From a virus: a stretch of DNA of 64,000 nt. This document shows, piece after piece, positions 1 to 64,000 of this stretch. How positions within the stretch are numbered: position 1 is the stretch's first letter; each line of letters starts with the position of its first letter. The notes under the pieces are model-generated. The model was not told the origin of the DNA. It was given only the letters and a program-made list of their open reading frames with translations, and made no database searches. The DNA lies in UHGV virus genome UHGV-0279745; one strand, 5' to 3'. Both the position numbers and the translations under genes were made by a program.

Positions 1-720
1 CGTCCCCGGAAGCTTGGAAGGAGATTTATCCACCAACGAAAAATAACCGTTATGAGAGTGAGCGCGTACGCTTAGAATGGCGTGAGTTCTTTCAGGAACA
101 ATCGTTCTCATTCTTTCCAAGACACCTTCCGATTATTTCATCAAAACTGATCGTTACGGAGGAACGCCGACAAGGTATTTTTATCGATCCGGTTTATACC
201 AGTGCTATCGACGCAGTAAAAAATGTGGCGTTATTGTACACGAATGCACGTCGCATCGAACCACGATTTATTATTCGCCGCGCAATCAAAGCGAATCGAC
301 AACTTGCGTATTTCTATATTGACCATCGTCAGGAAGTGATGGAAGGTAAACCTGGGTTCTATCGGGCAAAACTCGGGTCAACACACGTACCGTGGGGCGG
401 ACGTGTGACTATCTCTCCTATCTCTGAACCTCACGATGCGTTGAAAGTTATTGCGCCTTGGCGTTGGTTGGTTCCGTTGGCGAGTGTTCACATTGAGAAC
501 AAGTTAGGTCGTCGTGATTATACACCTCGACAATGTGAGCGTATCATTGCATTTGCGGCAATGCAGTATGTACCGCTGGTACATGAAATTATTAATGAGT
601 TGATTAAAGAATCCCCCGGCGGATTCGGCTTAATGTTGGAAGTTCTGCGTAACCCAACATTGGTTCAACTTTCTATTCAGACTTTGTTCATCTCAGCGGT
701 ACTGACAGATGTAACACAAT
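1..720 (+). CDS. multisubunit RNA polymerase beta' subunit, N-terminal module, exon 1 (5'-partial; continues upstream of window)
   Basis: Frame open from window edge (codons from nt 3). PWGGRVTISPI resembles the bacterial YSGRSVITVGP motif; LRNPTLVQLSIQTLF (nt 645-689) resembles NRAPTLHRLGIQAF. The 3' end at 720 is a model, not resolved; the frame stays open to 896. Confidence 0.6.
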
Positions 721-1070
721 GTTCTCTGCGTATTTCTGATCGCGTCATCAAAGCACCTAATGCTAAACACTGGCCCACTAGACGGGAAACCTCTAGTGTG
801 TATCCCTCGAATTGCTGGAAACCCCTAAAGCTTACGATCCCGACAGGGTGGCGAAAGTCAGAAACAATTCGTAAGATAACCTATGCTAACCAATAATGCT
901 AAGGGTTGTGATAATGGATAACCAGCAGCGATGAAAATCGTTCAACGACTATCGAAAGGGTAAAACCGAGTAGAGTAGCTGCTTAGTTTAGCGGCGAAGT
1001 GGGGGAGACCTACGGGTAGCAATACCTACGGTTATGATATAGTCTGTGCCCATGTGAAAGCATGGGAGGG
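721..1070 (+). other. putative ORF-less group I self-splicing intron in the beta' gene (boundaries approximate)
   Basis: P-like AATTGCTGGAAA (810-821) pairs with Q-like CCAGCA (922-927); R-like TTCAACGACTATCG (941-954) and S-like GATATAGTC (1036-1044) give a GACTA/TAGTC P7 pairing. GNRA-type hairpins at 776-798 and 1048-1066. Stop codons in all frames around 894-915. Reading frame switches across the element. Confidence 0.6.
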
Positions 1071-1354
1071 TGTCATTGCACACCTGCTCCAAAAGGAATG
1101 GAGTGGACAAACAGGATTTCGATGGCGACCAGTTACAATGCAGATTGGCAATCGACCAGATTGAAATGGAACTGGGCATGGCTTATCGCCCAGACAACGG
1201 GTTTATGTCAAGCACGAATGTGGACGAGGTTTCGAGTTGCATGATTCTCCATAACGAGAATATCAGCAACATAAACAGTTTCTTCCAGGATACTGAAGAG
1301 GACTTGGAAGCCGGTATCGCGCTTGACTCGGAATTATTAAAATTGGCGGGGTAA
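1071..1354 (+). CDS. RNA polymerase beta' subunit N-terminal module, exon 2 (catalytic DFDGD segment)
   Basis: DFDGD encoded at 1115-1129, followed by FMSSTNV resembling bacterial MMSTNNI. No in-frame ATG and no usable RBS upstream (in-frame stop at 1055-1057), and frame differs from exon 1, so expression as a separate polypeptide is unlikely. Confidence 0.65.
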
Positions 1355-1360
1355 TGAAAC

Positions 1361-1948
1361 ATGGGCATGTGGAACTTAGGCGGAACCATCTGGACGCGAC
1401 AAACTGAAAATAGCGGGATGTATCGCTATTTCAGAGACAATTTCGATATTAACGCCTTTGCTCCTGACATGATCGAAAGCGTTAAACGAAAATGTAATGA
1501 GTTAATTTCATTAGAGCGTTTCCGTGAGATGTATGCAGCCGCACGCAAAGTACAGCACAGCGATGCGACTGACGTTGTACGACAATTGGAGAAGATAGGA
1601 CAATTCCAGTTTGCAAACGCAACTTTACAGCCGTTGCTGATGGCATTGCCTGAATATCGACAATTGTACAATAACAACATGGCGACCGGTTACGAGAACG
1701 GGTATTCGAAAATCGATAACTTCCGTGGTTCGGCGTATATGCATACGGACGATAACTTCCGCGAAGTAACGTCGGGTATGTCCAACGAGTACGATGAAGA
1801 TCGTATTTGGAACTGGGTATCCAACGAAGATCGATCCAACAAACTCACGCGTGTGGAGCAAGTTGACATGCAAATCAACTGGGCACGTATGCGGAGTTTT
1901 GATTGGGAAGACGAAGATCCGTGTTCTGAACTCGGCGCTTCGTGTTAA
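1361..1948 (+). CDS. hypothetical protein
   Basis: 195-aa ORF immediately after the beta' module, followed by terminator at 1954-1990. Confidence 0.5.
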   Translation: MGMWNLGGTIWTRQTENSGMYRYFRDNFDINAFAPDMIESVKRKCNELISLERFREMYAAARKVQHSDATDVVRQLEKIGQFQFANATLQPLLMALPEYRQLYNNNMATGYENGYSKIDNFRGSAYMHTDDNFREVTSGMSNEYDEDRIWNWVSNEDRSNKLTRVEQVDMQINWARMRSFDWEDEDPCSELGASC

Positions 1949-1953
1949 TCGAA

Positions 1954-1990
1954 AAGAAGGGGATTGGGCACCCCCTTCTTTTTTCTTATT
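1954..1990 (+). terminator. rho-independent terminator
   Basis: Stem GAAGGGG/CCCCTTC (1956-1962 / 1972-1978) followed by a T-run. Confidence 0.6.
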
Positions 1991-2025
1991 TACAGCAGCA
2001 GCTATCAATGTGATAGGAGTAGAGA

Positions 2026-2409
2026 ATGGCGATTGCAGTAGGCACGGTTTCTACACGCGGCTGGGCAAAAACTCCCCGTGAACGTATTCGTGAGATGATG
2101 AATCATTACACGGAAGCGGGGTATAGCCAATCGCAAATTTATCAAGGCAACGTCCGGTCACTTGCGAAAGCAAAGCAAATGTTTGCTCAAGATCCCGACG
2201 GCTTAGCCAATCGGGTGAAAACAGACTTAACCACGCTTTACGAACATATTTTCCCTGAGGGGGTTGAAGTAGAGACAACCTGGGAATATTTGCCGGATAC
2301 CGATGTACGCTACCGTATCATCATCCAAGCTCGTGTTATGTCGGGTGGGGTGTGGTATGATGTGGAACGTTACGTTGAAACTGAATCATCAGTCATTGAG
2401 GATGAGTAA
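2026..2409 (+). CDS. hypothetical protein
   Basis: 127-aa ORF with RBS-like GGAG upstream. Confidence 0.5.
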   Translation: MAIAVGTVSTRGWAKTPRERIREMMNHYTEAGYSQSQIYQGNVRSLAKAKQMFAQDPDGLANRVKTDLTTLYEHIFPEGVEVETTWEYLPDTDVRYRIIIQARVMSGGVWYDVERYVETESSVIEDE

Positions 2410-2411
2410 GG

Positions 2412-3080
2412 ATGGATCAAGAACCGGGAAAATTTAATGGGGTGCCCATTGAAGAACTTTCTGGCCGTGCTAAGTTTGAGTTTGAGAAACTTCTTGAAAT
2501 GGAAGAGATGCTTAAACAGGGCCAGGGTGTGTGCAGCGTGTTTACTGAATCGATGTTCCGTCGACAAGGTTTACCGCTGTTGTCGGGGATGTTGGACGGT
2601 ACGTTTAACGAAGATACCTGGACGGATTATGTAGGTAGTGCTTTCGTTCCGTTACAGATTGTTTCGGATTCGGATAATTCAAAACTACTCTTTACGATCC
2701 CGCCCCTGCTTAATACTGGTCGGTCGCTCCAACACGTCGATGGTCAGCCGTCGCTCACTGAAGAAACAGAGATGATTCGCCAACAAGCCGATATCATTTC
2801 CGAGGTCGGTGAACGGCAGATGTATCAGATGATCGACTATACGTTGGACGGCATCGAAAAGTTGTCGTACGAAGAAAATGCACTTCGTGCGAAACAGACT
2901 ATCGATCTGTTAAACTGGATCTTCCGTCGTTATAACGTGTCAGGACAATTACCTTATCCTGAAGGACTTGAAGAATTGTGCAATCGTATCCAGGGACAAA
3001 AGAAACCTGTAACGGCGGCACAGCCTGAACAGTCCTCCCCTGCTAAGGGAAGAAGAATCATCGATGAAGAGGATTACTAA
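2412..3080 (+). CDS. hypothetical protein
   Basis: 222-aa ORF; RBS AGGA upstream; overlaps the next gene by 17 nt. Confidence 0.55.
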   Translation: MDQEPGKFNGVPIEELSGRAKFEFEKLLEMEEMLKQGQGVCSVFTESMFRRQGLPLLSGMLDGTFNEDTWTDYVGSAFVPLQIVSDSDNSKLLFTIPPLLNTGRSLQHVDGQPSLTEETEMIRQQADIISEVGERQMYQMIDYTLDGIEKLSYEENALRAKQTIDLLNWIFRRYNVSGQLPYPEGLEELCNRIQGQKKPVTAAQPEQSSPAKGRRIIDEEDY

Positions 3081-4212
3081 TCCGCCACCGAAACCAGTTG
3101 GCGTTAAGCGCATTTTCTCAACGGGCGATGTACACTTATTGCACCGTCGTGTACCGACGTGGCATATTGTTAACGTGCTCAAGGAAACCTTAGAACGGTT
3201 CGATAATACGATTGACGCTATTTATATAGCTGGTGATTTATTTGATGATTCCCGGCATTTGCGGCAAGAAGATTCTCAGGAAGCCATAGGGTTTTTAACT
3301 TGGTTATTGCTCTGGGCCAAACAGACGAATACCGCTATTCGTGTCTTGGAAGGAACACCCTCCCACGATCACAAACAATCGAAAATCGTCGAAGAGTTAA
3401 ATCAGGCGGTGGGTGCAGATTGTTTGTATCTGGATAAGATTGGCGTGTTTTACGACGAGGCGTTAGAAGCGACAGTCGGTTGGGTCCAGGACGAGTATAA
3501 AGCCCTGGGTTCCGAATCCATTGATGCTGCCGCAACAGAACAGGAAATGGCTGAATTATTAGCCACGCGTGGTATACAGCAGATGGATTTCTGCTTTATG
3601 CATGGCTGCTTTCAGTTCCAAGTTCCCGTTGAGTCTACCCGCTTTTTCCATACGGATTTTTGGGAACCGTTAGTCAAGCATTTGATTATCATCCATCACG
3701 ATCATCGTAGGAAACAATTGGGTAAGATTCGTGTACCAGGCAGCCCTGATCGCCTGGCAATGGGTGAAGAAGAGGACAAAGGCTTTGCTATTGTCGATTT
3801 CACTCCTGATTTAGCCAGAGATTATTTCTTGGTTAATGAACGCGCTTGCCCGCAGATTAAGATTGCTGCGGAGGAGGACTATGAATCGCAGTACGCGAAA
3901 TGTCTCTCTGCGCTTGAGTACATTGATACTCATCCGTCCTCAGTGATTGGACGATTGGAAATTGAATATTACCCTGATTCTCCATTGGCGGAAGCCATCA
4001 CTCGTTGGAAATCACAATATTCTTTCCATATTTCAGGTACGCGTATACGTACGCCTGAAGAGGAGCAAATTCTCGCAGCCGGTTTTGCTATCGACGCAGA
4101 GGTCGAGGAAACCATCTCTGAAGAGAATGTGGAAGCGATTTTGTTAGAAGCATTAGTGCCGTTTAAATACGATGCACAAATTGTCACTGACATTATCAGG
4201 AGCATCAAATGA
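3064..4212 (+). CDS. calcineurin-like phosphoesterase, SbcD/Mre11-like nuclease
   Basis: Phosphoesterase motifs in order: GDVHL, GDLFDD, GTPSHD, FMHGCF, IIHHDH. Confidence 0.55.
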   Translation: MKRITNPPPKPVGVKRIFSTGDVHLLHRRVPTWHIVNVLKETLERFDNTIDAIYIAGDLFDDSRHLRQEDSQEAIGFLTWLLLWAKQTNTAIRVLEGTPSHDHKQSKIVEELNQAVGADCLYLDKIGVFYDEALEATVGWVQDEYKALGSESIDAAATEQEMAELLATRGIQQMDFCFMHGCFQFQVPVESTRFFHTDFWEPLVKHLIIIHHDHRRKQLGKIRVPGSPDRLAMGEEEDKGFAIVDFTPDLARDYFLVNERACPQIKIAAEEDYESQYAKCLSALEYIDTHPSSVIGRLEIEYYPDSPLAEAITRWKSQYSFHISGTRIRTPEEEQILAAGFAIDAEVEETISEENVEAILLEALVPFKYDAQIVTDIIRSIK

Positions 4213-5045
4213 CCCCAATCAGTGTTGATCGCACGTTTGGGTTTTATCAAATGTCAATTGCTACATCGTTGGCTTTTGAAGGGCTTCTCCATGAAGGAGA
4301 ATATGCCGATTGGAAGGGTCCTGTCCCTATCCACAAGTATCAGGATATTTACCTGAATCTACGGACGTTGTTCCGTAACGCGTTTTACGCGTTTGAAACG
4401 AATCGTGAACGATTAACACCTGAAGTGTTGCTGGCATCGATTGAAGAAGATATTGCTTCTATTAACGCTACCGCGAAAGCGGTAGCGCCTTCGGTGCTAT
4501 GTGTCCCCTATATCTGTACGTATAAAAGTGCGAACAGAATCTTCCCCGAAGCAGCGTTCCGTACGATTGCAGGAGGGCAGGAAAAGATGACACCTAACCA
4601 GCATCACTTTAATGCGCTAGAACACGATACGTTAAAGTTATACGGTGAAAAATACCCTGAACAATTCAAAAGCTTTGATGTGTTTCCGAAAGGGCAGCAT
4701 GACACATTGATTTTAACCCATTACCCTGCCGATCTACTGGCCTACAAAGATTTCCCGCTGTTGAATCTGCTAGAATCACACACGGGTAAGATTAAAGGTC
4801 GGTTAGAATGGTACACGAAGCTTTACGGTAAACCCGAACAGATCCCGTTTAACAAAGCGTTTCTAACGCTATTTGGCGATGGGTATATGTTCTCCCCACT
4901 TGACAGAAAGGTGCGTAAGGTGGTTTTGAAGACTGCCGAGAAATACCACTGGCGACAAGATACGACTATGGATCGTATTTACAGTTGTTTGAAGTTGGTT
5001 AACGAACCCTTTGTCATTGAGTTCCTTCGTAGATTGTCTCGCTAA
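4209..5045 (+). CDS. hypothetical protein
   Basis: 278-aa ORF; start overlaps the preceding stop (ATGA). Confidence 0.55.
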   Translation: MTPISVDRTFGFYQMSIATSLAFEGLLHEGEYADWKGPVPIHKYQDIYLNLRTLFRNAFYAFETNRERLTPEVLLASIEEDIASINATAKAVAPSVLCVPYICTYKSANRIFPEAAFRTIAGGQEKMTPNQHHFNALEHDTLKLYGEKYPEQFKSFDVFPKGQHDTLILTHYPADLLAYKDFPLLNLLESHTGKIKGRLEWYTKLYGKPEQIPFNKAFLTLFGDGYMFSPLDRKVRKVVLKTAEKYHWRQDTTMDRIYSCLKLVNEPFVIEFLRRLSR

Positions 5046-5103
5046 TTTTACAGATCGTTTTGTTAGTTTGAGCACTCCGAAAATGTAAAAATAGGATAAG
5101 TAA

Positions 5104-5748
5104 ATGGTCAATAAAAACTTCCTTAAAGAGAAATGGCTTTACCCGCAGACTGAGCCGGATCAACAGGGCCGTACGCGTAAACTGGGCATTGAACTGAACG
5201 AGTTCAATGGTGATGTGGAACTGATGAAATTCCACTACTCCTTTGGTAAAGGCGAAGGTCTTTATTTCACCGCAGGCTATACCGTTTGCGTTGATATCTT
5301 TGAAACCCTACGTACGGTGATGCAGAAACCCGAAAAAGTTGTTTTCAAATGGGAAGATGCAAAAGGTAAGAAGGCACCGGTTAGCTTACACGTAGGTCGT
5401 GATGAAAACCTGACACCGTTCTTTGCACTGAGCGGCGAGATCCCAGGGGTTGGTGCGCGTCAGAAGAAATTCTATTTCACTTATCCGAAAGGTTATCGTG
5501 TTTTCCGTAATGGACAACTGGTCTCCGATCTGGAACTGGCAGAGCGTCAGCTACGCGCGTTCCTGAAAAATGCGGATGTATTCCTGGAAGATTTCCGTGA
5601 CAACTACAAACCGCGTGAGTTTAATAATGCGGGTGGTGGTAGTTACGGTCGTGGTGGTTACAATAACGGCGGCAATGGCGGCGGTTATAACAACCAATCC
5701 GGTGCAAAAGCCCCAACACCAACTAACGATTTTGACGATATTATCTAA
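5104..5748 (+). CDS. putative single-stranded DNA-binding protein (SSB-like)
   Basis: Gly/Asn/Tyr-rich flexible tail ending in acidic tip NDFDDII, resembling the bacterial SSB DFDDDIPF tail. Strongly optimised codon usage. N-terminal OB fold not verified. Confidence 0.45.
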   Translation: MVNKNFLKEKWLYPQTEPDQQGRTRKLGIELNEFNGDVELMKFHYSFGKGEGLYFTAGYTVCVDIFETLRTVMQKPEKVVFKWEDAKGKKAPVSLHVGRDENLTPFFALSGEIPGVGARQKKFYFTYPKGYRVFRNGQLVSDLELAERQLRAFLKNADVFLEDFRDNYKPREFNNAGGGSYGRGGYNNGGNGGGYNNQSGAKAPTPTNDFDDII

Positions 5749-5768
5749 ATAATGTAAAACTATAACAT

Positions 5769-5797
5769 AGCCCCAGGATATCCTGGGGCTCTTTATC
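5769..5797 (+). terminator. rho-independent terminator (palindromic stem)
   Basis: CCCCAGGATATCCTGGGG palindrome (5771-5788) followed by a T-rich tract. Confidence 0.5.
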
Positions 5798-5881
5798 GTG
5801 TATGTGTGTAGAATACAGTCGAAGTTATCTGAGATAGATTTTATCTTAGTGGACGACTATGTTATTCCTGGAGATTTTAAA

Positions 5882-7510
5882 ATGCGCATTGAAAAGAATC
5901 GTGACCGTTTAGTGATAAAGTACGGCGAAAAAGAGGTCGCGTTTAATGGTTTCCGAAATGGACGTAAAGACGTGAATGTGCCAGACGTACGCGATAGTTT
6001 CGGACAGATCGTAACGCACGATAAAATCATGTTCATGGAAATCGAGCGTTATTGGTCAACTTTAACGCCTGAAGAGAAAAGCGAACTGTTTTCAGTTTAC
6101 GAAGAATTAGAGTTGTTAGCTAATGAACCCCCAGAAGTTATTCGTGAACACGTCCCCACGCTCGTCGCGAGAATTGCTAAATTTCATCACGCAGATAGAT
6201 TCCGCCAGCTTTATCCACACGGTTCGGTGTGGATTCCTCAAAACGTCCACGAAACGTACGAAGAGATGTCGTCGAATTATCCAAAAGAGATGACGTATAT
6301 CGTACAAGATTATTACGAATTGGTGATTTTGTCTTTGATGACAAAACCGTTTATTCCCGTATTCTTGATTTTGGACGCTTTTCCTGCAACACGCGCTTCT
6401 GTTGAGTCGAAGCGCAAAAGTGTTTATAACCTGACCTACTGCATGGAGTTGTTGTCTGATACCGAGATTGCTACACTGCCAGCCATTACAAAGTTGCGTG
6501 AGTTTTTAGTGTCGGTGATTTCGAAAGTTCAGGACGGAGGGAGTAAAGGACCCAATACTGCAAACCTTACCGTCCTGGCATCTATCTGTGGCTACGGTAC
6601 GGATATGGTAGAGGAATACATCATAGCGTTCGCCGTTATCCGTTTAATTGCAATGAAGTTAATCGGTGCCGAACTACCGCCAGGTACGATGGTTGAAAAC
6701 AACATCGTGGCGGGGATGTATTTCAATATTCGACAAGAAATCGAAACGGGCTTCGCGGGAAAAATTTCCGGCCAAAACGTGATGTTAAAAGCGAATCCTG
6801 AGAAAATCATGTTCAATGGCGAGAAGGGGAAAACTTCGTCGATTGACCTGGTTCAAGCTCGGACTAAAGCACCAATGAAGGAATTCGTTCGTACCCAAGA
6901 ATTCTTTAATGACTATCGTCGTGCGGTACGTGCTTTGAATCTCGATATTGCTCCCGCTGATGTGAAAGTGTTGATAGATTCCATCAACATTAATCATCAA
7001 TATCCGTTCTACGAACTCTACGAATGGTTGGTGGCGGCAGTGATGCACCGATTTGCAGATCGTCGTACATACAAGGAAATCGACTCAGAAGCGTTTAAGA
7101 ACGCGATGGGTATATCCCAAGCCGTTTACATCTATTACGGAATGCCTGAGATTGCACAGTTGTTAAGTTGTGAAATGATCCGGGCACCACTAAATGGCGG
7201 GTATCCCATCGAGCCTATCGATAATGAGATTAAAATAAAAACGGATAGATATTATCCACAAGCATACCGTAAACATCGTAATACTTACGAACAATCAACA
7301 TTGAAGGATTCTCTCAGCTTGTTGGTTCGTGAACATATTGCGCCGTTCAACTTCAATCTCAGGGCAACACCGGAAGCAGCCAGAATGTTACGGTGTGGGA
7401 CAGTGATGTTGGACTATTCACCTCATCCGCGACTTCAGAACATGTTAGCAGAATTTCTGTTAATTCAAAACAGAAAGAAATGCGAAGAAGTAGCATGGTT
7501 TAATCAATAA
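5882..7510 (+). CDS. hypothetical protein
   Basis: Long ORF; start placed at the first ATG with RBS GGAGAT (5869-5874). The track's GTG start at 5798 lies inside the terminator tail. Confidence 0.55.
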   Translation: MRIEKNRDRLVIKYGEKEVAFNGFRNGRKDVNVPDVRDSFGQIVTHDKIMFMEIERYWSTLTPEEKSELFSVYEELELLANEPPEVIREHVPTLVARIAKFHHADRFRQLYPHGSVWIPQNVHETYEEMSSNYPKEMTYIVQDYYELVILSLMTKPFIPVFLILDAFPATRASVESKRKSVYNLTYCMELLSDTEIATLPAITKLREFLVSVISKVQDGGSKGPNTANLTVLASICGYGTDMVEEYIIAFAVIRLIAMKLIGAELPPGTMVENNIVAGMYFNIRQEIETGFAGKISGQNVMLKANPEKIMFNGEKGKTSSIDLVQARTKAPMKEFVRTQEFFNDYRRAVRALNLDIAPADVKVLIDSININHQYPFYELYEWLVAAVMHRFADRRTYKEIDSEAFKNAMGISQAVYIYYGMPEIAQLLSCEMIRAPLNGGYPIEPIDNEIKIKTDRYYPQAYRKHRNTYEQSTLKDSLSLLVREHIAPFNFNLRATPEAARMLRCGTVMLDYSPHPRLQNMLAEFLLIQNRKKCEEVAWFNQ

Positions 7511-7540
7511 TTTTCGGCTTGACCTAAAGGAGCATTTACA

Positions 7541-9247
7541 ATGGCAATGAAACTTTTGAAACTACAAATGTATCCAGTGTACGAAATCCCAGAGCAGATT
7601 CGTCGTCGCATTGGGTTCTTTGAATCGCAGCACGCTTTGGATGAGTTAGTGGATGTGGTTGCAGAACATGGTGATAAAGCAACAGGTTCTCGGGCTTATC
7701 AAGAAGCCTTGGGGCAGATTGTGGGTTTCGACAATACCCCAACTGGCATTGAACGTCCATTCATTAACGTGAGTGATAACGAATCGCAACCAATCCATTT
7801 TGCGTATAATTCTCGCGATACTGGTGTGTATAACTTCGTGGCGATTATTGTTTCGAACTCGTTAAATGACACACGGACTCAAGAAACACGTTATGTTGTT
7901 TCCGGGTATACGTCCCAGGCAGAGCGATCCATGTTTAATCACCTGCCGGATGACATGGTTCTGTATATCAACGAAATATACGGGTTACAATGTACGTATA
8001 TCACCGATGCGTTTGGTGGACGTCGTATCAACCCGGATTCCTTCCGTTTGATAGACAACTATGTGTTGTCCAAGACATTAACCGCAGACAGCTATGTAGA
8101 GCACACCATTGACGTTATTTCTACCGCGAAAGCAGCTGATATGGTGCGTAAAGTGGTGAAAGCAGGTGAGCAGATTGAGCTGGATAACAACACCGTTATC
8201 TCCGCTAATTGCCAGCGTGCGCCACAGTTGATGTCTAGTCAATTAACCAGACCAGAATCTTTCGTGACGGCGATCTCCAATTCCTTTATTAACACCATGG
8301 GGATTGAAACGGAGTTGAGCGCAGTAGACAGCTTCTTCGCAGGAGATCATTCTCTTGGGGTAGAATCTGAACTTAGCCAGATTGGTGTGATGCGTAATTT
8401 CAACAGTTACGAGTTGGTGAAGGCTTTTAGAACCGCCATATCCAACGCCACGTCCGATATGACTAGCGGTTGGAACGTTGCGAACCGTGCAGCATTCAAA
8501 CTGTGCGACCTGCGTAACGCGGTGATTAATCCCGAAGATGTGGATGCTGCAATTGCGCACTCGCTGGCTGTCGCAGCCCGTCGTGGTTTTGGTGAAATTG
8601 AACGCACCGATGATTGGGTAGGACGTAACAACTATTCTACTCAGGGTTCGTTGGTGGCATTTGATTTAGCCATGTTACTGGGGCCTGTGGTCACTCGTAA
8701 CCTTATCGGCGAAGTGACTTTCTTCTACGATAACCGTATGGCGGATATTGCAACACCTCCTCTGCTGCAAGTGTCAAAACACAACGTTGGGGCATTAACT
8801 GAAGACGGATTACCGGATGTGTTAGCACGTCGCTTCTTAAGTGACTTACAAGGCGTGTTCTTGCAAGTGACTAAACACAACCGTATTCGTTGTAAGATGA
8901 CCGTAACGTGTATCGTTGGGGTGGTTTCACGTATTGAAATCGAAATCGATGGTGAGCTACCTGAGTATTATACTCATGCGTCGTTCATGAAAGCACGTCT
9001 GCATTGTGGTACAACGACTGACCTTCAGTACACGAACCAGTTAGCTGCAGAAACAGCGCAGCTGATGAACAAAGTGGAAGAAGGGTACCAAGAATTCAAC
9101 CGTGGTCAGAACCGTTCGAATATCCTGTCGAATATCCCAACTGCCCCTGTGTCTGCACCTACGAGCCTGGGTAGCTTCGGTAGCTTTGGTGGTGGCGATA
9201 TGTCAACCTCTGCGCCAGTGTCTGGCTTTGGTGCATTCGGCGAGTAA
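7541..9247 (+). CDS. hypothetical protein with Gly/Ser/Phe-rich C-terminal tail
   Basis: 568-aa ORF; RBS AAGGAG; C-terminus SLGSFGSFGGGDMSTSAPVSGFGAFGE. Confidence 0.6.
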   Translation: MAMKLLKLQMYPVYEIPEQIRRRIGFFESQHALDELVDVVAEHGDKATGSRAYQEALGQIVGFDNTPTGIERPFINVSDNESQPIHFAYNSRDTGVYNFVAIIVSNSLNDTRTQETRYVVSGYTSQAERSMFNHLPDDMVLYINEIYGLQCTYITDAFGGRRINPDSFRLIDNYVLSKTLTADSYVEHTIDVISTAKAADMVRKVVKAGEQIELDNNTVISANCQRAPQLMSSQLTRPESFVTAISNSFINTMGIETELSAVDSFFAGDHSLGVESELSQIGVMRNFNSYELVKAFRTAISNATSDMTSGWNVANRAAFKLCDLRNAVINPEDVDAAIAHSLAVAARRGFGEIERTDDWVGRNNYSTQGSLVAFDLAMLLGPVVTRNLIGEVTFFYDNRMADIATPPLLQVSKHNVGALTEDGLPDVLARRFLSDLQGVFLQVTKHNRIRCKMTVTCIVGVVSRIEIEIDGELPEYYTHASFMKARLHCGTTTDLQYTNQLAAETAQLMNKVEEGYQEFNRGQNRSNILSNIPTAPVSAPTSLGSFGSFGGGDMSTSAPVSGFGAFGE

Positions 9248-9269
9248 AAGATTAATCAAGGACTCTTAA

Positions 9270-10625
9270 ATGAAAATTATTGAATTCTACAAATCGTTTC
9301 TTAAATCACAAGGATTCGATTTTGAAAACGATTTACTCACTCGTGACGGTGGTGAACCGGCAGAGTTTACGTATAACAAAGTGAAGCGCCGTTTGGCGCT
9401 TCCCACCCCAGCGATGATTAAGCGTGGTATGGAAGACGATGATGGTCGTGAATGTCAGGCATTTCATCCACTGTGTGAATCGGTACTGGCAGGTGAATCA
9501 GGGACAATTCGTTTCCTGAAGAAATCCATTAATGCGAACCTGTTCATTCGTTCCTTTGCATTAATCGACGCGATTCTGGAAACGGGGGCAAGTGGTAAAG
9601 CAGTACGTTCTGCATCCTACAAGAAGTTCTTAACAGAACAGATTTGCGAAGGGATGAAAGATCCGACGTTCGACGAACGTTTGGTGAAATCCTGGGAAGC
9701 GGTGAAAGCGTTCGTCTATGGACAATTGGAAAAAGATAAAAAGCACAAGATCACCCAGCTTTTTATTGCATCTGATTTAGTTATCGACGGCGTGAAGTTT
9801 AACCGCGTAGCTAATTATCGGAATATGTTCGAAGAAGAATCGTTAGATGGTACTGCAATGTACTTCTCTGCGAAGCTTCAACGTAAACAAGACAAAATCA
9901 TTATCCACCGTTTACTGACCACCGTGTTCGGTTGGTATCCGAGCGTAACGGGGTCTAATGATTCGCGTCCGTATTTCGGTTGCTTAGCACGTGGCTGGGC
10001 GCAGTACGTTGTGAATTACAATAATGTCGTTAAGGGATTGCGCGACCACACATCTTTACGTCCGTTGGAAGATGAATGGATTTCTCAGCTGGACAATATG
10101 GATATTTACGATAACGTTATTCAGACTTTACCGTATAACACCGGCCCACGTTCTGACAGCCCTGAACGTGATACCACGGCGCATGATTTCCGTATCGATC
10201 GTGCGCAGGCTCCGCAGCAGATTCCACAAAAACGTGCATCGGATGCGGATAAAGCGGATAAGTCAGATCCGATGGAATTCTTCCGTGCTCGTGAACGTAA
10301 CATGGCCGCGCGAAGTCCTTATGGGAATTTGACGCCAGCGATGCAACGTTACGCTGAGCAACACGGAACAACTAGCCCTGCCAACGGTATGGTAAGTCGA
10401 ATTTCTGTTGTGGATGCGTTTGGTGGTGAGCGCAAGGTGTCACCTTTCGGTGGTCAGAGTATTTTTGGTGTAGGGAATACCGGAGGCTCTTTGGCAAGTA
10501 CCTTTGGTGGAGGGAATAATTCTTTCAGCGGGGATGTCGGTGGGACTAGCGCGTTTAGCACGAGTTCAGCATTTGCAACGAACAGCAGTTTCGGTGGATT
10601 TGCAACTTCGGCATTTACGCGTTAA
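9270..10625 (+). CDS. hypothetical protein with long FG/SG-repeat-like C-terminal tail
   Basis: 451-aa ORF; the last ~80 aa are low-complexity G/S/F/T-rich (FGG, FGV, FSG, FGGF repeats). Confidence 0.6.
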   Translation: MKIIEFYKSFLKSQGFDFENDLLTRDGGEPAEFTYNKVKRRLALPTPAMIKRGMEDDDGRECQAFHPLCESVLAGESGTIRFLKKSINANLFIRSFALIDAILETGASGKAVRSASYKKFLTEQICEGMKDPTFDERLVKSWEAVKAFVYGQLEKDKKHKITQLFIASDLVIDGVKFNRVANYRNMFEEESLDGTAMYFSAKLQRKQDKIIIHRLLTTVFGWYPSVTGSNDSRPYFGCLARGWAQYVVNYNNVVKGLRDHTSLRPLEDEWISQLDNMDIYDNVIQTLPYNTGPRSDSPERDTTAHDFRIDRAQAPQQIPQKRASDADKADKSDPMEFFRARERNMAARSPYGNLTPAMQRYAEQHGTTSPANGMVSRISVVDAFGGERKVSPFGGQSIFGVGNTGGSLASTFGGGNNSFSGDVGGTSAFSTSSAFATNSSFGGFATSAFTR

Positions 10626-10635
10626 GTGAAGTATA

Positions 10636-10665
10636 AAAGAAGGGACTCGGTCCCTTCTTTTTTTA
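10636..10665. terminator. terminator hairpin between convergent genes
   Basis: Stem AGAAGGGAC/TCCCTTCT followed by a T-run; lies between the + gene ending 10625 and the - gene ending 10663. Confidence 0.55.
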
Positions 10666-10986
10666 ATCATTACCGATGGTGCTAATAATCTCACTAACCG
10701 TTCCGACGTCGGGTACGATTAGTTGCGTGATTTCAGGGGTGAAATTCATGGGGTCTTCTAGCCCGTTTAATAGCATCATCGGATAGATAATGATATCGGC
10801 GTAACCTTTGAGTTTACAGTAGGCGTAGAAATTGTGGACCTCAGGCCAACTGTAGCGTGGGTCAACATTTTCTATTTTAGTTTTCGGGTGTTTACGCAGA
10901 TAGTCTGTGTAATCGTGCATCACTTTCCATGTCGTGGTGTAAGGCGCAGGTATGAATTCTTCTAGGGTAATAAAATTGTCTAACAT
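10663..10986 (-). CDS. hypothetical small protein
   Basis: 107-aa ORF on the minus strand with RBS AGGAAC; divergent from the beta gene. Confidence 0.5.
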   Translation of the reverse strand: MLDNFITLEEFIPAPYTTTWKVMHDYTDYLRKHPKTKIENVDPRYSWPEVHNFYAYCKLKGYADIIIYPMMLLNGLEDPMNFTPEITQLIVPDVGTVSEIISTIGND

Positions 10987-11049
10987 AATCGTTCCTAAAA
11001 TAAGTGAGATAGATATTATCCTACTGAATCAACCTAAAGGAGCATTAAA

Positions 11050-13287
11050 ATGAAAACGCCAGTAGAGCTAATGAGCAGTGTGGCTGACCGTGAGATTAAT
11101 ATCACCGAAGTATCAGGTGCAAGGGCATCGATGGTAGGCAACCATATGAAGTCTGCGGTCCCTATCGACAATCCTGAACCATCGCCGCATTTTACAGGCG
11201 CAGATATAAACTACCACGATTTTCTGTTCAACGACGTTGTAGAAGATCCCGGTAGCATCTGCCACTATATGACCAAAGACGGTCGTCAGCGCCGCGCGAC
11301 GTTTACACGTTATGGTCGTCGTGGGGATTCTAAAGCGTTAGAACATGCTATCTTCTTCCGCCGTGCAGAAATGAAGGGCGGTAAAACCATGATAGATGTG
11401 CTGGAGATTAACTTCTATACTAACCACGACAACATCTTCTCATCTGAGAAACGTGAGTCGATGAAACTGCGTAGTATTTTACGTGGTGAAACCGATCAGT
11501 TGGAAAAGGATGAAATCCTTACAACGATGTCGTGTATGGTGGAAGGCGAGTACGCCGATAGCGTTGTGCTACCAACCGTTACGATTTCGCATCCTGATAT
11601 CATCGAGGATTCTTACACCATCTCTGAGTACGCCGCCCAAAAACTCCACGGTTATGGTTTGAAAATCGTTGAAAAGACGCTACGTGAAGACGAGTTTTTA
11701 CTGGATACTTACGGTTATATCGATCCGAACGGTAATCGCGTCCCACGGTATTTCCCGGATGTGGGGGAGGCTATTCGTGACGATGGGTTGGTCATTGCAT
11801 CGCGTCGTTTCGATGAACTTTACGGTGCAATTGATGCGTCGCTTGGGGAAACCCAACACGTCTCTCCGTTCTTTGATAGTTGCGAATATGTGGATGCCGA
11901 TCCCGTCCATTATAAAGCACGTCTTGCAGGTGACAAAGAACTGATGGAACGTAGCGGTACACGTATCGTCGATATCCAGGTGTGGCGTGATGAAACGTCT
12001 TGCGCGAATGGTGCTAACAATATTTCTTGTACCGAAGAGAACAAACGAGAACTGGATAAATACGCATTAGCATTGAAAGACTATTACAATGCCATCGTAC
12101 GATTCTATTTCTCGATGTCCCGTGACAAAAATATTATCTGGTCGCCGAAAGCGTGTGTGTTGTTGGAGAAAGCGTTCGCTTCTGAAACGTACGAGGTCTA
12201 TCACGAGTTTCGTGAAGAGATACGCGTGGTGATTGATGAAGCAATTCGTCGTGGTGAATACGGTAAAGAAAATGTCAGTCAGCAGATTCTTTCTAAGTTG
12301 ACCTCGCCAGTACAACGTGGACTCAGCGATCCCATCAACACGTATACCATTCGTATTGCTGTTCGTTATCCGATCCCGGTAACGGTGTCGTCTAAGATTA
12401 CCGACCGCTCGGGTACGAAAGGGATTGTTGGACGTGTATTACCCGTTGAACAGATGCCGATTAACGAATTCGGTGAACGTGTTCACGTTTTACGTTCGAT
12501 GAACGCTGTAATTCGTCGCTCGACATATGCAGCATTATTCCACATGTATTGGTCAGCTGCGTCTGAACAGTTGAAAATGCGTCTCAAACCATTGCTGGAT
12601 GAAGGACGTATCAGCGAGAGCTGGGAAATCCTGATGGATTATCTATCACGCTATAATCCAGAATGGGCCAATACACTACAGGCAACGCATCCTACGGAGG
12701 ATTTACAACGCGAACTTTTCAAAGAGATTTACGATTTTACAATCCGTATTTACTTACCACATGAACTTGACGACACGCCAGTCGATATCAGTGAACGGTT
12801 GGGTGAATTTAAACCGCGTAAATCCAAACTCCTGATTACTAATTTCGATGGTAAACAGGAATGGACAAAAAATGAGTTTTACGTAGGTGGTGTGGAAACA
12901 TTACGTCTGGATAAAACAGGTCGTGAGTTTTCCAGTATTTCGTCAATGTATCTGAATTATCTGGGTACGATAGACGCGTCTAACCAAGGCCGTGGTTCGT
13001 ATCCGATAAACTATAAAACGCTAAAATGGGCTGGTCCTTCGGAAGAACGACTGTTAGCGGGTTATGGTCCAGGTAACTACGAAGAAGTTCACGACAGGGC
13101 AAATAACCCTGCGGTGCATCGTGAGATTTTAGTAGGGCTTTATCGATCTCAAACCCCGTCTAATCCGGGTCCACTGGTAGACCGAAATAAATTCCCGTTA
13201 GGGGATTCACAGATTGACAGGATGATGAAAAACATTCACAGCTGTGAAGGGTTTGAATTGGTGAAAATGAAAAGGGGCGATGAATAA
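11050..13287 (+). CDS. multisubunit RNA polymerase beta subunit, C-terminal module
   Basis: [12 protein letters not shown] resembles [39 protein letters not shown] resembles [37 protein letters not shown] resembles EMEVWALEAYG. All in the same order as bacterial beta. Confidence 0.75.
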   Translation: [745 protein letters not shown]

Positions 13288-15386
13288 TGAAGGGCACTCC
13301 AGTTCACGTGCGTGATCTGTGTAAACTGAACTCGGATCAGGTGTGGCTATTGCGCGGCAGATATGAAGTGACGTTCGATGACGGGATAACCTTAAACATG
13401 TCAGGACGCCACATTAAAATCAGTTGGCCTTATTGGGGGCTAACACGATTTTATCCGCAGATCCCAATCAGTTCGCAAATGGCGTATAAACATGGCGACA
13501 CCGCTACAGATGACGCACATCTGAAGTTTATGTCATTGGCAGCTGTGGCAGCACGTAAAGCGGGTGTGGATTTAGCAGATACCCGCTATTTATTGCAGCA
13601 GCACGTCTATGCGGATGCGTTTAACTTATCGGTGAAAAATCTGTTGTCGTATTGTGTCACGATTGACTACGATACGATGATGGAAATTTACCAACACCGA
13701 AATTTTACGCAGATTCATCAGTGGGCACAAATGTATCCTACTGGGTACGACGAAGAAGGTCGGGATATGATCGAAGAAGCGTATCTTCTTATCGAAGATA
13801 TCTTCAAAGACCCACAACTTCGTTTAAACCCTGTGGTGATGTCGGTCTTGGATAAGACCATCAAAATGAACCAGGTTCTCCAGGCGTATATACGTGGGAA
13901 AACATCAGAGATTGATTCTCGCGTTTATTCTAACCAGGTATGGGAAGGTTTCTTTACGGGTCTACATTCTGTAATTAGCCGTCTGAAAGAAGCGGGAGCG
14001 ACGTCACGTTCTCACCTGTATAATACCGATAAAATCGCCGATGCGGAATATGCGTCACGTAAGCTACAGTTAGCAGCCAACGTGCTAATGTATTTCGAAT
14101 ACGACGATTGTGGTACGCATCATGTTCATCGCCACACGTTTACAGAAAGTAAACTGGAGCGTAAGAAGTACGACGCGATGGTGGGAATGCGATATCGTTT
14201 TGAAGGCGTGGGTGGCCCGTGGCTACGATTCGAGAAAGGGGAGTTTGAGAAAGTCTTAGGCAAACCTATTGAGTTTCGTACCGCGATGTGTTGTAAGGGG
14301 ATGGCACGTCAAAGCATTTGTGCAACATGCATGGGTGATTTGATTTATAACCTTTCGCCGGGAACATCCCCAGGTCACTTGGCATCAACCTCGATATCTG
14401 AAAAGGGTACACAGGGGATTCTCTCAACGAAGCACTTGGACTTCTTACGCTATCTGCTGAATCTGGTGCTGACTCCAAGAATGCGGGATTATCTTGGGGA
14501 GTATAAACACAACTCCGTAAAAGGGTTGAGTTTACGGGAGAAACCACAGTACGGTAATTGGGATGAATACCAACTCGTTATTTCTGATGAAGTCTATTCT
14601 GAAATCAGCCAAATCGCGTATCATGACGATTTGGAAGTGATCGACGAAACGGCATTGCCGGAGATTAACGAACTGACCTTTTTGCGGTTGGATGAAGCTG
14701 GGAATGTGTTGGCTGAAGATCCCATTGACGTCCGTATGGGGGTTTGTGGTAACTTCTCGAAAGCCTTCTTGCATTTCTTCCTGAAACAGCGCGATAACAT
14801 TACCTTCCCGTCGAAGAAACTGGTACGGATTCCCCTGAAAGGATGGAAACCGAGTTGGCCGATACTAATTTATACGAATCGGTCTGAATCTATGGCGGAG
14901 TTTGTAGCAGGGTTAGAATTGAAACTTCGTTCGGTTGCGTCTGATAAATCGGATACTTTCGAACAGTTCTCTGATGACTCAATGCGTTTGAGCAAGAAGT
15001 CGGGTAAGGTAAAACCAACGACACTGGTTCAGATGCGTGGTGCTACGGAGAAACAATGTACGCACGCGTTATTTGATGTGTTTAAATATATCCAACGTAA
15101 GCTCGGTGGTATTCCGATGACTCACATCGCGATTATGCTGGCGATATCACGCGTTGAATCACCGACCAATCCTTTCCCGGCGGTTGGGTTTGATAGTGAA
15201 GATGCTGATGTGATGGATGGCAAACGTTTCGAGGATCACAATACGTTGATTGCGATGCGTTCAGCTGTACCGATGTTGTTATTCGAAGGCCAACAGAAAA
15301 ACCTGGACAACGTGCGTTTCTACACGTCGCGTAAACGTCCGGCGTCGTTATACGACAATACGGTGGCCGCGACTATCATTGAGTAA
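13287..15386 (+). CDS. multisubunit RNA polymerase beta' subunit, C-terminal module
   Basis: Translationally coupled to the beta module (1-nt overlap). KGMARQSICATCMGDL resembles the bridge helix RKGLADTALKTANSGYL; ASTSISEKGTQGILSTKH resembles trigger-loop AAQSIGEPGTQLTMRTFH. Confidence 0.6.
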   Translation: MKGTPVHVRDLCKLNSDQVWLLRGRYEVTFDDGITLNMSGRHIKISWPYWGLTRFYPQIPISSQMAYKHGDTATDDAHLKFMSLAAVAARKAGVDLADTRYLLQQHVYADAFNLSVKNLLSYCVTIDYDTMMEIYQHRNFTQIHQWAQMYPTGYDEEGRDMIEEAYLLIEDIFKDPQLRLNPVVMSVLDKTIKMNQVLQAYIRGKTSEIDSRVYSNQVWEGFFTGLHSVISRLKEAGATSRSHLYNTDKIADAEYASRKLQLAANVLMYFEYDDCGTHHVHRHTFTESKLERKKYDAMVGMRYRFEGVGGPWLRFEKGEFEKVLGKPIEFRTAMCCKGMARQSICATCMGDLIYNLSPGTSPGHLASTSISEKGTQGILSTKHLDFLRYLLNLVLTPRMRDYLGEYKHNSVKGLSLREKPQYGNWDEYQLVISDEVYSEISQIAYHDDLEVIDETALPEINELTFLRLDEAGNVLAEDPIDVRMGVCGNFSKAFLHFFLKQRDNITFPSKKLVRIPLKGWKPSWPILIYTNRSESMAEFVAGLELKLRSVASDKSDTFEQFSDDSMRLSKKSGKVKPTTLVQMRGATEKQCTHALFDVFKYIQRKLGGIPMTHIAIMLAISRVESPTNPFPAVGFDSEDADVMDGKRFEDHNTLIAMRSAVPMLLFEGQQKNLDNVRFYTSRKRPASLYDNTVAATIIE

Positions 15387-15388
15387 AC

Positions 15389-15416
15389 GAGAGGGGCCTG
15401 CGCCCCTCTTTTTTTG
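15389..15416 (+). terminator. rho-independent terminator
   Basis: Stem AGAGGGGC/GCCCCTCT followed by a T-run. Confidence 0.6.
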
Positions 15417-15428
15417 TAAGAGGGGAGC

Positions 15429-17138
15429 ATGTACGAATTCCACATGACCTTTACGAGTATGGGCGTGAGGGTCGAAGTCCCTTGTCGACCTATAGAGTCG
15501 GCAATCCTAAAGTGGGCAGAAGAGAATATGCACGCCCCGAAAATGGGCAAACAATACGGAAGAATCATCACCGAACGTGGCGATCCGTATTACGCGCATA
15601 TACCTTCTATCCGTACCTTTATATTCCACCGGAATTTTTCCGAACGTTTACGAATCATTATTAACCGAACGGCCGCTGAGTTTGCAATTGACTTTAAACT
15701 CTACGAGCACCACTTAACCCAGGGAACACCTTACCGCTGTACGTTTGAAAACTACGGCTTTAACATGATAGAAGAAGATGAGTCGTCACGCTTCTTTTAT
15801 CAGAATGGCGTTGTAGAAACAGCGTGCCAGCCTAACCGCTTACAAACCATCTTTGAGATTGGTACAGGGATGGGTAAGTCGAAGACGAACATGAAAGTGA
15901 TGGTTCGTAAAGGGGTAAGAACGTTATTGATTCATCGTCCCACGTACATCTCTAAATGGTTATTCGACTTAACGGAAGATCCTACTGGACTTCGTGAATC
16001 GAAAGAGGACGTCTTGGTTATACAGGGCGTACAAGCGGTCTACGAAGCGCTAGAAATGGGTGAAAGTGGTGAGTTGGATAAACGTGGCATCAAAGTTATT
16101 ATCGTCTCTACAGTGACGTTACAGCGGTTTTTGAAAGAATATATCAACACCGCTGCGACTAACCCGGTGAACATCGATGATTTCTATAACACGCTAGGTG
16201 TTGGGTTCTTATCGATGGATGAAGTGCACGAACATTTCCACTTGGTGTACATGGCTGGAATTATGTTGAATCCGCCGCCCTCTGTTGAGATGTCAGCCAC
16301 ACTCCAACCGGGTGAATCGAAAGCGTTCTTGGCAGAACGGTATAAAGAACGTTTCCCACAAGAGGCACGTATCACCATTCCGATTATTCCTGCGGTACAC
16401 GTGAAAGCGTTGTATTACCGAATTGAGAATAAACGGTTTGCGTGGTGGGCAACGAAGATGACCCCGTATAACCACAAACTGTTTGAAGGGAAGCTGATTA
16501 GCGAAAACCTTCATCAGTCGTACGCGGATATGGTCTGGGATGTAATAGAACGGACGTATCTGGCAGGCTATCAACCTGGTCAGAAAGTGTTGGTGTTGTT
16601 TGCAACTGTCGCAATGTGTGAGTTCTTTACGGATTACGTGCGAGAGAAGCTTACACAATCTGATAAGTTCCATGCGTTGATGGTTGCGAAATATAACGCA
16701 GGGGATTCGTATGACGACTTTATTCAAGCGGATTTCTCTATATCAACACCAGGGAAAGCAGGTACTGCGGTTGACAAACCGGGGTTGGTGCACATGTACA
16801 TTACTACCCCTGTGGAAGACCAGCAGTTAAACCGCCAGATGGCCGGACGCCCACGTAAGATTCTCCACAACGACTGGGGTGAACTCGATCCCGTTGTGTG
16901 GTTATTCCATTCTTATTCGATACCGAAGCATTGCAATTACTTGAATGCGCGTCAAAAATCACTGAGTGATTCTGTGTTGTCGTTTAAGATAGCCACCTCA
17001 CCGTATATTGTAAGGAAAGCTGATGTTACTACCGCCGCAGCCAACAGAGCCAACCGCGCCGTATGCCGGTCTGAACTTAGCAAGTTTTCTCGAAAAAGTT
17101 TTAAAGGCGTATCCCGACGTTTTAGACGTCGTAAATAA
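15429..17138 (+). CDS. SF2 DExH-box helicase
   Basis: Walker A GTGMGKSKT; motif II MDEVHE; motif VI-like QMAGRPRK. The last ~40 codons are Arg-rich and overlap the next ORF. Confidence 0.7.
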   Translation: MYEFHMTFTSMGVRVEVPCRPIESAILKWAEENMHAPKMGKQYGRIITERGDPYYAHIPSIRTFIFHRNFSERLRIIINRTAAEFAIDFKLYEHHLTQGTPYRCTFENYGFNMIEEDESSRFFYQNGVVETACQPNRLQTIFEIGTGMGKSKTNMKVMVRKGVRTLLIHRPTYISKWLFDLTEDPTGLRESKEDVLVIQGVQAVYEALEMGESGELDKRGIKVIIVSTVTLQRFLKEYINTAATNPVNIDDFYNTLGVGFLSMDEVHEHFHLVYMAGIMLNPPPSVEMSATLQPGESKAFLAERYKERFPQEARITIPIIPAVHVKALYYRIENKRFAWWATKMTPYNHKLFEGKLISENLHQSYADMVWDVIERTYLAGYQPGQKVLVLFATVAMCEFFTDYVREKLTQSDKFHALMVAKYNAGDSYDDFIQADFSISTPGKAGTAVDKPGLVHMYITTPVEDQQLNRQMAGRPRKILHNDWGELDPVVWLFHSYSIPKHCNYLNARQKSLSDSVLSFKIATSPYIVRKADVTTAAANRANRAVCRSELSKFSRKSFKGVSRRFRRRK

Positions 17139-17406
17139 ACTCTGTACCGATCCTGTGATGGGCGTTGCATTTCACTATTACATGGTGAATGAACACTATG
17201 CAGGAATGCAGATTTTCCAACGTGGTAAATGCTATTATATCACACGTAACTCCAGTATTCGTAATACTTCGTCTTATGAATTGTACAGTTGGGTTCTGTG
17301 GTCTGAAAACCCCGCAGGTAATGTAGACCAAAACCCGAAAGTGGCCTATCGGTTATACTCCGAGAAATGGCACAGTTGGGTAACCGTTCCTCATGATAAC
17401 GGTTAA
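17023..17406 (+). CDS. hypothetical protein (overlaps helicase 3' end)
   Basis: 127-aa ORF with RBS AAGGAAAG, plausible coding composition, followed by terminator at 17417-17450. Confidence 0.4.
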   Translation: MLLPPQPTEPTAPYAGLNLASFLEKVLKAYPDVLDVVNKLCTDPVMGVAFHYYMVNEHYAGMQIFQRGKCYYITRNSSIRNTSSYELYSWVLWSENPAGNVDQNPKVAYRLYSEKWHSWVTVPHDNG

Positions 17407-17416
17407 AAAGAACAGA

Positions 17417-17450
17417 ACGGGTGTATATTGTGTACACCCTTTCTTTTTTT
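17417..17450 (+). terminator. rho-independent terminator
   Basis: Stem GGGTGTA/TACACCC followed by a T-run. Confidence 0.6.
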
Positions 17451-17467
17451 GCTAAAGGAATATAAAA

Positions 17468-18040
17468 ATGTCACGTCGTAAAAAGAAACCCGCTTATAAT
17501 CCACGTGCTCTGGCGAAGAAAACCCTTCGTGATAGCGTGAAGAACGTGTATAAACTGGTCATTCTGTTCGAAGACCAAATGAAAATTTTGGCTGAGCGTA
17601 TCGACAAAGAACGCGAGATTCTGGACGCGCTGCAAGAACCAGAATACAAAGAGTTTGCCATTAACGCGTTAGACGAAGCGAAAGCGGCTTTCGTGGGTCT
17701 GATGGCAGAGGGGAAAGAAAAGCTGGGTGCTAAATTGATTGCGATCGATGAAGTGGCAACCAAAACCAAAACGATGTTGGAAAGCACAAATTGGGCCAAT
17801 GTCAAAGAGCAATACGAGCTGGATACTCTGCTGGTGACTAACCTGGAAACCGATGCGATCTTCCTGGGCAAAGATATTCAGGGTGCCGCGATTGAAATCT
17901 TGTCATTGTACAACAGTCGCGCGGATTTTGTAAAACGTGCAATGCAGCAAGGCAGCACGTTCGCCGAAGCGTACGAACTTCTACAGCAGGCTGAGCAGGC
18001 TGTAAAACAACCAGACACCGTCGTTGAAGCAGAGGGTTAA
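17468..18040 (+). CDS. hypothetical protein (predicted helical)
   Basis: 190-aa ORF; RBS AAAGGA; moderately optimised codons. Confidence 0.6.
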   Translation: MSRRKKKPAYNPRALAKKTLRDSVKNVYKLVILFEDQMKILAERIDKEREILDALQEPEYKEFAINALDEAKAAFVGLMAEGKEKLGAKLIAIDEVATKTKTMLESTNWANVKEQYELDTLLVTNLETDAIFLGKDIQGAAIEILSLYNSRADFVKRAMQQGSTFAEAYELLQQAEQAVKQPDTVVEAEG

Positions 18041-18043
18041 TTA

Positions 18044-20002
18044 ATGTCAGATACTTTAGACCAACGCCCAGGCAATGGGCGTCGTCGGGTTCAGGAAGAC
18101 ACACCTCATGTCGTCGTACCTGAGGCTGACTTGTCTACGATGTCCGCCGACGATGGGATTATGGCAATCAAACGCAGTAATCCCCATTTTTCATTTGCCC
18201 AAGCAGAAGAGATGTATCACAATCTCGTAAAAGTGAAACCTGCTGAAGAACCAGTTCTACCTAAACCGGTTTACGAAGAAGAACCTGCTCCGGTAGTAAC
18301 GATTGCTGAGCCAGAACCCGTTGTCGTTGAGCCGGTTATTCAGCAACCTGATCCTGCCCCTGTCGCAGACAAACCTGCGCCGGTGGTAGAGAAGAAAGCC
18401 GAAGAACCTTACGTTCCTCAAGCGATCGAAGGTTCACAGATTGCCGCTGATCACGAACCTGAAGCATCCCCGGCAGTGAAAGAACAACCAGCTGAGCACC
18501 ATGTGAATTTTGGTACGCAAGCACCACACGAGGAAATCAGTGAATTGCCCGAAGACGATCCTGGTCGAGTTCTGACGGAGTTCAATACACTGATTGGTTT
18601 GCGTGAAGACCCGAACCTCATCGGTAGCGAACTGAAGAAATTCTTTTCCAGTGTTCCGCGCGGTAGTGACGGTCGGCTCCTGTTTAAATCGGAAGAACAG
18701 CGTGACCTGTACGAGCGTTTGTATCGTGCCCTGAACATGATGCCACCGCGTTTACAAAACCAACAGCAAGCATTCGATGGCGCATTGTCTCGTGAAGATA
18801 CCGCCTGGGAACAGCGTGTACAGTTGCCGGGAATGTCTAAGCCGGTTGGCTTCATTACACCACGTAACAGTCAGCACACTGGTGCTATTGCGGCACTTCG
18901 TCGTCGCCGTAAGTCAGGTATCCCTAACTGGGTATGGTTACCTGCAACGGGTATCTTTGTAGGCTTCCGTGCACCGTTAGAACGCGAAATCTGCGATTTT
19001 GATATTCAGCTGACCCTGGAAACTGCAAAAATCGGTATGCAGACCTACGGTCTGATGTTATCTGCATCTTCGGGTATCTATTTAAGCCATATGGTTGAAT
19101 TTGCGTTACGCTTCGTTACCGACTGCACGTTGGATTGCGAAGGGAACGACATGAAGACCGTGTTGCTGGATACTATCGATCTTGCGGATTATTGGCTGTT
19201 GCTGATTGGTGTGATGCAAGCGAAATATCCCGGCGGTTTGCCATGGACGTTAATCTGTGGTCATGAGGGATGTGGTTATCAAGAAGATATTCGTCTGAAC
19301 CTGGCCCGTTGTATCCGCATGGGTACGTCGCTTTACACCGATATGCAGCGTAGCCTGTGGGCCCAACAGCGTGGTAAAGAAGACGTTACGATCAGTCGTT
19401 TGGAACAACGTAAGTTTGTTGAAGAACACCTGAAAGATCCGTCTGCGACATTCGTAAGCGACGGTATTACCGTTAAATTCGGTCGTTCGACGTTAGGTAA
19501 GTTCTTTGATAATACAGAACGTTGGGTGGAAGAGAACAACACCGCGTCTACATCTGCGTTGGCTGAGAAAGGCACCGAACGTGAGCGTGAAGATCACCTT
19601 CGCCTCATTACCGAAGCACGTCGCTTAACACGTTATGCGTATATGGTAGAATCCATTACGGTAACTGAAGAAGTTATGCAGGACGATGAAATTCGTGAGG
19701 TAAGCACCACAGAAACGGATACCGATAAGATTATCCAGATTCTGGAGGAGCTGTCTTCCGATCGTCACTATGTGTACGAGTTTGAGGCGGCTGCGGCGAA
19801 CTATAACGAACGTAGTCGTTTGGCGGTGTTCGGATATATGGGTCAGAAGTGTCCGTCTTGCGGTAAAACCCATGAAGGTGAAAAAGAAGGCACTTACCGT
19901 GGTATCGTGACGATCTCACCGGACCGCGTTTTTTTCGAGCTATCTCGAGTGGTGTCCGAGATTCAGCGGTATCTGAGGGATCAATACGCCGTTATTGGCT
20001 AG
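18044..20002 (+). CDS. hypothetical protein with Pro/Glu/Val-rich N-terminal region and Cys pairs
   Basis: 652-aa ORF; PEPVVVEP-type low-complexity N-terminal region; CGHEGCG and CPSCG motifs suggest possible metal binding. Confidence 0.6.
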   Translation: MSDTLDQRPGNGRRRVQEDTPHVVVPEADLSTMSADDGIMAIKRSNPHFSFAQAEEMYHNLVKVKPAEEPVLPKPVYEEEPAPVVTIAEPEPVVVEPVIQQPDPAPVADKPAPVVEKKAEEPYVPQAIEGSQIAADHEPEASPAVKEQPAEHHVNFGTQAPHEEISELPEDDPGRVLTEFNTLIGLREDPNLIGSELKKFFSSVPRGSDGRLLFKSEEQRDLYERLYRALNMMPPRLQNQQQAFDGALSREDTAWEQRVQLPGMSKPVGFITPRNSQHTGAIAALRRRRKSGIPNWVWLPATGIFVGFRAPLEREICDFDIQLTLETAKIGMQTYGLMLSASSGIYLSHMVEFALRFVTDCTLDCEGNDMKTVLLDTIDLADYWLLLIGVMQAKYPGGLPWTLICGHEGCGYQEDIRLNLARCIRMGTSLYTDMQRSLWAQQRGKEDVTISRLEQRKFVEEHLKDPSATFVSDGITVKFGRSTLGKFFDNTERWVEENNTASTSALAEKGTEREREDHLRLITEARRLTRYAYMVESITVTEEVMQDDEIREVSTTETDTDKIIQILEELSSDRHYVYEFEAAAANYNERSRLAVFGYMGQKCPSCGKTHEGEKEGTYRGIVTISPDRVFFELSRVVSEIQRYLRDQYAVIG

Positions 20003-20429
20003 ACCCGAACGAGATTCCTTCGGATCACGTCATTAATACGCTTAAGCTTGATACCACCTCTCTGTTCAAACAGCGTAGCACGCGCCCGATAACCTATCAG
20101 GAAGCCCACGATGAGCTTTTGGGTGCGTACGACTTATCGGTCGGCCTAGACACCGGGACGAGACACGTTGGCTTATCAGATTTTGAAAACCCCGAATACG
20201 GGAGTCTGTATGAAATCTGGATGGAAGTGTATCTGCGTGAGCAGATAGGCGAGCATTTCAGAATGACCTTCGACGAGTGGTTAAATCGACCACGGTGGGA
20301 GATTATGATGATGCTCCGTGTGCTTAATCGTCGTAAAGCCGCGATTAAGAAAGTCATGAGTGACGTTACTGCCGGTGACCCAGAGCTACAAGGTTTGGAG
20401 AAAGAACTTAAGCTGAAAAATTAAGTGTA

Positions 20430-20470
20430 AGGGAGTCGTAAAGACTCCCTTAGCTTTTTTCTTTTTTTTT
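20430..20470 (+). terminator. rho-independent terminator
   Basis: Stem GGGAGTC/GACTCCC followed by a long T-run. Confidence 0.65.
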
Positions 20471-20506
20471 TCGCTTTGGTATGAACCCCTTGTATTGGAA
20501 AAGGCT

Positions 20507-21361
20507 ATGATTGACATTTATACCGATTACGCTGCCGTTCTTACCGTCAATCGTGCGGAAGAACGTGCTGCGCCTTTCCTGGACTTAGTAACGCTGTGTA
20601 TGGATTACGGTTACGATGTTGCGTTAAGCGATGTGTATTGGCAACCGTCGTCTGATCCTGCCGACGAAACCGTAAGACTGGAAGGGATTATTGTAAAATG
20701 TGCCGTGGCGTTAGGCAACCGTTTAGGCGTTGCTTTAAACCCACAAGAAGTTTTCCGTAAACCGAAAGAGACCGTACGTATTCTGGATGGTATTACGTCT
20801 AAATTCGAAGAGTTCGAAGACACCGATACGCTATACGGTCTCGTGATGTCTGGAGAGACGCCAGAGTTTATCCTGGAAAGTATCTGCCGTTACGTATACG
20901 GCGATGACAATATCCATTTTGAAGATTTGGTCATTCGTGTTTCACCCCGTGTAATGACGGTGATGCGTAACTATCTCTCGGCTATGGTTGTGGATGAACA
21001 ACTCGCAGTAGGTAACGATGCGCGTCTGACACGTATTGCAGAATACTTGCGCCTTTATCCGCAAAACCCTTCTGCGTTCGTATTCCTAAACTTACCTGAA
21101 GATCCTGATTTGACGGTTGTTCAACAATCGTTAGTGTTTGACGTCGAAGATTACAGCGAAACAGAATTACTCGAGATGTATACGGTAGGGCTTTCGATTA
21201 TCGATAACGATGACTTTGATGACGCGTATGCCGATCTTTCGACGAACTTAGAGAAACTTAATAATGATGGGTTACAACCCATTACTGTTTTACAACCTGC
21301 ATTAAAAAGCCTACGGCTGATTTATCAGGTTGAGGAGGCAGAGCACGATGACGAGGTTTGA
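20507..21361 (+). CDS. hypothetical protein
   Basis: Start placed at ATG 20507 with RBS AAAAGG; the track's start at 20495 is TTG. Confidence 0.55.
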   Translation: MIDIYTDYAAVLTVNRAEERAAPFLDLVTLCMDYGYDVALSDVYWQPSSDPADETVRLEGIIVKCAVALGNRLGVALNPQEVFRKPKETVRILDGITSKFEEFEDTDTLYGLVMSGETPEFILESICRYVYGDDNIHFEDLVIRVSPRVMTVMRNYLSAMVVDEQLAVGNDARLTRIAEYLRLYPQNPSAFVFLNLPEDPDLTVVQQSLVFDVEDYSETELLEMYTVGLSIIDNDDFDDAYADLSTNLEKLNNDGLQPITVLQPALKSLRLIYQVEEAEHDDEV

Positions 21362-22649
21362 GTTCTTAGTAGCGGCATGTAAAGCTGAAGCGTGGCGACG
21401 TCTGGTTTGGCGTATTGCTATTTTTAACATGTCGGTGTTTCCAACAGGACGCGAAGAACCCGAAGCGTTTGATATAACGTATATCGACGGCTTACCGCAT
21501 TATTACGCTGTAGAAGACGGTAAGGGCAGTTGGGAACCGATTACTGACGGCGTAAAGGACCAGGAGCTGTTTGTCCCTGAAGAACAGTTCGAGCTACGCC
21601 CTGACGATTATCCCGGTTTAGACGGTCCTATTCCCACGACAGTAGGACGATACGTTTTTAACTGGATTGTTATCTGGTATGCATTTGGTACACGCTTACC
21701 CTATCTGGCGATTTCACAAAACCCGTTGGAATATCGCAAAGAGATGCATCGGCGTTGTTTAGACCATGAAACCGATGAGCCAGAAAACGAAGGTGCAATT
21801 CGACCGAGTATGATTGAGCGCTTTGTAAGCGGCTTACACGAGCTCGCACCGCTCACGTCAGGTATTGCACCAACCGGTACGTTACGAAGCCTCACGGTGC
21901 ATCCTGATGCGTATAAAATACGTGATGCGTTGCTATTAAAGCATAAGGACGAGTTAGACGATCCTGCCGTTATCGTTAAGATTGAAAAAGCGCTGGATGA
22001 GTTAGACAAAGAGTGGTTGTCGGGTGACCAATCTATTGAGTTTTATAACTCGCCGAAATCGCGGATGCGCCGACGTAAATTAATGCTGATGTACGGTATT
22101 GAATCGTCTTTTCAGGAAGGGGGTCATTATACGCTCATCCCGAACGCATTAGTTGAAGTTGATAAAGCGGGGATGGAAAACCTGGTTGCGAAATTTAACT
22201 CTATCCGTGAAGGTTCGTTCTCTCGTGGTGCGGAAACAGCGAAAGGGGGTGAGCAGGTACGTATTATCCAGATGATTTTCCAGAACCACCGAATCGTCCC
22301 TGGTGACTGTGGAACGAAACTAACGTATCCAGTTGTGATTACCGATGATAACGTAAAACGTTACGTTGGGATGAACGCGATGGTTAATGGTAAACTGACA
22401 CCACTGACTGAGGAATATTTAAAACAGCAGTTAGGTAAAGTGGTGCGGTTACGCCGACCCATCTTATGTCAGTATGGCCACATCGACACCTGCACAGCGT
22501 GTTCGTCTGCGAATAAAGGGGAAGAACCTCGCGCAATCGCTGCGGATATATCCTCGGCGTTCTCTAACGTTATGTCCGTGGCAATGGCCGCGATGCACGG
22601 TAAAGAGACAGTGGTACACGAATTTAATCCATCGATCCACATTACGTAA
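21348..22649 (+). CDS. hypothetical protein
   Basis: Start placed at ATG 21348 with RBS GAGGAGG; overlaps the preceding stop. Confidence 0.55.
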   Translation: MTRFEFLVAACKAEAWRRLVWRIAIFNMSVFPTGREEPEAFDITYIDGLPHYYAVEDGKGSWEPITDGVKDQELFVPEEQFELRPDDYPGLDGPIPTTVGRYVFNWIVIWYAFGTRLPYLAISQNPLEYRKEMHRRCLDHETDEPENEGAIRPSMIERFVSGLHELAPLTSGIAPTGTLRSLTVHPDAYKIRDALLLKHKDELDDPAVIVKIEKALDELDKEWLSGDQSIEFYNSPKSRMRRRKLMLMYGIESSFQEGGHYTLIPNALVEVDKAGMENLVAKFNSIREGSFSRGAETAKGGEQVRIIQMIFQNHRIVPGDCGTKLTYPVVITDDNVKRYVGMNAMVNGKLTPLTEEYLKQQLGKVVRLRRPILCQYGHIDTCTACSSANKGEEPRAIAADISSAFSNVMSVAMAAMHGKETVVHEFNPSIHIT

Positions 22650-22662
22650 GGATTATTAGCCA

Positions 22663-23172
22663 ATGGCAACTAAAGATATTTCGACACAAGATGAACGCCC
22701 ATCAGCGGTAAGACGCGCTGAGGAAAATGCGGTAACTTACAGTCAGGATGATGCGTACCAGGTGCGGCTTATTGCTACTCAGCTCGATGAGGCTGGCGGG
22801 GCAATTAGCCAAAATAAACCGAAAGATACCCCAGAAGCTGACGACGCTTTCCGTAAGCTGCATCAATCGTTCCGCACGTTATTTGAACTACGTGGTCAAG
22901 CATTCATTGATGCGTTCAACGTGTTCGTTGAAGCTGCAATTAAACACAAACGTGGTATCTTCTACTATCCGAATGTGAACTACCATTTGGATTGGTTTTA
23001 CGATTCCGCTGAACGTGAAACATACGTCGTGTTTATCAATATGTTAGTACGTTTCGCAAATTCTCAGGATAAAGCAAACTTTGCTCAGCGTGACAACGTT
23101 GGACGTTTGGTACAACGTGTGACTGATCCAGAACTGCAACACTTACTGGCTTACTGCTTCAACGCGGCATAA
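22663..23172 (+). CDS. hypothetical protein
   Basis: 169-aa ORF, followed by the terminator at 23176-23220. Confidence 0.5.
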   Translation: MATKDISTQDERPSAVRRAEENAVTYSQDDAYQVRLIATQLDEAGGAISQNKPKDTPEADDAFRKLHQSFRTLFELRGQAFIDAFNVFVEAAIKHKRGIFYYPNVNYHLDWFYDSAERETYVVFINMLVRFANSQDKANFAQRDNVGRLVQRVTDPELQHLLAYCFNAA

Positions 23173-23175
23173 AAG

Positions 23176-23220
23176 TATTACCCTACTCCCGAAGGAGTAG
23201 GGTAACGTTTATTTTTTTTT
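23176..23220. terminator. bidirectional terminator hairpin (12-bp stem TTACCCTACTCC)
   Basis: Stem 23178-23189 / 23194-23205, flanked by an A-run and a T-run; lies between convergent genes. Confidence 0.65.
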
Positions 23221-25000
23221 ACTTTGCAGCTTTGATGTATTCAAAAGGATCGGTAATTGTTTCTCCTTGTCTACGTAGAAAAGCTTCTAAGACGTCATTT
23301 TTATCGGGCAACAGGAAGAAATCTGTCGCGATTTCCATTGCATTGACTCGCCCCGCAGTAAGGTTAATACCGACACGACGCCGAACCTCTTCAGGAACAC
23401 CATGAATGCTCAGTAGCTCGATTAACGTTGTTTCACGAGACTGGTTCATCATGTTCGTTGCAGATGGGTATGCCTGGGTTAAGTCAGCATCTGCAGTTTG
23501 CCCACGGAAAGCCGTGTAGAAATCATCAACTTCCTTGATGATGTTTCGTAGCCCATTCTCTGCGTTCATACACGCAGTCAATGTAACAATCCAACCATCC
23601 GTCCCAATGACTTCATTGTCGAAATCGTTACGCATCGCGCTACCCACACAACCGATAACCAGGCCCTGTTCATAGAGGTAATACGTGTATGCAATACAGA
23701 TTCGCTTCGGTAGAGAAGGGAAAATATCATACATCGAATAACCCGCCAAAACTGAAATAGCAGAAGACAGATCGTTCGTCTTTTTATCGAGCAGAACAAT
23801 CATCAAGTTATCGAAGATGTTATAAACGCAGTATTCTAACGGGAAATCCTTCTGCGCCTTTAAGTGCCATTCCAACTTTTCCTCGTAGGGCAGTTCCGGT
23901 AAGTCCAACTTGTTTAAACCCAACTCGGTTTCCAGTATCGCGTTAAGTTTGTAAGAGGGGCGTTGTCCCTCGTGTACACGCAATGAACGGAATAGACACA
24001 TTGCATCTACACAGTAGAATGACGCCGTACAATAAAGAATGTGCCACTGTTGCGAAGGCGCTTTTGTTAATGACTTTGATTCTGTTTTCTTCGATGCTTC
24101 GTCTTTCTTAAAGTAGACACGACGGTACTGTTTTGGCACGTCAGGATGACAGAAGACGTCTTCCGGTGGAATCCCCGCAGCTTCTAAAGCTTCCAACATA
24201 CGTGAAATATCGAACTCGTGGTTCCATGCGACGAGTAAGTCAGGAAGCCGAGGATGAATTTCTTCAAACATCCGTTGAATGCAACAACCTGAATTGAGGC
24301 ATTCGTAAACGAAGATTTTGTAACCATCGATAACGTTTTTGTATTTAACGATGGGGTTGTCGTTCTCGTCTTTTCCACGAAAAGCGATTTTAGAAAGCAA
24401 TTCTTGAGCACGTTTGACGAGTCGTGCTTCAAAGTTTTCACGTCCGCAACGGGTGACGTAGTCTTTCGTAGCAAAGAAATGAATTTCGTCGTCTAAAACA
24501 AAACTCATAATCCAGGGGTCTCGAGACTTATCTTCTTCTCGAGTTTCCACGTCGTATACACAGATACGGTTAGGAGAAACGGCATTAGGCCATTTACGCA
24601 TGTACTTTTCTTTAATCCAGCTAGTAATGGGCAAATCAGCCCAGTAAACATACGGTGAAGTACAAACCTGACGGAGCGGTTTCTTTTTATCGGGAAAACG
24701 AATCCCCAGACCCATCTGTATGGTTGAGGACATCATTACATCCGTTGTTAAATATTCCTGGCACTTACTACGTTCTTCGTATTCTTTCTTTTCCTTGTGG
24801 TTACGATGCTGTGGTAAAGTAATGTAGATGGGCCGTTTCAGATTTTCACGCATGACAATTCGTGGGATATATCTGCCATCTTTAGTATGGACGACCTCCT
24901 TTATGAGCACGAAGTCGTTTTCTTTCTGCTGATCGGTTGCGTAAGAAACAAACTTGCACTCCTTGGCAATAACGTCTTCCGGTGCGTAATAGTTATTCAT
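23219..25000 (-). CDS. DNA polymerase family-B-like protein, 3'-5' exonuclease module
   Basis: Exo I ICVYDVETRE, Exo II VAWNHEFD and Exo III YCVYNIFD in canonical order; possible motif-A-like MYDIFPSLP. Start placed at the Met of MNNYYAPED (24998-25000) because the longer track ORF would overlap the divergent gene. Confidence 0.6.
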   Translation of the reverse strand: MNNYYAPEDVIAKECKFVSYATDQQKENDFVLIKEVVHTKDGRYIPRIVMRENLKRPIYITLPQHRNHKEKKEYEERSKCQEYLTTDVMMSSTIQMGLGIRFPDKKKPLRQVCTSPYVYWADLPITSWIKEKYMRKWPNAVSPNRICVYDVETREEDKSRDPWIMSFVLDDEIHFFATKDYVTRCGRENFEARLVKRAQELLSKIAFRGKDENDNPIVKYKNVIDGYKIFVYECLNSGCCIQRMFEEIHPRLPDLLVAWNHEFDISRMLEALEAAGIPPEDVFCHPDVPKQYRRVYFKKDEASKKTESKSLTKAPSQQWHILYCTASFYCVDAMCLFRSLRVHEGQRPSYKLNAILETELGLNKLDLPELPYEEKLEWHLKAQKDFPLEYCVYNIFDNLMIVLLDKKTNDLSSAISVLAGYSMYDIFPSLPKRICIAYTYYLYEQGLVIGCVGSAMRNDFDNEVIGTDGWIVTLTACMNAENGLRNIIKEVDDFYTAFRGQTADADLTQAYPSATNMMNQSRETTLIELLSIHGVPEEVRRRVGINLTAGRVNAMEIATDFFLLPDKNDVLEAFLRRQGETITDPFEYIKAAK

Positions 25001-25071
25001 GATTTCACTCTCAAATCTAGCGGCTGCTATACTGATTTGTGGGTAATGTAATTTCTCAAAAGGAAACACAA

Positions 25072-26406
25072 ATGGGATATTGGCAAAATCACATTGCATC
25101 AGTTGCGGATGCAAAGGTTGTAGCCGCAGAATCGATTAAATTCCAAGACAAAAAGAAGCTGGCAGAATTGGCTGATGTTATTGCTAAGTTTCGTGGGGCA
25201 GGCGATTTCAGTCCTGCAGGCTACGAAAGTGCCGGGGTTTCGGATTGGGTATTTAAGAATATCGGCATTACGATTCACTTTAAGAACGGTAGCGAACTGG
25301 GTCTTGTTGACGTTGCTTTTGCAGGCGTAGAACCACCGAAATTGGATGCAAACAGTCCAATCATTGCATCGATGACTCGCGCACTGTACGCAGGTAACAA
25401 AGACCTGGATATGTACAGTAAGTTCATCAAAGAAAATGAACTGAACACATCTATCGATGACAGCAGTGCAAAAATCAGTGGCGATTTAAGCAAAGTGGGT
25501 TCTCCGCTTTATCTTACCCCGGTGCTGCTGGAAAAATTAAATTTGACCGATCTGGAAATCGCCTCGGTGATTCTTCATGAAGTCGGCCACATCTACTATT
25601 ATTTCCGTACGCTAATGCGTACCGTGGTGACTGATTTGCTGGCAGATGCTGCGGCTAACCGCATCATGGAAACAGAGGACCAGACTGTCCGCTTGCGCAT
25701 TGTTAAAGACGTAGAGAAGATGCTGAACACGAAAGTGAATCAGCCAGAGACCATCTGTACCGAGTACAAAAAAGAAAACGTCTACATGCACTTAGTCACG
25801 CAGTTGTTATTAGATCGCCCGTTCATTAGCGGTAGTCAAGGCTTTGCTAACAGAACGTGGGAACGTGCTGCGGACGATTTTGCTTCCCGTTTCGGGGGCG
25901 CTCCTTATCTGGCCTCTGCACTGTATAAAATGGAAACCAGTTCGTTCTATTTGCTGCGGAACTCAGCGTATATGAACATGGGTGTCCATTTGACAGTAGA
26001 ACTTTTCCGCGTGACTGCGCTGATAGTCTCTTCTACGATTCCAATTATTCCAGTGATTTCCGTGACGTTCGGAATGATCTTAAATGACCCGGATAACACC
26101 ATTTACGATCCGCCGCAGCAGCGTTTTGAGGCAATGCGACGTACACTCGTTGAAGAACTCAATACGATTAAAGACAAAAATACGAAGGCGGCTAACGAGC
26201 AACGTAAACGTATTTTAGATGGTATTGCGGTTATTGACAAGTTATTAGAAATCGTAAAAGATAAAGATAACTTGTATCAGTTTATCTGGAATACTTTAAC
26301 GCCGAAGGGTCGTCGCTCACGTGCTGCCGTTGATTACCAGCGTGCGATTGGGAAGTATATGTCGAACGATCTTCGTATTGCTTCAGCCATGTTTAATGTC
26401 GAATAA
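25072..26406 (+). CDS. putative zinc metallopeptidase-like protein (HExxH motif)
   Basis: ILHEVGHIYYY contains the HExxH zincin signature; RBS AAGGA; start placed at the first ATG. Confidence 0.4.
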   Translation: MGYWQNHIASVADAKVVAAESIKFQDKKKLAELADVIAKFRGAGDFSPAGYESAGVSDWVFKNIGITIHFKNGSELGLVDVAFAGVEPPKLDANSPIIASMTRALYAGNKDLDMYSKFIKENELNTSIDDSSAKISGDLSKVGSPLYLTPVLLEKLNLTDLEIASVILHEVGHIYYYFRTLMRTVVTDLLADAAANRIMETEDQTVRLRIVKDVEKMLNTKVNQPETICTEYKKENVYMHLVTQLLLDRPFISGSQGFANRTWERAADDFASRFGGAPYLASALYKMETSSFYLLRNSAYMNMGVHLTVELFRVTALIVSSTIPIIPVISVTFGMILNDPDNTIYDPPQQRFEAMRRTLVEELNTIKDKNTKAANEQRKRILDGIAVIDKLLEIVKDKDNLYQFIWNTLTPKGRRSRAAVDYQRAIGKYMSNDLRIASAMFNVE

Positions 26407-26420
26407 GTAAAGGTAAAATC

Positions 26421-26864
26421 ATGACGCATAAAGTTTCTTTAAATTCCCTGGTTCTGGACTTTAAACGTACGAACGAGGGTAAAGGTGTACAGGCACAACG
26501 CGCACTGACTGGCCTGGTCGCATTCGCATTGGCTTATAATACCGACATGCCCGATAATGGTCCGTTTGGGTCGAATGAAGTGTCGCAGCTAAAGCTTCGC
26601 CCGCTGATGAAAAATGTTGTTTCGGACGTAAACGAGCTTTATTGTGTCGATCTGGGCAGCATTGAAGATTTGACAGTGGCACTGTTTTGTAACCGCTACG
26701 ATAGCGCCTGGGGTGGTCGTCGCGCTATTGAAAACTTCTCTGTCCGTGAGATTTTCAATGAAGCCTTGGGCGACGATGTATGGGATACCGTTAATCTGTG
26801 GCTGGAACGTTTCATGGAAACGGTGAAATTCTATATGGAAGAAACGCGAGGCGAGCTGGTATGA
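26421..26864 (+). CDS. hypothetical protein
   Basis: 147-aa ORF with RBS AAGG. Confidence 0.55.
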   Translation: MTHKVSLNSLVLDFKRTNEGKGVQAQRALTGLVAFALAYNTDMPDNGPFGSNEVSQLKLRPLMKNVVSDVNELYCVDLGSIEDLTVALFCNRYDSAWGGRRAIENFSVREIFNEALGDDVWDTVNLWLERFMETVKFYMEETRGELV

Positions 26865-28531
26865 GTATGGAGATGACAGCAAACATTGCGCAACCGCAGT
26901 GGAAACTCGATGAACTTCCTGCACTGTTAGAACAGCGCATGGAAGAACGCATCGATTCTGTTAGCCAACTCAATCTCTACATGCAACGAAATGAAGCAGA
27001 CCTGATTTACGGTTCTCGCCTTATCGCGCAAATTGAAGCGATCTTACGGGAAATACGTAATGCAGGGTTGAACCGTGATGTTGCTGTAGCGACTGAATCG
27101 TTGCGTCCTGGCACAATCCCGAAGGCGGTACAAAGTGTCCTGACGTCGAATTATTCCAAAACACACCAGAAAGAAACGGTGGTGGCATTAGAGTCTTACG
27201 CCAATTTTGGTAAGATTAGCCTTATCGTGATGGTGATGATGGGGATAATGAAAATCCTCAGTTGGATTATCAGCAACGCCGTTCCTTTTGCAGGTGCTGC
27301 GAATATTGACGGGAACGACTATCGCGAGAAACTGGAAGAGAAGTTGGCCGATGTTCCTTTCACAGAGCGCCTGAAAACAACCGTACTGAAAGAAGTTTAT
27401 CTGGTACTGTCAAAAGGTTTGAAAGACAGCGAGTTAAGCAACCTGGAGTTATCTCTTTCGCTGGCTGACGACGTTTTTGTGAACATGGAAGCTGAAGAGT
27501 TTCTAAATAAACTCGCCGCTGCGTTAGGTAAATCACCGTTTATCGATACGTTTAAGAACCATCTTAAACGTCGGCAGAATGAGCTGCAGGTTATTCAGGA
27601 TCTGCTCGATACGCTGCTTCGGACGAATATCGGCTACGGTGTATTTGACTTCGGGGTTGCTGAGGAAGTCTATAACGGTTTGCCGCCTGATGTAAAACGT
27701 GCTGGAGTGAACATTCCGTCAGATATTCAGTTCAACTTAATGAGCACGCTTCTTGACAGTTTTGCCGGTGCGCTTCAGGACTTAGACCAGTCGCTGAAAG
27801 ACATCAAAACCTATTACCTGTCGAATAATCCGAAGGTAGGCACATCGCAAGAGAACCAAGTTGCCGCTGTGCATCTGGTTCGTGCGTTAGGCGAGATCAA
27901 TGGCCGAATTGAATATACTGCCACGGAATTTGGACGACAGAAAGGTAGCCCGGGTCCAATTTTGCGTGTAAAAGACAAGGTTGAGCTTCTCGGCTATACC
28001 ACACGTGAATTAGACAACGGTTGGATGATTGCGTCGATCGGTGCTAACTCTTTCTTTGGCTCCACAACAAACCTGGAGATGATGCGCCAGGAGTTGAGCT
28101 TAAGTAACGGGGATTACCGTGAGCTGTTGGCATGTCTGATTACACTGGCACGTAGTGGTATCTCGGATGGTGTAGCGAACACCGCGCTAGACAAGTATAA
28201 GGTGTTGGAGAAACGTGTCGATCAGGTTGTAAAAACCCTGAAAGATATGGCACGTCAATCACGTTCTGGCGTCGACAGTCAGAAATGGCAGGCGATGGAA
28301 CAGGCGTTTAAAGACCAAGTGACGCGAGGGGAAAACTTTAACCTTCACGGTCGTGAACTGACCACGATGATGGTGTTAAACCCTGACCGTAATGTCTGGG
28401 ATTCTGTTGCGCACAGTGCAAACATGATTAACATGTGGTGCAAGGCCGCAGGGTCTATGGCAACGGTGTTGAAGCGTGCCAAGTCCAACCCACTTGTGAA
28501 AGGTGGGAAGTTCAATAAATTGATCGATTAA
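26861..28531 (+). CDS. hypothetical protein (possible transmembrane segment)
   Basis: Start placed at ATG 26861, overlapping the upstream stop; hydrophobic stretch ISLIVMVMMGIMKILSWIISNAV. Confidence 0.55.
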   Translation: MSMEMTANIAQPQWKLDELPALLEQRMEERIDSVSQLNLYMQRNEADLIYGSRLIAQIEAILREIRNAGLNRDVAVATESLRPGTIPKAVQSVLTSNYSKTHQKETVVALESYANFGKISLIVMVMMGIMKILSWIISNAVPFAGAANIDGNDYREKLEEKLADVPFTERLKTTVLKEVYLVLSKGLKDSELSNLELSLSLADDVFVNMEAEEFLNKLAAALGKSPFIDTFKNHLKRRQNELQVIQDLLDTLLRTNIGYGVFDFGVAEEVYNGLPPDVKRAGVNIPSDIQFNLMSTLLDSFAGALQDLDQSLKDIKTYYLSNNPKVGTSQENQVAAVHLVRALGEINGRIEYTATEFGRQKGSPGPILRVKDKVELLGYTTRELDNGWMIASIGANSFFGSTTNLEMMRQELSLSNGDYRELLACLITLARSGISDGVANTALDKYKVLEKRVDQVVKTLKDMARQSRSGVDSQKWQAMEQAFKDQVTRGENFNLHGRELTTMMVLNPDRNVWDSVAHSANMINMWCKAAGSMATVLKRAKSNPLVKGGKFNKLID

Positions 28532-28535
28532 AAAA

Positions 28536-28580
28536 GATTACCCTACTCCCGGAGGAGTAGGGTAACTTTTATTATTTTTT
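28536..28580. terminator. bidirectional terminator hairpin (same 12-bp stem as 23176-23220)
   Basis: Stem TTACCCTACTCC / GGAGTAGGGTAA at 28538-28549 / 28554-28565, followed by a T-run; lies between convergent genes. Confidence 0.65.
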
Positions 28581-28581
28581 C

Positions 28582-31536
28582 TTAATCGGCGGTAGTATCG
28601 TGACGGTTATAAACAATCACGATATCGTCTTTAAGTCCGATGTCGCCGCTGGCCTCAATGTCCAGCTTTTTACCTATAGTTGCTCTTGATGCTTCCGAAA
28701 CAACGGTAAAGAGACGCATGTCTTTATCTGGTCCCATAGCATCGAGTTCAACACCGATAATAGACGCATCGAGGGTTTCACTCAACGCATTACCGATTTC
28801 TGTTGCAGAGATCGTTAGATGACTACCCAAGTAATCATTGATAACCTGAGACGTTTTCTTACGAATCTGCGTTAAGAGCTCGGTGTTATTACGGTTAGCA
28901 GCTGTTAGGTAATAACGCACGGTGAACTGGTTTTCCGCAGGGACAGGCGTTACTACCCCGTCCTCGGTACGGGCGTCGATATACCCCATTGTTGTAATCG
29001 GCACAAAGTAACCTTCGGTACGTTCTAACAACATAGGTTTCAAAGTCGGAAGTATTACCGTAACGTAGTTAACGATGTTTTCGATAACTTCATTCAGATA
29101 CGATTTTGCAGAAGGTGTCGTCGCGAATTTATATCGCGCATCGAATACCGCCATCTCACTACGGAATTTGATAGAACGCGATTTCGCAATCTTCGGATTG
29201 CCGAATTCGTCTTTAACTAAGTCTCCTTCACGATGTAGGACGATCTGTTGTCCAGCCTCGTCGAGTTTTGGATCACCTTTACGATGCTCGTACGTAATCT
29301 GAAGTGGTGGCGTGCGACCTGCGTCGTAGGTGTAGATTGGTACACCGTTCTCATCGCGTTTAACCACATCGATTTCCCACGTTGCCATCACGTCTTTTTC
29401 GTAATACTGGTAGTTAATGCTGTCAGTAACAGCACGCGCTTTACGCCAGTAGTACGTCATTGCTTTACCCAATTCGATTTTGAAAATCTCGTGAGTAATA
29501 CCAATCGCATCGCGTGACGGGGCAGTGATTAACGCATCCATTTCCGCACGTTCGTAATTACCAGGATAATAACCGGTGCAGCCGTAGAACAGGTTGAAGT
29601 CCGTCATCAGCGGTACAGGCGTTTCCGTGGGTGTGCTACTACTAATGCGTGTATTCGTTAGCATTAATTCGTCGTTACGGTCAACGTCTAGGTTGGTTTC
29701 CAGCAGGAATTCCCAAACGCGTTCACTACCCTGTTTACCGACTAACGTACCGTTGATATACGCTAAAGTGTTGTCTGCGTTACGTGGACGGAACGATAGC
29801 TGTGCAAAAACTTGATCGTCGGTCAGTGCTTGATAAGGTGCTTCTGACTTCGTTACGGTGCGCAATACGTAACCTGCTTCGGTCTTTTCGATAGTGTAGT
29901 CGGCTGTTACCACACTGAGTTCCGTGCTTACGTTAGTGGCAATAAAGCGTTTGGAGTTTAACGTCGGTTTATCTAATTGATAAATACGAACGTCAATGGC
30001 TTTGTTGTTGATATCCACAACGTAATGGAATGGTGTAAAGAGATAACGATTAGCGTTGGCCGCGTTAATCAAATCTTCTTTACGCATGGTTTTTGCCAAG
30101 ACCGTCATCTCCGCATCAACCGTCAGGCTGGTGTCGGTGAACCGATAAAGTGTGTCAGGAAGAATCGTCAGGCGATTACCGTTAACCTTTACCGTTGGTA
30201 GATTAACCAATTCATTCCAGGAGAAATAGAACGGTGCCGTGATTGTCCCGATGGGAGAACTGACATTAGGAATTGTCGATTCGAGCATCGGTGCCGTTAA
30301 GAAGTAAGTACGGCTAGTAACATAGTCGTTTGGTTTCGACAACGTTAGACCGTAGTCAGAAACCGTTGCTTCTAATTGTTTCTCCGTTACAGGGAGTTTT
30401 CGTGCACCTACAGCGTTGTTGACTACACGTGTACGCAAATCTTCGAACGTGAGCTGGCTACGACCACCTGACAACATTTTACCTGCTTTTGCAGCCATCT
30501 GTTTGATGGAAAAACTCTTAATCGGGTTAACGTAGTTTTCGTCGTATTCGCCGTTTAAATCACGCAATGTAAACGTGTATTCGTCAGACGGATAAGCCGA
30601 GATATCGACACTTAAAGGCCCTAAGGTCGTGTAGATATCCATACGAATTTCGCCGCTGACCAAGTTCTTCGCCATGTAGATCGAGGGGATAGTACACCGT
30701 ATAACACCGTCACCGACCTGGATTAACGCGGTTGGGGTGTTGGGGTCGTAAACGTCACGACTGTGCGTATGCTGAATTTCAACCCACTTGTTATCGTTGG
30801 TTGATTTCATCCACACCCTTACGTAGAAAAATTTGTTAGTGTAATGGCGGGTCATGACAAAGGTATTTTTCCCCGCAACGGTGTCACTTTCGTTCTTCAC
30901 CGCATACTGCATAACCGGGATATGGATTGCCAGTAGTTGCGAGGCCGTGGTGTTAGACGACGTCAACTCCCAATCCAGCGCATTCGTCGACACAGGAGAA
31001 ATAGGTGACTGTGTTTCGGTAATCCAAAGAACCTGAAACGCTGGGTTTTCATTGGTGCCGTAAGGAAGTACCCTGATTTCAATCGGGTACTGGATGGCAA
31101 AGGTGTAACCTGACACCGTGAAAACTGTGTCACGTGGGATAACAACCTTACGCACACCCGCAATCTGTAAAGGGTACGCCTTAGAGATTAAACTATCAAC
31201 ATCGATTAATAACAACAGCTCGGTGGTTGAAGGTTGGGCGAACACATCAACGTAGTCCACATCGGACATATGTCGGAACAGGTCGTCGTACGTTTGTGCC
31301 ATCGATGGAAATGTCTTTGGCACTGATTCTTGCAACCCCATAAGCGTTGCATGGCCCAACATTGTCCCCATTTCCGCCAAATAAACAACAGGGTCTGTTG
31401 GGTCACGTAGCACTATTTGGCCTTCGGCGTCTTCTACATCCAGAAGCTGATTCAAGAGCAGTGTTTGCATCGCTGCCGGATGGTGGGCAAACAACAATAT
31501 GTTCTTTGCCAAAGTATCGTAAGTCGTAGAACTCAT
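28582..31536 (-). CDS. hypothetical large protein (possible virion structural protein)
   Basis: 984-aa ORF on the minus strand, translationally coupled to the upstream minus gene. Confidence 0.6.
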   Translation of the reverse strand: MSSTTYDTLAKNILLFAHHPAAMQTLLLNQLLDVEDAEGQIVLRDPTDPVVYLAEMGTMLGHATLMGLQESVPKTFPSMAQTYDDLFRHMSDVDYVDVFAQPSTTELLLLIDVDSLISKAYPLQIAGVRKVVIPRDTVFTVSGYTFAIQYPIEIRVLPYGTNENPAFQVLWITETQSPISPVSTNALDWELTSSNTTASQLLAIHIPVMQYAVKNESDTVAGKNTFVMTRHYTNKFFYVRVWMKSTNDNKWVEIQHTHSRDVYDPNTPTALIQVGDGVIRCTIPSIYMAKNLVSGEIRMDIYTTLGPLSVDISAYPSDEYTFTLRDLNGEYDENYVNPIKSFSIKQMAAKAGKMLSGGRSQLTFEDLRTRVVNNAVGARKLPVTEKQLEATVSDYGLTLSKPNDYVTSRTYFLTAPMLESTIPNVSSPIGTITAPFYFSWNELVNLPTVKVNGNRLTILPDTLYRFTDTSLTVDAEMTVLAKTMRKEDLINAANANRYLFTPFHYVVDINNKAIDVRIYQLDKPTLNSKRFIATNVSTELSVVTADYTIEKTEAGYVLRTVTKSEAPYQALTDDQVFAQLSFRPRNADNTLAYINGTLVGKQGSERVWEFLLETNLDVDRNDELMLTNTRISSSTPTETPVPLMTDFNLFYGCTGYYPGNYERAEMDALITAPSRDAIGITHEIFKIELGKAMTYYWRKARAVTDSINYQYYEKDVMATWEIDVVKRDENGVPIYTYDAGRTPPLQITYEHRKGDPKLDEAGQQIVLHREGDLVKDEFGNPKIAKSRSIKFRSEMAVFDARYKFATTPSAKSYLNEVIENIVNYVTVILPTLKPMLLERTEGYFVPITTMGYIDARTEDGVVTPVPAENQFTVRYYLTAANRNNTELLTQIRKKTSQVINDYLGSHLTISATEIGNALSETLDASIIGVELDAMGPDKDMRLFTVVSEASRATIGKKLDIEASGDIGLKDDIVIVYNRHDTTAD

Positions 31537-32834
31537 CAGTTATTACCTGTCGGTAGTGAAGCGGCATTAGCGTTATCCAGTAATCCCGCTTTCTTGAGAA
31601 TATGTTGGTAGTCTGCCTGGTAAACATACCAGGTAAGTTTGCGTCGTACGGAATCGATGTGCGGATAACCGTAATAGTTAAACAACGGTAGCAATTGTGG
31701 CGCGATGGGTACTAATTGGTCACTAGCAATCGGGATGAAGTTGCCCGATTGAATGGAGCCTGGTTGCGGGAGCATATCGGGATTAAAAATGGAAACGGTG
31801 CGGTTAAACATTTCCATGTATAATGGATCGTTAAACCGCGCACCGATAGCTTGCCAGTTAATAGTAATCGTAACATCGTCGTTTAACTGCGGTTTGGAGT
31901 TATCAACGTTCGCCATTTGTCCCGCGTTATCGTTCATCGGCCAAGCGACGCAAATCGTCCAGAAACGGGTGATGTTCCCTAAGGCATCGTAACGCATCCC
32001 GTAGATTCGCGATTGATAATCGATTCTGCGTTGAATGGAGTTACGCATTTTCGGACGGAACTTACCCATCTTCACACCAGACATATACTCCAGCCACACA
32101 CCCATCATTTTCATCAATGGGTCGCCATAGGGGTTGTTTAATGACATGCTGATGGAAAAGCTGTTGTTAACTTCGTGGGTAGAGTCAACCATCCCCCACT
32201 GTTCACGCATTAAACCTTCACTTGCCATCCAGTTATCAATAGATTGATCGGGTGCACCACTAAGGCTAATCAGCTGCGTACTGAGTATTGGTATGAACGC
32301 TTGTAGATTATCGAATTTTACTTGAGGCATAAACGGCGTACCTAAGCGATTCTTCCGCCTACCGTTTTCCATAGGTGCGTCCGTAAATCCGAGTTCAAAA
32401 TCGGGGTCAAGCGCAGCTAAAATCGAATAATCTATGGAGTCCTTTGGCTGCATTGCCATGTTCGACATTTTACGAGACTTAGCAATGTTGTCGTAGCACA
32501 GGTTAAAATCGGGCCGGGTAATAAAAGTTAGTCCACCGTATTCTCGGTTGATTGGCGTGGGGTTAGACGCCATCATATGGTTGAACCCCATGTAGGGGTT
32601 GGTCAAACGCTGCGCAGCAAGACCCAAACCTACAGTAAGACGGATACGATCGTTCCATGCCGTAAGTTCAGTATTAGCGTCGTAAGGCGTCGGGGGGTTA
32701 GCATTACTAATCCGACCGTCGAAATACCCTGCGACCGAAGGCACTGCGTCCGCATTATTCGGATTGTGGAGAGAATCGTCGTAATCAGTATTCGGGTCAT
32801 ACCCCGGATCGTTCTTATCTGTCTCGTCACTCAT
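31536..32834 (-). CDS. hypothetical protein
   Basis: 432-aa ORF on the minus strand with an acidic N-terminus. Confidence 0.6.
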   Translation of the reverse strand: MSDETDKNDPGYDPNTDYDDSLHNPNNADAVPSVAGYFDGRISNANPPTPYDANTELTAWNDRIRLTVGLGLAAQRLTNPYMGFNHMMASNPTPINREYGGLTFITRPDFNLCYDNIAKSRKMSNMAMQPKDSIDYSILAALDPDFELGFTDAPMENGRRKNRLGTPFMPQVKFDNLQAFIPILSTQLISLSGAPDQSIDNWMASEGLMREQWGMVDSTHEVNNSFSISMSLNNPYGDPLMKMMGVWLEYMSGVKMGKFRPKMRNSIQRRIDYQSRIYGMRYDALGNITRFWTICVAWPMNDNAGQMANVDNSKPQLNDDVTITINWQAIGARFNDPLYMEMFNRTVSIFNPDMLPQPGSIQSGNFIPIASDQLVPIAPQLLPLFNYYGYPHIDSVRRKLTWYVYQADYQHILKKAGLLDNANAASLPTGNN

Positions 32835-32860
32835 CTTTAACTCCGGAGTTCATTAGGAAA

Positions 32861-33967
32861 ATGTTAGAAAAAACGTTTGAGACAAGCGTTGTCTCTTTCC
32901 TCTCCAGACTTCCCATGCTGTTTCGTTCACGTGCGGAGTCGATGGAGGAATTTAACTCAGTGCTCTATAACGAGCACATTACCTTAGTCGAACAAAGCCT
33001 GCTGGGTTTAGATTACCTTCCGGGAATTCTGGAGAAAATCCAAATTTTGCTGGCAGGAAACCAACTAACGGCTATCTCCCTGTTAACTGGTGTACCAGAT
33101 GTCGATATTATCGGTACACTGGATCAGGTCAGCACACGTCGTAGTGCGCTCGATAATGCAGTCCGCAGCGGTTCCCGCTTAGCAGCGCTTGCGGTCGGCG
33201 AATCTGCCCGTTATGGTTTACCGTCATACGATAAAATCGGCATTGCGGTCGGCGAATCTGCTCGTCGTGTTGCCCAAGAATCAAAAGGTTCAGTCAGTGG
33301 TGGGAAAGCTGATCCGATTAAACAGCTTTTCGATCAAGAAGGGTTGTCCAACGGGAAAATGTTCTCAGTAACATTCGAACGTGACGGTAATAAAGTCGAA
33401 CTCCCAATGCGTTTACGTTTGGATGTGAAATCCTTACCGACCGAACAAATTGAAACACTGATTGCGTTCAGTGACCAGACGAAAACATTCTGGGAACGTT
33501 GGCTGCGTGCACGCGTTGGCGCGTTGAGTTACGTAAAAGACATTGCGTTCTGTAACGACCTGGTAGAAGAATATCGTAAGAACCGTTATCGCGATAAGTC
33601 CGGTTATTACCGTAAGATGATGGAGAAGAAGAACGGTAACTGGCTGTCTGGTCTGCTGTCTTTGGCACCGTCTATCAATAACGCCTCTTCCGTTATGGTG
33701 GTTTCTCAAGACACCATCGACGGTTTGACCGCACAGCTAGGTGGCGAATTTGACGATTTCAATATCCGTCAGCGTGTGTTCAAAGACACCTTGACCGTCT
33801 ACTACGTTGTTGTGGACACCACCTGGAATCGTGTCACTATTTATACCCGTGGTCAGAACGGCTCTCAGGAACTCGATAAATCTGACTTTAGTAAATCGAA
33901 GTCTGGTAGCGCCGATGTAAATAAAATCATCGAAGCGTATCGCTCTGGCGCTCAGCCAGTTCTTTAA
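32861..33967 (+). CDS. hypothetical protein with internal AVGESAR duplication
   Basis: 368-aa ORF; RBS AGGAAA; 17-nt direct repeat GCGGTCGGCGAATCTGC at 33191 and 33245. Confidence 0.55.
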   Translation: MLEKTFETSVVSFLSRLPMLFRSRAESMEEFNSVLYNEHITLVEQSLLGLDYLPGILEKIQILLAGNQLTAISLLTGVPDVDIIGTLDQVSTRRSALDNAVRSGSRLAALAVGESARYGLPSYDKIGIAVGESARRVAQESKGSVSGGKADPIKQLFDQEGLSNGKMFSVTFERDGNKVELPMRLRLDVKSLPTEQIETLIAFSDQTKTFWERWLRARVGALSYVKDIAFCNDLVEEYRKNRYRDKSGYYRKMMEKKNGNWLSGLLSLAPSINNASSVMVVSQDTIDGLTAQLGGEFDDFNIRQRVFKDTLTVYYVVVDTTWNRVTIYTRGQNGSQELDKSDFSKSKSGSADVNKIIEAYRSGAQPVL

Positions 33968-33977
33968 GGGGTAAGGC

Positions 33978-34913
33978 ATGGCAATCCCGAATATGCTCGC
34001 TATGTTGTTGCCGAGCTTTGAAGCAACAAACTTGAAAAACCAACTCTCATCAAACTGCGATGCGATTGGTGAACAACTTTTACCGCGTTTCCAGTCTCTG
34101 CAAGAGCTGGTAGCGTCGAAAGAAGGCAAGCCGTTTAAATCGAAAACGGTGCAGGACATGTCGGATGATTTGGTTAAATACCTGCGGAATTCCGGTCTGG
34201 AAGCCAAAGGTCTCCGTAATCCTTCGATGCTGGAATACATCGTTGCCTCGATGGAAAACACGCTACAATTGCGTTCTTTCTTAGACCAATGTATTACGCG
34301 TGACATTGGTAAAGCGTTAGTCACGTCTTCAATGACGTTTAATAAATTAACGGTGCTCAGACTGCTTGACCTGATTGACTTCTTTACAGGTTACAGTGCC
34401 ACCTTACTTAACTACGTAACCGCAGAAGAAATAGCCGCCGTAGAAGGCTCGAATATTGAAGTAAAAGGCGTCGGTCCGAATGACCTTCAATACCTCAATA
34501 CTCGTTCTATTTCTTACTGCATTGCTGTCCGTGTGCTGGCAACGCCGCTGAATAAACTGAAAGCGGATTATGCGGAAATTCCTGAAGCGATCTTTAACGA
34601 CGAAACTTACGGTGAGTTGGCGCAACAGTTCGGTTCGAGCTCCGTTGACCCACTGGGAATGAGCAGTGTACCGTTCCCAATCTCGCTGATATTGCGCGTA
34701 CGTTTGAATATCGCTGAACGGCAGATGGATAAGTACGACGAGTGTGTAGAAGCGGCGAAAGCGGCGGAACTGCGTATCTTACTTTACAAAAAGCAAGTCG
34801 CAGAAGGTAAGGGTGATGCCCACATTGAGAAACTGATTGAAATCAGTGAAAAGCATCTGATGGAACTCAAGCACAAGCGTGAGCGTCTTGAAAAGAAATA
34901 CGGTTTAGCGTAA
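33978..34913 (+). CDS. hypothetical protein
   Basis: 311-aa ORF with RBS AAGGGG. Confidence 0.55.
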   Translation: MAIPNMLAMLLPSFEATNLKNQLSSNCDAIGEQLLPRFQSLQELVASKEGKPFKSKTVQDMSDDLVKYLRNSGLEAKGLRNPSMLEYIVASMENTLQLRSFLDQCITRDIGKALVTSSMTFNKLTVLRLLDLIDFFTGYSATLLNYVTAEEIAAVEGSNIEVKGVGPNDLQYLNTRSISYCIAVRVLATPLNKLKADYAEIPEAIFNDETYGELAQQFGSSSVDPLGMSSVPFPISLILRVRLNIAERQMDKYDECVEAAKAAELRILLYKKQVAEGKGDAHIEKLIEISEKHLMELKHKRERLEKKYGLA

Positions 34914-34930
34914 ACCGTTAGGAGAGGCGA

Positions 34931-35491
34931 ATGTTTGAGCACGATAGTCCTGAATTTAATGTTGCTGTAGAGCGCATTAAATCCTACATGTCGATTTTAT
35001 CGAAAAACCCAATCGACACACACGATGACGAGGTTATTCACAAAACACTGGAAGCCGCCGCCGTTATTTTACCGTACTTTCGTCTGATGGCTGCGGATTC
35101 TTTGCAGCAAGTATTATATGACGAATATCCGCAGGTCGGATTTACCTTTAATACGTTTTATAACGAAAGTGTAGATTTCTTGCTGGATGGTAAGCGACGT
35201 AATGTGACGTTAGGGCAGTGGTCGACTTTGCTGTCGTCGTATATGAACGATGTTCGTAACACGAAGAATGTTGAACAGACGGGTGCATTAGGCTCGCGTC
35301 TATTAGCTGCTGCGTTTGGTCGCCGAGGTACTGTACGTAATATGGGCTCTGCTCACCAATCCGTTGAGTGTAGCAAACGTCTTTTATCTTATGCAGACCA
35401 TGAACTGCTGGCACGCTGGATGACGCGCCCGAACGGGTTGTCCGACATGATCTCGTCGTTAGCAGTGTTTTTGAAAATCGCACGTCCCTAA
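34931..35491 (+). CDS. hypothetical protein
   Basis: 186-aa ORF with RBS AGGAGAGG. Confidence 0.55.
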   Translation: MFEHDSPEFNVAVERIKSYMSILSKNPIDTHDDEVIHKTLEAAAVILPYFRLMAADSLQQVLYDEYPQVGFTFNTFYNESVDFLLDGKRRNVTLGQWSTLLSSYMNDVRNTKNVEQTGALGSRLLAAAFGRRGTVRNMGSAHQSVECSKRLLSYADHELLARWMTRPNGLSDMISSLAVFLKIARP

Positions 35492-35550
35492 GGGGGCCCC
35501 TCATTCTAGGGGCGTGTAATTGGGTTATATAACCAAAGGAAATAAACGAA

Positions 35551-36822
35551 ATGGCAAATTTCGCAAAAACTCGCGCCGCTCGTGAATCGATGGAAGCGGC
35601 CGATGAAGTAATCGACGGTATCAGCAACGTTGAACCGGCAGAAGAGAACCTGGACGTCCAACTTGCGGACGTAGCATCTATCGACGGTCAGCTCGATCAG
35701 CTGGAAACCGACGGTGAAACCCTGGCTGCCGATACCGAGCGTACTGAAGACGCTATCGAACAGGCGGAAGAAGCCGTTGCTAACGGTGAAGAAATGCCGG
35801 AAGAAGCGGTTGCCCTGCACGAAGTGGCACAGGAATCCATCGCACGTCGTTGGTGCCTGGAACGTACTAAGCTGGCTCGCGAATCCTATCGTCGTGGCCG
35901 TGGTATGACTGCTGCTGCCCAGGAAGGTTGGAAAGAAACCCTGAAAGATCTTTACGATCGTTTCATTCAGTTCTGTAAAGAAGTGATTGCGAAGATCAAA
36001 GACCTGAAACTGAAATATTTCAACGTCGGTAAGACCGCACAGAAACGTGCGAAGAAATATCAGGAAATGCTGCGTAAGCTGGGCAAACAGAAGAAAGATG
36101 AGATCTCTGGTGGCTTTATCACCAAGCTGTCTATCGAAGGTAAATTCGATGCTGCTGGCTCTATCGCTATTGCGAAAGAAGTTACCGCAGGTAAAGCTAA
36201 AGGTTCCATCGCTGTTCTGGAAAAACAAGCTGGTGAAGCTGTGACTGCCGTTACCAAAGGTGACGATGACGCATTCAAGGCAATGCGTGGTGATCAGCCG
36301 GTAGAACTGTTTGGTAAAGCTGCTTCTAAACTGCACACTCTGCCGAACTTTGAAAAAGGTGATGCGTCTAAACTGCTGGCTCTGCCGGGCAACGCTTACA
36401 TTCAGGCTGGTACTAAAGAACTGGCTGGCGGCCACAAGTTCACCGCAATTGCTTTCATGAGCACCGGTGACGCTTCTGACGATAAAGACGTGAAAACTCC
36501 GTCTGTTTCTGAAATGGCTGGTGCTGCTTCTGCTCTGGAAGCGATCGGTAAAGGTTTCGAAGCCGTACTGAAAGATTTCCGTGCTTACGATTCTGAAATC
36601 GTGAAGCTGCAACAGGCTGCTGAGAATGCTGCTAAGGCGCTGAACAACGAAAAAGACGATAGCAAGTGGGATGGCCTGCGTAACGCACGTCAAGCTGCCG
36701 ATTGGTCTGTTAAGAACTACCAGACCCTGAACCGCGCAGTTAGCTATGTTGCTAACACCGTTATTAGCGGTCTGAATGGCTACCTGGGTGCTGGTATCGG
36801 TGCTTACGAAAAATCTAAATAA
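35551..36822 (+). CDS. abundant acidic protein, tandem paralog A (virion/inner-body-like candidate)
   Basis: 423 aa with strongly optimised codons; shares an MANF-K-ARESME N-terminus, a central RKLGKQKKDEISGGFI block and a GLNGYL-AGIGAYEKSK C-terminus with 36905-38170. Confidence 0.7.
   Translation: MANFAKTRAARESMEAADEVIDGISNVEPAEENLDVQLADVASIDGQLDQLETDGETLAADTERTEDAIEQAEEAVANGEEMPEEAVALHEVAQESIARRWCLERTKLARESYRRGRGMTAAAQEGWKETLKDLYDRFIQFCKEVIAKIKDLKLKYFNVGKTAQKRAKKYQEMLRKLGKQKKDEISGGFITKLSIEGKFDAAGSIAIAKEVTAGKAKGSIAVLEKQAGEAVTAVTKGDDDAFKAMRGDQPVELFGKAASKLHTLPNFEKGDASKLLALPGNAYIQAGTKELAGGHKFTAIAFMSTGDASDDKDVKTPSVSEMAGAASALEAIGKGFEAVLKDFRAYDSEIVKLQQAAENAAKALNNEKDDSKWDGLRNARQAADWSVKNYQTLNRAVSYVANTVISGLNGYLGAGIGAYEKSK
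36082..36121 (+). repeat. 40-bp perfect direct repeat, copy 1 (shared with 37478-37517)
   Basis: GGCAAACAGAAGAAAGATGAGATCTCTGGTGGCTTTATCA is identical in both paralogs. Confidence 0.8.
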
Positions 36823-36904
36823 TCATTTAGATTCGTAGTTCCGTACAGTTCTTGAAATAAATCATCAGGGGAACAATACGTTCCCCTTAGAGGAAAAGCT
36901 TAAA

Positions 36905-38170
36905 ATGGCGAATTTCTACAAAAACAAAATTGCTCGTGAGTCTATGGAGTCTACTTCTACTGTAGTTCCAGACGGCATCGAACTGCCAGCAGAATCCGTA
37001 GAAGGCACTCTGGCCGATATCGAGCATGACACCAAACCGATCGAAGCTCTGGACGCTGACGCTGAACTGCTGGCAGAAGACGGCGACGAAACTGACGCTC
37101 AGCTGGATGTTCTGGATGAAGCTCAGGCTGCTGCTGACGGTGAAGGTGCTGGCGAAGACGGTGAAGAACCGATGGACGCCGAAGAAGATATGCCGGACGA
37201 CGCTGCGACTGCGCTGGACGTTGCTCAGGAATCTATCCGTTCTCGTTGGAACTTCGAACACCGTTCTTCTGTTGCTCACGAATCCTACGGTTCTCGTAAC
37301 CGTCGTCAGGTTGCTCGTGAATCCCTGTGGGAAGACATCAAAGCCTTCCTGGGCCGTATTCTCGATTGGCTGAAAGAACAAGGCCGCAAACTGAAAGATC
37401 GCTGGCTGAAATTCCACAACCAGGGTAAATCTATTCAGGCGCGTGCTAAGAAATACGATGAAGTTATTCGTAAGCTTGGCAAACAGAAGAAAGATGAGAT
37501 CTCTGGTGGCTTTATCAAGTCTCTGTCTATCGACGGCAAGTTCGTCGGCGATAATATTCCGAAACTGAAAGGTATCCTTAACCAGGTCTCCTCGTTCTAT
37601 AGCGCTAAGATGCCTGCCATGGCCGCTAAAGCTGCTGAAGTGGTTTCCGATGTTACCAAAGGTAATGGTGTTAAAGTTGAAAAACTGAAAGCCGACTTTA
37701 CCGAACTGTCCAAACAAGACAGTCTCCAAAACTTCAAGCTCGGTAACATGGCGGTGAAAACCGAGTATGACAACGAAGGCGGCTTCAGCTCCACCTTTGT
37801 TGAAGCTGAAAACAGCGTTGAAACTAGCGTGAAAACTCCGTCTGTTGGCGAACTGGCCAAAATCAATGCTCTCTTCAACGAAGTGGGTAAACAGATTGAG
37901 AAAAACGTTCAGGATTATCGTAAAGTCGAAAGCGCGCGTAAAACCTTTGAAGATAATATCGATAAGCTCCTGAAAGAAGTCGATAAAGTTAAGATCGACG
38001 AAAAACCGGAACTGACCGAAGGTGTACGTGCTGCCCGTCGTTTCATCACCAGCGTTAACCAGGGTCTGTCTCTGGGTGAGAAGGTTATTGCTTCTACTCA
38101 GAAACACCTGGCCGGTGGTCTGAACGGTTACCTGAGTGCCGGTATCGGCGCTTACGAAAAATCTAAATAA
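36905..38170 (+). CDS. abundant acidic protein, tandem paralog B
   Basis: 421 aa; paralog of 35551-36822; optimised codons; followed by a strong terminator. Confidence 0.7.
   Translation: MANFYKNKIARESMESTSTVVPDGIELPAESVEGTLADIEHDTKPIEALDADAELLAEDGDETDAQLDVLDEAQAAADGEGAGEDGEEPMDAEEDMPDDAATALDVAQESIRSRWNFEHRSSVAHESYGSRNRRQVARESLWEDIKAFLGRILDWLKEQGRKLKDRWLKFHNQGKSIQARAKKYDEVIRKLGKQKKDEISGGFIKSLSIDGKFVGDNIPKLKGILNQVSSFYSAKMPAMAAKAAEVVSDVTKGNGVKVEKLKADFTELSKQDSLQNFKLGNMAVKTEYDNEGGFSSTFVEAENSVETSVKTPSVGELAKINALFNEVGKQIEKNVQDYRKVESARKTFEDNIDKLLKEVDKVKIDEKPELTEGVRAARRFITSVNQGLSLGEKVIASTQKHLAGGLNGYLSAGIGAYEKSK
37478..37517 (+). repeat. 40-bp perfect direct repeat, copy 2
   Basis: Identical to 36082-36121. 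Confidence 0.8.
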
Positions 38171-38186
38171 TCCCTGATTGTTTAGT

Positions 38187-38235
38187 AAGAGAACCACCCT
38201 GTAATGGGGTGGTTCTCTCTTTTCTTTTTTTTTTC
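38187..38235 (+). terminator. rho-independent terminator
   Basis: Stem AGAGAACCACCC / GGGTGGTTCTCT followed by a 16-nt T-run. Confidence 0.7.
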
Positions 38236-38247
38236 GATTAAAATAAT

Positions 38248-38289
38248 TTTCAGATATATATTACCTAGGTGAGATTACACAGTAATCTC
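38248..38289 (+). promoter_or_regulatory. candidate phage promoter (TATATTAC core) plus downstream inverted repeat
   Basis: 27-nt element TTTCAGATATATATTACCTAGGTGAGA is identical to 46505-46531; TATATTAC at 38257-38264; perfect inverted repeat GAGATTAC-aca-GTAATCTC at 38271-38289; about 68 nt upstream of ATG 38325. Confidence 0.5.
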
Positions 38290-38324
38290 TTTACGACTTG
38301 TTTATTACGTTTAGGAGAAATATC

Positions 38325-38966
38325 ATGAGCCGCATTAATTTAACTGATTTTGTTGATGGTGTTGTGTCTACGGATAAAGGTGTTGTTACGATGGTGGCAC
38401 CGAATAGTAAAGTTGTTACTTTAAATCCGGTAGAACTGATTTCTATTTCTACCTGGTTGCGCTTACTTTCTGGTAAGAAACCTAAAGACCAAGCGAAGGG
38501 TGGCTTATTAGTTGGTACACGTGAGTTTGTTTTCAAAGACATAACCCAAGATAAACTGGACAGCATTGCTAAAGAACTGAACGGCAAGCATAAAACTCGT
38601 GACATCGGGTGTGCCGAATATGACGGAGTAACGTACCATGCGTTTCTTGATAGTCACGTAGCATTGCGTGAAAAAGAAAATGGGATGTACGATTCAGTTT
38701 GTTTCTTTCACTTAATCGCACCAACAGAAAACGAAGCTGTGTATGAAACCGTTGAAAAATCGGCGGAAGCTGTTATGGAAACGGTGTCAGAACTTATAGA
38801 AGGGATGAAAAGAATCCCACGTGTGTTGAAAGTTACTGATGGGGCTTTCGATTGTTTTAAATTATTACCCCTAATAGCTAGTAAAGAATACGAAGATGAG
38901 AACACCTTCGGACTATTCGAAATTAGTCTTTCGGAAGCAGTTGTTACTTTCTTTGAAGATTTATGA
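38325..38966 (+). CDS. hypothetical protein
   Basis: Start at ATG 38325 with RBS AGGAG; first gene downstream of the promoter-like element. Confidence 0.6.
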   Translation: MSRINLTDFVDGVVSTDKGVVTMVAPNSKVVTLNPVELISISTWLRLLSGKKPKDQAKGGLLVGTREFVFKDITQDKLDSIAKELNGKHKTRDIGCAEYDGVTYHAFLDSHVALREKENGMYDSVCFFHLIAPTENEAVYETVEKSAEAVMETVSELIEGMKRIPRVLKVTDGAFDCFKLLPLIASKEYEDENTFGLFEISLSEAVVTFFEDL

Positions 38967-38970
38967 GATA

Positions 38971-39000
38971 AAAAACCCTCTACGGAGGGTTTTATTTTTT
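38971..39000 (+). terminator. rho-independent terminator
   Basis: Stem AAACCCTC / GAGGGTTT followed by a T-run. Confidence 0.6.
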
Positions 39001-39020
39001 CGACCTTTAGGAGAATAGAA

Positions 39021-39572
39021 ATGAATAAATTTAATATCTTAGACGCTGAAGTCGTATCTGAAACCAGTTTACAGCAGGAAATCTTTCGTATTCAGTTTGG
39101 CGATAAAACCCTTATCGTCCCACGTCCGGTAATGATTGGACTGGCTATTTTTATTAACTGTGCGCATTGTAATGGTTCTCAACTCTCCACGCTCACTTAC
39201 AACAATTACGAATTCTATATTCCAGAACACCTGGAATACGATCGTTTCATTGCTTTACGTCCGTTCTACAAGTTTATGTTAGACGCAGGTTATTCTACGC
39301 TGACGAAAACATACATTCGTGATTATTCGAAGCTGGAAACCTTTTACCGCCGTCGCGGTTATCGCGTTCCTGAGCCTATTGACGGTTTTCAAACACGCGT
39401 TGTGTTACTTAAACCGCTAGAAAAAGAACAGGCTTGCTATAAACTTGATATCGAGCAGAAGTTACTGCGCGAGGATTTGTTGAATTTATACAACCAGCTT
39501 TCAGTTGTACCGAAAAACACAGTAGAAAACATTCTACCTGATTACGGAATTAGACAATACCAGGAAGGTTAA
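39021..39572 (+). CDS. hypothetical protein
   Basis: 183-aa ORF with RBS AGGAGA. Confidence 0.55.
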   Translation: MNKFNILDAEVVSETSLQQEIFRIQFGDKTLIVPRPVMIGLAIFINCAHCNGSQLSTLTYNNYEFYIPEHLEYDRFIALRPFYKFMLDAGYSTLTKTYIRDYSKLETFYRRRGYRVPEPIDGFQTRVVLLKPLEKEQACYKLDIEQKLLREDLLNLYNQLSVVPKNTVENILPDYGIRQYQEG

Positions 39573-39574
39573 AA

Positions 39575-39880
39575 ATGAAACTCAAAGCCGATGCGATATG
39601 TGTTGTTAAGTTGCCGGAAAGTAATGTGGTGTACTGCGTAAAACGGCTAGACATTCGATTACTGATACCGAGACTTAATGAACCTGGTTGGAATGGGGAT
39701 TTGATGATTCCACTGATCAGACCACTCCCTACGAACGATGGCAATATAACGCATTTGCATATGGAAGCCAAAGGGCGGTACGTTACCGTTTACCATTTAG
39801 CCGATCAGTACAAAACGAGTCGGTATACCCGAAAAGATTTTATACGCCATTTAAGAGGCTCACTGGAGATAAAGAAATGA
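39575..39880 (+). CDS. hypothetical protein
   Basis: 101-aa ORF; its stop overlaps the DHFR start (ATGA). Confidence 0.5.
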   Translation: MKLKADAICVVKLPESNVVYCVKRLDIRLLIPRLNEPGWNGDLMIPLIRPLPTNDGNITHLHMEAKGRYVTVYHLADQYKTSRYTRKDFIRHLRGSLEIKK

Positions 39881-40413
39881 CAATTACAGTTTCGATGATA
39901 GCTGCTGCTGGGTTGAATAACGAAATTGGGAAAGACAATAAATTACCGTGGCGTATTCCCGATGACTTAAAGAATTTTAAGGCACTTACATCAGGTAAGG
40001 TTATCGTGATGGGAAGCAAGACATGGGAATCGTTAGGGTATAAACCCCTGCCTAATCGTCACCATGTCGTGTTGACGAGAAGACCTGGTGGTGTGCCCGA
40101 AATCGATGGGGTGCTTAACCTTAAGGGTGAAATGGGGTCGATTATTGAATTCCTCAAAACCGAGGTTGAGAAAAAGGGTTATCCTAAAGAAATCTTTATT
40201 ATCGGTGGGGCAGAAATTTACCATCAGGCGTTACCTTACGCGAATAAGATTTACTTGTCACGCGTAGAAGTTAAAGTCGATGGTGCGGATGCGTTCTTTC
40301 CTGAAATCGATCGTAACAAGTTTAGACTGGTTTATAACTTAACGCACGCTTCCAAACCGGATAGCGATGTCCCACGTTGGCATTATCAGATTTGGAAAAG
40401 AGATGGGCACTGA
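39877..40413 (+). CDS. frd: dihydrofolate reductase
   Basis: 178 aa; LPW, VIVMGSKTWESLG, PLPNRHHVVLT, IIGGAEIY and IYLSRVEVKVDGADAFFP match conserved DHFR blocks (compare E. coli VIMGRHTWESIG, IGGGRVYEQ). Confidence 0.9.
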   Translation: MTITVSMIAAAGLNNEIGKDNKLPWRIPDDLKNFKALTSGKVIVMGSKTWESLGYKPLPNRHHVVLTRRPGGVPEIDGVLNLKGEMGSIIEFLKTEVEKKGYPKEIFIIGGAEIYHQALPYANKIYLSRVEVKVDGADAFFPEIDRNKFRLVYNLTHASKPDSDVPRWHYQIWKRDGH

Positions 40414-40712
40414 GTTTGTAACCTTAGAAAAGCTCTTTTTAGGTAGAGTTGCGAAAGGGAAAATAGCACGCTTCACCTGGTATCCTTCTCCTGTAAAGCA
40501 CGCGTTTATACGCCGTTTACATCAAGAGAAAAGCGTCAGGTTGATCTTGATAGTGTTGTTCGAAAACAACCGTGGGCTGTTGATTAACAATCAGCGTTTT
40601 GCGGCAGAGATTTGGGCAACCACATCTGGGGGTGAGGAAGCGTCTGTTGGCTTCGCTAACGATGAGATTATCTTTGAAGGTATACCTTATCTGTTATAGG
40701 TAGGTTAAACGT

Positions 40713-40747
40713 AAAAGGGGACTTCGGTTCCCTTTTATTTTTTTTTT
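40713..40747 (+). terminator. rho-independent terminator
   Basis: Imperfect stem AAGGGGAC / GTTCCCTT followed by a T-run. Confidence 0.5.
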
Positions 40748-40789
40748 CATTTCGCGCCTGTGATATGACTATAACGAAGGAACAAGCCA

Positions 40790-42298
40790 ATGCAACAGTA
40801 TTTTGAAATTCCGTCGTTAGACGCGACCATTCGCAAACCAATAATCGATGGCGTTATACAACGTGTACTTAATGAGTCTGGTATTGATACAGCAGCGGTT
40901 GTTTTCCTCGATGAATTCAATAGCGCCCATCAACCGGATTCTACTTTAGGTGACGGTACTGAAGTAGAGTACAGTTCACCTGAAAAGGTTTACGTTGAAG
41001 TAGAAGAAGAACGTGATGAGTGGGCCAGAATCAATCGTCAGGTTGGTCAGCAGGCTGAACCGTACTTCTTTGAGAACCGTGTCGATCAGGTACGCGCCTG
41101 GCCCGTTAGAACGATGTATAACGTAACAGTAACGTTACGACGTACCAGTGCCTCACGTGATGAGTTATTGCGCTGGACGAACCGTTTAGACTCATTAGTG
41201 GACATGGGCCGTTATTCGACCATGACAGAGTCAGAAGCGTTCTATTATATCCCTAAACCCGCGTTAAAGTTGTTGAATGCCTGCTACGTTGCTGCAGGAA
41301 CACGAGTACCGACGTTTGACGATTTTAAAGCTTATTTGAAAGCGTATTTTACGCCCGACGTATTTCGTGCAGCCAATGTTGCCGGGGGGCAGGAAACCAT
41401 TGCGGTACGTTACGCACCTACGCGTTTAGAAACGGTATATGACGTTCAAACACCGGCTTGGGATAAAGATGAAAACCACTGGGAAGCAACGTTCGTTATC
41501 CGTTTCTCTTATCAGCGCCCTGAAGAGATTGTGGTATCGTATCCGTATATCATCAATCAGACACCACTGCCCGATGAATATTGGCCGGAGATAGATCCTC
41601 CGTGGGTATCTAACGAGGAGTTAGTTTACCGCCATCCACAACAGAAGAATCTCGATTCAACCTGGTGGATTAACGAAACTCGTCAGTATATTCGTCTCCC
41701 GTATTTGTTATCTCCCACGGAACAGTTCCATCGTACGCACTCCCCGCTTAAAGATAAACTCTTACCGATTTTCGGTACAGATGTTGTTTTTGAACCGGAC
41801 AACATGTTATCGCCGAAGGTGATGTCTACGGAAGATTTACCTTACGAATGGAACGAAGCGTTGCTACCGTATATCGAACATTGTCGTGCGATCGACCCGA
41901 CAGGACAGACGGGTGTTTTCCGTATCGAGCTGTTCGAAGAGGGACAGATTATCGAACCGCGTTTCTACCATTGGGAAGGAAATACGTTTTCGCTTAAAGG
42001 TCGTGACCTGAAAGTAAATAAGGGTTATTACTTAACCGAATCGGTCATGTTTGACTGGCGTGGAATGAACCTCTGGCCATTACAGTTATATCCACAGGCA
42101 GCGAAAGTATTAATTGAGTGGTTGTTCCCGAAATGGGACGTTCCTGATTGGTGGTGGGATAAGCCGGTGTTACCGCCGAGTGTTATCGATGACATTAATA
42201 AACTGATTCCGAACGTAGAAGCCCGTGTGTTATTGACGGTGCTGAACTCGACCATTATTACCATGCGAGGAACAGAGAATGCTCAAAGCGAAGCGTGA
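40790..42298 (+). CDS. hypothetical protein (first gene of a coupled five-gene array, possibly structural)
   Basis: 502-aa ORF; RBS GAAGGAA. Confidence 0.6.
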   Translation: MQQYFEIPSLDATIRKPIIDGVIQRVLNESGIDTAAVVFLDEFNSAHQPDSTLGDGTEVEYSSPEKVYVEVEEERDEWARINRQVGQQAEPYFFENRVDQVRAWPVRTMYNVTVTLRRTSASRDELLRWTNRLDSLVDMGRYSTMTESEAFYYIPKPALKLLNACYVAAGTRVPTFDDFKAYLKAYFTPDVFRAANVAGGQETIAVRYAPTRLETVYDVQTPAWDKDENHWEATFVIRFSYQRPEEIVVSYPYIINQTPLPDEYWPEIDPPWVSNEELVYRHPQQKNLDSTWWINETRQYIRLPYLLSPTEQFHRTHSPLKDKLLPIFGTDVVFEPDNMLSPKVMSTEDLPYEWNEALLPYIEHCRAIDPTGQTGVFRIELFEEGQIIEPRFYHWEGNTFSLKGRDLKVNKGYYLTESVMFDWRGMNLWPLQLYPQAAKVLIEWLFPKWDVPDWWWDKPVLPPSVIDDINKLIPNVEARVLLTVLNSTIITMRGTENAQSEA

Positions 42299-43649
42299 TA
42301 AACCGTCTTCTTTCGAACCGGTGGAACGCCCGATCCCTGAGTTGAATAAACCACAAGACGGTGTGAAAGAAACCACGAACGTGGTGACACAACCGACACG
42401 TACAACGGTGACGGATTTAGAGCGTATACCGAAACAGTACCTGATGAAGTACCTGGAAGGGTCTTCCTGGACAGTGGATTTCTTTAATTTCCTGAAAGGG
42501 CGTAATGACGCGAAGAAATTCTTCGATTCGAAGGTACTTACGCCTGACCAGCAAGTAGAGAAAATCATCGGGTTAGAATTGCGGGTTACCACACCGTTAG
42601 ATCGTTCTCAGGATACAACGAACAAAACGTTCACCATGTCTGGTGCCGCAACAATGGCGAACTCGGTGATTCCCAACGAAGGGTGTTTTTTCGTTGCCCC
42701 GATTGGAGACGGACGGTTCGCGTTGTTCAATGTCACGAACGTCGTGCGGATGTCCAATAACAAAATTGCAACGTATAACATTGAATATACGCTGCTGTTT
42801 GAAGTTGATCCAGAAGTTGCAGAAACCATTCGCCGGTGTACGGTCCGTGAGTATTATTACGTTTCTGAACGTGCCTGGACGGGCGGTGATACGTTACTGA
42901 CACCGAAAGAATATCGTGCGTTTTTGAAGGTCGTTGATGCGATTGCAGACATTGAACAGACTTACGTAAAACGGTTTTACGATGGGGAAACGGCAACGTT
43001 GCTTTTCCCGCACGATCGGCACAGCGATGGGTTGCGTAGCCGTGCGTACTACGATGTGTTCTTAGCACAGTTCGTACGCTCTGTAGGCTTACGCACTGTT
43101 GGTAAAGATATTCAAATCTATCCACACCCGCCAATGCGTGTGGAAGATATTGAAACGGTCTGGACAGCGTTGTTAAATCAATCGCCAACGTTCTTAGCGG
43201 ATTACAAACGTGATTCTAGTGTCTGGCAGGTAAAAACCTTCCGTACGATGCAGCATCGAAATTCTGTGACCTGGTCATTAATTTCGGATACCAGATTCTT
43301 TACCGATGAATTAAAACCGGGCTATGGGATGGCGCAACGTTTCCCTGGACAGTGGCCGAAGTGGACGGAGTTTGAACCGGTTGAAGTGGAGAACTATCGG
43401 GGTAATGAAGGTGAATCAATCCCTGCATTTCTACCACTGACTTACGAACCGTATTTGTTAAGCCCAACGTTCTACGAGGGCTCGTACAGTTCGTTATTAG
43501 AATACGGTTTATATCTCTATCTGAATAAACGCCCACTGTCAACGGTAATTGCATTACGGTTGTTTGAAGAAGTTTACCGTTTGCCAAAGGATGCGCAGTT
43601 CTACTATATTCCGATGGTGTATTTGTTGTTACGGTATGCGAGGGATTAA
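42279..43649 (+). CDS. hypothetical protein
   Basis: 456-aa ORF; RBS GAGGAACAGAGA; overlaps the upstream gene. Confidence 0.6.
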   Translation: MLKAKRDKPSSFEPVERPIPELNKPQDGVKETTNVVTQPTRTTVTDLERIPKQYLMKYLEGSSWTVDFFNFLKGRNDAKKFFDSKVLTPDQQVEKIIGLELRVTTPLDRSQDTTNKTFTMSGAATMANSVIPNEGCFFVAPIGDGRFALFNVTNVVRMSNNKIATYNIEYTLLFEVDPEVAETIRRCTVREYYYVSERAWTGGDTLLTPKEYRAFLKVVDAIADIEQTYVKRFYDGETATLLFPHDRHSDGLRSRAYYDVFLAQFVRSVGLRTVGKDIQIYPHPPMRVEDIETVWTALLNQSPTFLADYKRDSSVWQVKTFRTMQHRNSVTWSLISDTRFFTDELKPGYGMAQRFPGQWPKWTEFEPVEVENYRGNEGESIPAFLPLTYEPYLLSPTFYEGSYSSLLEYGLYLYLNKRPLSTVIALRLFEEVYRLPKDAQFYYIPMVYLLLRYARD

Positions 43650-43650
43650 C

Positions 43651-44190
43651 GTGGCTGAAAAACGTAGCGCAGCATTTATGCTGTTTCACAAGTGGGTGGG
43701 GTGGCGTGTCCCTGAATGGACGACGATTTCAACGTACATGTCTCAGGAACATGGGTTGTTCTTACCGGAAGACGAGAAAAAAGCACGCGCGATACTGCTC
43801 AATAAAAAGACTGTATACATGCGACCTTTCGAAGTTGCGGTTTATGCAGAATCAGGCGCAGCATTAGACGTCCACGACCCACATGACGGGATCATCGTGT
43901 ACGGGTATATCATGGAACACTTAGCTGATTGGCTAAATTACATGCAGACCCCACACCTGACAACACGTAAAGTCCCTATGGAGGGCTTGCGTCAGTTTAA
44001 TGCGTTAGCGCGTAAACTGTTCCCGGTAGCGAACCGTTACGGTTACTTTAAGAAACCTGAAGTAACAATGGCGGTTTCCGTACAAGCGTTATTTGGCGAA
44101 GTCCGATTGGAAACAGAACGGCATCAGTTCAACGATACGATTATGCACCGTATTGAACAGATATACCGTAGACGTGGAGGAATTCTGTAA
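43651..44190 (+). CDS. hypothetical protein
   Basis: Start placed at GTG 43651 with RBS GAGGGA; the track's start at 43549 would overlap the upstream gene by 100 nt. Confidence 0.45.
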   Translation: MAEKRSAAFMLFHKWVGWRVPEWTTISTYMSQEHGLFLPEDEKKARAILLNKKTVYMRPFEVAVYAESGAALDVHDPHDGIIVYGYIMEHLADWLNYMQTPHLTTRKVPMEGLRQFNALARKLFPVANRYGYFKKPEVTMAVSVQALFGEVRLETERHQFNDTIMHRIEQIYRRRGGIL

Positions 44191-45509
44191 TGTCGTTTGG
44201 TCGGTTACAGAACATAGCAAACGTGCACATTGCACAAGCGGCGGGATTACCGGCCATCGACTACGTACCCCTTATCACGGTCCGTGGGGTGACGATTGAC
44301 GTTTACAAAACCATGTCGATAATCCATGCCAGTAATTTCGCTCAGGATTTAACGACCATCACGCACCTCAGTGTGGTGATTCCACTGAGCCAGCAACGTA
44401 TTCTTACGTCGTCAGCAGAAGGGGATTTATCAGTTAAAATCCTGATGCGGACAATGAACAAGAAAACCATTGCGCAACTGAACTACCGAGGAATTGTGGT
44501 TAACAACCACGATCCAGATATGGAATCACCTACAATGTTTTTGGGTGAATCTGACCAAAAAGGGTTGGGCGTGGTAACGTTGGAACTGATGGACGAATCG
44601 ATGTGGTTCCTTCGTTGTCGTCAGGTAGGTGGGATTTACCACGAAACCGATGGATTAAGTGTCGTTCGTGCATTACTTGCAGATACGTTACCTACCGGGG
44701 ATGCACCAGAAGGTCAGTTGGTTGGTGTGGAATACGAGGAAGAAGAACAACAGCCTTATCGCGACATTTTGATTCCCGATTCGCAAAGTTTTCTTTCGGT
44801 TTTCGATTTCATTCAGAACCGCTACGGTGTGTATAGCCAAGGATTAGGTGTCTTCTTGTATAAACACCGTTGGCATATCTTTCAACCGTGGGATTCTAAG
44901 AAATTCTCTTCGGCAAAAAAGAAACTGGTGGTAATTAACCTTCCCAGAGAGAAAGTTGCCTATTTAGATAAAACGTGTCACATTGCAGGTGACGTCATTT
45001 ATCTGATTTGTGGTGGCGATGTTCACACCTTCGAAGACAAAGACGCCCTTGCGCTAAATCAGGGAACGGGTTACCGCGTGGGTTCAATCCGTGCCTTAGA
45101 CGGACGTGCAAGTTCTTTCTCTCCAGGCGACGTTTCAGCAACGACGTCAGATTCGTTTGTTTCGGCAGCAGACCCTACACAGTACCCCGGTGGTGTTGTT
45201 AATGCGCCTATTGATCCAAACGAGCACTTCAGCGACACGGATAAGCCTCGTCGTTCTAAGTTGGCTGCCGCCAGAGGGACACTGACCGCAACGACCTGGA
45301 ACCGTTCAGCGTACGGTTTATTGCAGCCGGGTATGGCAGTAAAATATCTGTATGCGAATAATTACGGTGTATACACTCGTTATGGGACGTTGGTTGGTGA
45401 AGTTTTCCAAGCTGCCGTTGACGGTGGTTCGATGGCGTCCCCACAATTTAATACCATTAGTCAATTGACGTTGTGGTTGACTAATGAAAAATTTACAACC
45501 GCTACGTAA
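44190..45509 (+). CDS. hypothetical protein
   Basis: 439-aa ORF; RBS GGAGGA; start overlaps the upstream stop. Confidence 0.6.
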   Translation: MSFGRLQNIANVHIAQAAGLPAIDYVPLITVRGVTIDVYKTMSIIHASNFAQDLTTITHLSVVIPLSQQRILTSSAEGDLSVKILMRTMNKKTIAQLNYRGIVVNNHDPDMESPTMFLGESDQKGLGVVTLELMDESMWFLRCRQVGGIYHETDGLSVVRALLADTLPTGDAPEGQLVGVEYEEEEQQPYRDILIPDSQSFLSVFDFIQNRYGVYSQGLGVFLYKHRWHIFQPWDSKKFSSAKKKLVVINLPREKVAYLDKTCHIAGDVIYLICGGDVHTFEDKDALALNQGTGYRVGSIRALDGRASSFSPGDVSATTSDSFVSAADPTQYPGGVVNAPIDPNEHFSDTDKPRRSKLAAARGTLTATTWNRSAYGLLQPGMAVKYLYANNYGVYTRYGTLVGEVFQAAVDGGSMASPQFNTISQLTLWLTNEKFTTAT

Positions 45510-45541
45510 ATTATGTCGTCCGTAACCTAAAGGATTTGTTA

Positions 45542-46342
45542 ATGAGTAATCTACTTACTTTCAGAATGTCTGGCCAAACGTTAATTCAAATCGACAAGTT
45601 CGAAGAAGAGAATTTTTCGAAACCGTCGAAGTTGTTAGAACGTTGCCTTAATGTTATTCCCGGTGGCGAACAACGCCAGTTGGATTACATCATGGCGTCC
45701 AGTGCTGACAAAACGATTTCTGTTATTTATACCGTAGACGGTGTACAGAATTGTCGCTTATTACCAATCGAAGAAAAAGGGACGTTAGGTCATTTGTTGT
45801 TCCTGCACGCGATCACAACTGCCGTGGTGTCTGGTGCTTTAGAAGCGCAATACGGCTTTGCTTATTGTTACTTCTATGCTCAGAAATTAGCTGCAGCGGT
45901 TATTCCAGGGCAACAAGAAACCTATCCTCAGTATATTGAACGTATTCTCCCTTCACACTTTAGTGAGTCGGAAGACTACGACTTCAATGCGTTTCGTTTT
46001 ACCGTGGTGGGCGAAGCCCGCGATCCTGAATACACAACAGCGGTTCGTGCGGTGGTGCGCTATTCTGTTATTTCTACAGACAGCGGTACATCAAATAACT
46101 TTAATGAAGTGTATCCGGTCTTGCAGTTAGGTCCTTATGTGACTTTCAACAGCTACGTACCATTCAGTTGTCAGCTTGTGGGTCCGCAGGATAACGATTC
46201 TATTCTCCCTGTTGCGGAAGAAAAGTCATTGTTTATTCGCGAATCTGTAGAAGCTATTAGCGATAAGCGCTTTATGATTTCTTCGAAGACGGGCATTAAC
46301 GATCCTGAAATCGCTGTAATGGATAAGATGCAAGGTCTGTAA
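45542..46342 (+). CDS. hypothetical protein
   Basis: Start at ATG 45542 preceded by CCTAAAGGA. Confidence 0.55.
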   Translation: MSNLLTFRMSGQTLIQIDKFEEENFSKPSKLLERCLNVIPGGEQRQLDYIMASSADKTISVIYTVDGVQNCRLLPIEEKGTLGHLLFLHAITTAVVSGALEAQYGFAYCYFYAQKLAAAVIPGQQETYPQYIERILPSHFSESEDYDFNAFRFTVVGEARDPEYTTAVRAVVRYSVISTDSGTSNNFNEVYPVLQLGPYVTFNSYVPFSCQLVGPQDNDSILPVAEEKSLFIRESVEAISDKRFMISSKTGINDPEIAVMDKMQGL

Positions 46343-46346
46343 AAAC

Positions 46347-46390
46347 TTCCCGTTACCTCTATGGGTAACGGGAATACCTTTTATTTATTC
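46347..46390 (+). terminator. rho-independent terminator
   Basis: Stem CCCGTTACC / GGTAACGGG followed by a T-rich tract. Confidence 0.55.
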
Positions 46391-46504
46391 CTAAACGACA
46401 CGCAGAAGTCATTTAACCGTTAAGACGACTAATTACCCTTTAAAAAGAAAATTGCGTCAGAATGCGTTTTAGAGCGTTCTAGAGGGTATATGGATTCAAA
46501 AAGA

Positions 46505-46546
46505 TTTCAGATATATATTACCTAGGTGAGAGTTTACGTAATACTC
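46505..46546 (+). promoter_or_regulatory. candidate phage promoter (TATATTAC core), second copy
   Basis: Same 27-nt element as 38248-38274; TATATTAC at 46514-46521; imperfect inverted repeat downstream; about 64 nt upstream of ATG 46578. Confidence 0.5.
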
Positions 46547-46577
46547 ATTTATCGAATACCTAATTAGGAGTTATATC

Positions 46578-46721
46578 ATGATTTCTGTAAAACACAAAAA
46601 AGCTATCTTCGCTGTTGTTATCGCTGTTGTTCTGGGCTGCCTGTATCTGGACATCGACAAAGGCTACGACACTTGCATTGACAACGGTAATTCCGTTGCA
46701 CAGTGCACTGGTCGCGGTTAA
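46578..46721 (+). CDS. putative small lipoprotein or membrane peptide (47 aa)
   Basis: Not in the ORF track (under 60 aa). RBS AGGAG; n-region KHKK, hydrophobic AIFAVVIAVV, lipobox-like VLGC, three Cys in the predicted mature part; optimised codons; followed by terminator at 46726-46758. Confidence 0.45.
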   Translation: MISVKHKKAIFAVVIAVVLGCLYLDIDKGYDTCIDNGNSVAQCTGRG

Positions 46722-46725
46722 TGTA

Positions 46726-46758
46726 TAAGGCACCTTCGGGTGCCCTTAATTTTTTTAT
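46726..46758 (+). terminator. rho-independent terminator
   Basis: Stem AAGGCACC / GGTGCC(C)TT with TTCG loop, followed by a T-run. Confidence 0.55.
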
Positions 46759-46775
46759 TAATTGGAGCATAAAAG

Positions 46776-47591
46776 ATGATTACCATTAAAGATTATTTTC
46801 CGCGTGGACTGAGCAATGAAAACTTCGTTCCAACTGAAGACATTGCCATCGTAACAGAGTCTAGTGATAAGTCTTTTAAACTCTACTTGAGTACGGCAGC
46901 AGGAAAATCCACTCTTATCCTTCGCGAACCTGAGGTGATAAGCATCTGCTCGTTTGGGGGCGGTGTAGAAGGAACGATTAATTGGTTGAAATCCAGAATG
47001 CATCGTTTGCTTATCGTGAACACCGATCCTGTGATTCGTTTACAGCAATTGAAATCGTTGAATGAAGTTATCGTCGGATTATTGGAACATGAAATGTTCG
47101 GTAATGCTGCGATTGCGGAAGAGATTAAATCTGTAGAACTAATCGAGTGGAGTGATATCGAATACGAACGTGCTGCGTTATTCGCAATGTACGGTGACGA
47201 TAATCCTGTTGTGTTTGCACAAACATTAGATAACGTTACAGTAACAGCGCGCGTATTGTTTGGCTTACAGCGTGTTGAGTTTGAACTGAAACACGTTTAT
47301 GTAAGTAATGCTCCAGAGATGGTGGAAACGTTGACTCGTGCGTTCGCTTACCCGTTAGACGGAGAATGGGAACAGCAGATTAATGAAGCGTTAGGTGCGA
47401 TGCTGTTCTTAGCAGGCACACTAAGGAAAGAAGAGAAATTAGAAGGTCGTGTCTATCCAGAATACGATTTTGTTTGTGAAGAATGTGGAGCACAGTATCA
47501 AATACGTGTTCCTTTAACCGGCCTGACAATCCCGAAAGCCAACGTGCAATGTAAGGAATGTGGTCATGTTCAATACGTAGCGATTAAATAA
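46776..47591 (+). CDS. hypothetical protein with C-terminal CxxC...CxxC zinc-ribbon-like motif
   Basis: 271-aa ORF; RBS GGAG; C-terminus CEECG-(x22)-CKECG. Confidence 0.6.
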   Translation: MITIKDYFPRGLSNENFVPTEDIAIVTESSDKSFKLYLSTAAGKSTLILREPEVISICSFGGGVEGTINWLKSRMHRLLIVNTDPVIRLQQLKSLNEVIVGLLEHEMFGNAAIAEEIKSVELIEWSDIEYERAALFAMYGDDNPVVFAQTLDNVTVTARVLFGLQRVEFELKHVYVSNAPEMVETLTRAFAYPLDGEWEQQINEALGAMLFLAGTLRKEEKLEGRVYPEYDFVCEECGAQYQIRVPLTGLTIPKANVQCKECGHVQYVAIK

Positions 47592-47604
47592 AAGCAACCC
47601 CTAA

Positions 47605-47650
47605 TCCCGAAAAGGATTAGGGGTACACTTTATTTATTTTCGCATTTTCA
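47605..47650 (+). terminator. rho-independent terminator
   Basis: Stem CCCCTAATCC / GGATTAGGGG followed by a T-rich tract. Confidence 0.6.
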
Positions 47651-47667
47651 ACATAGGAGAAAAGTTC

Positions 47668-47826
47668 ATGAAACATGAACAGTTGTTTCAAAGGCTAAAC
47701 GAGTTGTCCGTAAAACAGCTCGAATTTCAACGAAGGGTTAGTGAAATAGCGCAACCAACGTTAACTCAGCCCAAAGTTGCTTATCCAAGAAACACCCAGT
47801 TGATAGTTGAAAGGAGAAGTAACTGA
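47668..47826 (+). CDS. hypothetical small protein (52 aa)
   Basis: Not in the ORF track; RBS AGGAGA 7 nt upstream of the ATG; followed by a hairpin cluster. Confidence 0.35.
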   Translation: MKHEQLFQRLNELSVKQLEFQRRVSEIAQPTLTQPKVAYPRNTQLIVERRSN

Positions 47827-47833
47827 TAAAAAA

Positions 47834-47922
47834 CAAGGGGTGTGTCAGCACCCCTTTTCTTAGCTTTAACTTTTCCGAAGAGAAGTTAAAGCAAGGTACG
47901 CTGCACCAACAGCGTACCTTTT
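47834..47922 (+). terminator. cluster of three consecutive stem-loops (terminator or structured RNA)
   Basis: Hairpins AAGGGGTG/CACCCCTT (47835-47856), CTTTAACTT/AAGTTAAAG (47864-47891) and GGTACGCTG/CAGCGTACC (47895-47918) followed by TTTT. Confidence 0.45.
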
Positions 47923-48114
47923 ACAGCACCATTACGGAAACGTAATGGATTTCTTTAATCACCCTACAAAGAGGGCTTATACCATGAACAATGGTTACTA
48001 CTTTACTGACAAAATGCTTGCAGAACAGAGTGCAACAGAGACTGGCGGAACAGTCTCTGCTGTACGGTGTCAACACATAAAGTTGTTGACGTTTTTACAA
48101 CATTACGAAAGGTA

Positions 48115-48282
48115 ATGAAAATGAACGAATATCAAATACAGATGTTCAATACCGCGATGCGAAATCGTGAAAAACAAATTCAGTTTAACCAACGCATGGA
48201 CGAATATGTTCGTCTCGGCCTCGTTGCGGCACCGAAAACGGTTAACAACCACAATGTTCACCAACCACCTGTAAGGAGATAA
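48115..48282 (+). CDS. hypothetical small protein (about 55 aa)
   Basis: ATG at 48115 or 48121 with GAAAGG upstream; the track's GTG-extended version is 48067-48282; followed by a hairpin at 48299-48319. Confidence 0.35.
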   Translation: MKMNEYQIQMFNTAMRNREKQIQFNQRMDEYVRLGLVAAPKTVNNHNVHQPPVRR

Positions 48283-48424
48283 GTTACTAACTAATAAAGG
48301 GGGTGTTGCTACCACCCCCTGCTTAGTTCGGTAGTTGTTTTCCATTCATAATTAATAGTCTTCTGTTTTTTTTTGCTTTCCGAGACGCATAAGGGGTTAT
48401 AGGGGGAGCCGAAGCTCCCCAGAC

Positions 48425-49987
48425 TCAAAAGAGTTCGTCACCCATGCCGCCGGTAAATACGTTAATCGACGAGGCTGTTACAGTTTCTTCTTTATCACAA
48501 TCCCATGGCAAAATGCCAACATCACGGAAAGGTATTACAGTATAATGATAAGCTTCTTTGGTATCAATAATTGTACGGTGTTTACCGCGTTGTACTTCTA
48601 AATAACTGTGTCCGCTGACGACACGTTTGTTAAAATACATCTCACCGTCAGCTTCGTTGTCTAAGCTAGAGCAGTTGTCGTAAAGACCACGACCAGGTAA
48701 GCTCTTACAGAAACTTGCTGGGTCGAGTGCTTTTAATTTTTTGCCTTCTGGTGAGATTTGGTGTGGTGCTAAGAGGAAACCACGATTACGTACCACTTGG
48801 ATGTTTCGCGCGATACGATAAATTTCTTTAATGTCACTACCCGCAATACCGTTACCGTGCCCTGCTTTGCTGATAGTACCGAAATAGTCTCCGCGTATTC
48901 CAGCTACATGATAACCTCGACGTTTTAAATCTAAAATCAAATCATTCAAATAGTGAATTTTAAAATCGGAGTTTGTGTGCTTTTGGAAAATATACTCCCA
49001 ACCGTTTGCCCGCATTTTACTACAGAGGTAATCTGACATTTGTGCATTGTGTAGCGCTTTTTCTTCGTCAGTTGCCGTTTCAGGTGCAACCATTACCGGA
49101 GCTGTACCTTCAAAGTGTCCGTAAAGTGCTTGATACGCGTAAGCCAAGTTAACATCTAATTCGTTTTCTAAACTTAAATCCAGAATAACCGGCTGTAAGT
49201 CACCTTTAACATTCGCCATCACCTTTTCTGGGGTGTTGAATACAGGTATGCTAATAGAGAGCAATAAACTGAATAATGACTTACAGTTAAAGGGCAGTGC
49301 AGGCATCAGCCAGAGTTCTTCGGTGATCCCTTTGTTACAGCCAAGCATTTGGTTAATTGCTTTCCACCCCGTACGTAACCCGTTCCCCGCTGCTTTCTTA
49401 CTGATAGAGTCGAATACATGTACGAAGGGTGCTTTATTGTCAGTAATCAATTCCCCTACCAGAGAAGGAATCTTATTATGAGAGCGTTCACTGAACGTGG
49501 ATAAGGTATCCTTAAGGTCGTTGAGCGCCGTTTGTAAATCAACACGCGTTTCAGTGCCGTTCAGTGCGCCTAACGTACGACCCAATTTTTGTTTCAGTTG
49601 TACGCCTTGAATAGCTTGACGTAACTGAAAGTAGTATTGTGCTACTTGGCGATTAAGATGCTCGATGCGTGCTTCTGGTTCTTCTGGAATATCATCTTCC
49701 AGGAATTTGGTAATCGTATCGTATAGAGGACGTATTTGCGTAGTGGCCAGTTTCAAACGTTTCATGACGTTTGTGTGGTCGTAAGGCATACCGCCGTCTA
49801 TGATGGATGTGATGATATCCTTGATTTCGACGAGGGCGGCACGTTCGTCACCTTCTTCTGCGTAATCAGGAAGCTTAGCCTCTAACAGCACTTTTCTTAT
49901 GATGTCGTGGTCCTTTTCAGGATCGGTCAGAAGACTTTCAGCGTATAATGTGGCTAAGGCGGTTATCAACATCATTTTGTTATTCAT
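48425..49987 (-). CDS. hypothetical protein (520 aa, function not recognised)
   Basis: Long minus-strand ORF set among + genes; no nucleotide-binding or catalytic signature that I can assign with confidence. Confidence 0.6.
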   Translation of the reverse strand: MNNKMMLITALATLYAESLLTDPEKDHDIIRKVLLEAKLPDYAEEGDERAALVEIKDIITSIIDGGMPYDHTNVMKRLKLATTQIRPLYDTITKFLEDDIPEEPEARIEHLNRQVAQYYFQLRQAIQGVQLKQKLGRTLGALNGTETRVDLQTALNDLKDTLSTFSERSHNKIPSLVGELITDNKAPFVHVFDSISKKAAGNGLRTGWKAINQMLGCNKGITEELWLMPALPFNCKSLFSLLLSISIPVFNTPEKVMANVKGDLQPVILDLSLENELDVNLAYAYQALYGHFEGTAPVMVAPETATDEEKALHNAQMSDYLCSKMRANGWEYIFQKHTNSDFKIHYLNDLILDLKRRGYHVAGIRGDYFGTISKAGHGNGIAGSDIKEIYRIARNIQVVRNRGFLLAPHQISPEGKKLKALDPASFCKSLPGRGLYDNCSSLDNEADGEMYFNKRVVSGHSYLEVQRGKHRTIIDTKEAYHYTVIPFRDVGILPWDCDKEETVTASSINVFTGGMGDELF

Positions 49988-50000
49988 GGAGCATCCTTAA

Positions 50001-50525
50001 ATGCAAATTCGTTTTAGTCCACCGTGGGAAGTTCAACCTAACATAGATAAAGGCGCTGCCGTTAAAAGTATAGAATTGCTCCAGGCAGGGTTCTTTAACT
50101 GGTTATATGACTGTCCGAATGGTTTCAGTTCTATTATCTTACCTGAAGTAAGTCGTTCTGCTATTTATAAAGCACTGATGGCTCCGCCTGTGCTTCCAGG
50201 TAAATATTATGATCAGGTGTTACGTCTGGTCGAATCAGGCGAAAAGGTTTCCCTTGACGATTTATATGGGGAAACAATTCCTTGTCGCGTACGTTGGGTG
50301 TTTACTCAACGTGGTGATACGATTGTGGCGTCATTTGCAGAAGCGAAGTCCGGTTCGGGTTTTTCTTCGGGTGAAGACCACGCTGCGAAAAAGATGTTCT
50401 GCGCAGAACTTTTTAAATATATGCGTACCAAGACTCGCGTCGTGGATGACTGCTTCAGTACCTCAACGCAGTTTGCCGCTAACGAAGTGCTGACGCAATT
50501 ATACGCATGTCATTTATCTCATTAA
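50001..50525 (+). CDS. hypothetical protein
   Basis: 174-aa ORF; RBS GGAG; divergent from the 48425-49987 gene with a 13-bp spacer. Confidence 0.55.
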   Translation: MQIRFSPPWEVQPNIDKGAAVKSIELLQAGFFNWLYDCPNGFSSIILPEVSRSAIYKALMAPPVLPGKYYDQVLRLVESGEKVSLDDLYGETIPCRVRWVFTQRGDTIVASFAEAKSGSGFSSGEDHAAKKMFCAELFKYMRTKTRVVDDCFSTSTQFAANEVLTQLYACHLSH

Positions 50526-50537
50526 GGTATTAAACAA

Positions 50538-52832
50538 ATGAAAGATACCCGAATCTCTAATCTGGAGAAACTCGTACAAGCTGGTAACTCGCTGGTACAA
50601 AGCGTCATTAGTAACAACAGTGCTGGCGAAATGTGGAACACCATCGTTGCTGGTGAGTCTGTACGTAGCAACACGAAAGTTTTTGGTACCCTGCGTGACG
50701 ATGCTGCACAGCACTACGCAAACGCGTTTGCTGGCGGTAAGAAAATGTCCCACGCTGCGGAAGTTGCTTCTGCAATGATTCTGGGTGCTGCTGGTCACGG
50801 TATGGACCTGCAAGAAAAAGTAGCGCAAGAATACGCTAAGCCAGAATTCCATAGCCGTTTTAACCTGGACGTTGCGATTCCTGGTTCCCAAGCTGGTAAC
50901 GGCGACTGGGGCAAAGAGCGTATGGTTGTTGCTCAGGAATACTACACCAACAAAGATTACGACAAAAACCTGGGTCTGACCTGGACGCTGAACGTACGTG
51001 CTCTGGAAACTCAGTCTCGTTTTGCTGAGACTCTGTTCCCGACCATCACCGTTGACACCAACGATGTTGGTATTACCGTACGTACCAAAGTGACCACCGT
51101 TTCTCGTGGTGTCATGCACGCGTTACTGACCAAAGACGTTGTTGAAGATCATCGTCGTAACCTGCACGAAGCGCTGACTGACCACACCGTTCTTCAGGAC
51201 GAAGCGATCAACATCGTTCCTTACGTAATGGAAACCGGTGAAAACGCTGAATACTTCGTAAGCGAAGAACTGGTACCGAACGAATCTGTTCGCCTGGGTC
51301 GTGTACCTCCGTACCCGACTAACTACCTGAGCTTTGCTAAAGACACTCTGAACCTGTTCCAGCTGTCTGCGCATCCGGGTATCGTTCAGGAAGGTTACGA
51401 CGAAACTGATGAAATCGCACCGGGTTGTGCTCTGGGCAGCCTGCTGATTTCCGTACGTAAACCGACCGAAGAAGCGAAAGCAGGTAAATTCATCAAACTG
51501 CACGTTCGTGACATGCAGTTCGCAACCTTCCAGCGTCCTGCTGAAGGTGATGGCCGTGAGCTGGTACTGCAATTCCGTCGTACTGCGTTCTCTCTGAATG
51601 CGAAAACCACCGACTGGAAAGGCGAAGCTATTCCGGCACTGAAATCACTGGAACAGAACTCCTACACCCTGCGTTATGTGATCACCATCAACATGTCTCT
51701 GTTCACTACCGGTCAGTTCGGTGGTAAAGTTGACATCGCTGGTCACAAACTGGAAATCGAAGGTCTGTACGACGCTACCGGTAACAAAGTTGATACCAAA
51801 TCTGGTACCGGCAAAGTTATCCTGGACGGTCTGAAACTTGAACTGATGGGCTGGCGCTTCGATGGTACTCGTACCAACGAAAACCGTCGTACCCAGGGTC
51901 TGCTGCTTGACCCAATCTGGGAACAAGAAAACTACAAACTGCAATACGGTTCTCCGATCCTGACCAAGTCTCCGGTTGGCGTTGAATACGACGATACCGA
52001 ACGTCTGGACGACCTGATTTCCGCAGTTAACATCCGTAACGAACAGCTGGCTATCACTCAGACGCTGTCTTACACCGAAGCGGTACGTAACGCTGCTGCA
52101 AGCATGATCACTCCGTGGGACAAACCGGCCATTCGTGGTCTGGGCCGTCACTGGGTTGCTCCGTGGTTCAAAGAGTCTGACTACAACGTTGATGAAGTTG
52201 TACAGTCCCTGGATACCAAAGATGCACTGATCAACGCTCGTCAGGGCCTGGTACAGCGTATCGGTAATCAGGTAACTCAGGCTATCCAGGAATCTCGCTT
52301 CATTCCTGCGCTGCGTCTGTACACTGCCGATCCGGACATTCTGCCGAAAGTTGTTATTGCAACTGACGAACCGACTGCATCTATGCTGCTGCTGGTACAG
52401 GGCGACCAACGTCTGCTGGGCGATCGCTACGAATACGAAGTGATCACCACCAACGATGACCGCTGGCGTATCTACAACGCAGCTGACGGTTCCTGGACTC
52501 GTCGTCTGCAATGGTTCCTGAAAGTTCCGACTGCGGACGATGGTTCCTACAACGTGCTGAACTGGGGTAACCACTTCTGGTCTCCGATCATGGTTACCAA
52601 CATCAACATTCAGCGTAACGGTTCTACCTCTAAAGAGCTGGCTGTACAGCCGCGCAACGCGCACATCTGCCACTGCCCGATCACTGGTCTGATCTGGGTT
52701 AAAGGCATCACCAAACTGGTTGAAGAAAAACTGGCTTACAATGTTTCTGTTGAACAGAACGGTCAGAAACAAACCGAAGGTGGTGTAGCAGGTAACGTTG
52801 CTGGCGAAGGCAAAGCTGCTGCTGGTAAGTAA
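50538..52832 (+). CDS. very highly expressed structural protein candidate (major capsid or tail sheath; identity unresolved)
   Basis: 764 aa; extreme preferred-codon usage (ctg, cgt, ggt, aac, gaa) producing long stop-free antisense frames; RBS AAGG; followed by a strong terminator. Confidence 0.8.
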   Translation: MKDTRISNLEKLVQAGNSLVQSVISNNSAGEMWNTIVAGESVRSNTKVFGTLRDDAAQHYANAFAGGKKMSHAAEVASAMILGAAGHGMDLQEKVAQEYAKPEFHSRFNLDVAIPGSQAGNGDWGKERMVVAQEYYTNKDYDKNLGLTWTLNVRALETQSRFAETLFPTITVDTNDVGITVRTKVTTVSRGVMHALLTKDVVEDHRRNLHEALTDHTVLQDEAINIVPYVMETGENAEYFVSEELVPNESVRLGRVPPYPTNYLSFAKDTLNLFQLSAHPGIVQEGYDETDEIAPGCALGSLLISVRKPTEEAKAGKFIKLHVRDMQFATFQRPAEGDGRELVLQFRRTAFSLNAKTTDWKGEAIPALKSLEQNSYTLRYVITINMSLFTTGQFGGKVDIAGHKLEIEGLYDATGNKVDTKSGTGKVILDGLKLELMGWRFDGTRTNENRRTQGLLLDPIWEQENYKLQYGSPILTKSPVGVEYDDTERLDDLISAVNIRNEQLAITQTLSYTEAVRNAAASMITPWDKPAIRGLGRHWVAPWFKESDYNVDEVVQSLDTKDALINARQGLVQRIGNQVTQAIQESRFIPALRLYTADPDILPKVVIATDEPTASMLLLVQGDQRLLGDRYEYEVITTNDDRWRIYNAADGSWTRRLQWFLKVPTADDGSYNVLNWGNHFWSPIMVTNINIQRNGSTSKELAVQPRNAHICHCPITGLIWVKGITKLVEEKLAYNVSVEQNGQKQTEGGVAGNVAGEGKAAAGK

Positions 52833-52844
52833 TCTTGCTTAAAA

Positions 52845-52890
52845 AGAGTCTAAGCCCTTCGGGGCTTAGACCTTTTATTTTTTTTTTCTT
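52845..52890 (+). terminator. rho-independent terminator
   Basis: 10-bp stem GTCTAAGCCC / GGGCTTAGAC with TTCG loop, followed by an 18-nt T-rich run. Confidence 0.75.
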
Positions 52891-53015
52891 TCTATTATTT
52901 TTTGGATAGATATTATTAAAGGGAGACGGCCAGTTGGTTTTAAAGGAGTATGTATGGAAAAAATACAGTTTAAACTAAAGATATGTGTCATCATTAAAAT
53001 TTAGCTTGGGTTCCC

Positions 53016-54026
53016 ATGAAACGTCTTGATATTGATGTGGTGCCCAGTATCTCTGAACGCTCGTTATGTCAAACGTCTGGATTGAGGAAACTTGTTACGT
53101 TTGAAAATAACACTGGCGTGCCTATCCACGTCACTGAAACCAGTGGCGGTAGCTTTATTTTAAATGCTTCGAAAAACCCCGCTGATGAGCATGGGGTTAT
53201 CGTTTACGTGACGTATCAATCGTACGGAAGATGCGCGAATCTCAATGGGTTTGCTGAACTGATGCCGGGAAAACAGTTTTCTCGCTTTTGCGACCAATTG
53301 AAAGAAAAAGGGGAGGTAACGTTAGAGTATGCAGTAAACGACGTTGGTGCGTTGCTGCGAGGAGATTTGGTTGTACTAAAGCAGTTAGGCTTTGCTTTCT
53401 CAACAACACCGATACGCTTAGATAGTAAACCCCCAACTATGCGCCCTGGAGGTGAGCGCACTGAATTTACATTGGGTGTTGTTGTTGTGCAGCGCTACGA
53501 CGAGCCTGACAATTATCGGTGGCTACGTTTCTACGGTACGAAAATGAAAATCGAACCAATAACGTCACGCTATTATGAACCGGGCGTTTACATGATAATA
53601 GGAGGTGGAACGAGGGTGGAAGGGAGTCGAATGATTCATTTTGAATTTGACGACATTACTTCACCGTTTAGATTATTTAAGGATGAGGCAGCGGCGGACG
53701 CGTTTCGATGGCAAGAAGCAGTTCCCGGTCTCTTTGAGATTAAGCAACGTTTAGAGGAGCAGTACAAAGAAAAATTAGAAAGCTTGGATTCGGCAAAAGA
53801 CAAGTTAGAATTGGAACACAAGAAACAACTACAGAGCATGGCTTTAGAAAAGGAGCGATTGACTTTAGCATTCAAGCAACAGGAATTGGAAGCGAAGTCA
53901 CGGGCTGAGGCGCGTAAAGAATTCTACGAGACGCGTTCTTACATTCGTAAGGACGGCTCAGACCTATTTAAATCTGTCCCTGCGTATTTGGCGGCGGGTG
54001 TCGCATTTATAGGGATGCTAACGTAA
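53016..54026 (+). CDS. hypothetical protein with C-terminal coiled-coil-like region and hydrophobic tail
   Basis: 336-aa ORF; charged heptad-like region followed by AYLAAGVAFIGML at the C-terminus. Confidence 0.55.
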   Translation: MKRLDIDVVPSISERSLCQTSGLRKLVTFENNTGVPIHVTETSGGSFILNASKNPADEHGVIVYVTYQSYGRCANLNGFAELMPGKQFSRFCDQLKEKGEVTLEYAVNDVGALLRGDLVVLKQLGFAFSTTPIRLDSKPPTMRPGGERTEFTLGVVVVQRYDEPDNYRWLRFYGTKMKIEPITSRYYEPGVYMIIGGGTRVEGSRMIHFEFDDITSPFRLFKDEAAADAFRWQEAVPGLFEIKQRLEEQYKEKLESLDSAKDKLELEHKKQLQSMALEKERLTLAFKQQELEAKSRAEARKEFYETRSYIRKDGSDLFKSVPAYLAAGVAFIGMLT

Positions 54027-54036
54027 GGAGCATGGC

Positions 54037-55812
54037 GTGTTTAAAGATGCAATCAAAAAGCTTAAAGAGAACGGTAAAATAGTACCCTTTAACCGTGCGA
54101 TTGCGGAAGGAGTCGGTTATACACAAGCCAAAGATGGTATTCACGATCGTGTACATCGTATCTTGAAACGTGAGCTAGATTACCATCCTGTAGAGAACCC
54201 TCGTGTTCCTGAAGGCTTGGCCGTGTTGGGTGTTCGTTTAATGTCGCCGTTCGAAACCTTTATCTATAAGCTGTCTCGTTCAGAGAGCAGCAGGATGGAT
54301 AAGCGTCGTGGTGTGATGTCTATCGCGAATACCGATGCGTATATGGTCATGTCGTCGTTCCGTATTCCTGGAGACTCAAGACCAATCTCAAGACCGATTA
54401 ACTTGCCTTTCATTCGTCGTGGTGGGTTGATGAACTATTACGGAACAACGTACCATGTTGCACCTGTTATTCATCAGCCGGGTATCTGTCGTGAGCACGG
54501 CGGGGTGTTTGTTAATTTTGACTTTAAACGTAAAGCGTCATTAAAATTCTGTAAGCACCCGGTACGGATTTTAGTGAATGGGAAGAAAGAAGAATTGTTC
54601 TTGCCCGGAACAAACAATCTGTTTAAAGCCAAAAACGCCACACATCCTGACACGGACGAAAAGCCGTTAATGTACTGGCTATTCGGGCGTTATGGATTTA
54701 AGGAAGCCATCAAACGTTATACTGGCGTGGATGTGGAGATATATCCTGCATTCAAAGTACCTGAAATCGATCTCGATAAAAAAGTAGTAATCAGTTCAGG
54801 TGAGCCTAAACATAATCGGACGATTATGTACGTAGTGACGGTTCCTGCAGAGGCTTTACCAAATCTCGATAAAGCGGGATGGGATCAAAACGAGCACTTA
54901 TTACTCGTGGCGATTTCTGCATTCTTTAAAGCAGCGCACTATTATTGCGGAAAGCAAGCGATTAAAAACGGCAACGTTGTTCCTTTACCGCCGTTGTTTA
55001 CCGCGATTAACGAACTTGCAATGGAGGACGATGTTGTAAACCTGAATTCCTCCGCAATTTGGCGGGAGATTTTGGGGAGAAGTATTGTTGGACTTAAACC
55101 GTCCGATATTGAACTGGCACACAGCATGACGAAGCACTATACGGAGTGCGAACGCTACGTTAACTCAACATTCCGTGGTGAGTTAATGATGTCAGATCCC
55201 GATATCCCGGACGATATGGATATGTTTGATTTCTTCTGGTACGCGACGAAGTTGATGGTGAGAACACGCCTTACGAAACAAGGTGATATTCCGTCAATGT
55301 ATGGAAAACGTCTGACCGTAACAGATTATCTGTTATTGGGTGAGCGTGGCTTTACGCCTACCATCGCAGCGATTCGTTTCCACTTGGGACAAACGGAAAA
55401 TCGAACACCGGAGTCTTGTGCGAACATGATACGTAGTGCGTTGAATAAAGACATTGTAACTAGCCTGGTATTACGCAACATTACCGGCAATGGCGGTGTA
55501 AGTTATTTCAACGCTTCTACCGAGTCTATGGTGCTGGGGGTTTCAACCCATGCTATCAGCCAGACAGAAACAGAATCCAAACGTAACAGCAAAGGCGGTA
55601 AGACGGTTAACCTTAATGACCGGACAAAACATGCCTCTGCATCTCATCTGGAATGTGGCAACGTGTATTACATTCCGAAATCATCACCGTTTAAATCGGG
55701 TATTCTCAATCCGTATATGAAGACGAACACCCAACTGGTGATGGTACGTAATCCAAAACTCAACGAGTTGATCCAAGCAACCGAAGAAGACATTGCGAAG
55801 ATTGGCCGTTAA
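54037..55812 (+). CDS. hypothetical protein
   Basis: 591-aa ORF starting at GTG 54037, 6 nt after RBS AAGGAG. Confidence 0.55.
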   Translation: MFKDAIKKLKENGKIVPFNRAIAEGVGYTQAKDGIHDRVHRILKRELDYHPVENPRVPEGLAVLGVRLMSPFETFIYKLSRSESSRMDKRRGVMSIANTDAYMVMSSFRIPGDSRPISRPINLPFIRRGGLMNYYGTTYHVAPVIHQPGICREHGGVFVNFDFKRKASLKFCKHPVRILVNGKKEELFLPGTNNLFKAKNATHPDTDEKPLMYWLFGRYGFKEAIKRYTGVDVEIYPAFKVPEIDLDKKVVISSGEPKHNRTIMYVVTVPAEALPNLDKAGWDQNEHLLLVAISAFFKAAHYYCGKQAIKNGNVVPLPPLFTAINELAMEDDVVNLNSSAIWREILGRSIVGLKPSDIELAHSMTKHYTECERYVNSTFRGELMMSDPDIPDDMDMFDFFWYATKLMVRTRLTKQGDIPSMYGKRLTVTDYLLLGERGFTPTIAAIRFHLGQTENRTPESCANMIRSALNKDIVTSLVLRNITGNGGVSYFNASTESMVLGVSTHAISQTETESKRNSKGGKTVNLNDRTKHASASHLECGNVYYIPKSSPFKSGILNPYMKTNTQLVMVRNPKLNELIQATEEDIAKIGR

Positions 55813-55851
55813 CGAATTAAATTATAGAAAAGACGTAACAGGAGTATAATA

Positions 55852-57504
55852 ATGGCAACTGTCAATAAAGACGTAATTCGTAACCACATCTATAGCACGA
55901 TCTCCAGTGGTCGTGATGAACTTTTATCGTATCTTTGTAATCAAGCACGTGCTGCTGGATTGAATGACGACAAATACATGGATAATGCCGTTACCGTCGC
56001 CACGTGGTTTGTATACAACCGTCGTCCAGATAACGAAACTGCATCGGCGATTCTGGCAACTTTTAAATCGACGCTGTATAGTGACTTACTGGGGCGTGGT
56101 ATGCAGCCACTGGACCCGCGTATTCACAGCCAGCTGGAACAGGAATTCCGTACGGCAAATCAGTATGCGGTACAAGCTAAACAGCTTATGGCGCAATCGA
56201 GCACTTTTGGTGGCCCAGCAATGGGTGGGTCTCCGAGCTTAGCGATGCCAGCGTCTGGCTTCCCAGGCAACGGCTATGGTAGTCCACAACCAGCACCAGC
56301 GGTACAAGGGGGTTCTATCCCAATGTCAACTTACGATCCGCGCACAGCGGCACAGAAGCAAACAGCGCAACCGCAAGGTAACTTCGGCCAGCCTGCACAA
56401 CAACCTGCACAGCAACCCGTGCAACAGGCACAGCCTAAACCGACTGTTTCGCAGTCTATGGTGGAAGCTAACAAGCCGCGTGAGCTCGACGAGAAAACTA
56501 TCGAAGAACTTGTCGAACGTTACAATAAACCTATCATCGATCATTTCCGGGTGGAAATTGTGGAAGACTATTTAGATCACGAACTTAGAGAACAGATTAA
56601 GAAAAATATTCTTACGCCGAAAGAACTCAATGAACGCATCAAAAATTCACCGTATTCTAGCCATCACAACTGGTCAGAAAAGGTTGACGAAATCATCGAT
56701 AATGAAGACGTCGATTATTGCGTTTATGATGAAGCGGATGTGATGGTGAAAACCGAAAGCGAGTATAAATTGTTCCCGATGGTGAGTACGGATTCGAGCA
56801 AAACTTACCTTCAAGAATTTTATACTGCCACCCGCCAGGCAATCGATGGTATCGAAGATATTCGCGATATTGACGATCCGGAAGAAATGCTGAAGCGTAC
56901 GATCGATGAGGTGTTCCGCATCCGTAAAATGTCTGAGCGCCTACTGCAATATTTCAATACTCAGGCAGAGGAGCCGGATACACTGAAACAAAGCTGTGTG
57001 GAGTTTTGTCAGCAGTTTAACGCAACACTCACTGTTTTGGTTCATAACGCGATTGCTGTTGCGACAAACTACGGTAAAGGAATTCCAGGTACGAAATTTG
57101 TACAATTCGATTGTAACTTAAGCGATCTCGAATACTTCCGTGACACGCTGTTCCCGCGCACTATCGGTGAAAATGGTGTAACCACGGCTGCGGATTTCTT
57201 CCGCGAACTGTGCTTGCTGGTTGCACGTTCTGTTCGTAAGTTGCACTTCCGTCTGAAATCTAACGATCGTGCTATTGAAATCTGTCGCGTAACTTACACT
57301 ATTCAACTGCCTGCGGATTACCCGTCTGCAAAAGGTCGCAATATCGTAGAGATTTCCTCCTTCGGTAATGCGTTTGAACCTATTGTCGGTATCTATGAAG
57401 CAATTAACCAACGCGCACCTGAAGCTATTGTGAAGCTGGCTACCCCGTCGGCATCGTATACACTGCTTAGCAATGGTGAAATTACCGCACCGGTGCGTTA
57501 CTAA
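55852..57504 (+). CDS. hypothetical protein with Gln/Pro-rich low-complexity segment
   Basis: 550-aa ORF; RBS AGGAG; QPAQQPAQQPVQQAQP repeat region. Confidence 0.6.
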   Translation: MATVNKDVIRNHIYSTISSGRDELLSYLCNQARAAGLNDDKYMDNAVTVATWFVYNRRPDNETASAILATFKSTLYSDLLGRGMQPLDPRIHSQLEQEFRTANQYAVQAKQLMAQSSTFGGPAMGGSPSLAMPASGFPGNGYGSPQPAPAVQGGSIPMSTYDPRTAAQKQTAQPQGNFGQPAQQPAQQPVQQAQPKPTVSQSMVEANKPRELDEKTIEELVERYNKPIIDHFRVEIVEDYLDHELREQIKKNILTPKELNERIKNSPYSSHHNWSEKVDEIIDNEDVDYCVYDEADVMVKTESEYKLFPMVSTDSSKTYLQEFYTATRQAIDGIEDIRDIDDPEEMLKRTIDEVFRIRKMSERLLQYFNTQAEEPDTLKQSCVEFCQQFNATLTVLVHNAIAVATNYGKGIPGTKFVQFDCNLSDLEYFRDTLFPRTIGENGVTTAADFFRELCLLVARSVRKLHFRLKSNDRAIEICRVTYTIQLPADYPSAKGRNIVEISSFGNAFEPIVGIYEAINQRAPEAIVKLATPSASYTLLSNGEITAPVRY

Positions 57505-57548
57505 GGGGCTTCGTGCCCCCTAATCTATAGACACCACAGGACAGTATC

Positions 57549-57797
57549 ATGGCAGCCTATGTTGATTACAGTAATACAAAAATTGAGTTAAAGGAGATTG
57601 ATACCGCCGCTCGTTTAAAGCAACAGCTTAATCTGGAGTTATACCAACTCCAAGTTCGGATGCACGAACGCGAACAGTTCATTGAAAAACGCCCAATTTT
57701 CATTGACGATCGCCAAGTGAAACTGATCACTGCGGAACTGGAGGTAATGGCCGCAGAGAAGTTGTTGTTAGAAGAACGTATTGCCGCTATTGTCTAA
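57549..57797 (+). CDS. hypothetical small helical protein
   Basis: 82-aa ORF with RBS AGGACAG, followed by terminator at 57806-57842. Confidence 0.5.
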   Translation: MAAYVDYSNTKIELKEIDTAARLKQQLNLELYQLQVRMHEREQFIEKRPIFIDDRQVKLITAELEVMAAEKLLLEERIAAIV

Positions 57798-57805
57798 TCG
57801 CCCCA

Positions 57806-57842
57806 CAGGAGAGCTTCGGCTCTCCTCCTTTATTTTTATTCC
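57806..57842 (+). terminator. rho-independent terminator
   Basis: Stem AGGAGAGC / GCTCTCCT with TTCG loop, followed by a T-rich tract. Confidence 0.6.
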
Positions 57843-57884
57843 CCAATTTATTATAGCCGCCCACTATAGTGAGGGAATGAGGAA

Positions 57885-58184
57885 ATGATTAAATATGTCG
57901 TTATTAATGTAGACTACGAACGTAGCCCACGTTTTCGTTTTGAGTTACCTGAAACCAAAGCAACCATGGAGTTTAATCGCTACTTATTAGAGCATTCAAA
58001 CGCCAAAATCAATCACGGTAGATACTGGCTTATCTACTATAATGCCCGCAATGAGCTACTGAAAGCCGTCAAGAAATCAGGTCAGTCGGAACTGTTAGCG
58101 AAACTGACGGCGTACGATAACGATCCCTTAGCAATAGGAGTGATGCTAGACCTTGCTATTAAGAAAGACGAGATAGCGTGGTGA
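57885..58184 (+). CDS. hypothetical small protein
   Basis: 99-aa ORF with RBS GAGGAA. Confidence 0.5.
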   Translation: MIKYVVINVDYERSPRFRFELPETKATMEFNRYLLEHSNAKINHGRYWLIYYNARNELLKAVKKSGQSELLAKLTAYDNDPLAIGVMLDLAIKKDEIAW

Positions 58185-58198
58185 AAAAAAGAAAAGCC

Positions 58199-58243
58199 AC
58201 TCCGACCCCAGAAGGGTCGGAGTAAGCTCGAATTATTTTTTTT
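58199..58243. terminator. bidirectional terminator hairpin
   Basis: Stem CTCCGACCC / GGGTCGGAG flanked by an A-run upstream and a T-run downstream; lies between convergent genes. Confidence 0.65.
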
Positions 58244-58248
58244 GCTAT

Positions 58249-60966
58249 TTAGAGAGTTTCGTCGGTGTTGTCGTCTGTACCGGTATCCGTCCCGTCTGTG
58301 TCTTCAGCAGAAACGTCTTCTTCCGTTGTCGTATCGGTTTCCGTCGTTTCATCATCAGACATGTCCAAGTCTTCATCACCGCCCATATCGTCACCACCTA
58401 AGTCCTCATCGCCCCCTAAGCCACCGTCGTCTTCAGAGCCGCCACCGAAGTCGCTACCCCCGCCGAAGTTATTGGCGTCCTCAGGATTCAGATCAGCCGC
58501 TTTTGCTAAGGTTTCAACTTTACCTGTTGTGCGTTTAGCTAACTGAATCAGCGTCTTCGATGCTGCTGCGATTTCATCAGAAATCATCTTGACGTTTTCA
58601 CCACGTTTATCTTCGTCGTAGATCAAATCAAACAGATCGGTTTCGATACCTTGATTACGCAGCCAGTTACGCGTATAGAACGATTTAATCATCGTCTTGA
58701 GATCATCAGGCTGCATTTCGATACCTTCATTCTGAAGCATATTCGAAATATCGTCGGTAACAACCAGATCCGCCAGTTTCTCAATGAACTCATAGCGTTT
58801 ATCAAACAGATCCGCTTGTGAAGAAGAGGCTGATGTGTCTGGTGGTGGTAAAGTGACCTTCATACCGTTGATGAACTTCGCCAGATACTCCGACGTTTGT
58901 TTGGTCAAGTCTTCACCTGTTACATTAGGATTTTGATTGCGAATATATTCAACAATAATACGAACCAACTCTGCTTGTAATTTAGGAGAGGCTTGCAAAC
59001 TGTTTGTCACGTAGCGTGTTAACGGCGTAGACAGAATTTCTTGTTTCTTCACGATTTGCTGAGTGACCAGCAGTGACTTGGAATAAATCTGCGAAGCAAA
59101 TTCCAGGTTTTCCGGCGTCAAAACAAGATCAGGGTCTACACACGCGATGTGGCAAGTACGACGGAGTAAGTTCTCATCGATTTGTTGATCGGGCACTTTA
59201 TACTCAGGCGTTGTGTCCGAAACTGACACTTTATGACTGGCGTAGTATTCATTACCTGTCACGTTAAATGCAATCCCGGCATTAGCCCCCATTGACCAAG
59301 CGTCATTGATATCACCCCACATCGGTAAACGACGGTTATAGGAGTTGAGGATATCTGATTTAACTTGGTCAACCGTTTTCTGACCGTTCATGTCATCTGG
59401 CGATAACTCAATGTCGTATTGCATGTGACGTGCTGAGTTCAACACTGAAGAGTTCATCGTTGCGAACAACAGCGCCATCCTGACCGTAGAGATGATAAAG
59501 GAACGTTCAGTGATAGACACCCCAATACCATCTTCGTTAAAGTCCGTTGCAAAGTAGCACAAGTTATTAACCGGGATATAGACAACCTGTGTGTGACGTT
59601 TTGCGAGGTGACGTGCCAGCAGAATACGACCGAAAGTTTCGGTAATTTTCATGCTGATTTCAGCTCCACCCAATGCCTGGCTTAACGCACGGGTAAATTC
59701 GTTCTCAGCAATCTCGCTACAACGGGCACTTAAACGGTTGGCGATCTCTGGCGTTATACGAGAGGTATTACCCAAACCCAAATTAGAGCGGTTGATAATA
59801 CTGTCCGTCATGCCATCGTTGTTAAGGTAGTTCATAAAGTTCGCGTCCCCGTAAAGTGAAGAACGTGAGTTGATGAAGTTACCCATATCGTCAATAATGG
59901 TCAGAAACCCAATAGGGTTACGAACGTCGTCGCCGATAACCAACGGTGCGGTAGACTCAGCAGGCAATAGGCATTCGAAATATTCGATTTGGTTGTTTTC
60001 ATTCATCGAAATAATCGGAATATCGCCATAAGTCTGAGTTTTTGGTGTACCTTTGTACGCTTCGTTCAGATCGCCTAAGTTAATGAAGCCTTTTTCAGCC
60101 GCGTCACGCTGACGATCGTTAAACTGTTGATTAACTTCATACGGCGTAGCACCTGTCGGTGTGGCAGGCTTTTCATATGCGGCTTGCTCTAATTGGCCGT
60201 AGAGACCAGTACGTGCGTTCTCATGAGCGATTCGACGATAAGCATGGGGCAGTAACGTGATACGTGGGTTGTCGGTGATCGAGATGTCCATTTCGAACTT
60301 ATCTGAGAACATCTTATCATGGTTACTGAAATTGATTTTCAGTGATTGTGGTCCTTTAACAGGCCCACGGACACGACTCAGAATAGATTCCACACCCACC
60401 CGTTGCCCGTCATCTTGCCCGTTGATTGGACCGAGAATACCGAGCTGTTCTTCGAAATAGGCAGCTTGAGAACGACGTACGGATTCGGTAGCGACTTTGG
60501 CGTCTAAACCGAACAACTGGTCAAAACCGTTGTCCGAGATTATCATCACTGGACTTGCGCCTTTTGTTTTTAACGCGTCGTAAATCCACTGATATAATTT
60601 CTTAGGTAATTGACGTACGTTATCATGATAATCACGCGTTGGTGTCAGTAGGTCATTACGTAAGTCAATTGGAATGTCTGCGATGTTGTCGTAAATCAAC
60701 GTGGTGTTGATTAAGTCTTTTGTCGACAGCAAGCTCGAAGTTGCAATGGTAACAATCGTTTCGAGTTCAGGTAACGCATCAAAGATACGTTCCGCATTTT
60801 TGATAGTACGAATACGCGAACTTACAATTCCTGCAAGTTCCTGACGTGTTGGCGTAGAACCACCCTCGCTACGCGTACCGCGTTGTTGCTGGGGTGCTGG
60901 GCCCGTAGTTTTACGAAGAATTGCAGCTACGGCGGGGTCGCCCGTTAATTTACTAATATCGTCCAT
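58249..60966 (-). CDS. hypothetical large protein with strongly acidic Gly/Asp-rich C-terminal tail (possible virion protein)
   Basis: 905-aa ORF on the minus strand; the last ~70 aa are GGSDFGGGSEDDGG...DETL-type acidic low complexity. Confidence 0.6.
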   Translation of the reverse strand: MDDISKLTGDPAVAAILRKTTGPAPQQQRGTRSEGGSTPTRQELAGIVSSRIRTIKNAERIFDALPELETIVTIATSSLLSTKDLINTTLIYDNIADIPIDLRNDLLTPTRDYHDNVRQLPKKLYQWIYDALKTKGASPVMIISDNGFDQLFGLDAKVATESVRRSQAAYFEEQLGILGPINGQDDGQRVGVESILSRVRGPVKGPQSLKINFSNHDKMFSDKFEMDISITDNPRITLLPHAYRRIAHENARTGLYGQLEQAAYEKPATPTGATPYEVNQQFNDRQRDAAEKGFINLGDLNEAYKGTPKTQTYGDIPIISMNENNQIEYFECLLPAESTAPLVIGDDVRNPIGFLTIIDDMGNFINSRSSLYGDANFMNYLNNDGMTDSIINRSNLGLGNTSRITPEIANRLSARCSEIAENEFTRALSQALGGAEISMKITETFGRILLARHLAKRHTQVVYIPVNNLCYFATDFNEDGIGVSITERSFIISTVRMALLFATMNSSVLNSARHMQYDIELSPDDMNGQKTVDQVKSDILNSYNRRLPMWGDINDAWSMGANAGIAFNVTGNEYYASHKVSVSDTTPEYKVPDQQIDENLLRRTCHIACVDPDLVLTPENLEFASQIYSKSLLVTQQIVKKQEILSTPLTRYVTNSLQASPKLQAELVRIIVEYIRNQNPNVTGEDLTKQTSEYLAKFINGMKVTLPPPDTSASSSQADLFDKRYEFIEKLADLVVTDDISNMLQNEGIEMQPDDLKTMIKSFYTRNWLRNQGIETDLFDLIYDEDKRGENVKMISDEIAAASKTLIQLAKRTTGKVETLAKAADLNPEDANNFGGGSDFGGGSEDDGGLGGDEDLGGDDMGGDEDLDMSDDETTETDTTTEEDVSAEDTDGTDTGTDDNTDETL

Positions 60967-60977
60967 TGGGGTCTCCG

Positions 60978-63161
60978 ATGCAGAGATTTAACATATTTCG
61001 TGATCAGAACATCGCGTTGGCGAAATCGCTGATTATTAAATCAGAATCAATCGCACAACAGATGAATCTGGCAATAACCGAGAACGGCGGTTTCGTTTCC
61101 GATAACCGTAGTACGTGGCGATACTACCTGCATTTAGCAGGACAACGTCACGAAATGGATAAACCCATTTACATCACGTCGCTCGACACGCAAGAGCAGA
61201 TAGAATTAACGACAGCCAACCTGTCCCGTCATAAAAAGACCTCTAACGTTTTTCGTTCGAATGTCGAGTATATCGAGGCGTTGATCGCAACTTATCCCGA
61301 GTACGCGGTTTATATTCGCGGCGTCTTTACGCCAATCGATTTAAACTACGCGTTACGTGTAGACGATTGTTCTATTTTGTACTACGACAGTTCGTTAGTA
61401 GAATCACAAGAGACGTCTTTGATTAGCCGACTGGAAGCGAGGATTCGTGCAGCCCACGTCCGGTACATGGCTGAGGGTTGGAAGGTCCACAACGACGCGT
61501 TTGTGTTAGCTTTCTATTGCATGTTGTTTCCGCAGCTACCAGGCATAATTGGTTATATTCGTTCTTCTTTACAGCATACGACAGAAACACACTCTTTCTT
61601 CGTTACCGAATTTTTAGCTTCGCACCAGGAACTGCATGAGTTTATGCCGTACCTGACTCAGAAACAAAAATTCATTCTTTATCGAAATATTCGATACTGG
61701 GAACGTAACTCAGGGAAAGAGGAGATCTTCGACTGGCAAATCGATGCGCTACTGACAGGCTGGGGAATGCCTGCGGTTGGGTATAATGTTGCGCAGCAGA
61801 TTCACGAACCGAAAGATGATGACGATTCAACCTTAACACCGTTGCCTATCGGTTATCAGCAATCTTTAAACTACACAGAGAAAGACTCTGGACGCGATTT
61901 GGATATTGTTACCACTACGGACATAATCCAAAAAGAGGTGGGGTTAGCGTATAACAACCCGGCGTACGAACCAGAGTACCAAGAAGACTTAGACACGCGA
62001 CTGAGTCTGACACAATACCCCAACTTAACGACGAAGCTCGTAGAAGTAACCGCCGTTGACCCAGAAGCTATTGAGCGTTTTGAATACACACATAACCTCT
62101 TTAATGAATGGGTACATTTGGTAGCGAAAGGAAAGTATAACATCTATCACGAGATTCTTAACCCAACGAACGGCGATACATTAAAGTTAAGTTCGAAAGA
62201 ACTGTTGGCACTGTTTTTGTACGCGGCGTATAAAGGTTACTCCGATGTTGCCCTTGAAGAAATCCCCGTATTTAACGTTTTTGATGTCTTGATTAAACGT
62301 TGGGTGCCCTTCGATGAAATGGAACAACATCTTATCCCGAGTTGGGAACACCGTTTCGACGCACTGATTAACTACTACACCGACACCCACACCGAGGTAG
62401 TTGGGACCATTCTCAGTGCCGACGAACTTTACGATACGATTAATGAAATTATCTTACAGAAGCGACGCCGTTGGCGTTACAGCCAAAACCGCCGTAAGAT
62501 TCCCGATCGTGCCGCGGGCTTAATGCTGTTCGATTACCATTATCGTGATTATCGCTGTGATTTAAAGTTAAAGTATCGTAACTACGACGAGTTCTTTAAG
62601 ACCTTTGGGCTAGACTATACGTTGGTCTCTGCAGAGACGTGGCAAGATATTGCAGTCGATGCATTGAACACCGCAACAAACCTTGAAACGCGTGCAACCA
62701 TTTCGCAATCTGAAATACAGCGCGCGATGGTTCGATTAATGACCACGCTTTCGTCGTATACCGTACATTTTGCTGCACGGATGGGGTCAGATTCTTACGA
62801 CGTTATGGACCCGCTTTGTCCAATCTTAGGGGATATCCCTATGAGTGGGGAGGGTACAGTTACCATCATTGAACCTCTCTTAGGCGTACAGTCAGTTACG
62901 CGACACCAATACATGACGACGGACAAAGTGCTCCCCGCAGCGCCGGTGATTAAAGAGCTGTCCATGCCGCAACACATCAAATTACGGATGAACATTTACA
63001 TGGGTATCCGTGTGAGAGTGAATCAGCAAGTCGTGGTGGATATTAATGAACCGACCACCGGGGTTGTTAAGGTCAAGTCTTCACTTGACGACTGGGCGTT
63101 AAACGAACAGGTGAAAATTAACGATCTCGAAGGGTTTACGTTAGACCAGCTACCTAAGTGA
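60978..63161 (+). CDS. hypothetical protein
   Basis: Start placed at the first ATG (60978); the track's start at 60966 is TTG. Divergent from the minus gene with almost no spacer. Confidence 0.55.
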   Translation: MQRFNIFRDQNIALAKSLIIKSESIAQQMNLAITENGGFVSDNRSTWRYYLHLAGQRHEMDKPIYITSLDTQEQIELTTANLSRHKKTSNVFRSNVEYIEALIATYPEYAVYIRGVFTPIDLNYALRVDDCSILYYDSSLVESQETSLISRLEARIRAAHVRYMAEGWKVHNDAFVLAFYCMLFPQLPGIIGYIRSSLQHTTETHSFFVTEFLASHQELHEFMPYLTQKQKFILYRNIRYWERNSGKEEIFDWQIDALLTGWGMPAVGYNVAQQIHEPKDDDDSTLTPLPIGYQQSLNYTEKDSGRDLDIVTTTDIIQKEVGLAYNNPAYEPEYQEDLDTRLSLTQYPNLTTKLVEVTAVDPEAIERFEYTHNLFNEWVHLVAKGKYNIYHEILNPTNGDTLKLSSKELLALFLYAAYKGYSDVALEEIPVFNVFDVLIKRWVPFDEMEQHLIPSWEHRFDALINYYTDTHTEVVGTILSADELYDTINEIILQKRRRWRYSQNRRKIPDRAAGLMLFDYHYRDYRCDLKLKYRNYDEFFKTFGLDYTLVSAETWQDIAVDALNTATNLETRATISQSEIQRAMVRLMTTLSSYTVHFAARMGSDSYDVMDPLCPILGDIPMSGEGTVTIIEPLLGVQSVTRHQYMTTDKVLPAAPVIKELSMPQHIKLRMNIYMGIRVRVNQQVVVDINEPTTGVVKVKSSLDDWALNEQVKINDLEGFTLDQLPK

Positions 63162-63168
63162 GAGAATC

Positions 63169-63696
63169 ATGGCATATCGTGTCGATTTAACGAAAGCACC
63201 TAAACAAATTTTAGTAGACCGGATTAACTACGTATTTAGTCTATCCTATACTGCTGATAACATCGAGTTTAACGCAAACGGCGTTCAACCACTAACTTTA
63301 GCAGAACGTCAACGTTACGGACTAGAATCAAAGGTTGCTGCCGTCTTCCGTAACGGCGTTGTCGGTAACCAGGAATTCATTTTAACTCGCGTTGATTTGG
63401 CAACGTTCCTGGCCGATGAACCGGTGAGTGTACCGAAAGGCGCAGTAACGTCCAGTGAAGAGTTGGCTGATTATATCGTTGCACAAACAGGGATTGACCT
63501 GCGTGCTGACGACATTATGATTGAGCCGATTTCAGAGGAGCTGGATTCTTATGATGTTCGTCTCGTCCCGAATCATTTGTCTTTTAAAGGAACGATTCCG
63601 GTCGTATTTACTGATTCCACCCCACGCAAATTGGCGTCTCTTGTGACGAAATTAGCGTTGGATGGGTTCCGCCCAGGAGAATTAATCAATGTCTAA
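63169..63696 (+). CDS. hypothetical protein
   Basis: 175-aa ORF with RBS GAGAG. Confidence 0.55.
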   Translation: MAYRVDLTKAPKQILVDRINYVFSLSYTADNIEFNANGVQPLTLAERQRYGLESKVAAVFRNGVVGNQEFILTRVDLATFLADEPVSVPKGAVTSSEELADYIVAQTGIDLRADDIMIEPISEELDSYDVRLVPNHLSFKGTIPVVFTDSTPRKLASLVTKLALDGFRPGELINV

Positions 63697-64000
63697 TGTC
63701 AAAGTTTACGACGGTAAACTCTCGACGGTAACGCTTAATGCGATGCGTTTGGCTACCGCATTAATTACCGGTGCTGACGTGCAATACCCGCAAAAATCCA
63801 CACTGAATGAGTTCTATAAACTCATGCAAACACCAGTGCCGGACGGTAAAGCGCGTCCTCATTTGCAGTACATGGCAATTGGCAACCGTGGCCATATGGT
63901 CGACACCTCTGATGTGGTGGCTGACGTTGTGCCTGTAGGTAAAGAACCTATTGCTTCCGGGATGTTTTCCCGCGTTCCGTTTGTCCTGCGTACAAAAGAC
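63689..64000 (+). CDS. hypothetical protein (3'-partial, continues beyond window)
   Basis: ATG at 63689 with RBS GGAGA; frame open to the window end. Confidence 0.5.
   Translation, partial: MSNVKVYDGKLSTVTLNAMRLATALITGADVQYPQKSTLNEFYKLMQTPVPDGKARPHLQYMAIGNRGHMVDTSDVVADVVPVGKEPIASGMFSRVPFVLRTKD

Follow-up and report, generated by a model that had tools for sequence, protein, structure and literature searches.

Three modules of a multisubunit RNA polymerase (RNAP) lie dispersed at the left end of the 64,000-nucleotide stretch of viral DNA that we analysed (UHGV-0279745, hereafter the window). A sequence-only reading, which had labelled them β′ N-terminal (β′N), β C-terminal (βC) and β′ C-terminal (β′C), left open whether they make up one enzyme or two. 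Homology indicates that the three are genuine RNAP subunits, all of one enzyme, the non-virion RNAP (nvRNAP) of Chimalliviridae. As a whole, the window very probably encodes five nvRNAP genes, with a group I intron in the pre-mRNA of β′N, alongside one gene of a separate virion RNAP.

Origin of the window and identity of the RNAP genes

By its sequence relationships, the source of the window is an uncultured nucleus-forming jumbo phage (Chimalliviridae) near Erwinia phages Asesino and phiEaH2 and Salmonella phage SPN3US. Gene order is collinear with that of SPN3US, Asesino and phiKZ, and a block conserved between the window and phiKZ runs SbcD-like, x, x, gp68, gp69, gp70, βC, β′C, helicase. 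Positions 1-15400 had no megablast match among GenBank phages, relatives appearing only at the protein level or by sensitive blastn, and no tRNAs were found in the window. Within the block, the product of 7541-9247 falls into phrog_3141 together with phiKZ gp69, which we take to be Imp1/PicA; this homology is visible by profile and synteny only, the BLASTP comparison of the two being not significant (E 1.2).

As the phiKZ nvRNAP we considered gp55, gp68, gp71-73, gp74 and gp123 (PDB 7OGP/7OGR/8QUE/9RJS), with subunit roles taken from PMC8287921 and PMC5105663. In a PDB sequence search, every nvRNAP subunit of the window found its counterpart among the chains of 7OGP, the phiKZ nvRNAP structure, and PHROG families were common to window proteins and phiKZ gp55, gp68, gp69, gp70 and gp74. 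The three module labels agree with these matches. Comparison with phiKZ, one of the checks that had been proposed for them, returned homologues of phiKZ gp55, gp71-73 and gp74. By Pfam, only Rpb2_6 among the RNAP domains passed its cutoff; Rpb1_2 and Rpb1_5 stayed below, with β′N and β′C under the gathering score, and there was no hit for βN, the gp68-like protein or the virion β′ fragment described below.

The βC gene (11050-13287, + strand, as are all features below; 745 aa) is uninterrupted and homologous to phiKZ gp71-73 and SPN3US gp34 (phrog_3295, 1.7e-251), with 77% amino acid identity to Asesino gp51. Its product matches 7OGP_C, which is PHIKZ071, at 4e-29 and bacterial β chains at about 1e-5 to 2e-5 in the PDB sequence search, and the second double-psi β-barrel was recognised by Pfam RNA_pol_Rpb2_6 (PF00562; 24.3 bits, cutoff 23.4), which confirms the earlier placement of βC. 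The β′C gene (13287-15386, 699 aa; phiKZ gp74 and SPN3US gp35 homologue; phrog_3015, 1e-223) matches 7OGP_D (PHIKZ074) at 9e-32 over residues 8-684; this overall match and the adjacency to βC identify it as the β′ C-terminal subunit, which would be expected to carry the bridge helix and trigger loop. The remark that β′C is coupled to β holds because its start overlaps the βC stop by one base (TAATG) and a Shine-Dalgarno-like run, AAAAGGGG, lies just upstream.

Two further nvRNAP genes complete the set. First, 5882-7510, open from GTG 5798 but with ATG 5882 as the likelier start, encodes a homologue of phiKZ gp68, the fifth, sigma-like subunit needed for promoter binding. It matches 7OGP_B (PHIKZ068) at 3e-10, shares phrog_3209 with phiKZ gp68 and occupies the gp68 position in the syntenic block. 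This ORF had been put forward as a weak β N-terminal candidate, an assignment we reject: its KGPNTANL aligns to EAPTLANL of phiKZ gp68, not to RpoB. The roughly 10 kb between the modules, described as unrelated genes, are therefore not all unrelated. Second, the βN gene lies at 54037-55812, outside 1-15386 and two genes downstream of the major capsid gene (phrog_2943, 2.5e-171; 7OGP_E, PHIKZ123, 4e-18); it is homologous to phiKZ gp123 and to SPN3US gp77, named as the nvRNAP β N-fragment (PMC5105663).

A group I intron within the catalytic-site codons of β′N

The β′N gene (phiKZ gp55 and SPN3US gp23 homologue) crosses the left window edge, so that exon 1 is 5′-truncated and about 200 N-terminal residues are missing. 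Exon 1 (1-764, frame 3) ends in ...ISDRVIKAPNA (GCT|), with T764 as its final base, and its frame is open from the window edge to a stop at 894-896. Exon 2 (1115-1354, frame 2) starts with DFDGDQLQCR, the DFDGDQ being encoded at 1115-1132. Along phrog_2987, exon 1 covers positions 177-417 (E 6e-86) and exon 2 resumes at 418, with no gap, and continues to 477 (E 2e-14). The spliced product matches 7OGP_A (phiKZ gp55; E 2e-30), the alignment passing through the active-site motif, where both proteins read KAPNADFDGDQL; Pfam Rpb1_2 gave 20.6 bits, below its cutoff of 25.3. Splicing would restore KAPNA|DFDGDQL and with it the Mg-binding motif NADFDGD, which contains the DxDGD that marks the double-psi β-barrel of a β′ N-terminal subunit. 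Once spliced, the junction 764|1115 is expected to read ...CCTAATGCT|GATTTCGAT..., and the predicted tryptic peptide spanning the joined exons is APNADFDGDQLQCR. The β′ N-terminal identity proposed for 1-1354 thus stands, but the module is two exons around a group I intron rather than one continuous frame.

The intervening element (765-1114, 350 nt) is an ORF-less group I intron, subgroup-IA-like with P7.1/P7.2 present, inserted where the codon for Ala meets that for Asp in NA|DFDGD, inside the catalytic-site codons. The sequence-only reading had missed it. Rfam RF00028, the only family found in an Rfam scan of the window, matches at 749-1066 with 58.6 bits (8.6 above the cutoff of 50; E 2.7e-12), stopping 48 nt short of the true 3′ splice site. 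We considered G1066, the Rfam 3′ end, as the splice site and rejected it: the PHROG junction, an intronless allele and the conserved ...ACAAACAG|GAT all point to G1114, and 1067-1114 form the P9.1/P9.2 hairpins (1067-1104). The 5′ exon ending in U764 and the last intron base G1114 are the boundaries typical of group I. P1 is formed by GCU|A (762-765) with UGGC (771-774), including a U764.G772 wobble, and has only 4 bp. The further helices are P2 (776-798), P3 (about 803-808/1001-1007), P4 (813-818/922-927), P7 (947-951/1040-1044) and P9 (1049-1066); no convincing P10 pairing was found for the window intron.

In an alignment of six homologous sequences, 86 pairs including the P7 pseudoknot were paired in 97.1% of cells, versus 37-44% in slid controls, and 35 pairs had changed on both sides, statistics that lean in favour of the structure since the same six sequences had served to derive it and include two pairs of near-duplicates. 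P3, P4, P7, P7.1, P7.2 and P8 are paired in all six; pairing in P7 is complete (100%) and includes one compensatory change. From the fold and the exact junction, both visible in the DNA itself, we infer splicing. The elements expected to act in self-splicing are the U764.G772 pair of P1, P7 as the guanosine-binding site and G1114 at the end of the intron. Only joined exons would bring back the aspartate triad that binds Mg2+: translation of unspliced RNA would stop at 894-896 and yield a protein with none of the three aspartates, and mature β′N would exist only after RNA splicing. The 350 nt hold no ORF and hence no homing endonuclease, and the 64 kb window encodes no homologues of the HNH proteins of SaP7, phiKp_32, phiKZ (gp56/gp72) or FishSpeaker. 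If the intron is mobile at all, its endonuclease would have to come from elsewhere, in trans.

Presence and absence of the intron among relatives

The IMG/VR metagenomic genome L015 is 98-99% identical to the window and lacks exactly these 350 nt, the sole indel in about 4.2 kb; its β′N exons are 100% identical in amino acid sequence. In L015 and in L018, also intronless, GCT|GAT or GCT|GAC is contiguous. A third genome, L016, carries the same element with 7 substitutions. The metagenome 3300045988 holds both intron-plus (L016, L017) and intron-minus (L018) relatives, whose β′N proteins are 84-99% identical to that of the window, and three substitutions that separate the window from L015 lie close together, within the 22 nt that precede the insertion site. 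Such mixed relatives and clustered substitutions fit active intron traffic. SPLA3, EC001, SaP7, Proteus phage 7 and VB_ZK_P1 each have a homologous intron at this site, and SPN3US and Asesino are intronless. phiKp_32 has a homologous intron core with the same 3′ junction, the end of its exon 1 not being located. All located 5′ junctions follow T and all 3′ junctions follow ...ACAAaCAG. A second insertion in VB_ZK_P1 had no Rfam match.

We weighed the possibility that the break in 1-1354 is a frameshift, a pseudogene, an assembly error or a natural split into 1-896 and a GTG-start ORF at 1070-1354, with no splicing. Such an ORF is indeed present, and GenBank annotators called two separate CDSs in EC001, SPLA3 and SaP7. 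However, the 350 nt match a group I model with helices kept by compensatory changes, are bounded by U| and G|, and are precisely absent from a near-identical genome. Moreover, a split would part Asn-Ala from the three aspartates and leave one of the resulting ends with 44 unrelated residues and the other with 15. The element is not an assembly artefact, because it recurs in L016 with so few substitutions. We therefore regard a break without splicing as very unlikely.

A slightly smaller chance still goes to the intron being a decaying relic that splices poorly, with nvRNAP β′N impaired or being lost. This would agree with the missing homing endonuclease gene, the short P1 and an Rfam score that is the second lowest among the scanned relatives, only SaP7 being lower (51.9 bits). 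On the other hand, Chimalliviridae depend on the nvRNAP as an essential core function, the catalytic-core helices P3, P4, the P6 region, P7 and P8 are all intact, the L016 variant differs at only 7 of 350 positions, and the exons are under obvious purifying selection, to judge from their identity to the intronless L015 allele. An intron competent for splicing thus remains our preferred reading.

A doubtful but conceivable explanation for the upkeep of an ORF-less intron at this site is that it destroys the NA|DFDGD target of HNH homing endonucleases from the same intron family. The endonuclease carriers in question are SaP7 and Proteus phage 7, together with the phiKp_32 copy, of which only the 3′ junction was located. 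If true, an essential nvRNAP gene would be immune to nicking in co-infection, and the intron would mirror, in defence, the 'intron weapon' of PhiPA3 gp210.

One non-virion enzyme and a separate virion RNAP gene

The window also encodes, at 21348-22649 (open from TTG 21330), a β′ C-terminal/middle fragment of the virion RNAP, homologous to phiKZ gp80 and SPN3US gp42 (phrog_2962, 4e-169). Its product is 74% identical to SPN3US gp42, which was found in SPN3US virions (PMC5105663), and matches phiKZ gp80 at 1e-32 by BLASTP; the PDB sequence search returned no match for it. phiKZ gp80 carries the annotation structural head protein. By these homologies, the separate virion RNAP is present in the window only as this β′ fragment, and the three modules are not part of it. 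The proposal that the split β/β′ modules are those of a phiKZ-like jumbo phage with two RNAPs is supported.

That chimalliviruses encode two RNAPs from dispersed genes, and that a virion-RNAP gene lies in the same window, could suggest modules from two polymerases, for example a lone β′N of the virion enzyme and coupled βC/β′C of the non-virion one, but this is the least probable alternative: β′N matches gp55, which is part of the solved nvRNAP structure, at 2e-30 and no other place in phiKZ, the virion paralogue included, shares its PHROG with gp55, and is the positional orthologue of SPN3US gp23, the SPN3US virion β′N being gp240 (PMC5105663). The modules are assigned to one enzyme, not two, because of the matches to 7OGP chains, the PHROGs shared with phiKZ subunits and the conserved gp68-gp69-gp70-βC-β′C-helicase block. 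The question that had been left open is thus answered in favour of the non-virion RNAP for all three, with five nvRNAP genes and one virion-RNAP gene placed in the window. By homology to the solved phiKZ enzyme, the five subunits would assemble into a host-independent RNAP without α and ω, which would transcribe middle and late genes; the assembly and the non-virion location of the enzyme are likewise predicted.

Comparison with known systems

A split RNAP is textbook chimallivirus biology, and that of the window is not new in kind. The phiKZ nvRNAP has the same five subunits with identical split points, although its proteins are distant from those of the window (phmmer E-values 1e-10 to 1e-32). 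Its βC gene is interrupted (gp72), whereas that of the window is not. The phiKZ β′N also has a group I intron at the catalytic motif, but with the HNH endonuclease gp56 and one codon upstream (AAT|GCT versus GCT|GAT). SPN3US and Asesino (Seoulvirus, Erskinevirus) show no DNA similarity to the window at the megablast level; their nvRNAP genes, gp23, gp30, gp34, gp35 and gp77, are collinear with those of the window and 67-77% identical in amino acid sequence where measured (β′N 67%, βC 70-77%). In both, β′N is uninterrupted and reads KMANG|DFDGDQF, in contrast to the intron-bearing KAPNA|DFDGDQL.

The introns of SPN3US-like phages have a ribozyme core 70-74% identical to that of the window and the same 3′ end, ...GGACAAACAG|GAT. 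The last exon codon and guide are GGU/GCC (as in EC001) versus GCU (Ala)/GGC in the window, so that exon and internal guide sequence of P1 co-vary. Those of SPLA3, EC001, Lh1B and JN03 are ORF-less like the window intron, 356 nt long and located at the same β′N site, before the first Asp codon. Those of SaP7 and Proteus phage 7 are 1.4 kb long, with an HNH-NUMOD endonuclease in the P1 loop that the window intron lacks. These introns are not annotated in GenBank, where the β′N halves are entered as separate CDSs, and gene callers will likewise split this essential catalytic subunit in two.

Another parallel is the PhiPA3 gp210 intron, also group I and placed, in a chimallivirus RNAP gene, at codons for active-site aspartates, but in a different gene (virion RNAP β) and with a nicking HNH endonuclease that is missing from the window intron. 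Birkholz et al. 2024 (PMC11620839) showed that this endonuclease serves as a weapon in competition, and among close relatives that could co-infect, some phages have the gp210 intron and others do not (PMC11620839). The near-identical intron-plus and intron-minus metagenomic genomes described here are natural pairs and the useful part of the finding, suited to testing whether RNAP active-site introns affect competition among co-infecting nucleus-forming phages.

A group I intron interrupts the beta'N gene

The plus strand of the region is densely coded, with a GC content near 0.46, and betaC (11050-13287, 745 aa) and beta'C (13287-15386, 699 aa) are plain ORFs on it. The sequence-only reading had also taken 1-1354 as a beta'N module, which holds for its identity but not for its continuity: frame 3, already open at the left end of the window, meets a stop at 894-896, and DFDGDQ (1115-1132) is read in frame 2, in a short ORF spanning 1070-1354. 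What separates the two parts is a group I intron. RF00028 (group I intron, cutoff 50 bits) gave the single Rfam match in the whole window, at 749-1066 (58.6 bits, E 2.7e-12). The translation of 3-764 matched positions 177-417 of phrog_2987 ("RNA polymerase beta subunit") and that of 1115-1351 matched positions 418-477; since these matches abut, the exon junction is seamless. The joined product (1-764 + 1115-1354) reads ...RISDRVIKAPNA|DFDGDQLQCR... and matches phiKZ gp55 (PDB 7OGP chain A, E 2e-30) in an alignment unbroken across the identical KAPNADFDGDQL. The last exon 1 base is T764 and the last intron base G1114; a short P1 pairs GCUA (762-765) with UGGC (771-774), with U764 opposite G772.

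RNAalifold predicted 90 pairs from a six-sequence alignment, 34 with compensatory changes. With the P7 pseudoknot added by hand, 86 pairs were scored: 97.1% were paired, against 37-44% with the partners slid, and in 35 both partners had changed, compared with 2-6 for the slid controls, for a structure derived from the same six sequences, among which two pairs are near-duplicates. The presence of P7.1 and P7.2, both co-varying, suggests subgroup IA.

Natural genomes with and without the intron

By scanning IMG/VR with the spliced beta'N protein, we found four relatives (L015-L018). In L015, a UViG of 225 kb, 999 bases without a break code for a protein 100% identical to the spliced one, with the junction GCT|GAT; the DNA of L015 is 98-99% identical to the window and the 350 nt of the intron are the sole indel in about 4.2 kb. 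Because a near-identical genome lacks exactly these 350 nt, the intron boundaries are independently proven. The same element is found in L016 (96.7% nucleotide identity) and L017, and is absent from L018; one metagenome was the source of three of the four relatives, intron-plus and intron-minus both. Exon 1 of the window differs from that of L015 at 14 positions, three of which (743, 755 and 761) fall in the 22 nt just before the insertion site; the first 125 nt beyond the site show no difference. This cluster could reflect a short co-conversion tract, endonuclease-site variation or chance. The intron has no endonuclease ORF and no related HNH gene was found in the 64 kb of the window; therefore, any mobility would need an enzyme provided in trans by a co-infecting relative.

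Sensitive blastn detected introns 70-74% identical in the beta'N genes of SPN3US-like phages, either as an ORF-less 356-nt form (SPLA3, EC001, Lh1B, JN03) or as a 1.4-kb form with an HNH-NUMOD endonuclease ORF in the P1 loop (SaP7, Proteus phage 7), with further copies in Raoultella phage VB_ZK_P1 and Klebsiella phage phiKp_32. SPN3US and Asesino have no intron and read KMANG|DFDGDQF. A T precedes all 5' junctions located (the exon 1 end of phiKp_32 is not among them), ...ACAAaCAG precedes all 3' junctions, and the guide sequence co-varies with the last exon codon (GCU/GGC in the window, GGU/GCC in EC001). All relatives scanned exceeded the Rfam cutoff; each match stops about 50 nt short of the 3' splice site, and this tail folds as two extra hairpins, P9.1 and P9.2.

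In VB_ZK_P1 (1858-2181), the first intron is followed by 12 nt of exon (GATTTTGACGGT, DFDG) and then by a second insertion of ~312 nt, which is preceded by T, ends in G, is followed by GATACC... and had no Rfam match even at E<=1. The arrangement is the same in phiKp_32, with a 12-nt exon piece between two insertions. In both phages, a micro-exon of 12 nt, flanked by an intervening sequence on either side, would encode part of the catalytic motif.

The three modules are predicted to belong to one non-virion RNA polymerase

Every module has its counterpart among the chains of the solved phiKZ non-virion enzyme (7OGP), beta'N in gp55 as described above. The calls of betaC and beta'C stood: 11050-13287 matched PHIKZ071 (7OGP_C, E 4e-29) and Pfam Rpb2_6 above cutoff, and 13287-15386 matched PHIKZ074 (7OGP_D, E 9e-32). 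In contrast, 5882-7510, proposed as a beta-N candidate from the likeness of KGPNTANL to an RpoB block, is a gp68 homologue (7OGP_B, E 3e-10) in which that stretch pairs with EAPTLANL of phiKZ gp68. The true beta-N is 54037-55812 (phrog_2943; 7OGP_E PHIKZ123, E 4e-18). It lies two genes past that for the major capsid protein, the position that gp77 holds in SPN3US. Window proteins share PHROGs with phiKZ gp55, gp68, gp69, gp70 and gp74, and the genes stand in the same order as in SPN3US (genes 0023-0047) and Asesino (gp40-64) and keep to the phiKZ block SbcD, gp66, gp67, gp68, gp69, gp70, gp71-73, gp74, helicase ... gp79, gp80.

The phiKZ non-virion enzyme (nvRNAP) consists of gp55, which holds DFDGD, the sigma-like, promoter-binding gp68, gp71-73, gp74 and gp123 (PMC8287921). 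SPN3US gp77 and gp35 are nvRNAP subunits, and its virion enzyme comprises gp241, gp218, gp240, gp42 and gp244 (PMC5105663). Taken together, the 7OGP chain matches, PHROGs, gene order and published subunit sets assign all three modules to a single enzyme, the nvRNAP. The single virion-RNAP gene in the window is 21348-22649 (phrog_2962; 74% identity to SPN3US gp42; 1e-32 to phiKZ gp80).

Between the gp68-like gene and betaC, 7541-9247 and 9270-10625 are homologues of phiKZ gp69 (the nuclear import factor Imp1/PicA) and gp70 by position and PHROG (phrog_3141 and phrog_3520); pairwise BLASTP of 7541-9247 against gp69 was not significant (E 1.2). PHROG matches identify further core chimallivirus genes: a DNA polymerase (23219-25114, minus strand), a DNA helicase (15429-17138, plus), a DnaB-like helicase (48425-49987, minus), the major head protein (50538-52832, plus) and a large virion structural protein (58249-60966, minus; phrog_3004). 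Two tandem paralogues at 35551-36822 and 36905-38170 belong to phrog_2497, the family of internal head proteins, and a long minus-strand ORF shadows each of them (35506-36693 and 36887-38197); these antisense ORFs are probably non-coding. No tRNA genes were found in the 64 kb of the window.

Proposed working and comparison with known phages

The subunit homologies, the intron fold and the exact junction are observed here; how they work together is a proposal. As with the early genes of phiKZ, the injected virion RNAP presumably makes the beta'N pre-mRNA. This would self-splice, restoring the aspartate triad, and the five proteins would form a polymerase devoid of alpha and omega for the transcription of later genes. 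Translation of an unspliced message would stop at 894-896, yielding a protein without the catalytic aspartates.

This phage has no close cultured relative: megablast gave no match, and at protein level the best match is to Asesino betaC, with 77% amino acid identity. Split virion and non-virion RNAPs and RNAP-gene introns are already established in chimalliviruses (PMC7598289, PMC11620839, PMC12908238). In the literature searched, we found no description of the beta'N intron of SPN3US-like phages, whose beta'N exons are listed as separate CDSs in GenBank records. The main value of the present case lies in the natural pairs of intron-plus and intron-minus genomes.

The phiKZ gp55 gene likewise has an intron; however, the phiKZ copy carries the HNH gene gp56 and lies one codon upstream of that of the window (AAT|...G|GCT), exon 1 ending at phrog_2987 position 416 instead of 417. 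Conversely, betaC is uninterrupted in the window (11050-13287), whereas the phiKZ gene (63275-66595) is divided by an insertion that holds gp72, an HNH-type endonuclease left without a name in RefSeq. Which RNAP genes hold introns varies gene by gene among chimalliviruses.

Follow-up and report, generated by a model that had tools for sequence, protein, structure and literature searches.

The analysed DNA, a stretch of 64,000 nt that is referred to here as the window, opens within an RNA polymerase gene whose coding sequence is split in two. Exon 1 (positions 3..764, + strand) is partial, the start of the gene lying upstream of the window; it encodes part of a non-virion RNA polymerase beta'-N subunit and ends with ...SLRISDRVIKAPNA, the last codon being GCU. 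Exon 2 (1115..1354, + strand), which was located by tblastn with the protein gp23 of Salmonella phage SPN3US, begins with DFDGDQLQCRLAIDQ... and extends to the stop codon at 1352-1354. Between the exons lies a predicted group I intron of 350 nt (765..1114, + strand), supported by a match to the Rfam family RF00028, by the comparison of intron-less and intron-containing alleles and by covariation. Its terminal G (omega G) at position 1114 (+ strand) belongs to the conserved tail UGGACAAACAG. The reading frame features that had been listed in a preliminary description of this DNA are all present in the sequence: the beta' motif LRNPTLVQLSIQTLF occupies 645-689 in the frame with codons starting at multiples of three, while a second frame encodes DFDGD at 1115-1129 and contains a TGA stop codon at 1055-1057. 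Without splicing, the frame beginning at nt 3 stays open up to a TAA at 894-896.

Pfam searches with the separate exon translations did not yield a match; the identity of the gene was deduced from SPN3US gp23 and from PDB entry 7OGP. The DNA of the window is approximately 68% identical to that of Seoulvirus and Erwinia jumbo phages (SPN3US, phiEaH2, Asesino), and the uninterrupted orthologue is SPN3US gp23, a protein of 531 aa. In phmmer searches, chain A of 7OGP (phiKZ gp55) was matched by SPN3US gp23 (E 5e-39) as well as by the spliced window protein (E 2e-30), both of which also matched AR9 and bacterial beta' chains, more weakly. The alignment with phiKZ gp55 was continuous across the 764/1115 junction (the slash denotes a splice junction). 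Judged by its sequence, the interrupted gene is the one encoding the beta'-N subunit of the jumbo-phage non-virion RNA polymerase, which contains the NADFDGD catalytic loop. For SPN3US, Thomas et al. (PMC5105663) attribute gp240, gp42 and gp244 to the virion enzyme and identify gp35 as the C-terminal beta' of the non-virion one. Further downstream in the window, a terminator-like hairpin (AAGAAGGGG-AUUGGGCAC-CCCCUUCUU plus a U run, 1954-1985) is located just after the stop codon of a gp24 homologue (1361-1948).

Splice sites and predicted spliced product

The borders of the intron were determined by aligning the window with its intron-less homologue. Residues 203-456 of SPN3US gp23 aligned by tblastn to positions 3-764 with 71% identity, the alignment ending exactly at nt 764 (window ...SLRISDRVIKAPNA, gp23 ...SLRISDRVIKMANG). 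From residue 457 on, gp23 aligned from nt 1115 (residues 457-528), where DFDGDQLQC of the window faces DFDGDQFQV of SPN3US. The homology is unbroken up to 764 and resumes at 1115, and the intron was therefore assigned to positions 765-1114. Alleles of closely related phages agree with this placement. While SPN3US lacks an intron and reads AAAGATGGCAAATGGA/GATTTCGATGGTGAC at the site, phages Lh1B and SaP7, whose gp23 is 99% identical to that of SPN3US on the protein level, possess inserts of 356 nt and 1404 nt, respectively, at the same position. These inserts are bounded by ...AACGGU/ and ...GGACAAACAG/GAUUU, the same ends as in the window (AAUGCU/AAACAC...GGACAAACAG/GAUUUC). The placement is unique because a shift of the boundaries by 1 nt in either direction would lose the terminal G or an Asp codon. 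The tail ...GGACAA(A/U)CAG with its terminal G is kept in every member of the family directly before GAUUU(C/U), and cleavage at the 5' splice site would occur behind U764, whose U.G wobble with G772 of the guide is invariant in all six of the aligned intron copies described below.

Joining of 764 to 1115 results in ...AAUGCU/GAUUUC..., encoding ...VIKAPNADFDGDQLQC... in an uninterrupted frame that is colinear with SPN3US gp23 and phiKZ gp55. The spliced peptide ...VIKAPNA-DFDGDQLQC... restores the universal NADFDGD motif, and in the protein alignment its 12 residues KAPNADFDGDQL are identical to those of phiKZ gp55 (PDB 7OGP) across the junction. The predicted nucleotide junction is ...CACCUAAUGCU/GAUUUCGAUGG, and the predicted tryptic peptide spanning it is APNADFDGDQLQCR; unspliced reading past exon 1 would give peptides from KHWPTRRETSSVYPSNCWK....

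The preliminary description had placed the intron at 721-1070, joining U720 to G1070/U1071 to give ...DVTQ-L-SLHTCSKRNGVDKQ-DFDGD. This intron would likewise comprise 350 nt, follow a U, end in G and keep the frame, but the one determined here is shifted by 44 nt to the right. Splicing at 720/1071 would delete the 15 residues CSLRISDRVIKAPNA, which are conserved in SPN3US gp23 (CSLRISDRVIKMANG) and in phiKZ gp55 (...LCLKAPNA), and would destroy the N-A of NADFDGD. It would moreover retain 1071-1114, a region forming the intron helices P9.1 and P9.2 (see below), so that RNA structure without a counterpart in the protein would be translated. It also conflicts with the intron-less and intron-containing alleles, which fix the insertion at GG(A/U)/GAU. 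We consider these splice sites to have virtually no chance of being correct. The wider range of 720-775 that had been given for the 5' splice site does hold the true one at 764; it was the preference for U720 that was mistaken.

RNA family and secondary structure of the intron

In an Rfam scan of the whole 64-kb window, RF00028 (group I intron) matched positions 749-1066 on the + strand with 58.6 bits (E 2.7e-12), the curated gathering score of this family being 50 bits. The match spanned the full model (1-253) and was the sole match to any RNA family above the curated threshold in the 64 kb; given this score, the E value and the singularity of the match, the resemblance to group I introns is not a matter of chance. 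The score above the RF00028 threshold comes from the conserved catalytic core, P3-P8 including the sequence elements of P4 and P7. The Rfam model ends at 1066, the last 48 nt (1067-1114) being assigned to the intron by comparative evidence alone.

To obtain the fold, RNAalifold was applied to an alignment of six intron copies, namely those of the window, Lh1B, Raoultella phage VB_ZK_P1, SaP7 (with its ORF-bearing loop removed) and two IMG/VR relatives, which had been found with a pattern derived from the 3' tail of the intron. Two doubtful helices were removed from the result and P7 was added as a pseudoknot, which gave 89 pairs. One of the removed helices paired exon CCU with AGG across the 3' splice site; it joins exon to intron, and in two of the six sequences two of its three pairs cannot form. 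The other one, GUCU 1041-1044 with GGAC 1105-1108, competes with the conserved pseudoknot P7.

In this way a complete group I architecture was recovered. Of the cells at paired positions, 96.8% were paired, compared with 35-47% when the partners were slid by 1-3 columns. Changes on both sides were seen for 37 of the 89 pairs versus one to seven in the slid controls, the counts being modest since the sample comprises only six sequences from about four lineages. For neither measure did any of 500 shuffles reach the observed value. Compensatory changes occurred in P1, P2, P3, P5, P5a, P7, P7.2, P8, P9 and P9.2. P4, P6 and P9.1 scarcely vary and are uninformative in this respect; the invariance of P9.1 neither supports nor opposes this helix.

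The individual elements, all on the + strand, are arranged as follows. P1 (762-765 with 771-774) pairs GCUA with UGGC through G762-C774, C763-G773, the wobble U764.G772 and A765-U771. It is followed by the P2 hairpin (776-785 with 790-798; CACUAGA-C-GG, a GAAA loop at 786-789, CC-UCUAGUG), whose nine pairs are 100% paired, three of them with compensatory changes. P3 (UCCCUC, 803-808, with GGGGGA, 1001-1006) consists of six pairs, half of which exhibit compensatory changes. P4 (UGCUGG, 813-818, with CCAGCA, 922-927) is found in the Rfam alignment as well as in the six-sequence alignment. P5 (823-825 with 916-918) bears a branched extension that reaches 909 and contains P5a (831-837 with 869-875; six of seven pairs with compensatory changes), P5b (839-848), P5c (849-860, GAAA loop at 853-856) and P5d (876-882 with 903-909). 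The P6 hairpin (928-932 with 937-941; GCGAU, GAAA loop at 933-936, AUCGU) has outer pairs (928-930 with 939-941) that are invariant in the alignment, while its inner pairs A931-U938 and U932-A937 and its loop were derived from the single-sequence fold of the window.

J6/7 and the 5' strand of P7 together cover 942-951 (UCAAC-GACUA). The pseudoknot P7 (947-951 with UAGUC at 1040-1044) has five pairs that are 100% paired, one of which covaries, from U-A to C-G in SaP7. P7.1 (about 952-974) came from single-sequence folding only, whereas five of the six pairs of P7.2 (978-983 with 990-995) revealed compensatory changes. The P8 hairpin (1008-1032) was recovered by the alignment, by covariation and by the single-sequence fold, and in the P9 hairpin (1049-1066; CCCAUGU, GAAA loop at 1056-1059, GCAUGGG) five of seven pairs are compensatory. 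The last two helices, P9.1 (1067-1085) and P9.2 (1086-1104), are present in all six sequences; P9.1 is conserved, and in Lh1B P9.2 is replaced by a longer, different stem. The core elements P (810-821), Q (922-927), R (941-954) and S (1036-1044) named in the preliminary description correspond to the P4 5' strand, the P4 3' strand, J6/7 with the P7 5' strand (942-951) and the P7 3' strand, and GNRA hairpins had rightly been noticed as well, GAAA tetraloops capping P2, P5c, P6 and P9.

For P1, it had been stated that no convincing guide pairing could be found, but the short helix described above does exist and its middle pair covaries between lineages. This pair, located beside the U.G wobble, is C-G in four and G-C in two of the sequences, C-G going along with exon codon GCU and guide GGC, and G-C with GGU and GCC. 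A longer P1 was sought by inspection, and only the helix of 4 bp was found in the window. Inspection likewise disclosed no canonical P10 between the guide and the 3' exon; only AAA at 765-767 could pair with UUU at 1117-1119. This pairing of the A-rich intron start with the UUU of the 3' exon amounts to 3 bp in the window and up to 6 bp in Lh1B, and may be due to chance.

According to the Rfam alignment, an insert of 46 nt is located between the 5' strand of P7 and the 3' strand of P3. The helices in this insert, together with P9.1 and P9.2, suggest that the intron may belong to subgroup IA (IA2-like). The td, nrdB and sunY introns of phage T4, which are of subgroup IA2, also contain P7.1/P7.2 and P9.1/P9.2; they reside at conserved sites of essential genes and optionally carry endonuclease ORFs in peripheral loops. 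They differ from the introns studied here in their host genes and in their ORFs, which are of the GIY-YIG or His-Cys box type and not I-HmuI-like HNH.

The tail of the intron required a decision between two 3' splice sites. If U764 were joined to 1067, directly behind the G at the end of P9, a frame that is open from 1067 onward would add the 16 residues RVSLHTCSKRNGVDKQ before DFDGD; this intron would also end in G and the frame would be maintained, and it is with that G that the Rfam alignment ends. The preliminary description, too, had treated the 48 bases 1067-1114 as exon, read as SLHTCSKRNG.... No such residues exist in the intron-less SPN3US, Asesino and phiEaH2 or in phiKZ, and 1067-1104 (P9.1/P9.2) is without protein counterpart in SPN3US gp23 and phiKZ gp55. 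Conservation in 1067-1114 concerns RNA helices, Lh1B differing by an indel of 6 nt and by a substituted stem, and the tail GGACAA(A/U)CAG abuts GAUUU in every member of the family. We therefore judge a 3' splice site after G1066 to be very unlikely and assign P9.1, P9.2 and the tail to the intron.

Taken together, we propose with a probability of about 0.92 that positions 765-1114 constitute an ORF-less group I intron of IA-type architecture, comprising P1-P9, P7.1/P7.2 and P9.1/P9.2 and being spliced at 764/1115. The preliminary description, which had postulated a group I intron splitting the catalytic beta' gene just upstream of DFDGD, detected the intron and its core correctly, as is evident from the covariance-model match, the covariation and the alleles with and without the intron; it misplaced both splice sites and overrated the rarity of such an intron.

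Proposed splicing reaction

By analogy to established group I ribozymes, the pre-mRNA would fold into a ribozyme, in which an external guanosine bound in P7 would attack the phosphate after U764, a nucleotide positioned in P1 through its wobble pair with G772. The 3'-OH of the released exon 1 would then attack after the terminal G1114, giving the joined exons described above. Without splicing, translation would end at the TAA at 894-896 and an active-site loop would not be made, so that production of the late polymerase would depend on the ribozyme.

We also considered that the intron might be a dead remnant and that two polypeptides are made, one from 1..896 and a second one starting near 1070. 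Two proteins are indeed annotated in the GenBank records of Lh1B, EC001 and SaP7, and the second frame offers a GTG at 1070 behind GGGAGG, so that its description as lacking a start codon is not entirely accurate. GGGAGG, however, adjoins the GTG directly, with zero spacing, and is part of the P9/P9.1 junction conserved in every family member. Furthermore, for the predicted introns of phiKZ no spliced reads were detected in a long-read transcriptome study under its conditions (PMC10914365), and the activity of this intron class in vivo is in view of that study not beyond question, though the name of 7OGP chain A, 'PHIKZ055 ... PHIKZ056.1', shows the products of phiKZ genes 55 and 56.1 joined in one chain. 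Against two separate polypeptides stands also that the invariant NADFDGD loop would be severed between A and D, with unrelated tails appended, and that every core helix has been kept by compensatory changes across lineages, which points to selection on the RNA fold. A dead remnant is in our opinion highly improbable, and the intron at 765-1114 is genuine and probably active.

The GGGAGG and GTG 1070 (window 1064-1072) mimic a ribosome binding site with a start codon, the sequence GGGAGGGUGU at the P9/P9.1 junction being invariant in all members of the family. This mimicry probably explains why gene callers let an ORF start there. In Lh1B (OK428535, L002 840-2791), SaP7 (OM456492, L003 960-3788), EC001, JN03 and SPLA3 the gene is annotated as two proteins, in GenBank as 'beta subunit 1' and 'beta subunit 2', of which the second CDS begins inside P9.2, and an intron feature is absent; other GenBank entries of relatives list the products as hypothetical proteins. 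We suggest that the gene be annotated as one spliced CDS, join(..764,1115..1354), and the spliced sequence is needed for modelling or expressing the polymerase of the window.

Distribution and mobility of the intron

Out of 158 phage records with a homologous gene, the majority show no interruption at this position. It is occupied by an intron in the Seoulvirus phages Lh1B, EC001, JN03, 1252, SPLA3 and SPLA5c and, with an ORF, SaP7 and Proteus phage 7, and also in Raoultella phage VB_ZK_P1, Klebsiella phage phiKp_32 and the IMG/VR contigs 3300045988_113438 and 3300045988_078609. None of the Seoulvirus copies is annotated as an intron, nor are the GenBank copies in VB_ZK_P1 and phiKp_32, and an intron is not mentioned in the papers describing Lh1B and the SPFM phages. 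All members of this family share with the window the insertion point and the helices at a nucleotide identity of 70-98%. Some of them differ from it in the guide, which is GCC instead of GGC and is matched by the exon codon GGU instead of GCU, and some carry an HNH/NUMOD ORF in the loop of P1, whereas the window copy does not.

The ORFs of SaP7 (288 aa) and phiKp_32 (339 aa), both inside the P1 loop, share homology with one another and with phiKZ gp56. They match the NUMOD1, I-HmuI-like and HNH_3 profiles, with HNH_3 scores just under the Pfam cut-off. In the window, there is no ORF of at least 60 aa wholly inside 765-1114, and a homologue of the HNH proteins of the relatives was not found anywhere in the 64 kb. 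An endonuclease gene was either lost from the window copy or never present in it. A co-infecting relative might, for example, have provided an endonuclease in trans for the movement of an ORF-less copy, or the ORF may have been lost after the transfer.

The closest copy resides on the contig IMGVR_UViG_3300045988_078609. In a comparison covering window positions 165-1354, its intron is identical to that of the window at 343 of 350 positions (98%), compared with about 74% for the flanking exons, and the boundaries are sharp. Per bin of 40-50 nt the exons show 64-84% identity, with the exception of one 50-nt bin approximately 400 nt upstream (96%). Contig IMGVR_UViG_3300045988_113438, which is 96.5% identical to positions 1-1391 of the window, comes from a phage very closely related to the source phage. 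Relative to SPN3US, the last 7 nt of exon 1 contain three synonymous changes that are common to the two Seoulvirus alleles with the intron, the background divergence being 1.5-2.3%. The presence and absence of the intron among relatives and its 98% identity next to exons of about 74% indicate that it belongs to a mobile family and has recently spread laterally; the two values make it a clean example of such spread.

Relation to introns of other jumbo phages

An intron in a phage multisubunit RNA polymerase gene had been regarded as unusual. Introns at nearly the same spot are already known, though, in phiKZ and its relatives, the site of the window differing by 3 nt. The intron in gene 55/56.1 of phiKZ (NC_004629 49168-50539, L012 669-2040) has a size of 1372 nt, scores 75.6 bits with Rfam and contains gp56, an HNH gene; its splice sites were placed at AAU/...G/GCU by means of the phiKZ genome and the sequence in 7OGP, with P1 formed by UAAU and GUUA. 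The host gene is orthologous to that of the window and the same NADFDGD motif is interrupted. Both introns possess P9, P9.1 and P9.2 followed by a tail of approximately 10 nt (UGAACAAUACG in phiKZ, UGGACAAACAG in the window), and the core of the window intron is about 72% identical over 108 nt to that of phiKZ-like phages. The phiKZ site, AAU/GCU (N/A), is located 3 nt upstream of the GCU/GAU (A/D) site of the window, the guide differs, and the 350-nt intron lacks the ORF that phiKZ has.

PMC11512511 refers to previous work on introns in phiKZ gp55 and gp180 and on the endonucleases gp56, gp72 and gp179. An intron in 201phi2-1 gp273/274 has also been reported (PMC11512511, PMC5105663), for which two spliced reads exist (PMC11512511). 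In PhiPA3, the gp210 intron is inserted in the virion RNA polymerase beta gene, and its endonuclease nicks the intron-less allele and harms a competing phage (Birkholz et al. 2024, PMC11620839). The GenBank record of Goslar annotates an Intron_gpI adjoining an RNA polymerase-like gene. The introns of PhiPA3, 201phi2-1 and Goslar, some of which encode HNH endonucleases, resemble that of the window in belonging to group I and in being located at catalytic residues of multisubunit RNA polymerases of jumbo phages. They show short stretches of similarity to the window intron but occupy other subunits and sites, and the PhiPA3 intron has an endonuclease while the window copy is without one. The locus adds to these introns targeting catalytic residues an ORF-less member and a distinct insertion point; the knowledge of how group I introns work is unchanged by it.

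In VB_ZK_P1 (PV662128, L004 2872-3200) and phiKp_32 (L005), the homologous intron is followed by a 12-nt exon, GATTTTGACGGT (DFDG), and then by a second insertion of approximately 310 nt, which is preceded by a U and has a terminal G in front of GATACCATG (D-TMYC...). In both phages a micro-exon within the catalytic motif is enclosed by the two insertions. With the second insertion of VB_ZK_P1 (L004 2860-3260), no Rfam family was obtained at E values up to 1. Considering phiKZ, the window and VB_ZK_P1/phiKp_32, three insertion points lie within about 15 nt of the NADFDGD coding sequence. It is conceivable, albeit rather doubtful, that two things hold jointly: that the approximately 20 nt encoding NADFDGD are a hot spot invaded independently at no fewer than three positions (N/A in phiKZ, A/D in the window, G/D in VB_ZK_P1/phiKp_32), and that the ORF-less copy is more than a parasite and persists by breaking the HNH recognition site, thereby serving as a passive immunity allele against co-infecting relatives, comparable to the situation around PhiPA3 gp210.

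Two further observations were made in the course of the searches. In Salmonella phage SPFM1 (LR535901, L006 ~2300-5300), SPN3US gp23 was matched by scrambled, mostly reversed blocks of about 20 aa (60 nt). This multi-piece match was set aside, a corrupted or mis-assembled deposit being likely; the description of the record reads 'XXX'. At two partial loci, IMGVR_UViG_7000000190_000048 and IMGVR_UViG_3300028603_000018, no Rfam match was obtained at the gathering score. Their sequences are group-I-like, exhibit the same P9.1 motif (GGAGGGUGU...CACACCUGCU) and terminate in tails (GUGGACAUACGG and GUGGACAAUUCUG, respectively) that resemble the tail in the window, with unrelated flanking sequences.

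Follow-up and report, generated by a model that had tools for sequence, protein, structure and literature searches.

A recurring 13-mer ahead of nvRNAP genes in an SPN3US/Asesino-like jumbo phage: a probable sub-class of early-type promoters

How the second RNA polymerase of nucleus-forming jumbo phages is switched on is only partly settled. The transcriptome study of phage 201phi2-1 did not succeed in locating an early promoter next to every nvRNAP gene, and it assigned some of these genes to middle or late promoters (PMC11512511). The viral DNA considered here, a stretch of 64,000 nt that we refer to as the window, raises this question at position 5831, where a preliminary description had noted a short AT-rich motif, GATAGATWTTAT, that recurs upstream of other genes, among them the RNAP beta module. 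Here we ask what this motif is, which genes it stands before, and which polymerase would be expected to read it.

Recurrence and conservation of the motif

Read directly from the sequence, the three copies already described stand at their reported positions (GAGATAGATTTTAT, 5831-5844; GAGATAGATATTATC, 11006-11020; GGATAGATATTATT, 52904-52917), and there is a fourth exact copy, GATAGATATTAT, absent from the preliminary description, at 7244-7255 within the coding sequence 5882-7510. All four exact matches to GATAGATWTTAT lie on the + strand, while 0.017-0.024 matches are expected on both strands together (Markov orders 1-4, analytic), giving a Poisson P of about 1e-8 to 1e-9. Allowing up to one mismatch to the GATAGATATTAT motif, the window holds five copies against 0.58 expected from dinucleotide shuffles. 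Exact copies number eight in SPN3US (0.04-0.07 expected) and seven in Asesino (0.02-0.04 expected). Because these counts far exceed the shuffle and Markov expectations, the reservation that support was weak, the motif being short and AT-rich, proves too cautious. The same two properties are what would favor chance recurrence of a functionless word, but four copies where about 0.02 are expected, all on one strand, conservation of orthologous sites across several genera, and prediction of the window sites by a position weight matrix (PWM) built from other genomes exclude that origin. The one-mismatch copy on the minus strand at 62137-62148 was considered as a fifth site and rejected; it scores below 8 bits with the PWM, is inside a + strand coding sequence, and has no supporting flanks.

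Judged by its gene content, the window is from a nucleus-forming jumbo phage of the Chimalliviridae type that resembles SPN3US and Asesino and has two multisubunit RNA polymerases. This assignment is made because its nvRNAP beta protein (gene 11050-13287) is 77% identical to Asesino gp51 (RNA polymerase beta-like) and 70.5% identical to SPN3US gp34 (tblastn), because its gene order parallels SPN3US from gp23 onward and Asesino from gp40 onward, and because Asesino has been shown experimentally to be nucleus-forming, with gp039 as chimallin and gp040 as nvRNAP beta'1 (PMC11724907). The window's beta protein has at most 77% identity to that of any phage in the collection searched, and megablast with 7 kb of the window gave no match among GenBank phages. 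SPN3US has been used as a genetic model (PMC5105663), and Asesino has been imaged (PMC11724907).

SPN3US, Asesino, Kwan and pEa_SNUABM_10 keep the motif core identical or nearly so at orthologous loci whose flanks have diverged; in the orthologous upstream regions of Asesino and SPN3US the shared core is (G/A)AGATAGATATTATC. Kwan and pEa_SNUABM_10 have sites before the gp68-like gene, inside it, and before the nvRNAP beta gene. EarlPhillipIV has a more diverged form, ATATATGTTATC, and Vibrio phage pVp-JHP1101 has AGATATATTTCAT at both intergenic loci (gp68-like and nvRNAP beta). An identical 48-mer is found in two IMG/VR contigs of 221-225 kb. Among the IMG/VR matches listed for the bare 14-mer AGATAGATATTATC, most are single chance matches. 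The longer pattern AGATAGATATTATCNNNNTG has at least 80 matches there; among those listed, 13 contigs of 220-250 kb account for 30, ten of these contigs carrying two to four each, and the other 50 are on smaller contigs, one each.

The preliminary description had proposed enrichment upstream of genes throughout the genome as a check, and we find it in the closest complete relatives, SPN3US and Asesino, whose genomes were assembled from their annotated records. Scanning for AGATAKATATTAY with up to one mismatch gives 6 hits in the window, 19 in SPN3US and 21 in Asesino, every one on the + strand. When ORFs are called mechanically, the 5-7% of sequence left free of ORFs holds 17 of 19 sites in SPN3US and 16 of 20 in Asesino (binomial P of 1e-20 and 1e-15, respectively). 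By annotation, 17 of the 19 SPN3US sites are in intergenic DNA and have the same orientation as the next gene. The PWM, trained on SPN3US and Asesino with the window excluded, recovers exactly six sites in the window (5832, 7243, 11007, 52904, 38252 and 46509; 26-55 bits), and nothing else in the window exceeds 8 bits. These sites and the adjoining hairpins are listed here by coordinates and strand.

5769..5797, + strand: terminator-like hairpin (hairpin proper 5769-5790; 9-bp stem with 7 GC pairs) and T-rich tail, ending the unit that precedes site 1
5818..5852, + strand: promoter-like site 1; core 13-mer AGATAGATTTTAT at 5832-5844 plus upstream flank; heads gene 5882; predicted start region at the TG at 5850-5851; 33.8 bits (PWM trained on other phages); orthologous sites at SPN3US 23810 and Asesino 24556, also in Kwan and pEa_SNUABM_10
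7229..7263, + strand: promoter-like site 2, internal to coding sequence 5882-7510; core GGATAGATATTAT at 7243-7255 preceded by AAAATAAAAA; 298 nt ahead of gene 7541; 26.4 bits
10993..11027, + strand: promoter-like site 3; A-tract 10997-11003 and core AGATAGATATTAT at 11007-11019; heads the nvRNAP beta and beta' genes; predicted start near the TGA at 11025-11027; 39.6 bits, the best PWM score among the variant sites of the window; conserved at SPN3US 28969, Asesino 29795 and in Kwan, with related forms in pEa_SNUABM_10, EarlPhillipIV, the Vibrio phage, phiKZ and 201phi2-1
38252..38289, + strand: site of the canonical ('TAC') class; core AGATATATATTAC at 38252-38264; leader stem-loop GAGATTAC-ACA-GTAATCTC at 38271-38289 (-8.2 kcal/mol); 52.9 bits
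46509..46547, + strand: second canonical-class site; core AGATATATATTAC at 46509-46521, then a leader stem-loop; 55.4 bits
52847..52889, + strand: terminator-like hairpin AGTCTAAGCCC-TTCG-GGGCTTAGAC with a long T-run, 3' of the major capsid gene and before site 4
52890..52924, + strand: promoter-like site 4, immediately past the major capsid gene terminator; core GGATAGATATTAT at 52904-52916; heads a tiny ORF, gene 53016 and the nvRNAP beta N-half gene 54037; 31.8 bits; orthologous to SPN3US 72486 and Asesino 73981

The copies had been described as lying between a terminator and the next gene. This holds at 5831, where the hairpin is at 5769-5790, and at 52904, where it is at about 52847-52889; the copy at 11006 instead adjoins a minus-strand gene (10663-10986), and the hairpin at 10626-10662 is beyond that gene. 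The orthologous genes of SPN3US and Asesino are annotated with starts that match those given for the downstream genes (5882, 11050 and 53016). From the start of the core to the start codon there are 43-50 nt at 5832 and 11007. We also considered an element acting at the RNA level and set it aside, as site 11007 abuts the divergent gene and leaves no space for another promoter, and a conserved A-tract precedes the core.

Two covarying sub-classes and their relation to known promoters

The window contains another recurring motif, TTTCAGATATATATTACCTAGGTGAGA, at the intergenic positions 38252 and 46509, with the 13-mer core AGATATATATTAC; this is probably the motif that the preliminary description had counted as the first. 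The idea that ours is a second, independent motif does not survive comparison of the two. They align without gaps and in the same register as AGATA[T/G]ATATTA[C/T], an A-rich tract lies 8-11 nt upstream in both, and they differ only at two covarying positions, where T6 and C13 of the canonical form become G and T in the variant. When exact 13-mers are counted over the window, SPN3US and Asesino together, the combinations G..T and T..C occur 12 times each, G..C once, and T..T never. Across three genera, orthologous loci keep the same sub-class.

The two sub-classes also differ in their leaders. A stem-loop beginning about 6 nt past the core follows each of the 17 canonical (TAC) sites; the mean MFE is about -8.3 kcal/mol, and the stem sequence varies from site to site while pairing is kept. 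The 28 variant (TAT) sites have no consistent hairpin (mean about -4.5 kcal/mol). In both classes together, the first TG starts at offset 6 past the core in 25 of 45 sites, which is the same offset at which the canonical leader hairpin begins. The canonical sites of the lineage thus have the form AGATATATATTAC, CTAGGTGAGAG, leader stem-loop and AATCGACTA, and share overall architecture, A-tract and orientation with the variant. They number two in the window, seven in SPN3US (one of them a G6..C13 hybrid) and eight in Asesino, and in the latter two phages they head runs of mostly short, mostly unannotated genes, whereas the variant heads nvRNAP, chimallin and other larger conserved genes. The covarying bases, the missing leader hairpin and the different gene set suggest that the variant is a functionally distinct sub-class.

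The element as a whole is most likely a regulatory element of a known kind, a jumbo-phage early promoter, rather than a new mechanism; this class of promoters is described as having been mapped by experiment. In every RNAP-encoding jumbo phage, an AT-rich motif of about 10 nt is centered near -10 of the early starts and has been attributed to the virion polymerase (PMC7598289). The motif studied here likewise has a conserved, over-represented AT-rich core of about 10 nt common to many sites, and it lies upstream of, and co-oriented with, genes whose earliness is taken from phiKZ (PMC4666361). The phiKZ early core, AGATnTATATTAC, is matched by the window's canonical AGATATATATTAC, and in the phiKZ genome, read directly, AGAT(A/C/T)TATATTAC follows an A-tract upstream of gp31, gp36, gp54 (chimallin) and gp68; the gp54 promoter, P54E, has served as the early-promoter template (PMC4666361). 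The variant AGATAGATATTAT matches the phiKZ gp31 core AGATATATATTAC at 11 of 13 positions in the same register. In early phiKZ promoters as in the variant, the core is preceded by an A-rich tract and followed about 6-7 nt later by a TG, and the sites are co-oriented with and close to early genes that include chimallin and nvRNAP subunits. They differ consistently at two covarying positions (G for T at position 6 and T for C at position 13), and the variant 15-mer is often a perfect dyad. The assignment of the phiKZ early motif to the virion polymerase was itself inferred from timing and rifampicin resistance, and in 2017 the authors of the AR9 work remarked that a virion RNAP had yet to be purified.

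The closest phiKZ counterparts of the variant are sites upstream of gp53 and gp70.1/gp71 and at 35871, which read AGATCTATATCAT and end in TATATCAT. These sites likewise end in T rather than C, and one is at the orthologous position before the nvRNAP beta gene; they differ in ending CAT rather than TAT and in having no G at position 6. We found no paper that treats the phiKZ TATATCAT sites as a separate class. In 201phi2-1, AGATTTATATTAC is upstream of gp124 (gp68-like) and of gp128/129, and because the form at the beta locus is the canonical TAC form, the two-class split is not universal. Early-type cores occur at the same loci in phiKZ (gp68, TAC; gp70.1/71, TATATCAT), 201phi2-1 (gp124, gp128/129) and the Vibrio phage (AGATATATTTCAT), and the presence of such a core at these loci is ancient.

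Resemblance to the other phiKZ promoter types is limited to their being phage-specific promoters of a two-polymerase jumbo phage. The phiKZ middle promoter is AAanTTACc near -24; AAnnTTAC is found within -40..+13 at 2 of 28 variant sites. The late promoter is TATG at the start site, which nvRNAP reads in vitro (PMC4666361); the 14 nt that follow the core contain TATG at 1 of 28. AR9 and N4 share the strategy of an injected polymerase that reads early promoters, including those of the second-polymerase genes (PMC5312081; PMC4666361), but the N4 polymerase and the promoter sequences of both phages are unrelated, and AR9 has uracil-containing DNA and a different consensus.

Genes behind the sites and readings of the element

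The genes that follow the variant sites in the window fall into three units, and searches of these genes against Pfam gave no match.

5882..7510, + strand: homologue of phiKZ gp68, the fifth nvRNAP subunit; SPN3US gp30, Asesino gp47; first gene after site 1
7541..10625, + strand: genes 7541-9247 and 9270-10625, syntenic with phiKZ gp69 and gp70, after sites 1 and 2; the unit 5882-10625 ends at the hairpin 10626-10662
11050..13287, + strand: nvRNAP beta C-half; SPN3US gp34, phiKZ gp71-73; PHROG 'RNA polymerase beta subunit'
13287..15386, + strand: nvRNAP beta' C-half; SPN3US gp35, phiKZ gp74
15389..15410: terminator after the unit 11050..15386
53016..54026, + strand: SPN3US gp76 orthologue
54037..55812, + strand: nvRNAP beta N-half; SPN3US gp77, Asesino gp94
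55852..57504, + strand: orthologue of SPN3US gp78, essential

The product of 5882-7510 matches phiKZ gp68 over 403 aa (BLASTP E = 2e-11, 19% identity) and phrog_3209, and synteny at this locus is kept as SbcD..gp68-gp69-gp70..gp71-gp74-helicase (phiKZ numbering). The identities of SPN3US gp35 as the C-terminal part of nvRNAP beta' and of gp77 as the N-terminal fragment of beta, as well as the role of gp78, are from PMC5105663.

The same arrangement is seen in both complete relatives. One variant site (SPN3US 15614, Asesino 16337) heads the chimallin gene chmA (gp22/gp039) followed by nvRNAP beta'1 (gp23/gp040), with identities from PMC11724907; others head the gp68-like gene (23810, 24556), the beta and beta' genes (28969, 29795), and gp76-77 of SPN3US (72486/72684) and gp93-94 of Asesino (73981/74900). 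In both phages, all five nvRNAP genes are in variant-headed units. Of the five virion-RNAP genes of SPN3US (gp42, 218, 240, 241 and 244), none is preceded by a site of this family within the roughly 5 kb examined. The nvRNAP subunits of phiKZ are made early and its virion RNAP subunits in the middle phase (PMC4666361). Because nvRNAP does not yet exist when its genes are first transcribed, the variant must be readable by the injected virion polymerase or, with lower probability, by the host enzyme.

We consider it likely that the motif is an early-type promoter core for the virion RNA polymerase, and that it forms a two-substitution sub-class (G6, T13) of AGATATATATTAC. The membership in a family-wide early core follows from the ungapped alignment of the two motifs and from the matching phiKZ and 201phi2-1 cores. 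The proposal of a promoter class is borne out to the extent that the sites are promoter-like, co-oriented just upstream of genes, and distinguishable as a class with its own gene set. Its suggested identity as a middle promoter, dependent on nvRNAP, is unlikely, because the genes behind the motif include those of nvRNAP, which must be made before that enzyme exists; chimallin is behind the motif as well, and the virion-RNAP genes, which are middle genes in phiKZ, lack it. Broadened to any distinct temporal class, middle or delayed-early, read by nvRNAP or by a virion polymerase modified by early proteins, the proposal draws on the sharp separation of the sub-classes by two covarying bases, kept at orthologous loci in three genera, on the absence of the leader stem-loop present at every canonical site, and on the different gene set. 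A modified virion polymerase has been raised for phiKZ middle promoters (PMC4666361), and the 201phi2-1 study gave gp129/130 a middle promoter (PMC11512511). However, the core just before gp128/129 of 201phi2-1 is of the canonical early type, the variant agrees with the early core at 11 of 13 positions, and the phiKZ middle and late elements are nearly absent from the variant sites, so that a temporal class of this broader kind also seems improbable to us. A separate timing sub-class, for example delayed-early, is possible.

Less probable again is a composite of an early promoter and an operator for a dimeric phage DNA-binding protein, by which the polymerase and chimallin genes would be switched separately from other early genes. 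Here T13 would complete the dyad AGATA-N5-TATCT, the 15-mers contrasted being AGATAGATATTATCT and AGATATATATTACCT. Perfect 5-bp inverted arms, one helical turn apart, are present in 15 of 28 sites, three of which read GGATA..TATCC, with positions 1 and 15 changing together so that pairing is kept; the canonical class reaches only 3-4 of 5 arm pairs, and a 'putative transcriptional regulator' gene is behind a canonical early site in SPN3US (gp101) and Asesino (gp118). But the canonical class conserves the left arm AGATA just as well, phiKZ, where there is no dyad, likewise conserves AGAT, and good sites break the dyad (GGATA..TATTA at 52904; AGATA..TATCC at 11007). The flanks are asymmetric, all sites are oriented with their gene, a single orthologous intragenic site, constrained by coding, accounts for two of the three GGATA..TATCC cases, and 5-bp dyads arise easily in AT-rich sequence. 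The reading to which we give least weight among those that assign the motif a function is a host sigma-70 extended -10 promoter (aGaTATTAT), used by the bacterial polymerase before phage enzymes take part. TATTAT matches TATAAT at 5 of 6 positions, and both class-specific substitutions shift toward consensus (G at -14 and T at -7). No -35 element accompanies it, however, the best TTGACA match at 16-18 nt averaging 2.39 of 6 against 2.46 at random positions; -15/-14 read AG rather than the TG of an extended -10, and a sigma-70 scan of 1-20000 did not report sites 5832 and 11007. Neither the invariant AGATA nor the A-tract is characteristic of sigma-70 promoters, the site persists in more distant relatives with a poor -10 (TTTCAT in the Vibrio phage, TATCAT in phiKZ), and phiKZ development is rifampicin-resistant (PMC4666361). 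Some host-polymerase activity at the sites is possible.

As an early-type promoter, the full element would consist of an A-rich tract about 8-11 nt upstream, the 13-mer AGATAGATATTAT, which usually has a C after it, and a start region about 6-8 nt past the 13-mer, often at TG(A). The injected virion polymerase would recognize the A-tract and 13-mer and initiate about 6-8 nt beyond. In this lineage the variant stands before the genes needed first for phage transcription and for the compartment: the chimallin/beta' N operon, the gp68-like gene, beta C/beta' C, and beta N. In the window, the predicted transcription units are 5882-10625, 11050-15386 and 53016-57504. Site 1 (P1, 5832) would serve the gp68-like gene and two further genes, site 2 (P2, 7243) would provide an internal start for the genes of 7541-10625, site 3 (P3, 11007) would serve nvRNAP beta C and beta' C as far as the terminator at 15389-15410, and site 4 (P4, 52904) would serve the tiny ORF, gene 53016, nvRNAP beta N and the gp78 orthologue.

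A more specific extension of this scheme, which we offer tentatively and regard as doubtful, is a 'bootstrap regulon' in which the AGATAGATATTATCT sites, with their perfect dyad and no hairpin, run chimallin and the five nvRNAP subunits and are timed or regulated apart from the AGATATATATTAC sites, while the latter drive accessory early genes. Such separation might come about through a modified virion polymerase, through a dimeric regulator encoded by the phage, or through transcription in different compartments (injection vesicle versus nucleus).

In the searchable literature we found no description of the early consensus of the SPN3US/Asesino lineage, of two covarying sub-classes within it that differ in leader and gene set, or of one sub-class heading all nvRNAP genes and chimallin; nor did we find start mapping, a time-course, or a demonstration of rifampicin independence for SPN3US-like phages. 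Full-text searches with ATAGATATTAT, ATATATATTAC and TATATTAC returned unrelated papers only, and promoter logos sit in figures, which are outside text search. The placement of every nvRNAP gene and chimallin behind one early-type variant in this lineage bears on the 201phi2-1 puzzle. With a single 13-mer that predicts nvRNAP and chimallin units, a simple promoter map can be drawn for unannotated relatives. The variant is also a candidate for a minimal promoter through which the virion polymerase could drive expression, and the contrast between sub-classes yields the informative point mutations G6T and T13C.

The intragenic copy

The copy at 7244 is read in frame as Asp-Arg-Tyr-Tyr. Its codons, GAT AGA TAT TAT, are identical in five phages (the window, Asesino, SPN3US, Kwan and pEa_SNUABM_10), while synonymous positions nearby vary freely among the same five. 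With the codon usage of the window, in which AGA accounts for 6.9% of Arg codons, the probability of this codon combination given the amino acids is 0.010 per genome. In EarlPhillipIV the peptide is Glu-Ile-Tyr-Tyr, and the DNA (GAA ATA TAT TAT) is still promoter-like. The retention of a rare codon choice amid varying neighbors, and a promoter-like DNA sequence in EarlPhillipIV despite the amino-acid change, indicate that the copy is under selection at the nucleotide level.

From the site at 7243 to the next start codon there are nearly 300 nt, far beyond the 43-50 nt found at 5832 and 11007, and this counts against reading it as a promoter. The pattern of conservation at 7244 nevertheless fits a putative internal start for genes 7541-10625.

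Leader hairpins and early-type cores

In the canonical early-type class, which carries the phiKZ-type early promoter core, CTAGGTGAGAG comes after every AGATATATATTAC site, together with a short stem-loop in the leader, and AATCGACTA often comes next. Sites with this stem-loop include:

Window 38252-38289 and 46509-46547: canonical sites with leader stem-loop
SPN3US 56294, 65413, 94239, 113986, 165687 and 223277: canonical sites with leader stem-loop

Pairing is retained in these hairpins, and the sequence of the stem varies from site to site. The element has the appearance of a conserved RNA hairpin at the 5' end of transcripts from these sites, possibly with a role in stability or export. 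Sites of the variant (T-ending) class lack the leader hairpin seen at the canonical sites.

Canonical early-type cores, AGATTTATATTAC, are also found in 201phi2-1 (NC_010821) at 1240 and 6302, where they adjoin the 5' side of gp124, which resembles phiKZ gp68 (the fifth subunit of the non-virion RNA polymerase, nvRNAP), and of gp128/gp129 (nvRNAP beta). A published ONT-cappable-seq study of this phage assigns transcription of gp129/130 to a middle promoter, and reports finding no early promoter near some subunits (PMC11512511). In phiKZ (NC_004629), a sub-set of early-type cores (35871, 44917 and 63058) ends in TATATCAT rather than TATATTAC, and includes the core before gp70.1/gp71 (nvRNAP beta). 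This sub-set may correspond to the variant class, ending in T, of the window, SPN3US and Asesino.

Possible small genes behind variant-class sites

Downstream of promoter site 4, a variant-class promoter-like site after the major capsid gene terminator, lies a short reading frame with a strong ribosome-binding site (AAAGGAG):

Window 52954-53004 (+): 16-codon ORF, MEKIQFKLKICVIIKI, in the interval from promoter site 4 to the gene at 53016

The matching slot holds a different, 27-codon ORF in SPN3US and the 269-aa gene gp92 in Asesino. Both relatives have a second promoter copy directly before the gp76 orthologue, whereas its counterpart in the window is decayed.

At SPN3US 174954 and Asesino 177201, an annotated gene overlaps at its end with another site of the variant class, AAATAGATATTATTA. 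Behind the SPN3US site come a ribosome-binding site of good quality and an ATG that is not annotated, directly upstream of the endolysin gene, so there may be a small unannotated gene at this position.

Intron match, terminator-like hairpins and shared leader

Three further features were recorded in the window:

749-1066 (+): group I intron match (Rfam RF00028), between ORFs 225-896 and 1070-1354
23173-23218 and 28532-28581: terminator-like hairpins, ATTACCCTACTCCCGRAGGAGTAGGGTAAC with T-runs, between convergent genes
7521-7540 and 11033-11049: shared leader element, ACCTAAAGGAGCATT(T/A)A, directly 5' of the start codon

The intron match (58.6 bits, E = 2.7e-12, model covered full-length) splits the orthologue of SPN3US gp23 and Asesino gp040 (nvRNAP beta' N-terminal fragment), both of which are annotated as uninterrupted genes. 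The two hairpins, near-identical and ~5.3 kb from each other, are one repeated terminator sequence, not independent hairpins. The leader element, common to both positions, is a conserved translation-initiation region extending past the Shine-Dalgarno core; AACCA(A/T)AAGGAGCATTTA precedes the nvRNAP beta gene in SPN3US and Asesino.

Follow-up and report, generated by a model that had tools for sequence, protein, structure and literature searches.

RESULTS

A conserved chimallivirus gene block encodes PicA, gp70, and ChmC homologues

The window (the whole stretch of 64,000 nucleotides analyzed here) carries two adjacent genes on the forward strand, ORF A at 7541-9247 (568 aa) and ORF B at 9270-10625 (451 aa). 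Both lie in a gene block with the order SbcD, gp66, ChmC, gp68, PicA, gp70, a small reverse gene, and RNAP beta, and this order is the same in SPN3US, phiEaH2, PhiPA3, PhiKZ, Goslar, RAY, pVa-21, SA002, and Phabio. The source of the window is a chimallivirus, i.e., a nucleus-forming jumbo phage, and a relative of phiEaH2 and SPN3US. The window starts downstream of the chimallin gene; ChmA, which marks the Chimalliviridae, was read from contigs of relatives. In a contig with a 99%-identical PicA, the expected location holds a gene for a 615-aa protein that is 51% identical to SPN3US chimallin, and the syntenic gene in relatives matches Pfam Chimallin_Phikzvirus.

The folded core of ORF A (residues 1-534; 7541..9142, + strand) matches phrog_3141 at 1.5e-127 over profile positions 2-507 of 510, and for PhiPA3 gp63 (PicA) the match to this profile reaches 4.2e-170. 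Identity between ORF A and SPN3US YP_009153325, one of the listed gp63 homologues (PMC10643120), is 56%, while BLASTP of ORF A directly against PhiPA3 gp63 gives a marginal similarity (E = 0.014). The slot between the gp68-like non-virion RNA polymerase (nvRNAP) subunit and the gp70-like gene is shared between the window and 10 annotated chimalliviruses. Because the profile matches of ORF A, ORF B, and the ChmC gene described below are joined by strict synteny, we identify all three by homology, ORF A being assigned as PicA/Imp1, the nuclear protein-import factor of the phage (PMC11087766; 10.1101/2024.03.27.586873). It resembles PhiKZ gp69, PhiPA3 gp63, and Goslar gp174 in its full-length PHROG profile, length class, and gene position; a punctum at the shell and a necessary role in selective protein import are established specifically for the PicA proteins of these three phages. 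In the AlphaFold2 model of ORF A (mean pLDDT 80.6), the core is confident, and no solved structure similar to it was found. The last 34 residues (535-568; 9143..9244, + strand), APVSAPTSLGSFGSFGGGDMSTSAPVSGFGAFGE, form an FG-type tail with 4 FG, 8 Gly, 7 Ser, and 2 charged residues that is predicted to be disordered (pLDDT 35-47). This Gly-rich FG tail is limited to the window lineage, whereas PicA of PhiKZ and PhiPA3 has a non-Gly tail of 30-38 aa. We found no mention of the PicA tail in searchable papers on PicA/Imp1.

ORF B is, by the same reasoning, a member of the nuclear-shell-associated PhiPA3 gp64/PhiKZ gp70 family. Its folded core (residues 1-287; 9270..10130, + strand; pLDDT about 90) matches phrog_3520 at 2.4e-123, a profile that PhiPA3 gp64 matches at 1.8e-133, and BLASTP to PhiPA3 gp64 gives 2e-18 over residues 4-299; a structure search of the PDB with the core returned no match. 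The 164 residues after the core (288-451) are largely of low confidence in the AlphaFold2 model. They consist of a linker (residues 288-384; 10131..10421, + strand; pLDDT mostly low, 37-67) with short semi-conserved helices (alignment consensus DPMEFFR, LTPAMQR, and ISVVDAFGG), and a sticker-and-spacer tail of the FG/SF type (residues 385-451; 10422..10622, + strand), which is predicted to be disordered (pLDDT 35-39). The 67-aa tail, GGERKVSPFGGQSIFGVGNTGGSLASTFGGGNNSFSGDVGGTSAFSTSSAFATNSSFGGFATSAFTR, has 16 Gly, 13 Ser, and 5 charged residues; its 9 Phe (4 FG and 5 further Phe) are spaced 3-13 residues apart, and it ends in the tip FATSAFTR. ORF B shares with PhiPA3 gp64, PhiKZ gp70, and Goslar gp173 the homologous core, the gene position, and a long low-complexity C-terminal region; however, its tail is rich in Phe, Gly, and Ser, whereas the PhiPA3 and PhiKZ tails are rich in Met, Gln, Pro, and Gly. 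PhiPA3 gp61, gp63, and gp64 all localize to the nuclear shell (PMC10643120), and PhiKZ gp70 is reported to be nuclear. A description of the gp70-family tail was not found in the searchable literature.

The nearby gene at 5104..5748 (+ strand) had been labeled SSB-like with a Gly/Asn/Tyr-rich tail. The tail is real: about residues 170-205, GGGSYGRGGYNNGGNGGGYNN...NDFDDII, are rich in Asn, Gly, and Tyr and end in an acidic-hydrophobic tip. The label holds only loosely, as the gene product, which matches phrog_3284 at 5e-51 (PhiPA3 gp61 at 6e-81) and is encoded at the syntenic position, is identified as ChmC/Imp6 (PhiPA3 gp61/PhiKZ gp67), a nucleus-associated RNA-binding protein with a putative Whirly fold. 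The product of the syntenic SPN3US gene, YP_009153323, is listed among the gp61 homologues (PMC10643120).

The remaining neighbors delimit the block. The gene at 5798..7510 (+ strand) encodes an nvRNAP subunit of the PhiKZ gp68/PhiPA3 gp62 family (phrog_3209 at 3e-154; PhiPA3 gp62 at 2e-183), gp68 having been described as an nvRNAP subunit (10.1101/2024.03.27.586873); it is context of the conserved block and lies outside the tail system. A small conserved gene on the reverse strand (10663..10986; PHROG match to phrog_3455, context only) comes after the gp70 gene in every relative examined, and a fragment of the nvRNAP beta-subunit (11050..13287, + strand; Pfam RNA_pol_Rpb2_6; phrog_3295 at 2e-251) marks the end of the block.

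The FG-type tails are genuine and unique in the window

The original prediction held that two adjacent genes end in FG-like tails rich in Gly, Ser, and Phe. Both ORFs and both tails were confirmed, and no other protein in the window is as FG-dense: the last 70 residues contain five FG in ORF B and four in ORF A compared with at most one in every other gene (54 proxy genes). Among 5000 shuffles of the proteome, any protein with at least four FG arose in 8 and two neighbors both reaching this number in 0; a chance origin of the FG density is excluded. The first tail is about as long as foreseen (34 aa compared with about 30 aa), while the second is shorter (67 aa instead of about 80 aa). In both, Gly, Ser, and Phe abound, charge is low, and disorder is predicted (pLDDT < 50). 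At the DNA level, the tails are not tandem repeats, the only unit detected being one of 9 bp that is present 2.3 times at 9170-9190. The likeness of the two tails is not due to gene conversion because the longest DNA stretch that they share is 9 nt.

Such protein ends could have been created by a frameshift, a concern that accompanied the original prediction, or by a sequencing error or a stop codon called wrongly; we regard the chance of this as negligible. The tails are in frame with the conserved cores, and protein lengths are conserved across the families. Moreover, the tails recur in isolate genomes and in independent assemblies at 81-99% identity, which keep the FG composition with FG counts of 4 to 5 and 4 to 9, even though the tails (42-59% identity) diverge faster than the cores (83-93% identity). 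Thus, the homologues refute an artefact. Homologues without tails, which the original prediction had named as evidence against it, do exist for PicA, with no tail in Goslar, RAY, and SA002, and in part contradict it for the first gene, whereas every gp70-family member examined has a tail. Because PicA is essential in Goslar, the PicA tail cannot be a general requirement for import.

A tail is present in all gp70-family members examined and varies in chemistry

A low-complexity region follows the core in 27/27 non-redundant gp70 loci (96-211 aa); among full-length cluster representatives of the family, the post-core length is 88-294 aa (median 154) in 145/145. The last 80 residues are of low entropy (median 3.40 bits compared with 3.95 for the core). 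Depending on the lineage, the sticker is F, L, M, or W, or the tail is Q-rich or Arg/Asp-rich, and many tails are regular sticker repeats, e.g., SNMFGAPQQA, NNPFGNS, or TGWGQPA. F-type tails, defined by at least 8% Phe, are found in 12 of the 145 representatives; the close relatives phiEaH2 and SPN3US have Leu-Gly tails, and Met, Trp, Gln/Pro, or Arg/Asp repeats occur elsewhere. Arg/Asp-rich tails (41/145) are not hydrophobic, and a different contact chemistry would be needed there. C-terminal tips are kept within clades (FATSAFTR/FSSAFSRA/FSSANLR). The longest gp70 tails occur where PicA is tail-less (211 aa in RAY and 191 aa in SA002). Its presence throughout the members examined, its low entropy, the regular repeats in many members, and a composition kept despite fast divergence speak for the gp70 tail as a selected feature.

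The PicA, gp70, and chimallin C-terminal tails change jointly

Within a genome, the PicA and gp70 tails switch their sticker, and even their motif (NPFG, NSLLD), together. For 14 cluster representatives, the mean centred cosine between the compositions of the two tails was 0.46, compared with 0.00 ± 0.09 after permutation (0/20000 reached the observed value); in the controls, the ChmC tail gave -0.10 against the PicA or gp70 tail, and core against core had no signal. The two tails also shared more 4-mers (24 compared with 10 ± 3 shuffled; 0/2000), they have the motifs NSLLD, NPFG, and LGLL in common, and the local-alignment score of same-genome pairs was 46.0 compared with 32.7 ± 2.3 permuted (0/20000). 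These permutation tests, like the rank tests below, ignore the relatedness of the genomes and take each as independent. Such co-variation within genomes is expected of multivalent or cohesive interaction modules.

The C-terminal tail of chimallin follows the F/L switch, unlike the tails of ChmC and the portal. Across 16 genomes, Spearman's rho for an F-minus-L index was 0.83 for PicA and gp70, 0.72 for ChmA and PicA, and 0.83 for ChmA and gp70, while the chimallin N-terminal tail had no significant co-variation. The window clade is F/F/F, with chimallin containing ...PSAFGSDFGMSF..., and phiEaH2 and SPN3US, at 56-62% core identity to this clade, are L/L/L. The sequence similarity of chimallin and PicA tails is statistically modest, with a local-alignment score of 26.3 compared with 23.2 ± 1.2 permuted (335/20000), and a score restricted to the tips gave p of about 0.02-0.04. 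In some lineages, the end of PicA mirrors that of chimallin (...GGTSSFNF and ...GGSDSFNF in L055; ...SRLNF and ...GGLKF in L063); in the window clade, however, the tips are unlike (...DWRPTY in chimallin, ...GFGAFGE in PicA).

As an out-of-sample set, three distant genomes (L062, L063, and L064) were picked solely for their F-type gp70 tails. The PicA tails were of the F type in 3/3, and their motifs matched those of gp70, with NPFG repeats in both proteins of L063 and [SM/L]FG against LFG in L062 and L064; the chimallin C-terminus has GFG[ST]FG in L062 and L063, the two of the three with the chimallin gene captured. Altogether, the PicA, gp70, and chimallin C-terminal tails change jointly by lineage. 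We did not find the PicA and gp70 tails described in the searchable literature.

DISCUSSION

Here, we describe two neighboring chimallivirus proteins, each with a folded core followed by a Gly-rich tail, predicted to be disordered, in which Phe stickers recur at intervals of 3-13 residues between small polar ones. In our proposal, to which we give slightly less than even chances, the tails act as multivalent hydrophobic tethers that attach PicA and gp70 to the chimallin lattice and to one another. Chimallin has N- and C-terminal segments (NTS, CTS1, and CTS2) on flexible linkers, which dock on neighboring protomers and build the lattice (PMC9365700). The tails of PicA and gp70 likewise carry short hydrophobic segments on flexible linkers, and the chimallin C-terminus is, as they are, Gly/Ser-rich with F or L stickers. 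According to this model, the stickers would mimic the contacts that the flexible terminal segments of chimallin make with neighboring protomers, each contact being of low affinity, and PicA and gp70 would thereby be held in or on the lattice, side by side, at the import site. Binding of the tails to chimallin or to each other may in this way position the import machinery. Unlike PicA and gp70 with their repeat arrays, chimallin carries one or two docking segments. Several observations argue against such tethering. The similarity of the chimallin tails to those of PicA and gp70 is modest and, in the window clade, is not seen at the tip; the chimallin N-terminal tail does not co-vary significantly; many gp70 tails are Arg/Asp-rich; PicA lacks a tail in some lineages; and when PhiKZ Imp1 was co-expressed with gp70 in E. 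coli, gp70 was not pulled down.

The original prediction likened the tails to cohesive FG-repeat domains. The likeness is real in that both window tails have repeated FG in a predicted disordered, low-charge region, with Phe-Gly stickers and G/S/T/N spacers as in the FG, GLFG, and SxFG nucleoporins. Some family members come close to GLFG or xxFG repeats (TFG..LFG..LFG..LFG..GFG in Phabio, SLFG/GLFG six times in L057, and SNMFGAPQQA five times in P0089), and PicA and gp70, like nucleoporins, sit at the entrance to a compartment that encloses a genome, the shell and its import site, across which import is selective. The gp70, PicA, and chimallin tails could accordingly form a cohesive mesh in or around the import channel that, like the FG domains of nuclear pores, acts as a selective permeability barrier or as a track to which cargo complexes bind; homotypic cohesion would also be expected to cause the co-variation of stickers. 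We consider such a mesh unlikely. The tails have no homology to FG nucleoporins and are 5-20 times shorter (34 and 67 aa compared with hundreds of residues); the window tails had no match to Pfam Nucleoporin_FG at E up to 10, and the match of the Phabio gp70 tail (E = 0.011, 17 bits) lies under the curated cut-off of 32.2. Across orthologues, Phe is not the conserved sticker but is freely exchanged for Leu, Met, Trp, or Gln/Pro-rich sequence, with Arg/Asp repeats in more than a quarter of the gp70 representatives, and the PicA tail is missing in three lineages. No pore scaffold is known, and PhiKZ gp70 is not among the strong hits quoted from an antisense knock-down screen table. A broader version, in which the phage nucleus has converged on the eukaryotic solution and a lineage-specific sticker code (FG in the window; LG, MG, WG, or NPF in other lineages) common to chimallin, PicA, and gp70 builds a selectively permeable, cohesive phase where import takes place, gp70 being the functional analogue of an FG nucleoporin, appears rather improbable to us.

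The co-variation could also reflect a direct pairing of PicA and gp70, with the tails binding each other or the core of the partner in a PicA-gp70 complex in which chimallin has no role, its tail drifting in parallel. The coupling between these two proteins was the strongest among the pairs tested, both in alignment score and in shared motifs, and their genes are adjacent in an invariant order. Nevertheless, we doubt this explanation, given the negative pull-down of gp70 with Imp1, the occurrence of the longest gp70 tails beside tail-less PicA in RAY and SA002, and the about equal co-variation of the chimallin C-terminal tail with gp70. Finally, the tails might be passive spacers, i.e., entropic bristles or linkers without a specific partner, whose composition drifts by lineage. 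Their fast evolution with insertions and deletions, the huge range of compositions across the family, and the dispensability of the PicA tail in some lineages fit with this idea. However, drift explains neither the joint switch of stickers and motifs in PicA, gp70, and chimallin, from which the ChmC and portal tails are exempt, nor the maintained regular repeats, nor the tips conserved within clades, making passive spacers a very unlikely account.

These findings bear on the physical passage of proteins across the chimallin shell. The joint switching of stickers across PicA, gp70, and the chimallin C-terminal tail implies a shared interaction network, and docking of the tails on chimallin would account for the entry of accessory proteins into a lattice that is held by tail exchange. 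If the sticker code were true, its co-evolution would add to the species specificity of import; if the tails were cohesive, they would represent a convergence with nuclear pores. The tail gives the gp70 family its first structural feature together with a first functional hypothesis. Cultivable phages (the CR5/Derbicus clade, SPN3US, PhiKZ/PhiPA3, and Goslar) offer natural variants of the F, L, and M types and without a tail, and swaps and deletions are therefore practicable.

The tail of ChmC/Imp6 resembles those of PicA and gp70 in being disordered, Gly-rich, part of a shell-associated protein, and encoded in the same gene block; in contrast to them, it is rich in Asn, Gly, and Tyr and has an acidic tip in every lineage, and it does not undergo the switch of hydrophobic stickers. 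In vitro, the ChmC tail is needed for condensates with RNA (PMC11077065). ChmC without its tail still forms puncta at the shell, and tails are therefore not the sole route to the shell.

The C-terminal tail of bacterial SSB consists of a disordered linker and the acidic-hydrophobic tip DDDIPF. The window proteins are laid out in the same way, the folded core leading through a disordered, Gly-rich linker to a short tip that is conserved. The PicA and gp70 tips are not of the acidic-hydrophobic SSB type, and their linkers differ in carrying repeated stickers; the likeness to the SSB tip is clearest in ChmC (NDFDDII in the window, DDEIPNF in PhiPA3).

Identity of the tail-bearing genes

ORF A (7541-9247, 568 aa) and ORF B (9270-10625, 451 aa) are co-directional, and a split RNA polymerase beta subunit gene lies downstream of ORF B. 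ORF A shares 62% identity with phiEaH2 gp213 and 56% with SPN3US YP_009153325; ORF B shares 72% (phiEaH2) and 64% (SPN3US) identity with the product of the gene directly after the ORF A homologue. Both are part of a block in the order SbcD-like nuclease, gp66-like protein, 214-aa protein, 570-aa protein, ORF A, ORF B, small reverse gene and RNAP beta, which is kept in SPN3US, phiEaH2, PhiPA3, PhiKZ, Goslar, RAY, pVa-21, SA002, and Phabio. The four middle genes have PHROG profiles in common with PhiPA3 (E-values for the window and PhiPA3, respectively): 5104-5748 with gp61 (phrog_3284; 5e-51 and 6e-81), 5798-7510 with gp62 (phrog_3209; 3e-154 and 2e-183), ORF A with gp63 (phrog_3141; 1.5e-127 and 4e-170), and ORF B with gp64 (phrog_3520; 2.4e-123 and 2e-133). 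In direct BLASTP, ORF B matches PhiPA3 gp64 at 2e-18. Because the pairwise similarity of ORF A to PhiPA3 gp63 is marginal (E = 0.014), its identification as gp63/PicA rests on the shared profile, synteny, and the literature, in which SPN3US YP_009153323, YP_009153325, and YP_009153326 are homologues of gp61, gp63, and gp64 (Enustun et al., PMC10643120). A tblastn match straddling PhiPA3 genes 063/064 had suggested ORF B as PicA; however, the PhiPA3 annotation puts this match in gp64, and the PicA position is ORF A. The genes belong to the known families PicA/Imp1, gp64/gp70, and ChmC; PicA/Imp1 is the protein-import factor.

Chimallin (ChmA), the shell protein of the phage nucleus, is encoded at the expected upstream place on a contig with a 99%-identical PicA; therefore, the window derives from a chimallivirus. 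Phage genomes gave no megablast match to the region, and thus there is no close sequenced isolate. We found no Pfam domain in ORF A or ORF B and no match in PDB sequence searches, and Foldseek searches of the PDB with the AlphaFold2 model of each protein returned nothing (best E 0.25-0.3, TM below 0.2). The cores of both proteins thus have folds without a known relative.

Of the neighboring proteins, gp61 (PhiKZ gp67) is ChmC/Imp6, which binds RNA and also Imp1 and whose tail is already known as a condensate driver (PMC11077065), while gp62 (PhiKZ gp68) is an nvRNAP (non-virion RNA polymerase) subunit (10.1101/2024.03.27.586873). gp64 (gp70 in PhiKZ) associates with the shell or is nuclear; the PhiKZ protein failed to co-purify with Imp1 from E. 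coli. PMC11077065 is inconsistent on gp64: its Figure 1 legend counts the protein as an nvRNAP subunit, but its main text names gp62, gp65-66, and gp67 as these subunits and describes gp64 as shell-associated. The legend is probably a typing error, which nonetheless makes the standing of gp64 slightly ambiguous.

The FG-rich tails are non-random and predicted to be disordered

The ORF A tail (APVSAPTSLGSFGSFGGGDMSTSAPVSGFGAFGE) comprises 34 aa with four FG, eight Gly, seven Ser, and two charged residues, close to the original prediction of about 30 aa. The ORF B tail (GGERKVSPFGGQSIFGVGNTGGSLASTFGGGNNSFSGDVGGTSAFSTSSAFATNSSFGGFATSAFTR) comprises 67 aa rather than the predicted 80 or so and has nine Phe at a spacing of 3-13 residues, 16 Gly, 13 Ser, and five charged residues. 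Among 54 proxy genes that together account for 94% of the window, ORF B has five FG in its C-terminal 70 residues and ORF A four, while all other genes have at most one. When the window proteome was shuffled 5,000 times, at least four FG occurred in any protein eight times and in two neighbors not once. In AlphaFold2 models based on family alignments, the cores are confident (mean pLDDT 80.6 for ORF A and ∼90 for ORF B residues 1-287), while pLDDT is 35-47 for ORF A residues 535-568 and ORF B residues 385-451; ORF B residues 288-384 are for the most part also of low confidence. The FG enrichment relative to the shuffles and the low pLDDT beside confident cores show that the adjacent tails are real and non-random, and the likelihood that they are an artefact is negligible. 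The only repeat in the tail DNA is a 9-bp unit present 2.3 times (9170-9190); the DNA does not form a repeat array, ruling out a recent tandem-repeat expansion.

A 436-aa Phe-rich ORF on the minus strand (36887-38197) also ranked high in the FG scan. Based on its odd composition and the plus-strand genes around it, it looks like non-coding antisense and was left out as a gene.

The tails are conserved as a feature but not in sequence or chemistry

A tail recurs in homologues, but neither its sequence nor its chemistry is conserved. Among relatives with 81-99% identity (the window clade), the tails remain F/G/S-rich despite fast divergence: identity in PicA is 83% in the core vs 59% in the tail, with FG going from four to five, and in gp70 93% vs 42%, with indels and FG going from four to nine. 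Both proteins end in Leu-Gly-rich tails (GGLGGGLGGG...) in phiEaH2, Asesino, and SPN3US, in tails containing the motif NSLLD in the Caitlin group, and in Arg/Asp-rich tails in pVa-21 and its relatives. CR5, Derbicus, and Phobos combine GGFSFG...GFKL in PicA with NPF repeats in gp70, and the gp70 tail of PhiPA3 and PhiKZ is rich in Met, Gln, Pro, and Gly. Over 27 non-redundant loci, gp70 extends 96-211 aa past its core in all 27, while PicA has no tail in Goslar, RAY, and SA002. The Salmonella phage SPFM records (P0035-P0038 and P0082-P0086) were kept out of all analyses; several of these proteins align to PicA or gp70 solely through short, shuffled pieces and resemble products of scrambled assembly or annotation.

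Searching the gp70 core against 1.84 billion cluster representatives, we identified 223 family clusters. Among the 150 of these listed, 145 representatives are full length, and all 145 extend 88-294 aa past the core (median 154); the median entropy of their last 80 aa is 3.40 bits vs 3.95 in the core. Sorted by simple thresholds, these 145 tails are of the Arg/Asp type in 41 cases, Met in 22, Phe in 12, Gln/Asn in 10, Leu in three, and other in 57. Several contain regular repeats (SNMFGAPQQA five times, NNPFGNS six times, TGWGQPA four times). The presence of a tail in all surveyed members together with these repeats leads us to conclude that a sticker-and-spacer tail, i.e., a low-complexity tail with spaced sticker residues, defines the gp70 family and that FG is one flavor among several. 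Among the relatives P0105, P0108, P0173, and P0196, some tails consist of Trp-Gly repeats (TGWGQPAQTGWGQPAATGWNAPAQ...), recalling the GW/WG repeats in proteins that bind Argonaute, and others of long Arg/Asp repeats (DRRDDRRDDRR). The family samples many sticker chemistries.

The last 7-8 residues of gp70 (10599-10622 in the window) are alike in the window, phiEaH2, and SPN3US clades (FATSAFTR, FSSAFSRA, and FSSANLR). The similarity of these tips, although the repeat part switches between FG and LG, suggests that the extreme end may be a separate short linear motif.

The PicA, gp70, and chimallin C-terminal tails co-vary

The PicA and gp70 tails are far more alike within a genome than between genomes. 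Comparing the amino-acid composition of the PicA and gp70 tails in 14 core-identity cluster representatives, we obtained a mean centred cosine of 0.46 vs 0.00 ± 0.09 for permuted pairs (0/20,000 reached 0.46), a significance that, as in all of our co-variation tests, is inflated because related genomes are treated as independent. Similarly, the two tails have 24 four-residue words in common vs 10 ± 3 after shuffling (0/2,000), and the local-alignment score within the same genome was 46.0 vs 32.7 ± 2.3 permuted (0/20,000). The composition of the ChmC tail has no relation to that of the PicA or gp70 tail (-0.10), and core-against-core controls were null. These controls, together with portal protein tails that lack a switch between F and L, rule out genome-wide compositional drift. 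Gene conversion between the tails is also ruled out because the tail-coding DNA in the window shares at most 9 nt. As an out-of-sample check, we picked three distant genomes only for an F-type gp70 tail; in each, the PicA tail is likewise F-type and its motifs match. NPFG repeats are present in PicA and gp70 alike in the relative L063; in L062 and L064, PicA has LFG and gp70 SMFG or SLFG. The chimallin gene was captured in L062 and L063, and in both the protein ends GFG[ST]FG...

An IMG/VR search with a three-sequence chimallin alignment gave only three loci, and chimallin genes were obtained genome by genome for 16 genomes. Their C-terminal 30 residues share the F-versus-L switch (window clade, ...SGSGPSAFGSDFGMSFAATDWRPTY; SPN3US, ...SGNGLSASGSDFGLGVSLSNFKL); Spearman's rho of the F-minus-L index is 0.72 for chimallin-PicA, 0.83 for chimallin-gp70, and 0.83 for PicA-gp70. 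Same-genome alignment scores are modestly higher for both chimallin-PicA (26.3 vs 23.2 ± 1.2; 335/20,000) and chimallin-gp70 (32.6 vs 28.4 ± 1.3; 12/20,000). Chimallin and PicA have nearly matching last residues in the relatives L055 (GGTSSFNF/GGSDSFNF) and L063 (SRLNF/GGLKF) and in Wellington (NSFTL/DNFKL), a likeness not seen in the window clade. For the chimallin N-tail, there was no significant correlation over 12 genomes; one pair is suggestive (PSFGGAG in the window clade vs PLGGLG in SPN3US).

Possible function of the tails

The chimallin lattice is built through short segments at both termini of the protein, which sit on flexible linkers and dock on neighboring protomers, and new subunits have been proposed to enter by segment exchange (PMC9365700). 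Because Gly-rich tails with hydrophobic stickers that change together are present on three shell-associated proteins, the most economical reading, which we favor tentatively, is that the tails of PicA and gp70 are tethers to the chimallin lattice or to each other. They would use contacts of the type made by the chimallin segments, binding chimallin surfaces or one another, and such multivalent, low-affinity tethering could position both the import factor and gp70 in or on the lattice.

The original prediction of a putative cohesive phase resembling that of FG nucleoporins is compatible with the co-variation; some relatives have nucleoporin-like repeats, and the Phabio tail matches Pfam Nucleoporin_FG below threshold (E = 0.011, 17 bits, cut-off 32.2). 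However, the sticker is replaceable, with charged tails in 41 of the 145 surveyed gp70 representatives, the tails are short, PicA lacks one in three lineages, and PhiKZ gp70 is not in the table of strong antisense-screen hits as quoted, and we consider such a phase unlikely. Direct pairing of PicA with gp70 without chimallin appears slightly less likely still; the PhiKZ pull-down was negative. That the tails are passive spacers is improbable, as it is contradicted by the specific co-variation. We favor the tether reading over these.

In the PicA/Imp1 papers, recent reviews, and full-text searches, a coverage that excludes the published Nature version on Imp1, the tails of PicA and gp70 are not described, neither FG repeats nor tail disorder is mentioned for PicA, Imp1, or gp70, and we found no account of the sticker-and-spacer nature of the gp70-family tail or of the three-way co-variation with the chimallin C-tail. 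Our finding, then, is that of putative interaction tails, predicted to be disordered, on known phage-nucleus proteins, and these tails supply a testable hypothesis on an open question about the phage nucleus.

Other genes in the window

The last seven residues of ChmC (5104-5748) are acidic-hydrophobic (NDFDDII in the window, DSYDEFL in SPN3US, DDEIPNF in PhiPA3, and DEDMPSF in PhiKZ) and resemble DDDIPF, the partner-binding tip of bacterial SSB. This resemblance may explain why the gene was initially described as SSB-like and hints at a docking partner.

The portal protein (58249-60966, minus strand; phrog_3004) has a tblastn match to PhiPA3 gene 148, a predicted capsid portal reported at the nuclear shell. 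It ends in an extremely acidic low-complexity tail of ∼75 aa starting NNFGGGSDFGGGSEDDGGLGGDEDLGGDD. Similar acidic tails, with GF/FG close to where they begin, are present on the portals of SPN3US, Stratton, and Derbicus. Portal tails of all clades are acidic and show no F/L switch, and we therefore place them outside this switch. A low-complexity stretch, STFGGPAMGGSPSLAMPASGF, lies within the 550-aa protein encoded at 55852-57504 (plus strand; phrog_8185); a run rich in Gln, Pro, and Ala, QPQGNFGQPAQQPAQQPVQQAQPKP, follows it. Finally, the orthologues of the 569-aa product of 15429-17138 in two relatives (L056, 17903-20653; L057, 17932-20664) are 916 or 910 aa long with LAGLIDADG_3 and Hint-type matches, suggesting that they carry an insertion, either an intein or a homing endonuclease, which the window lacks.
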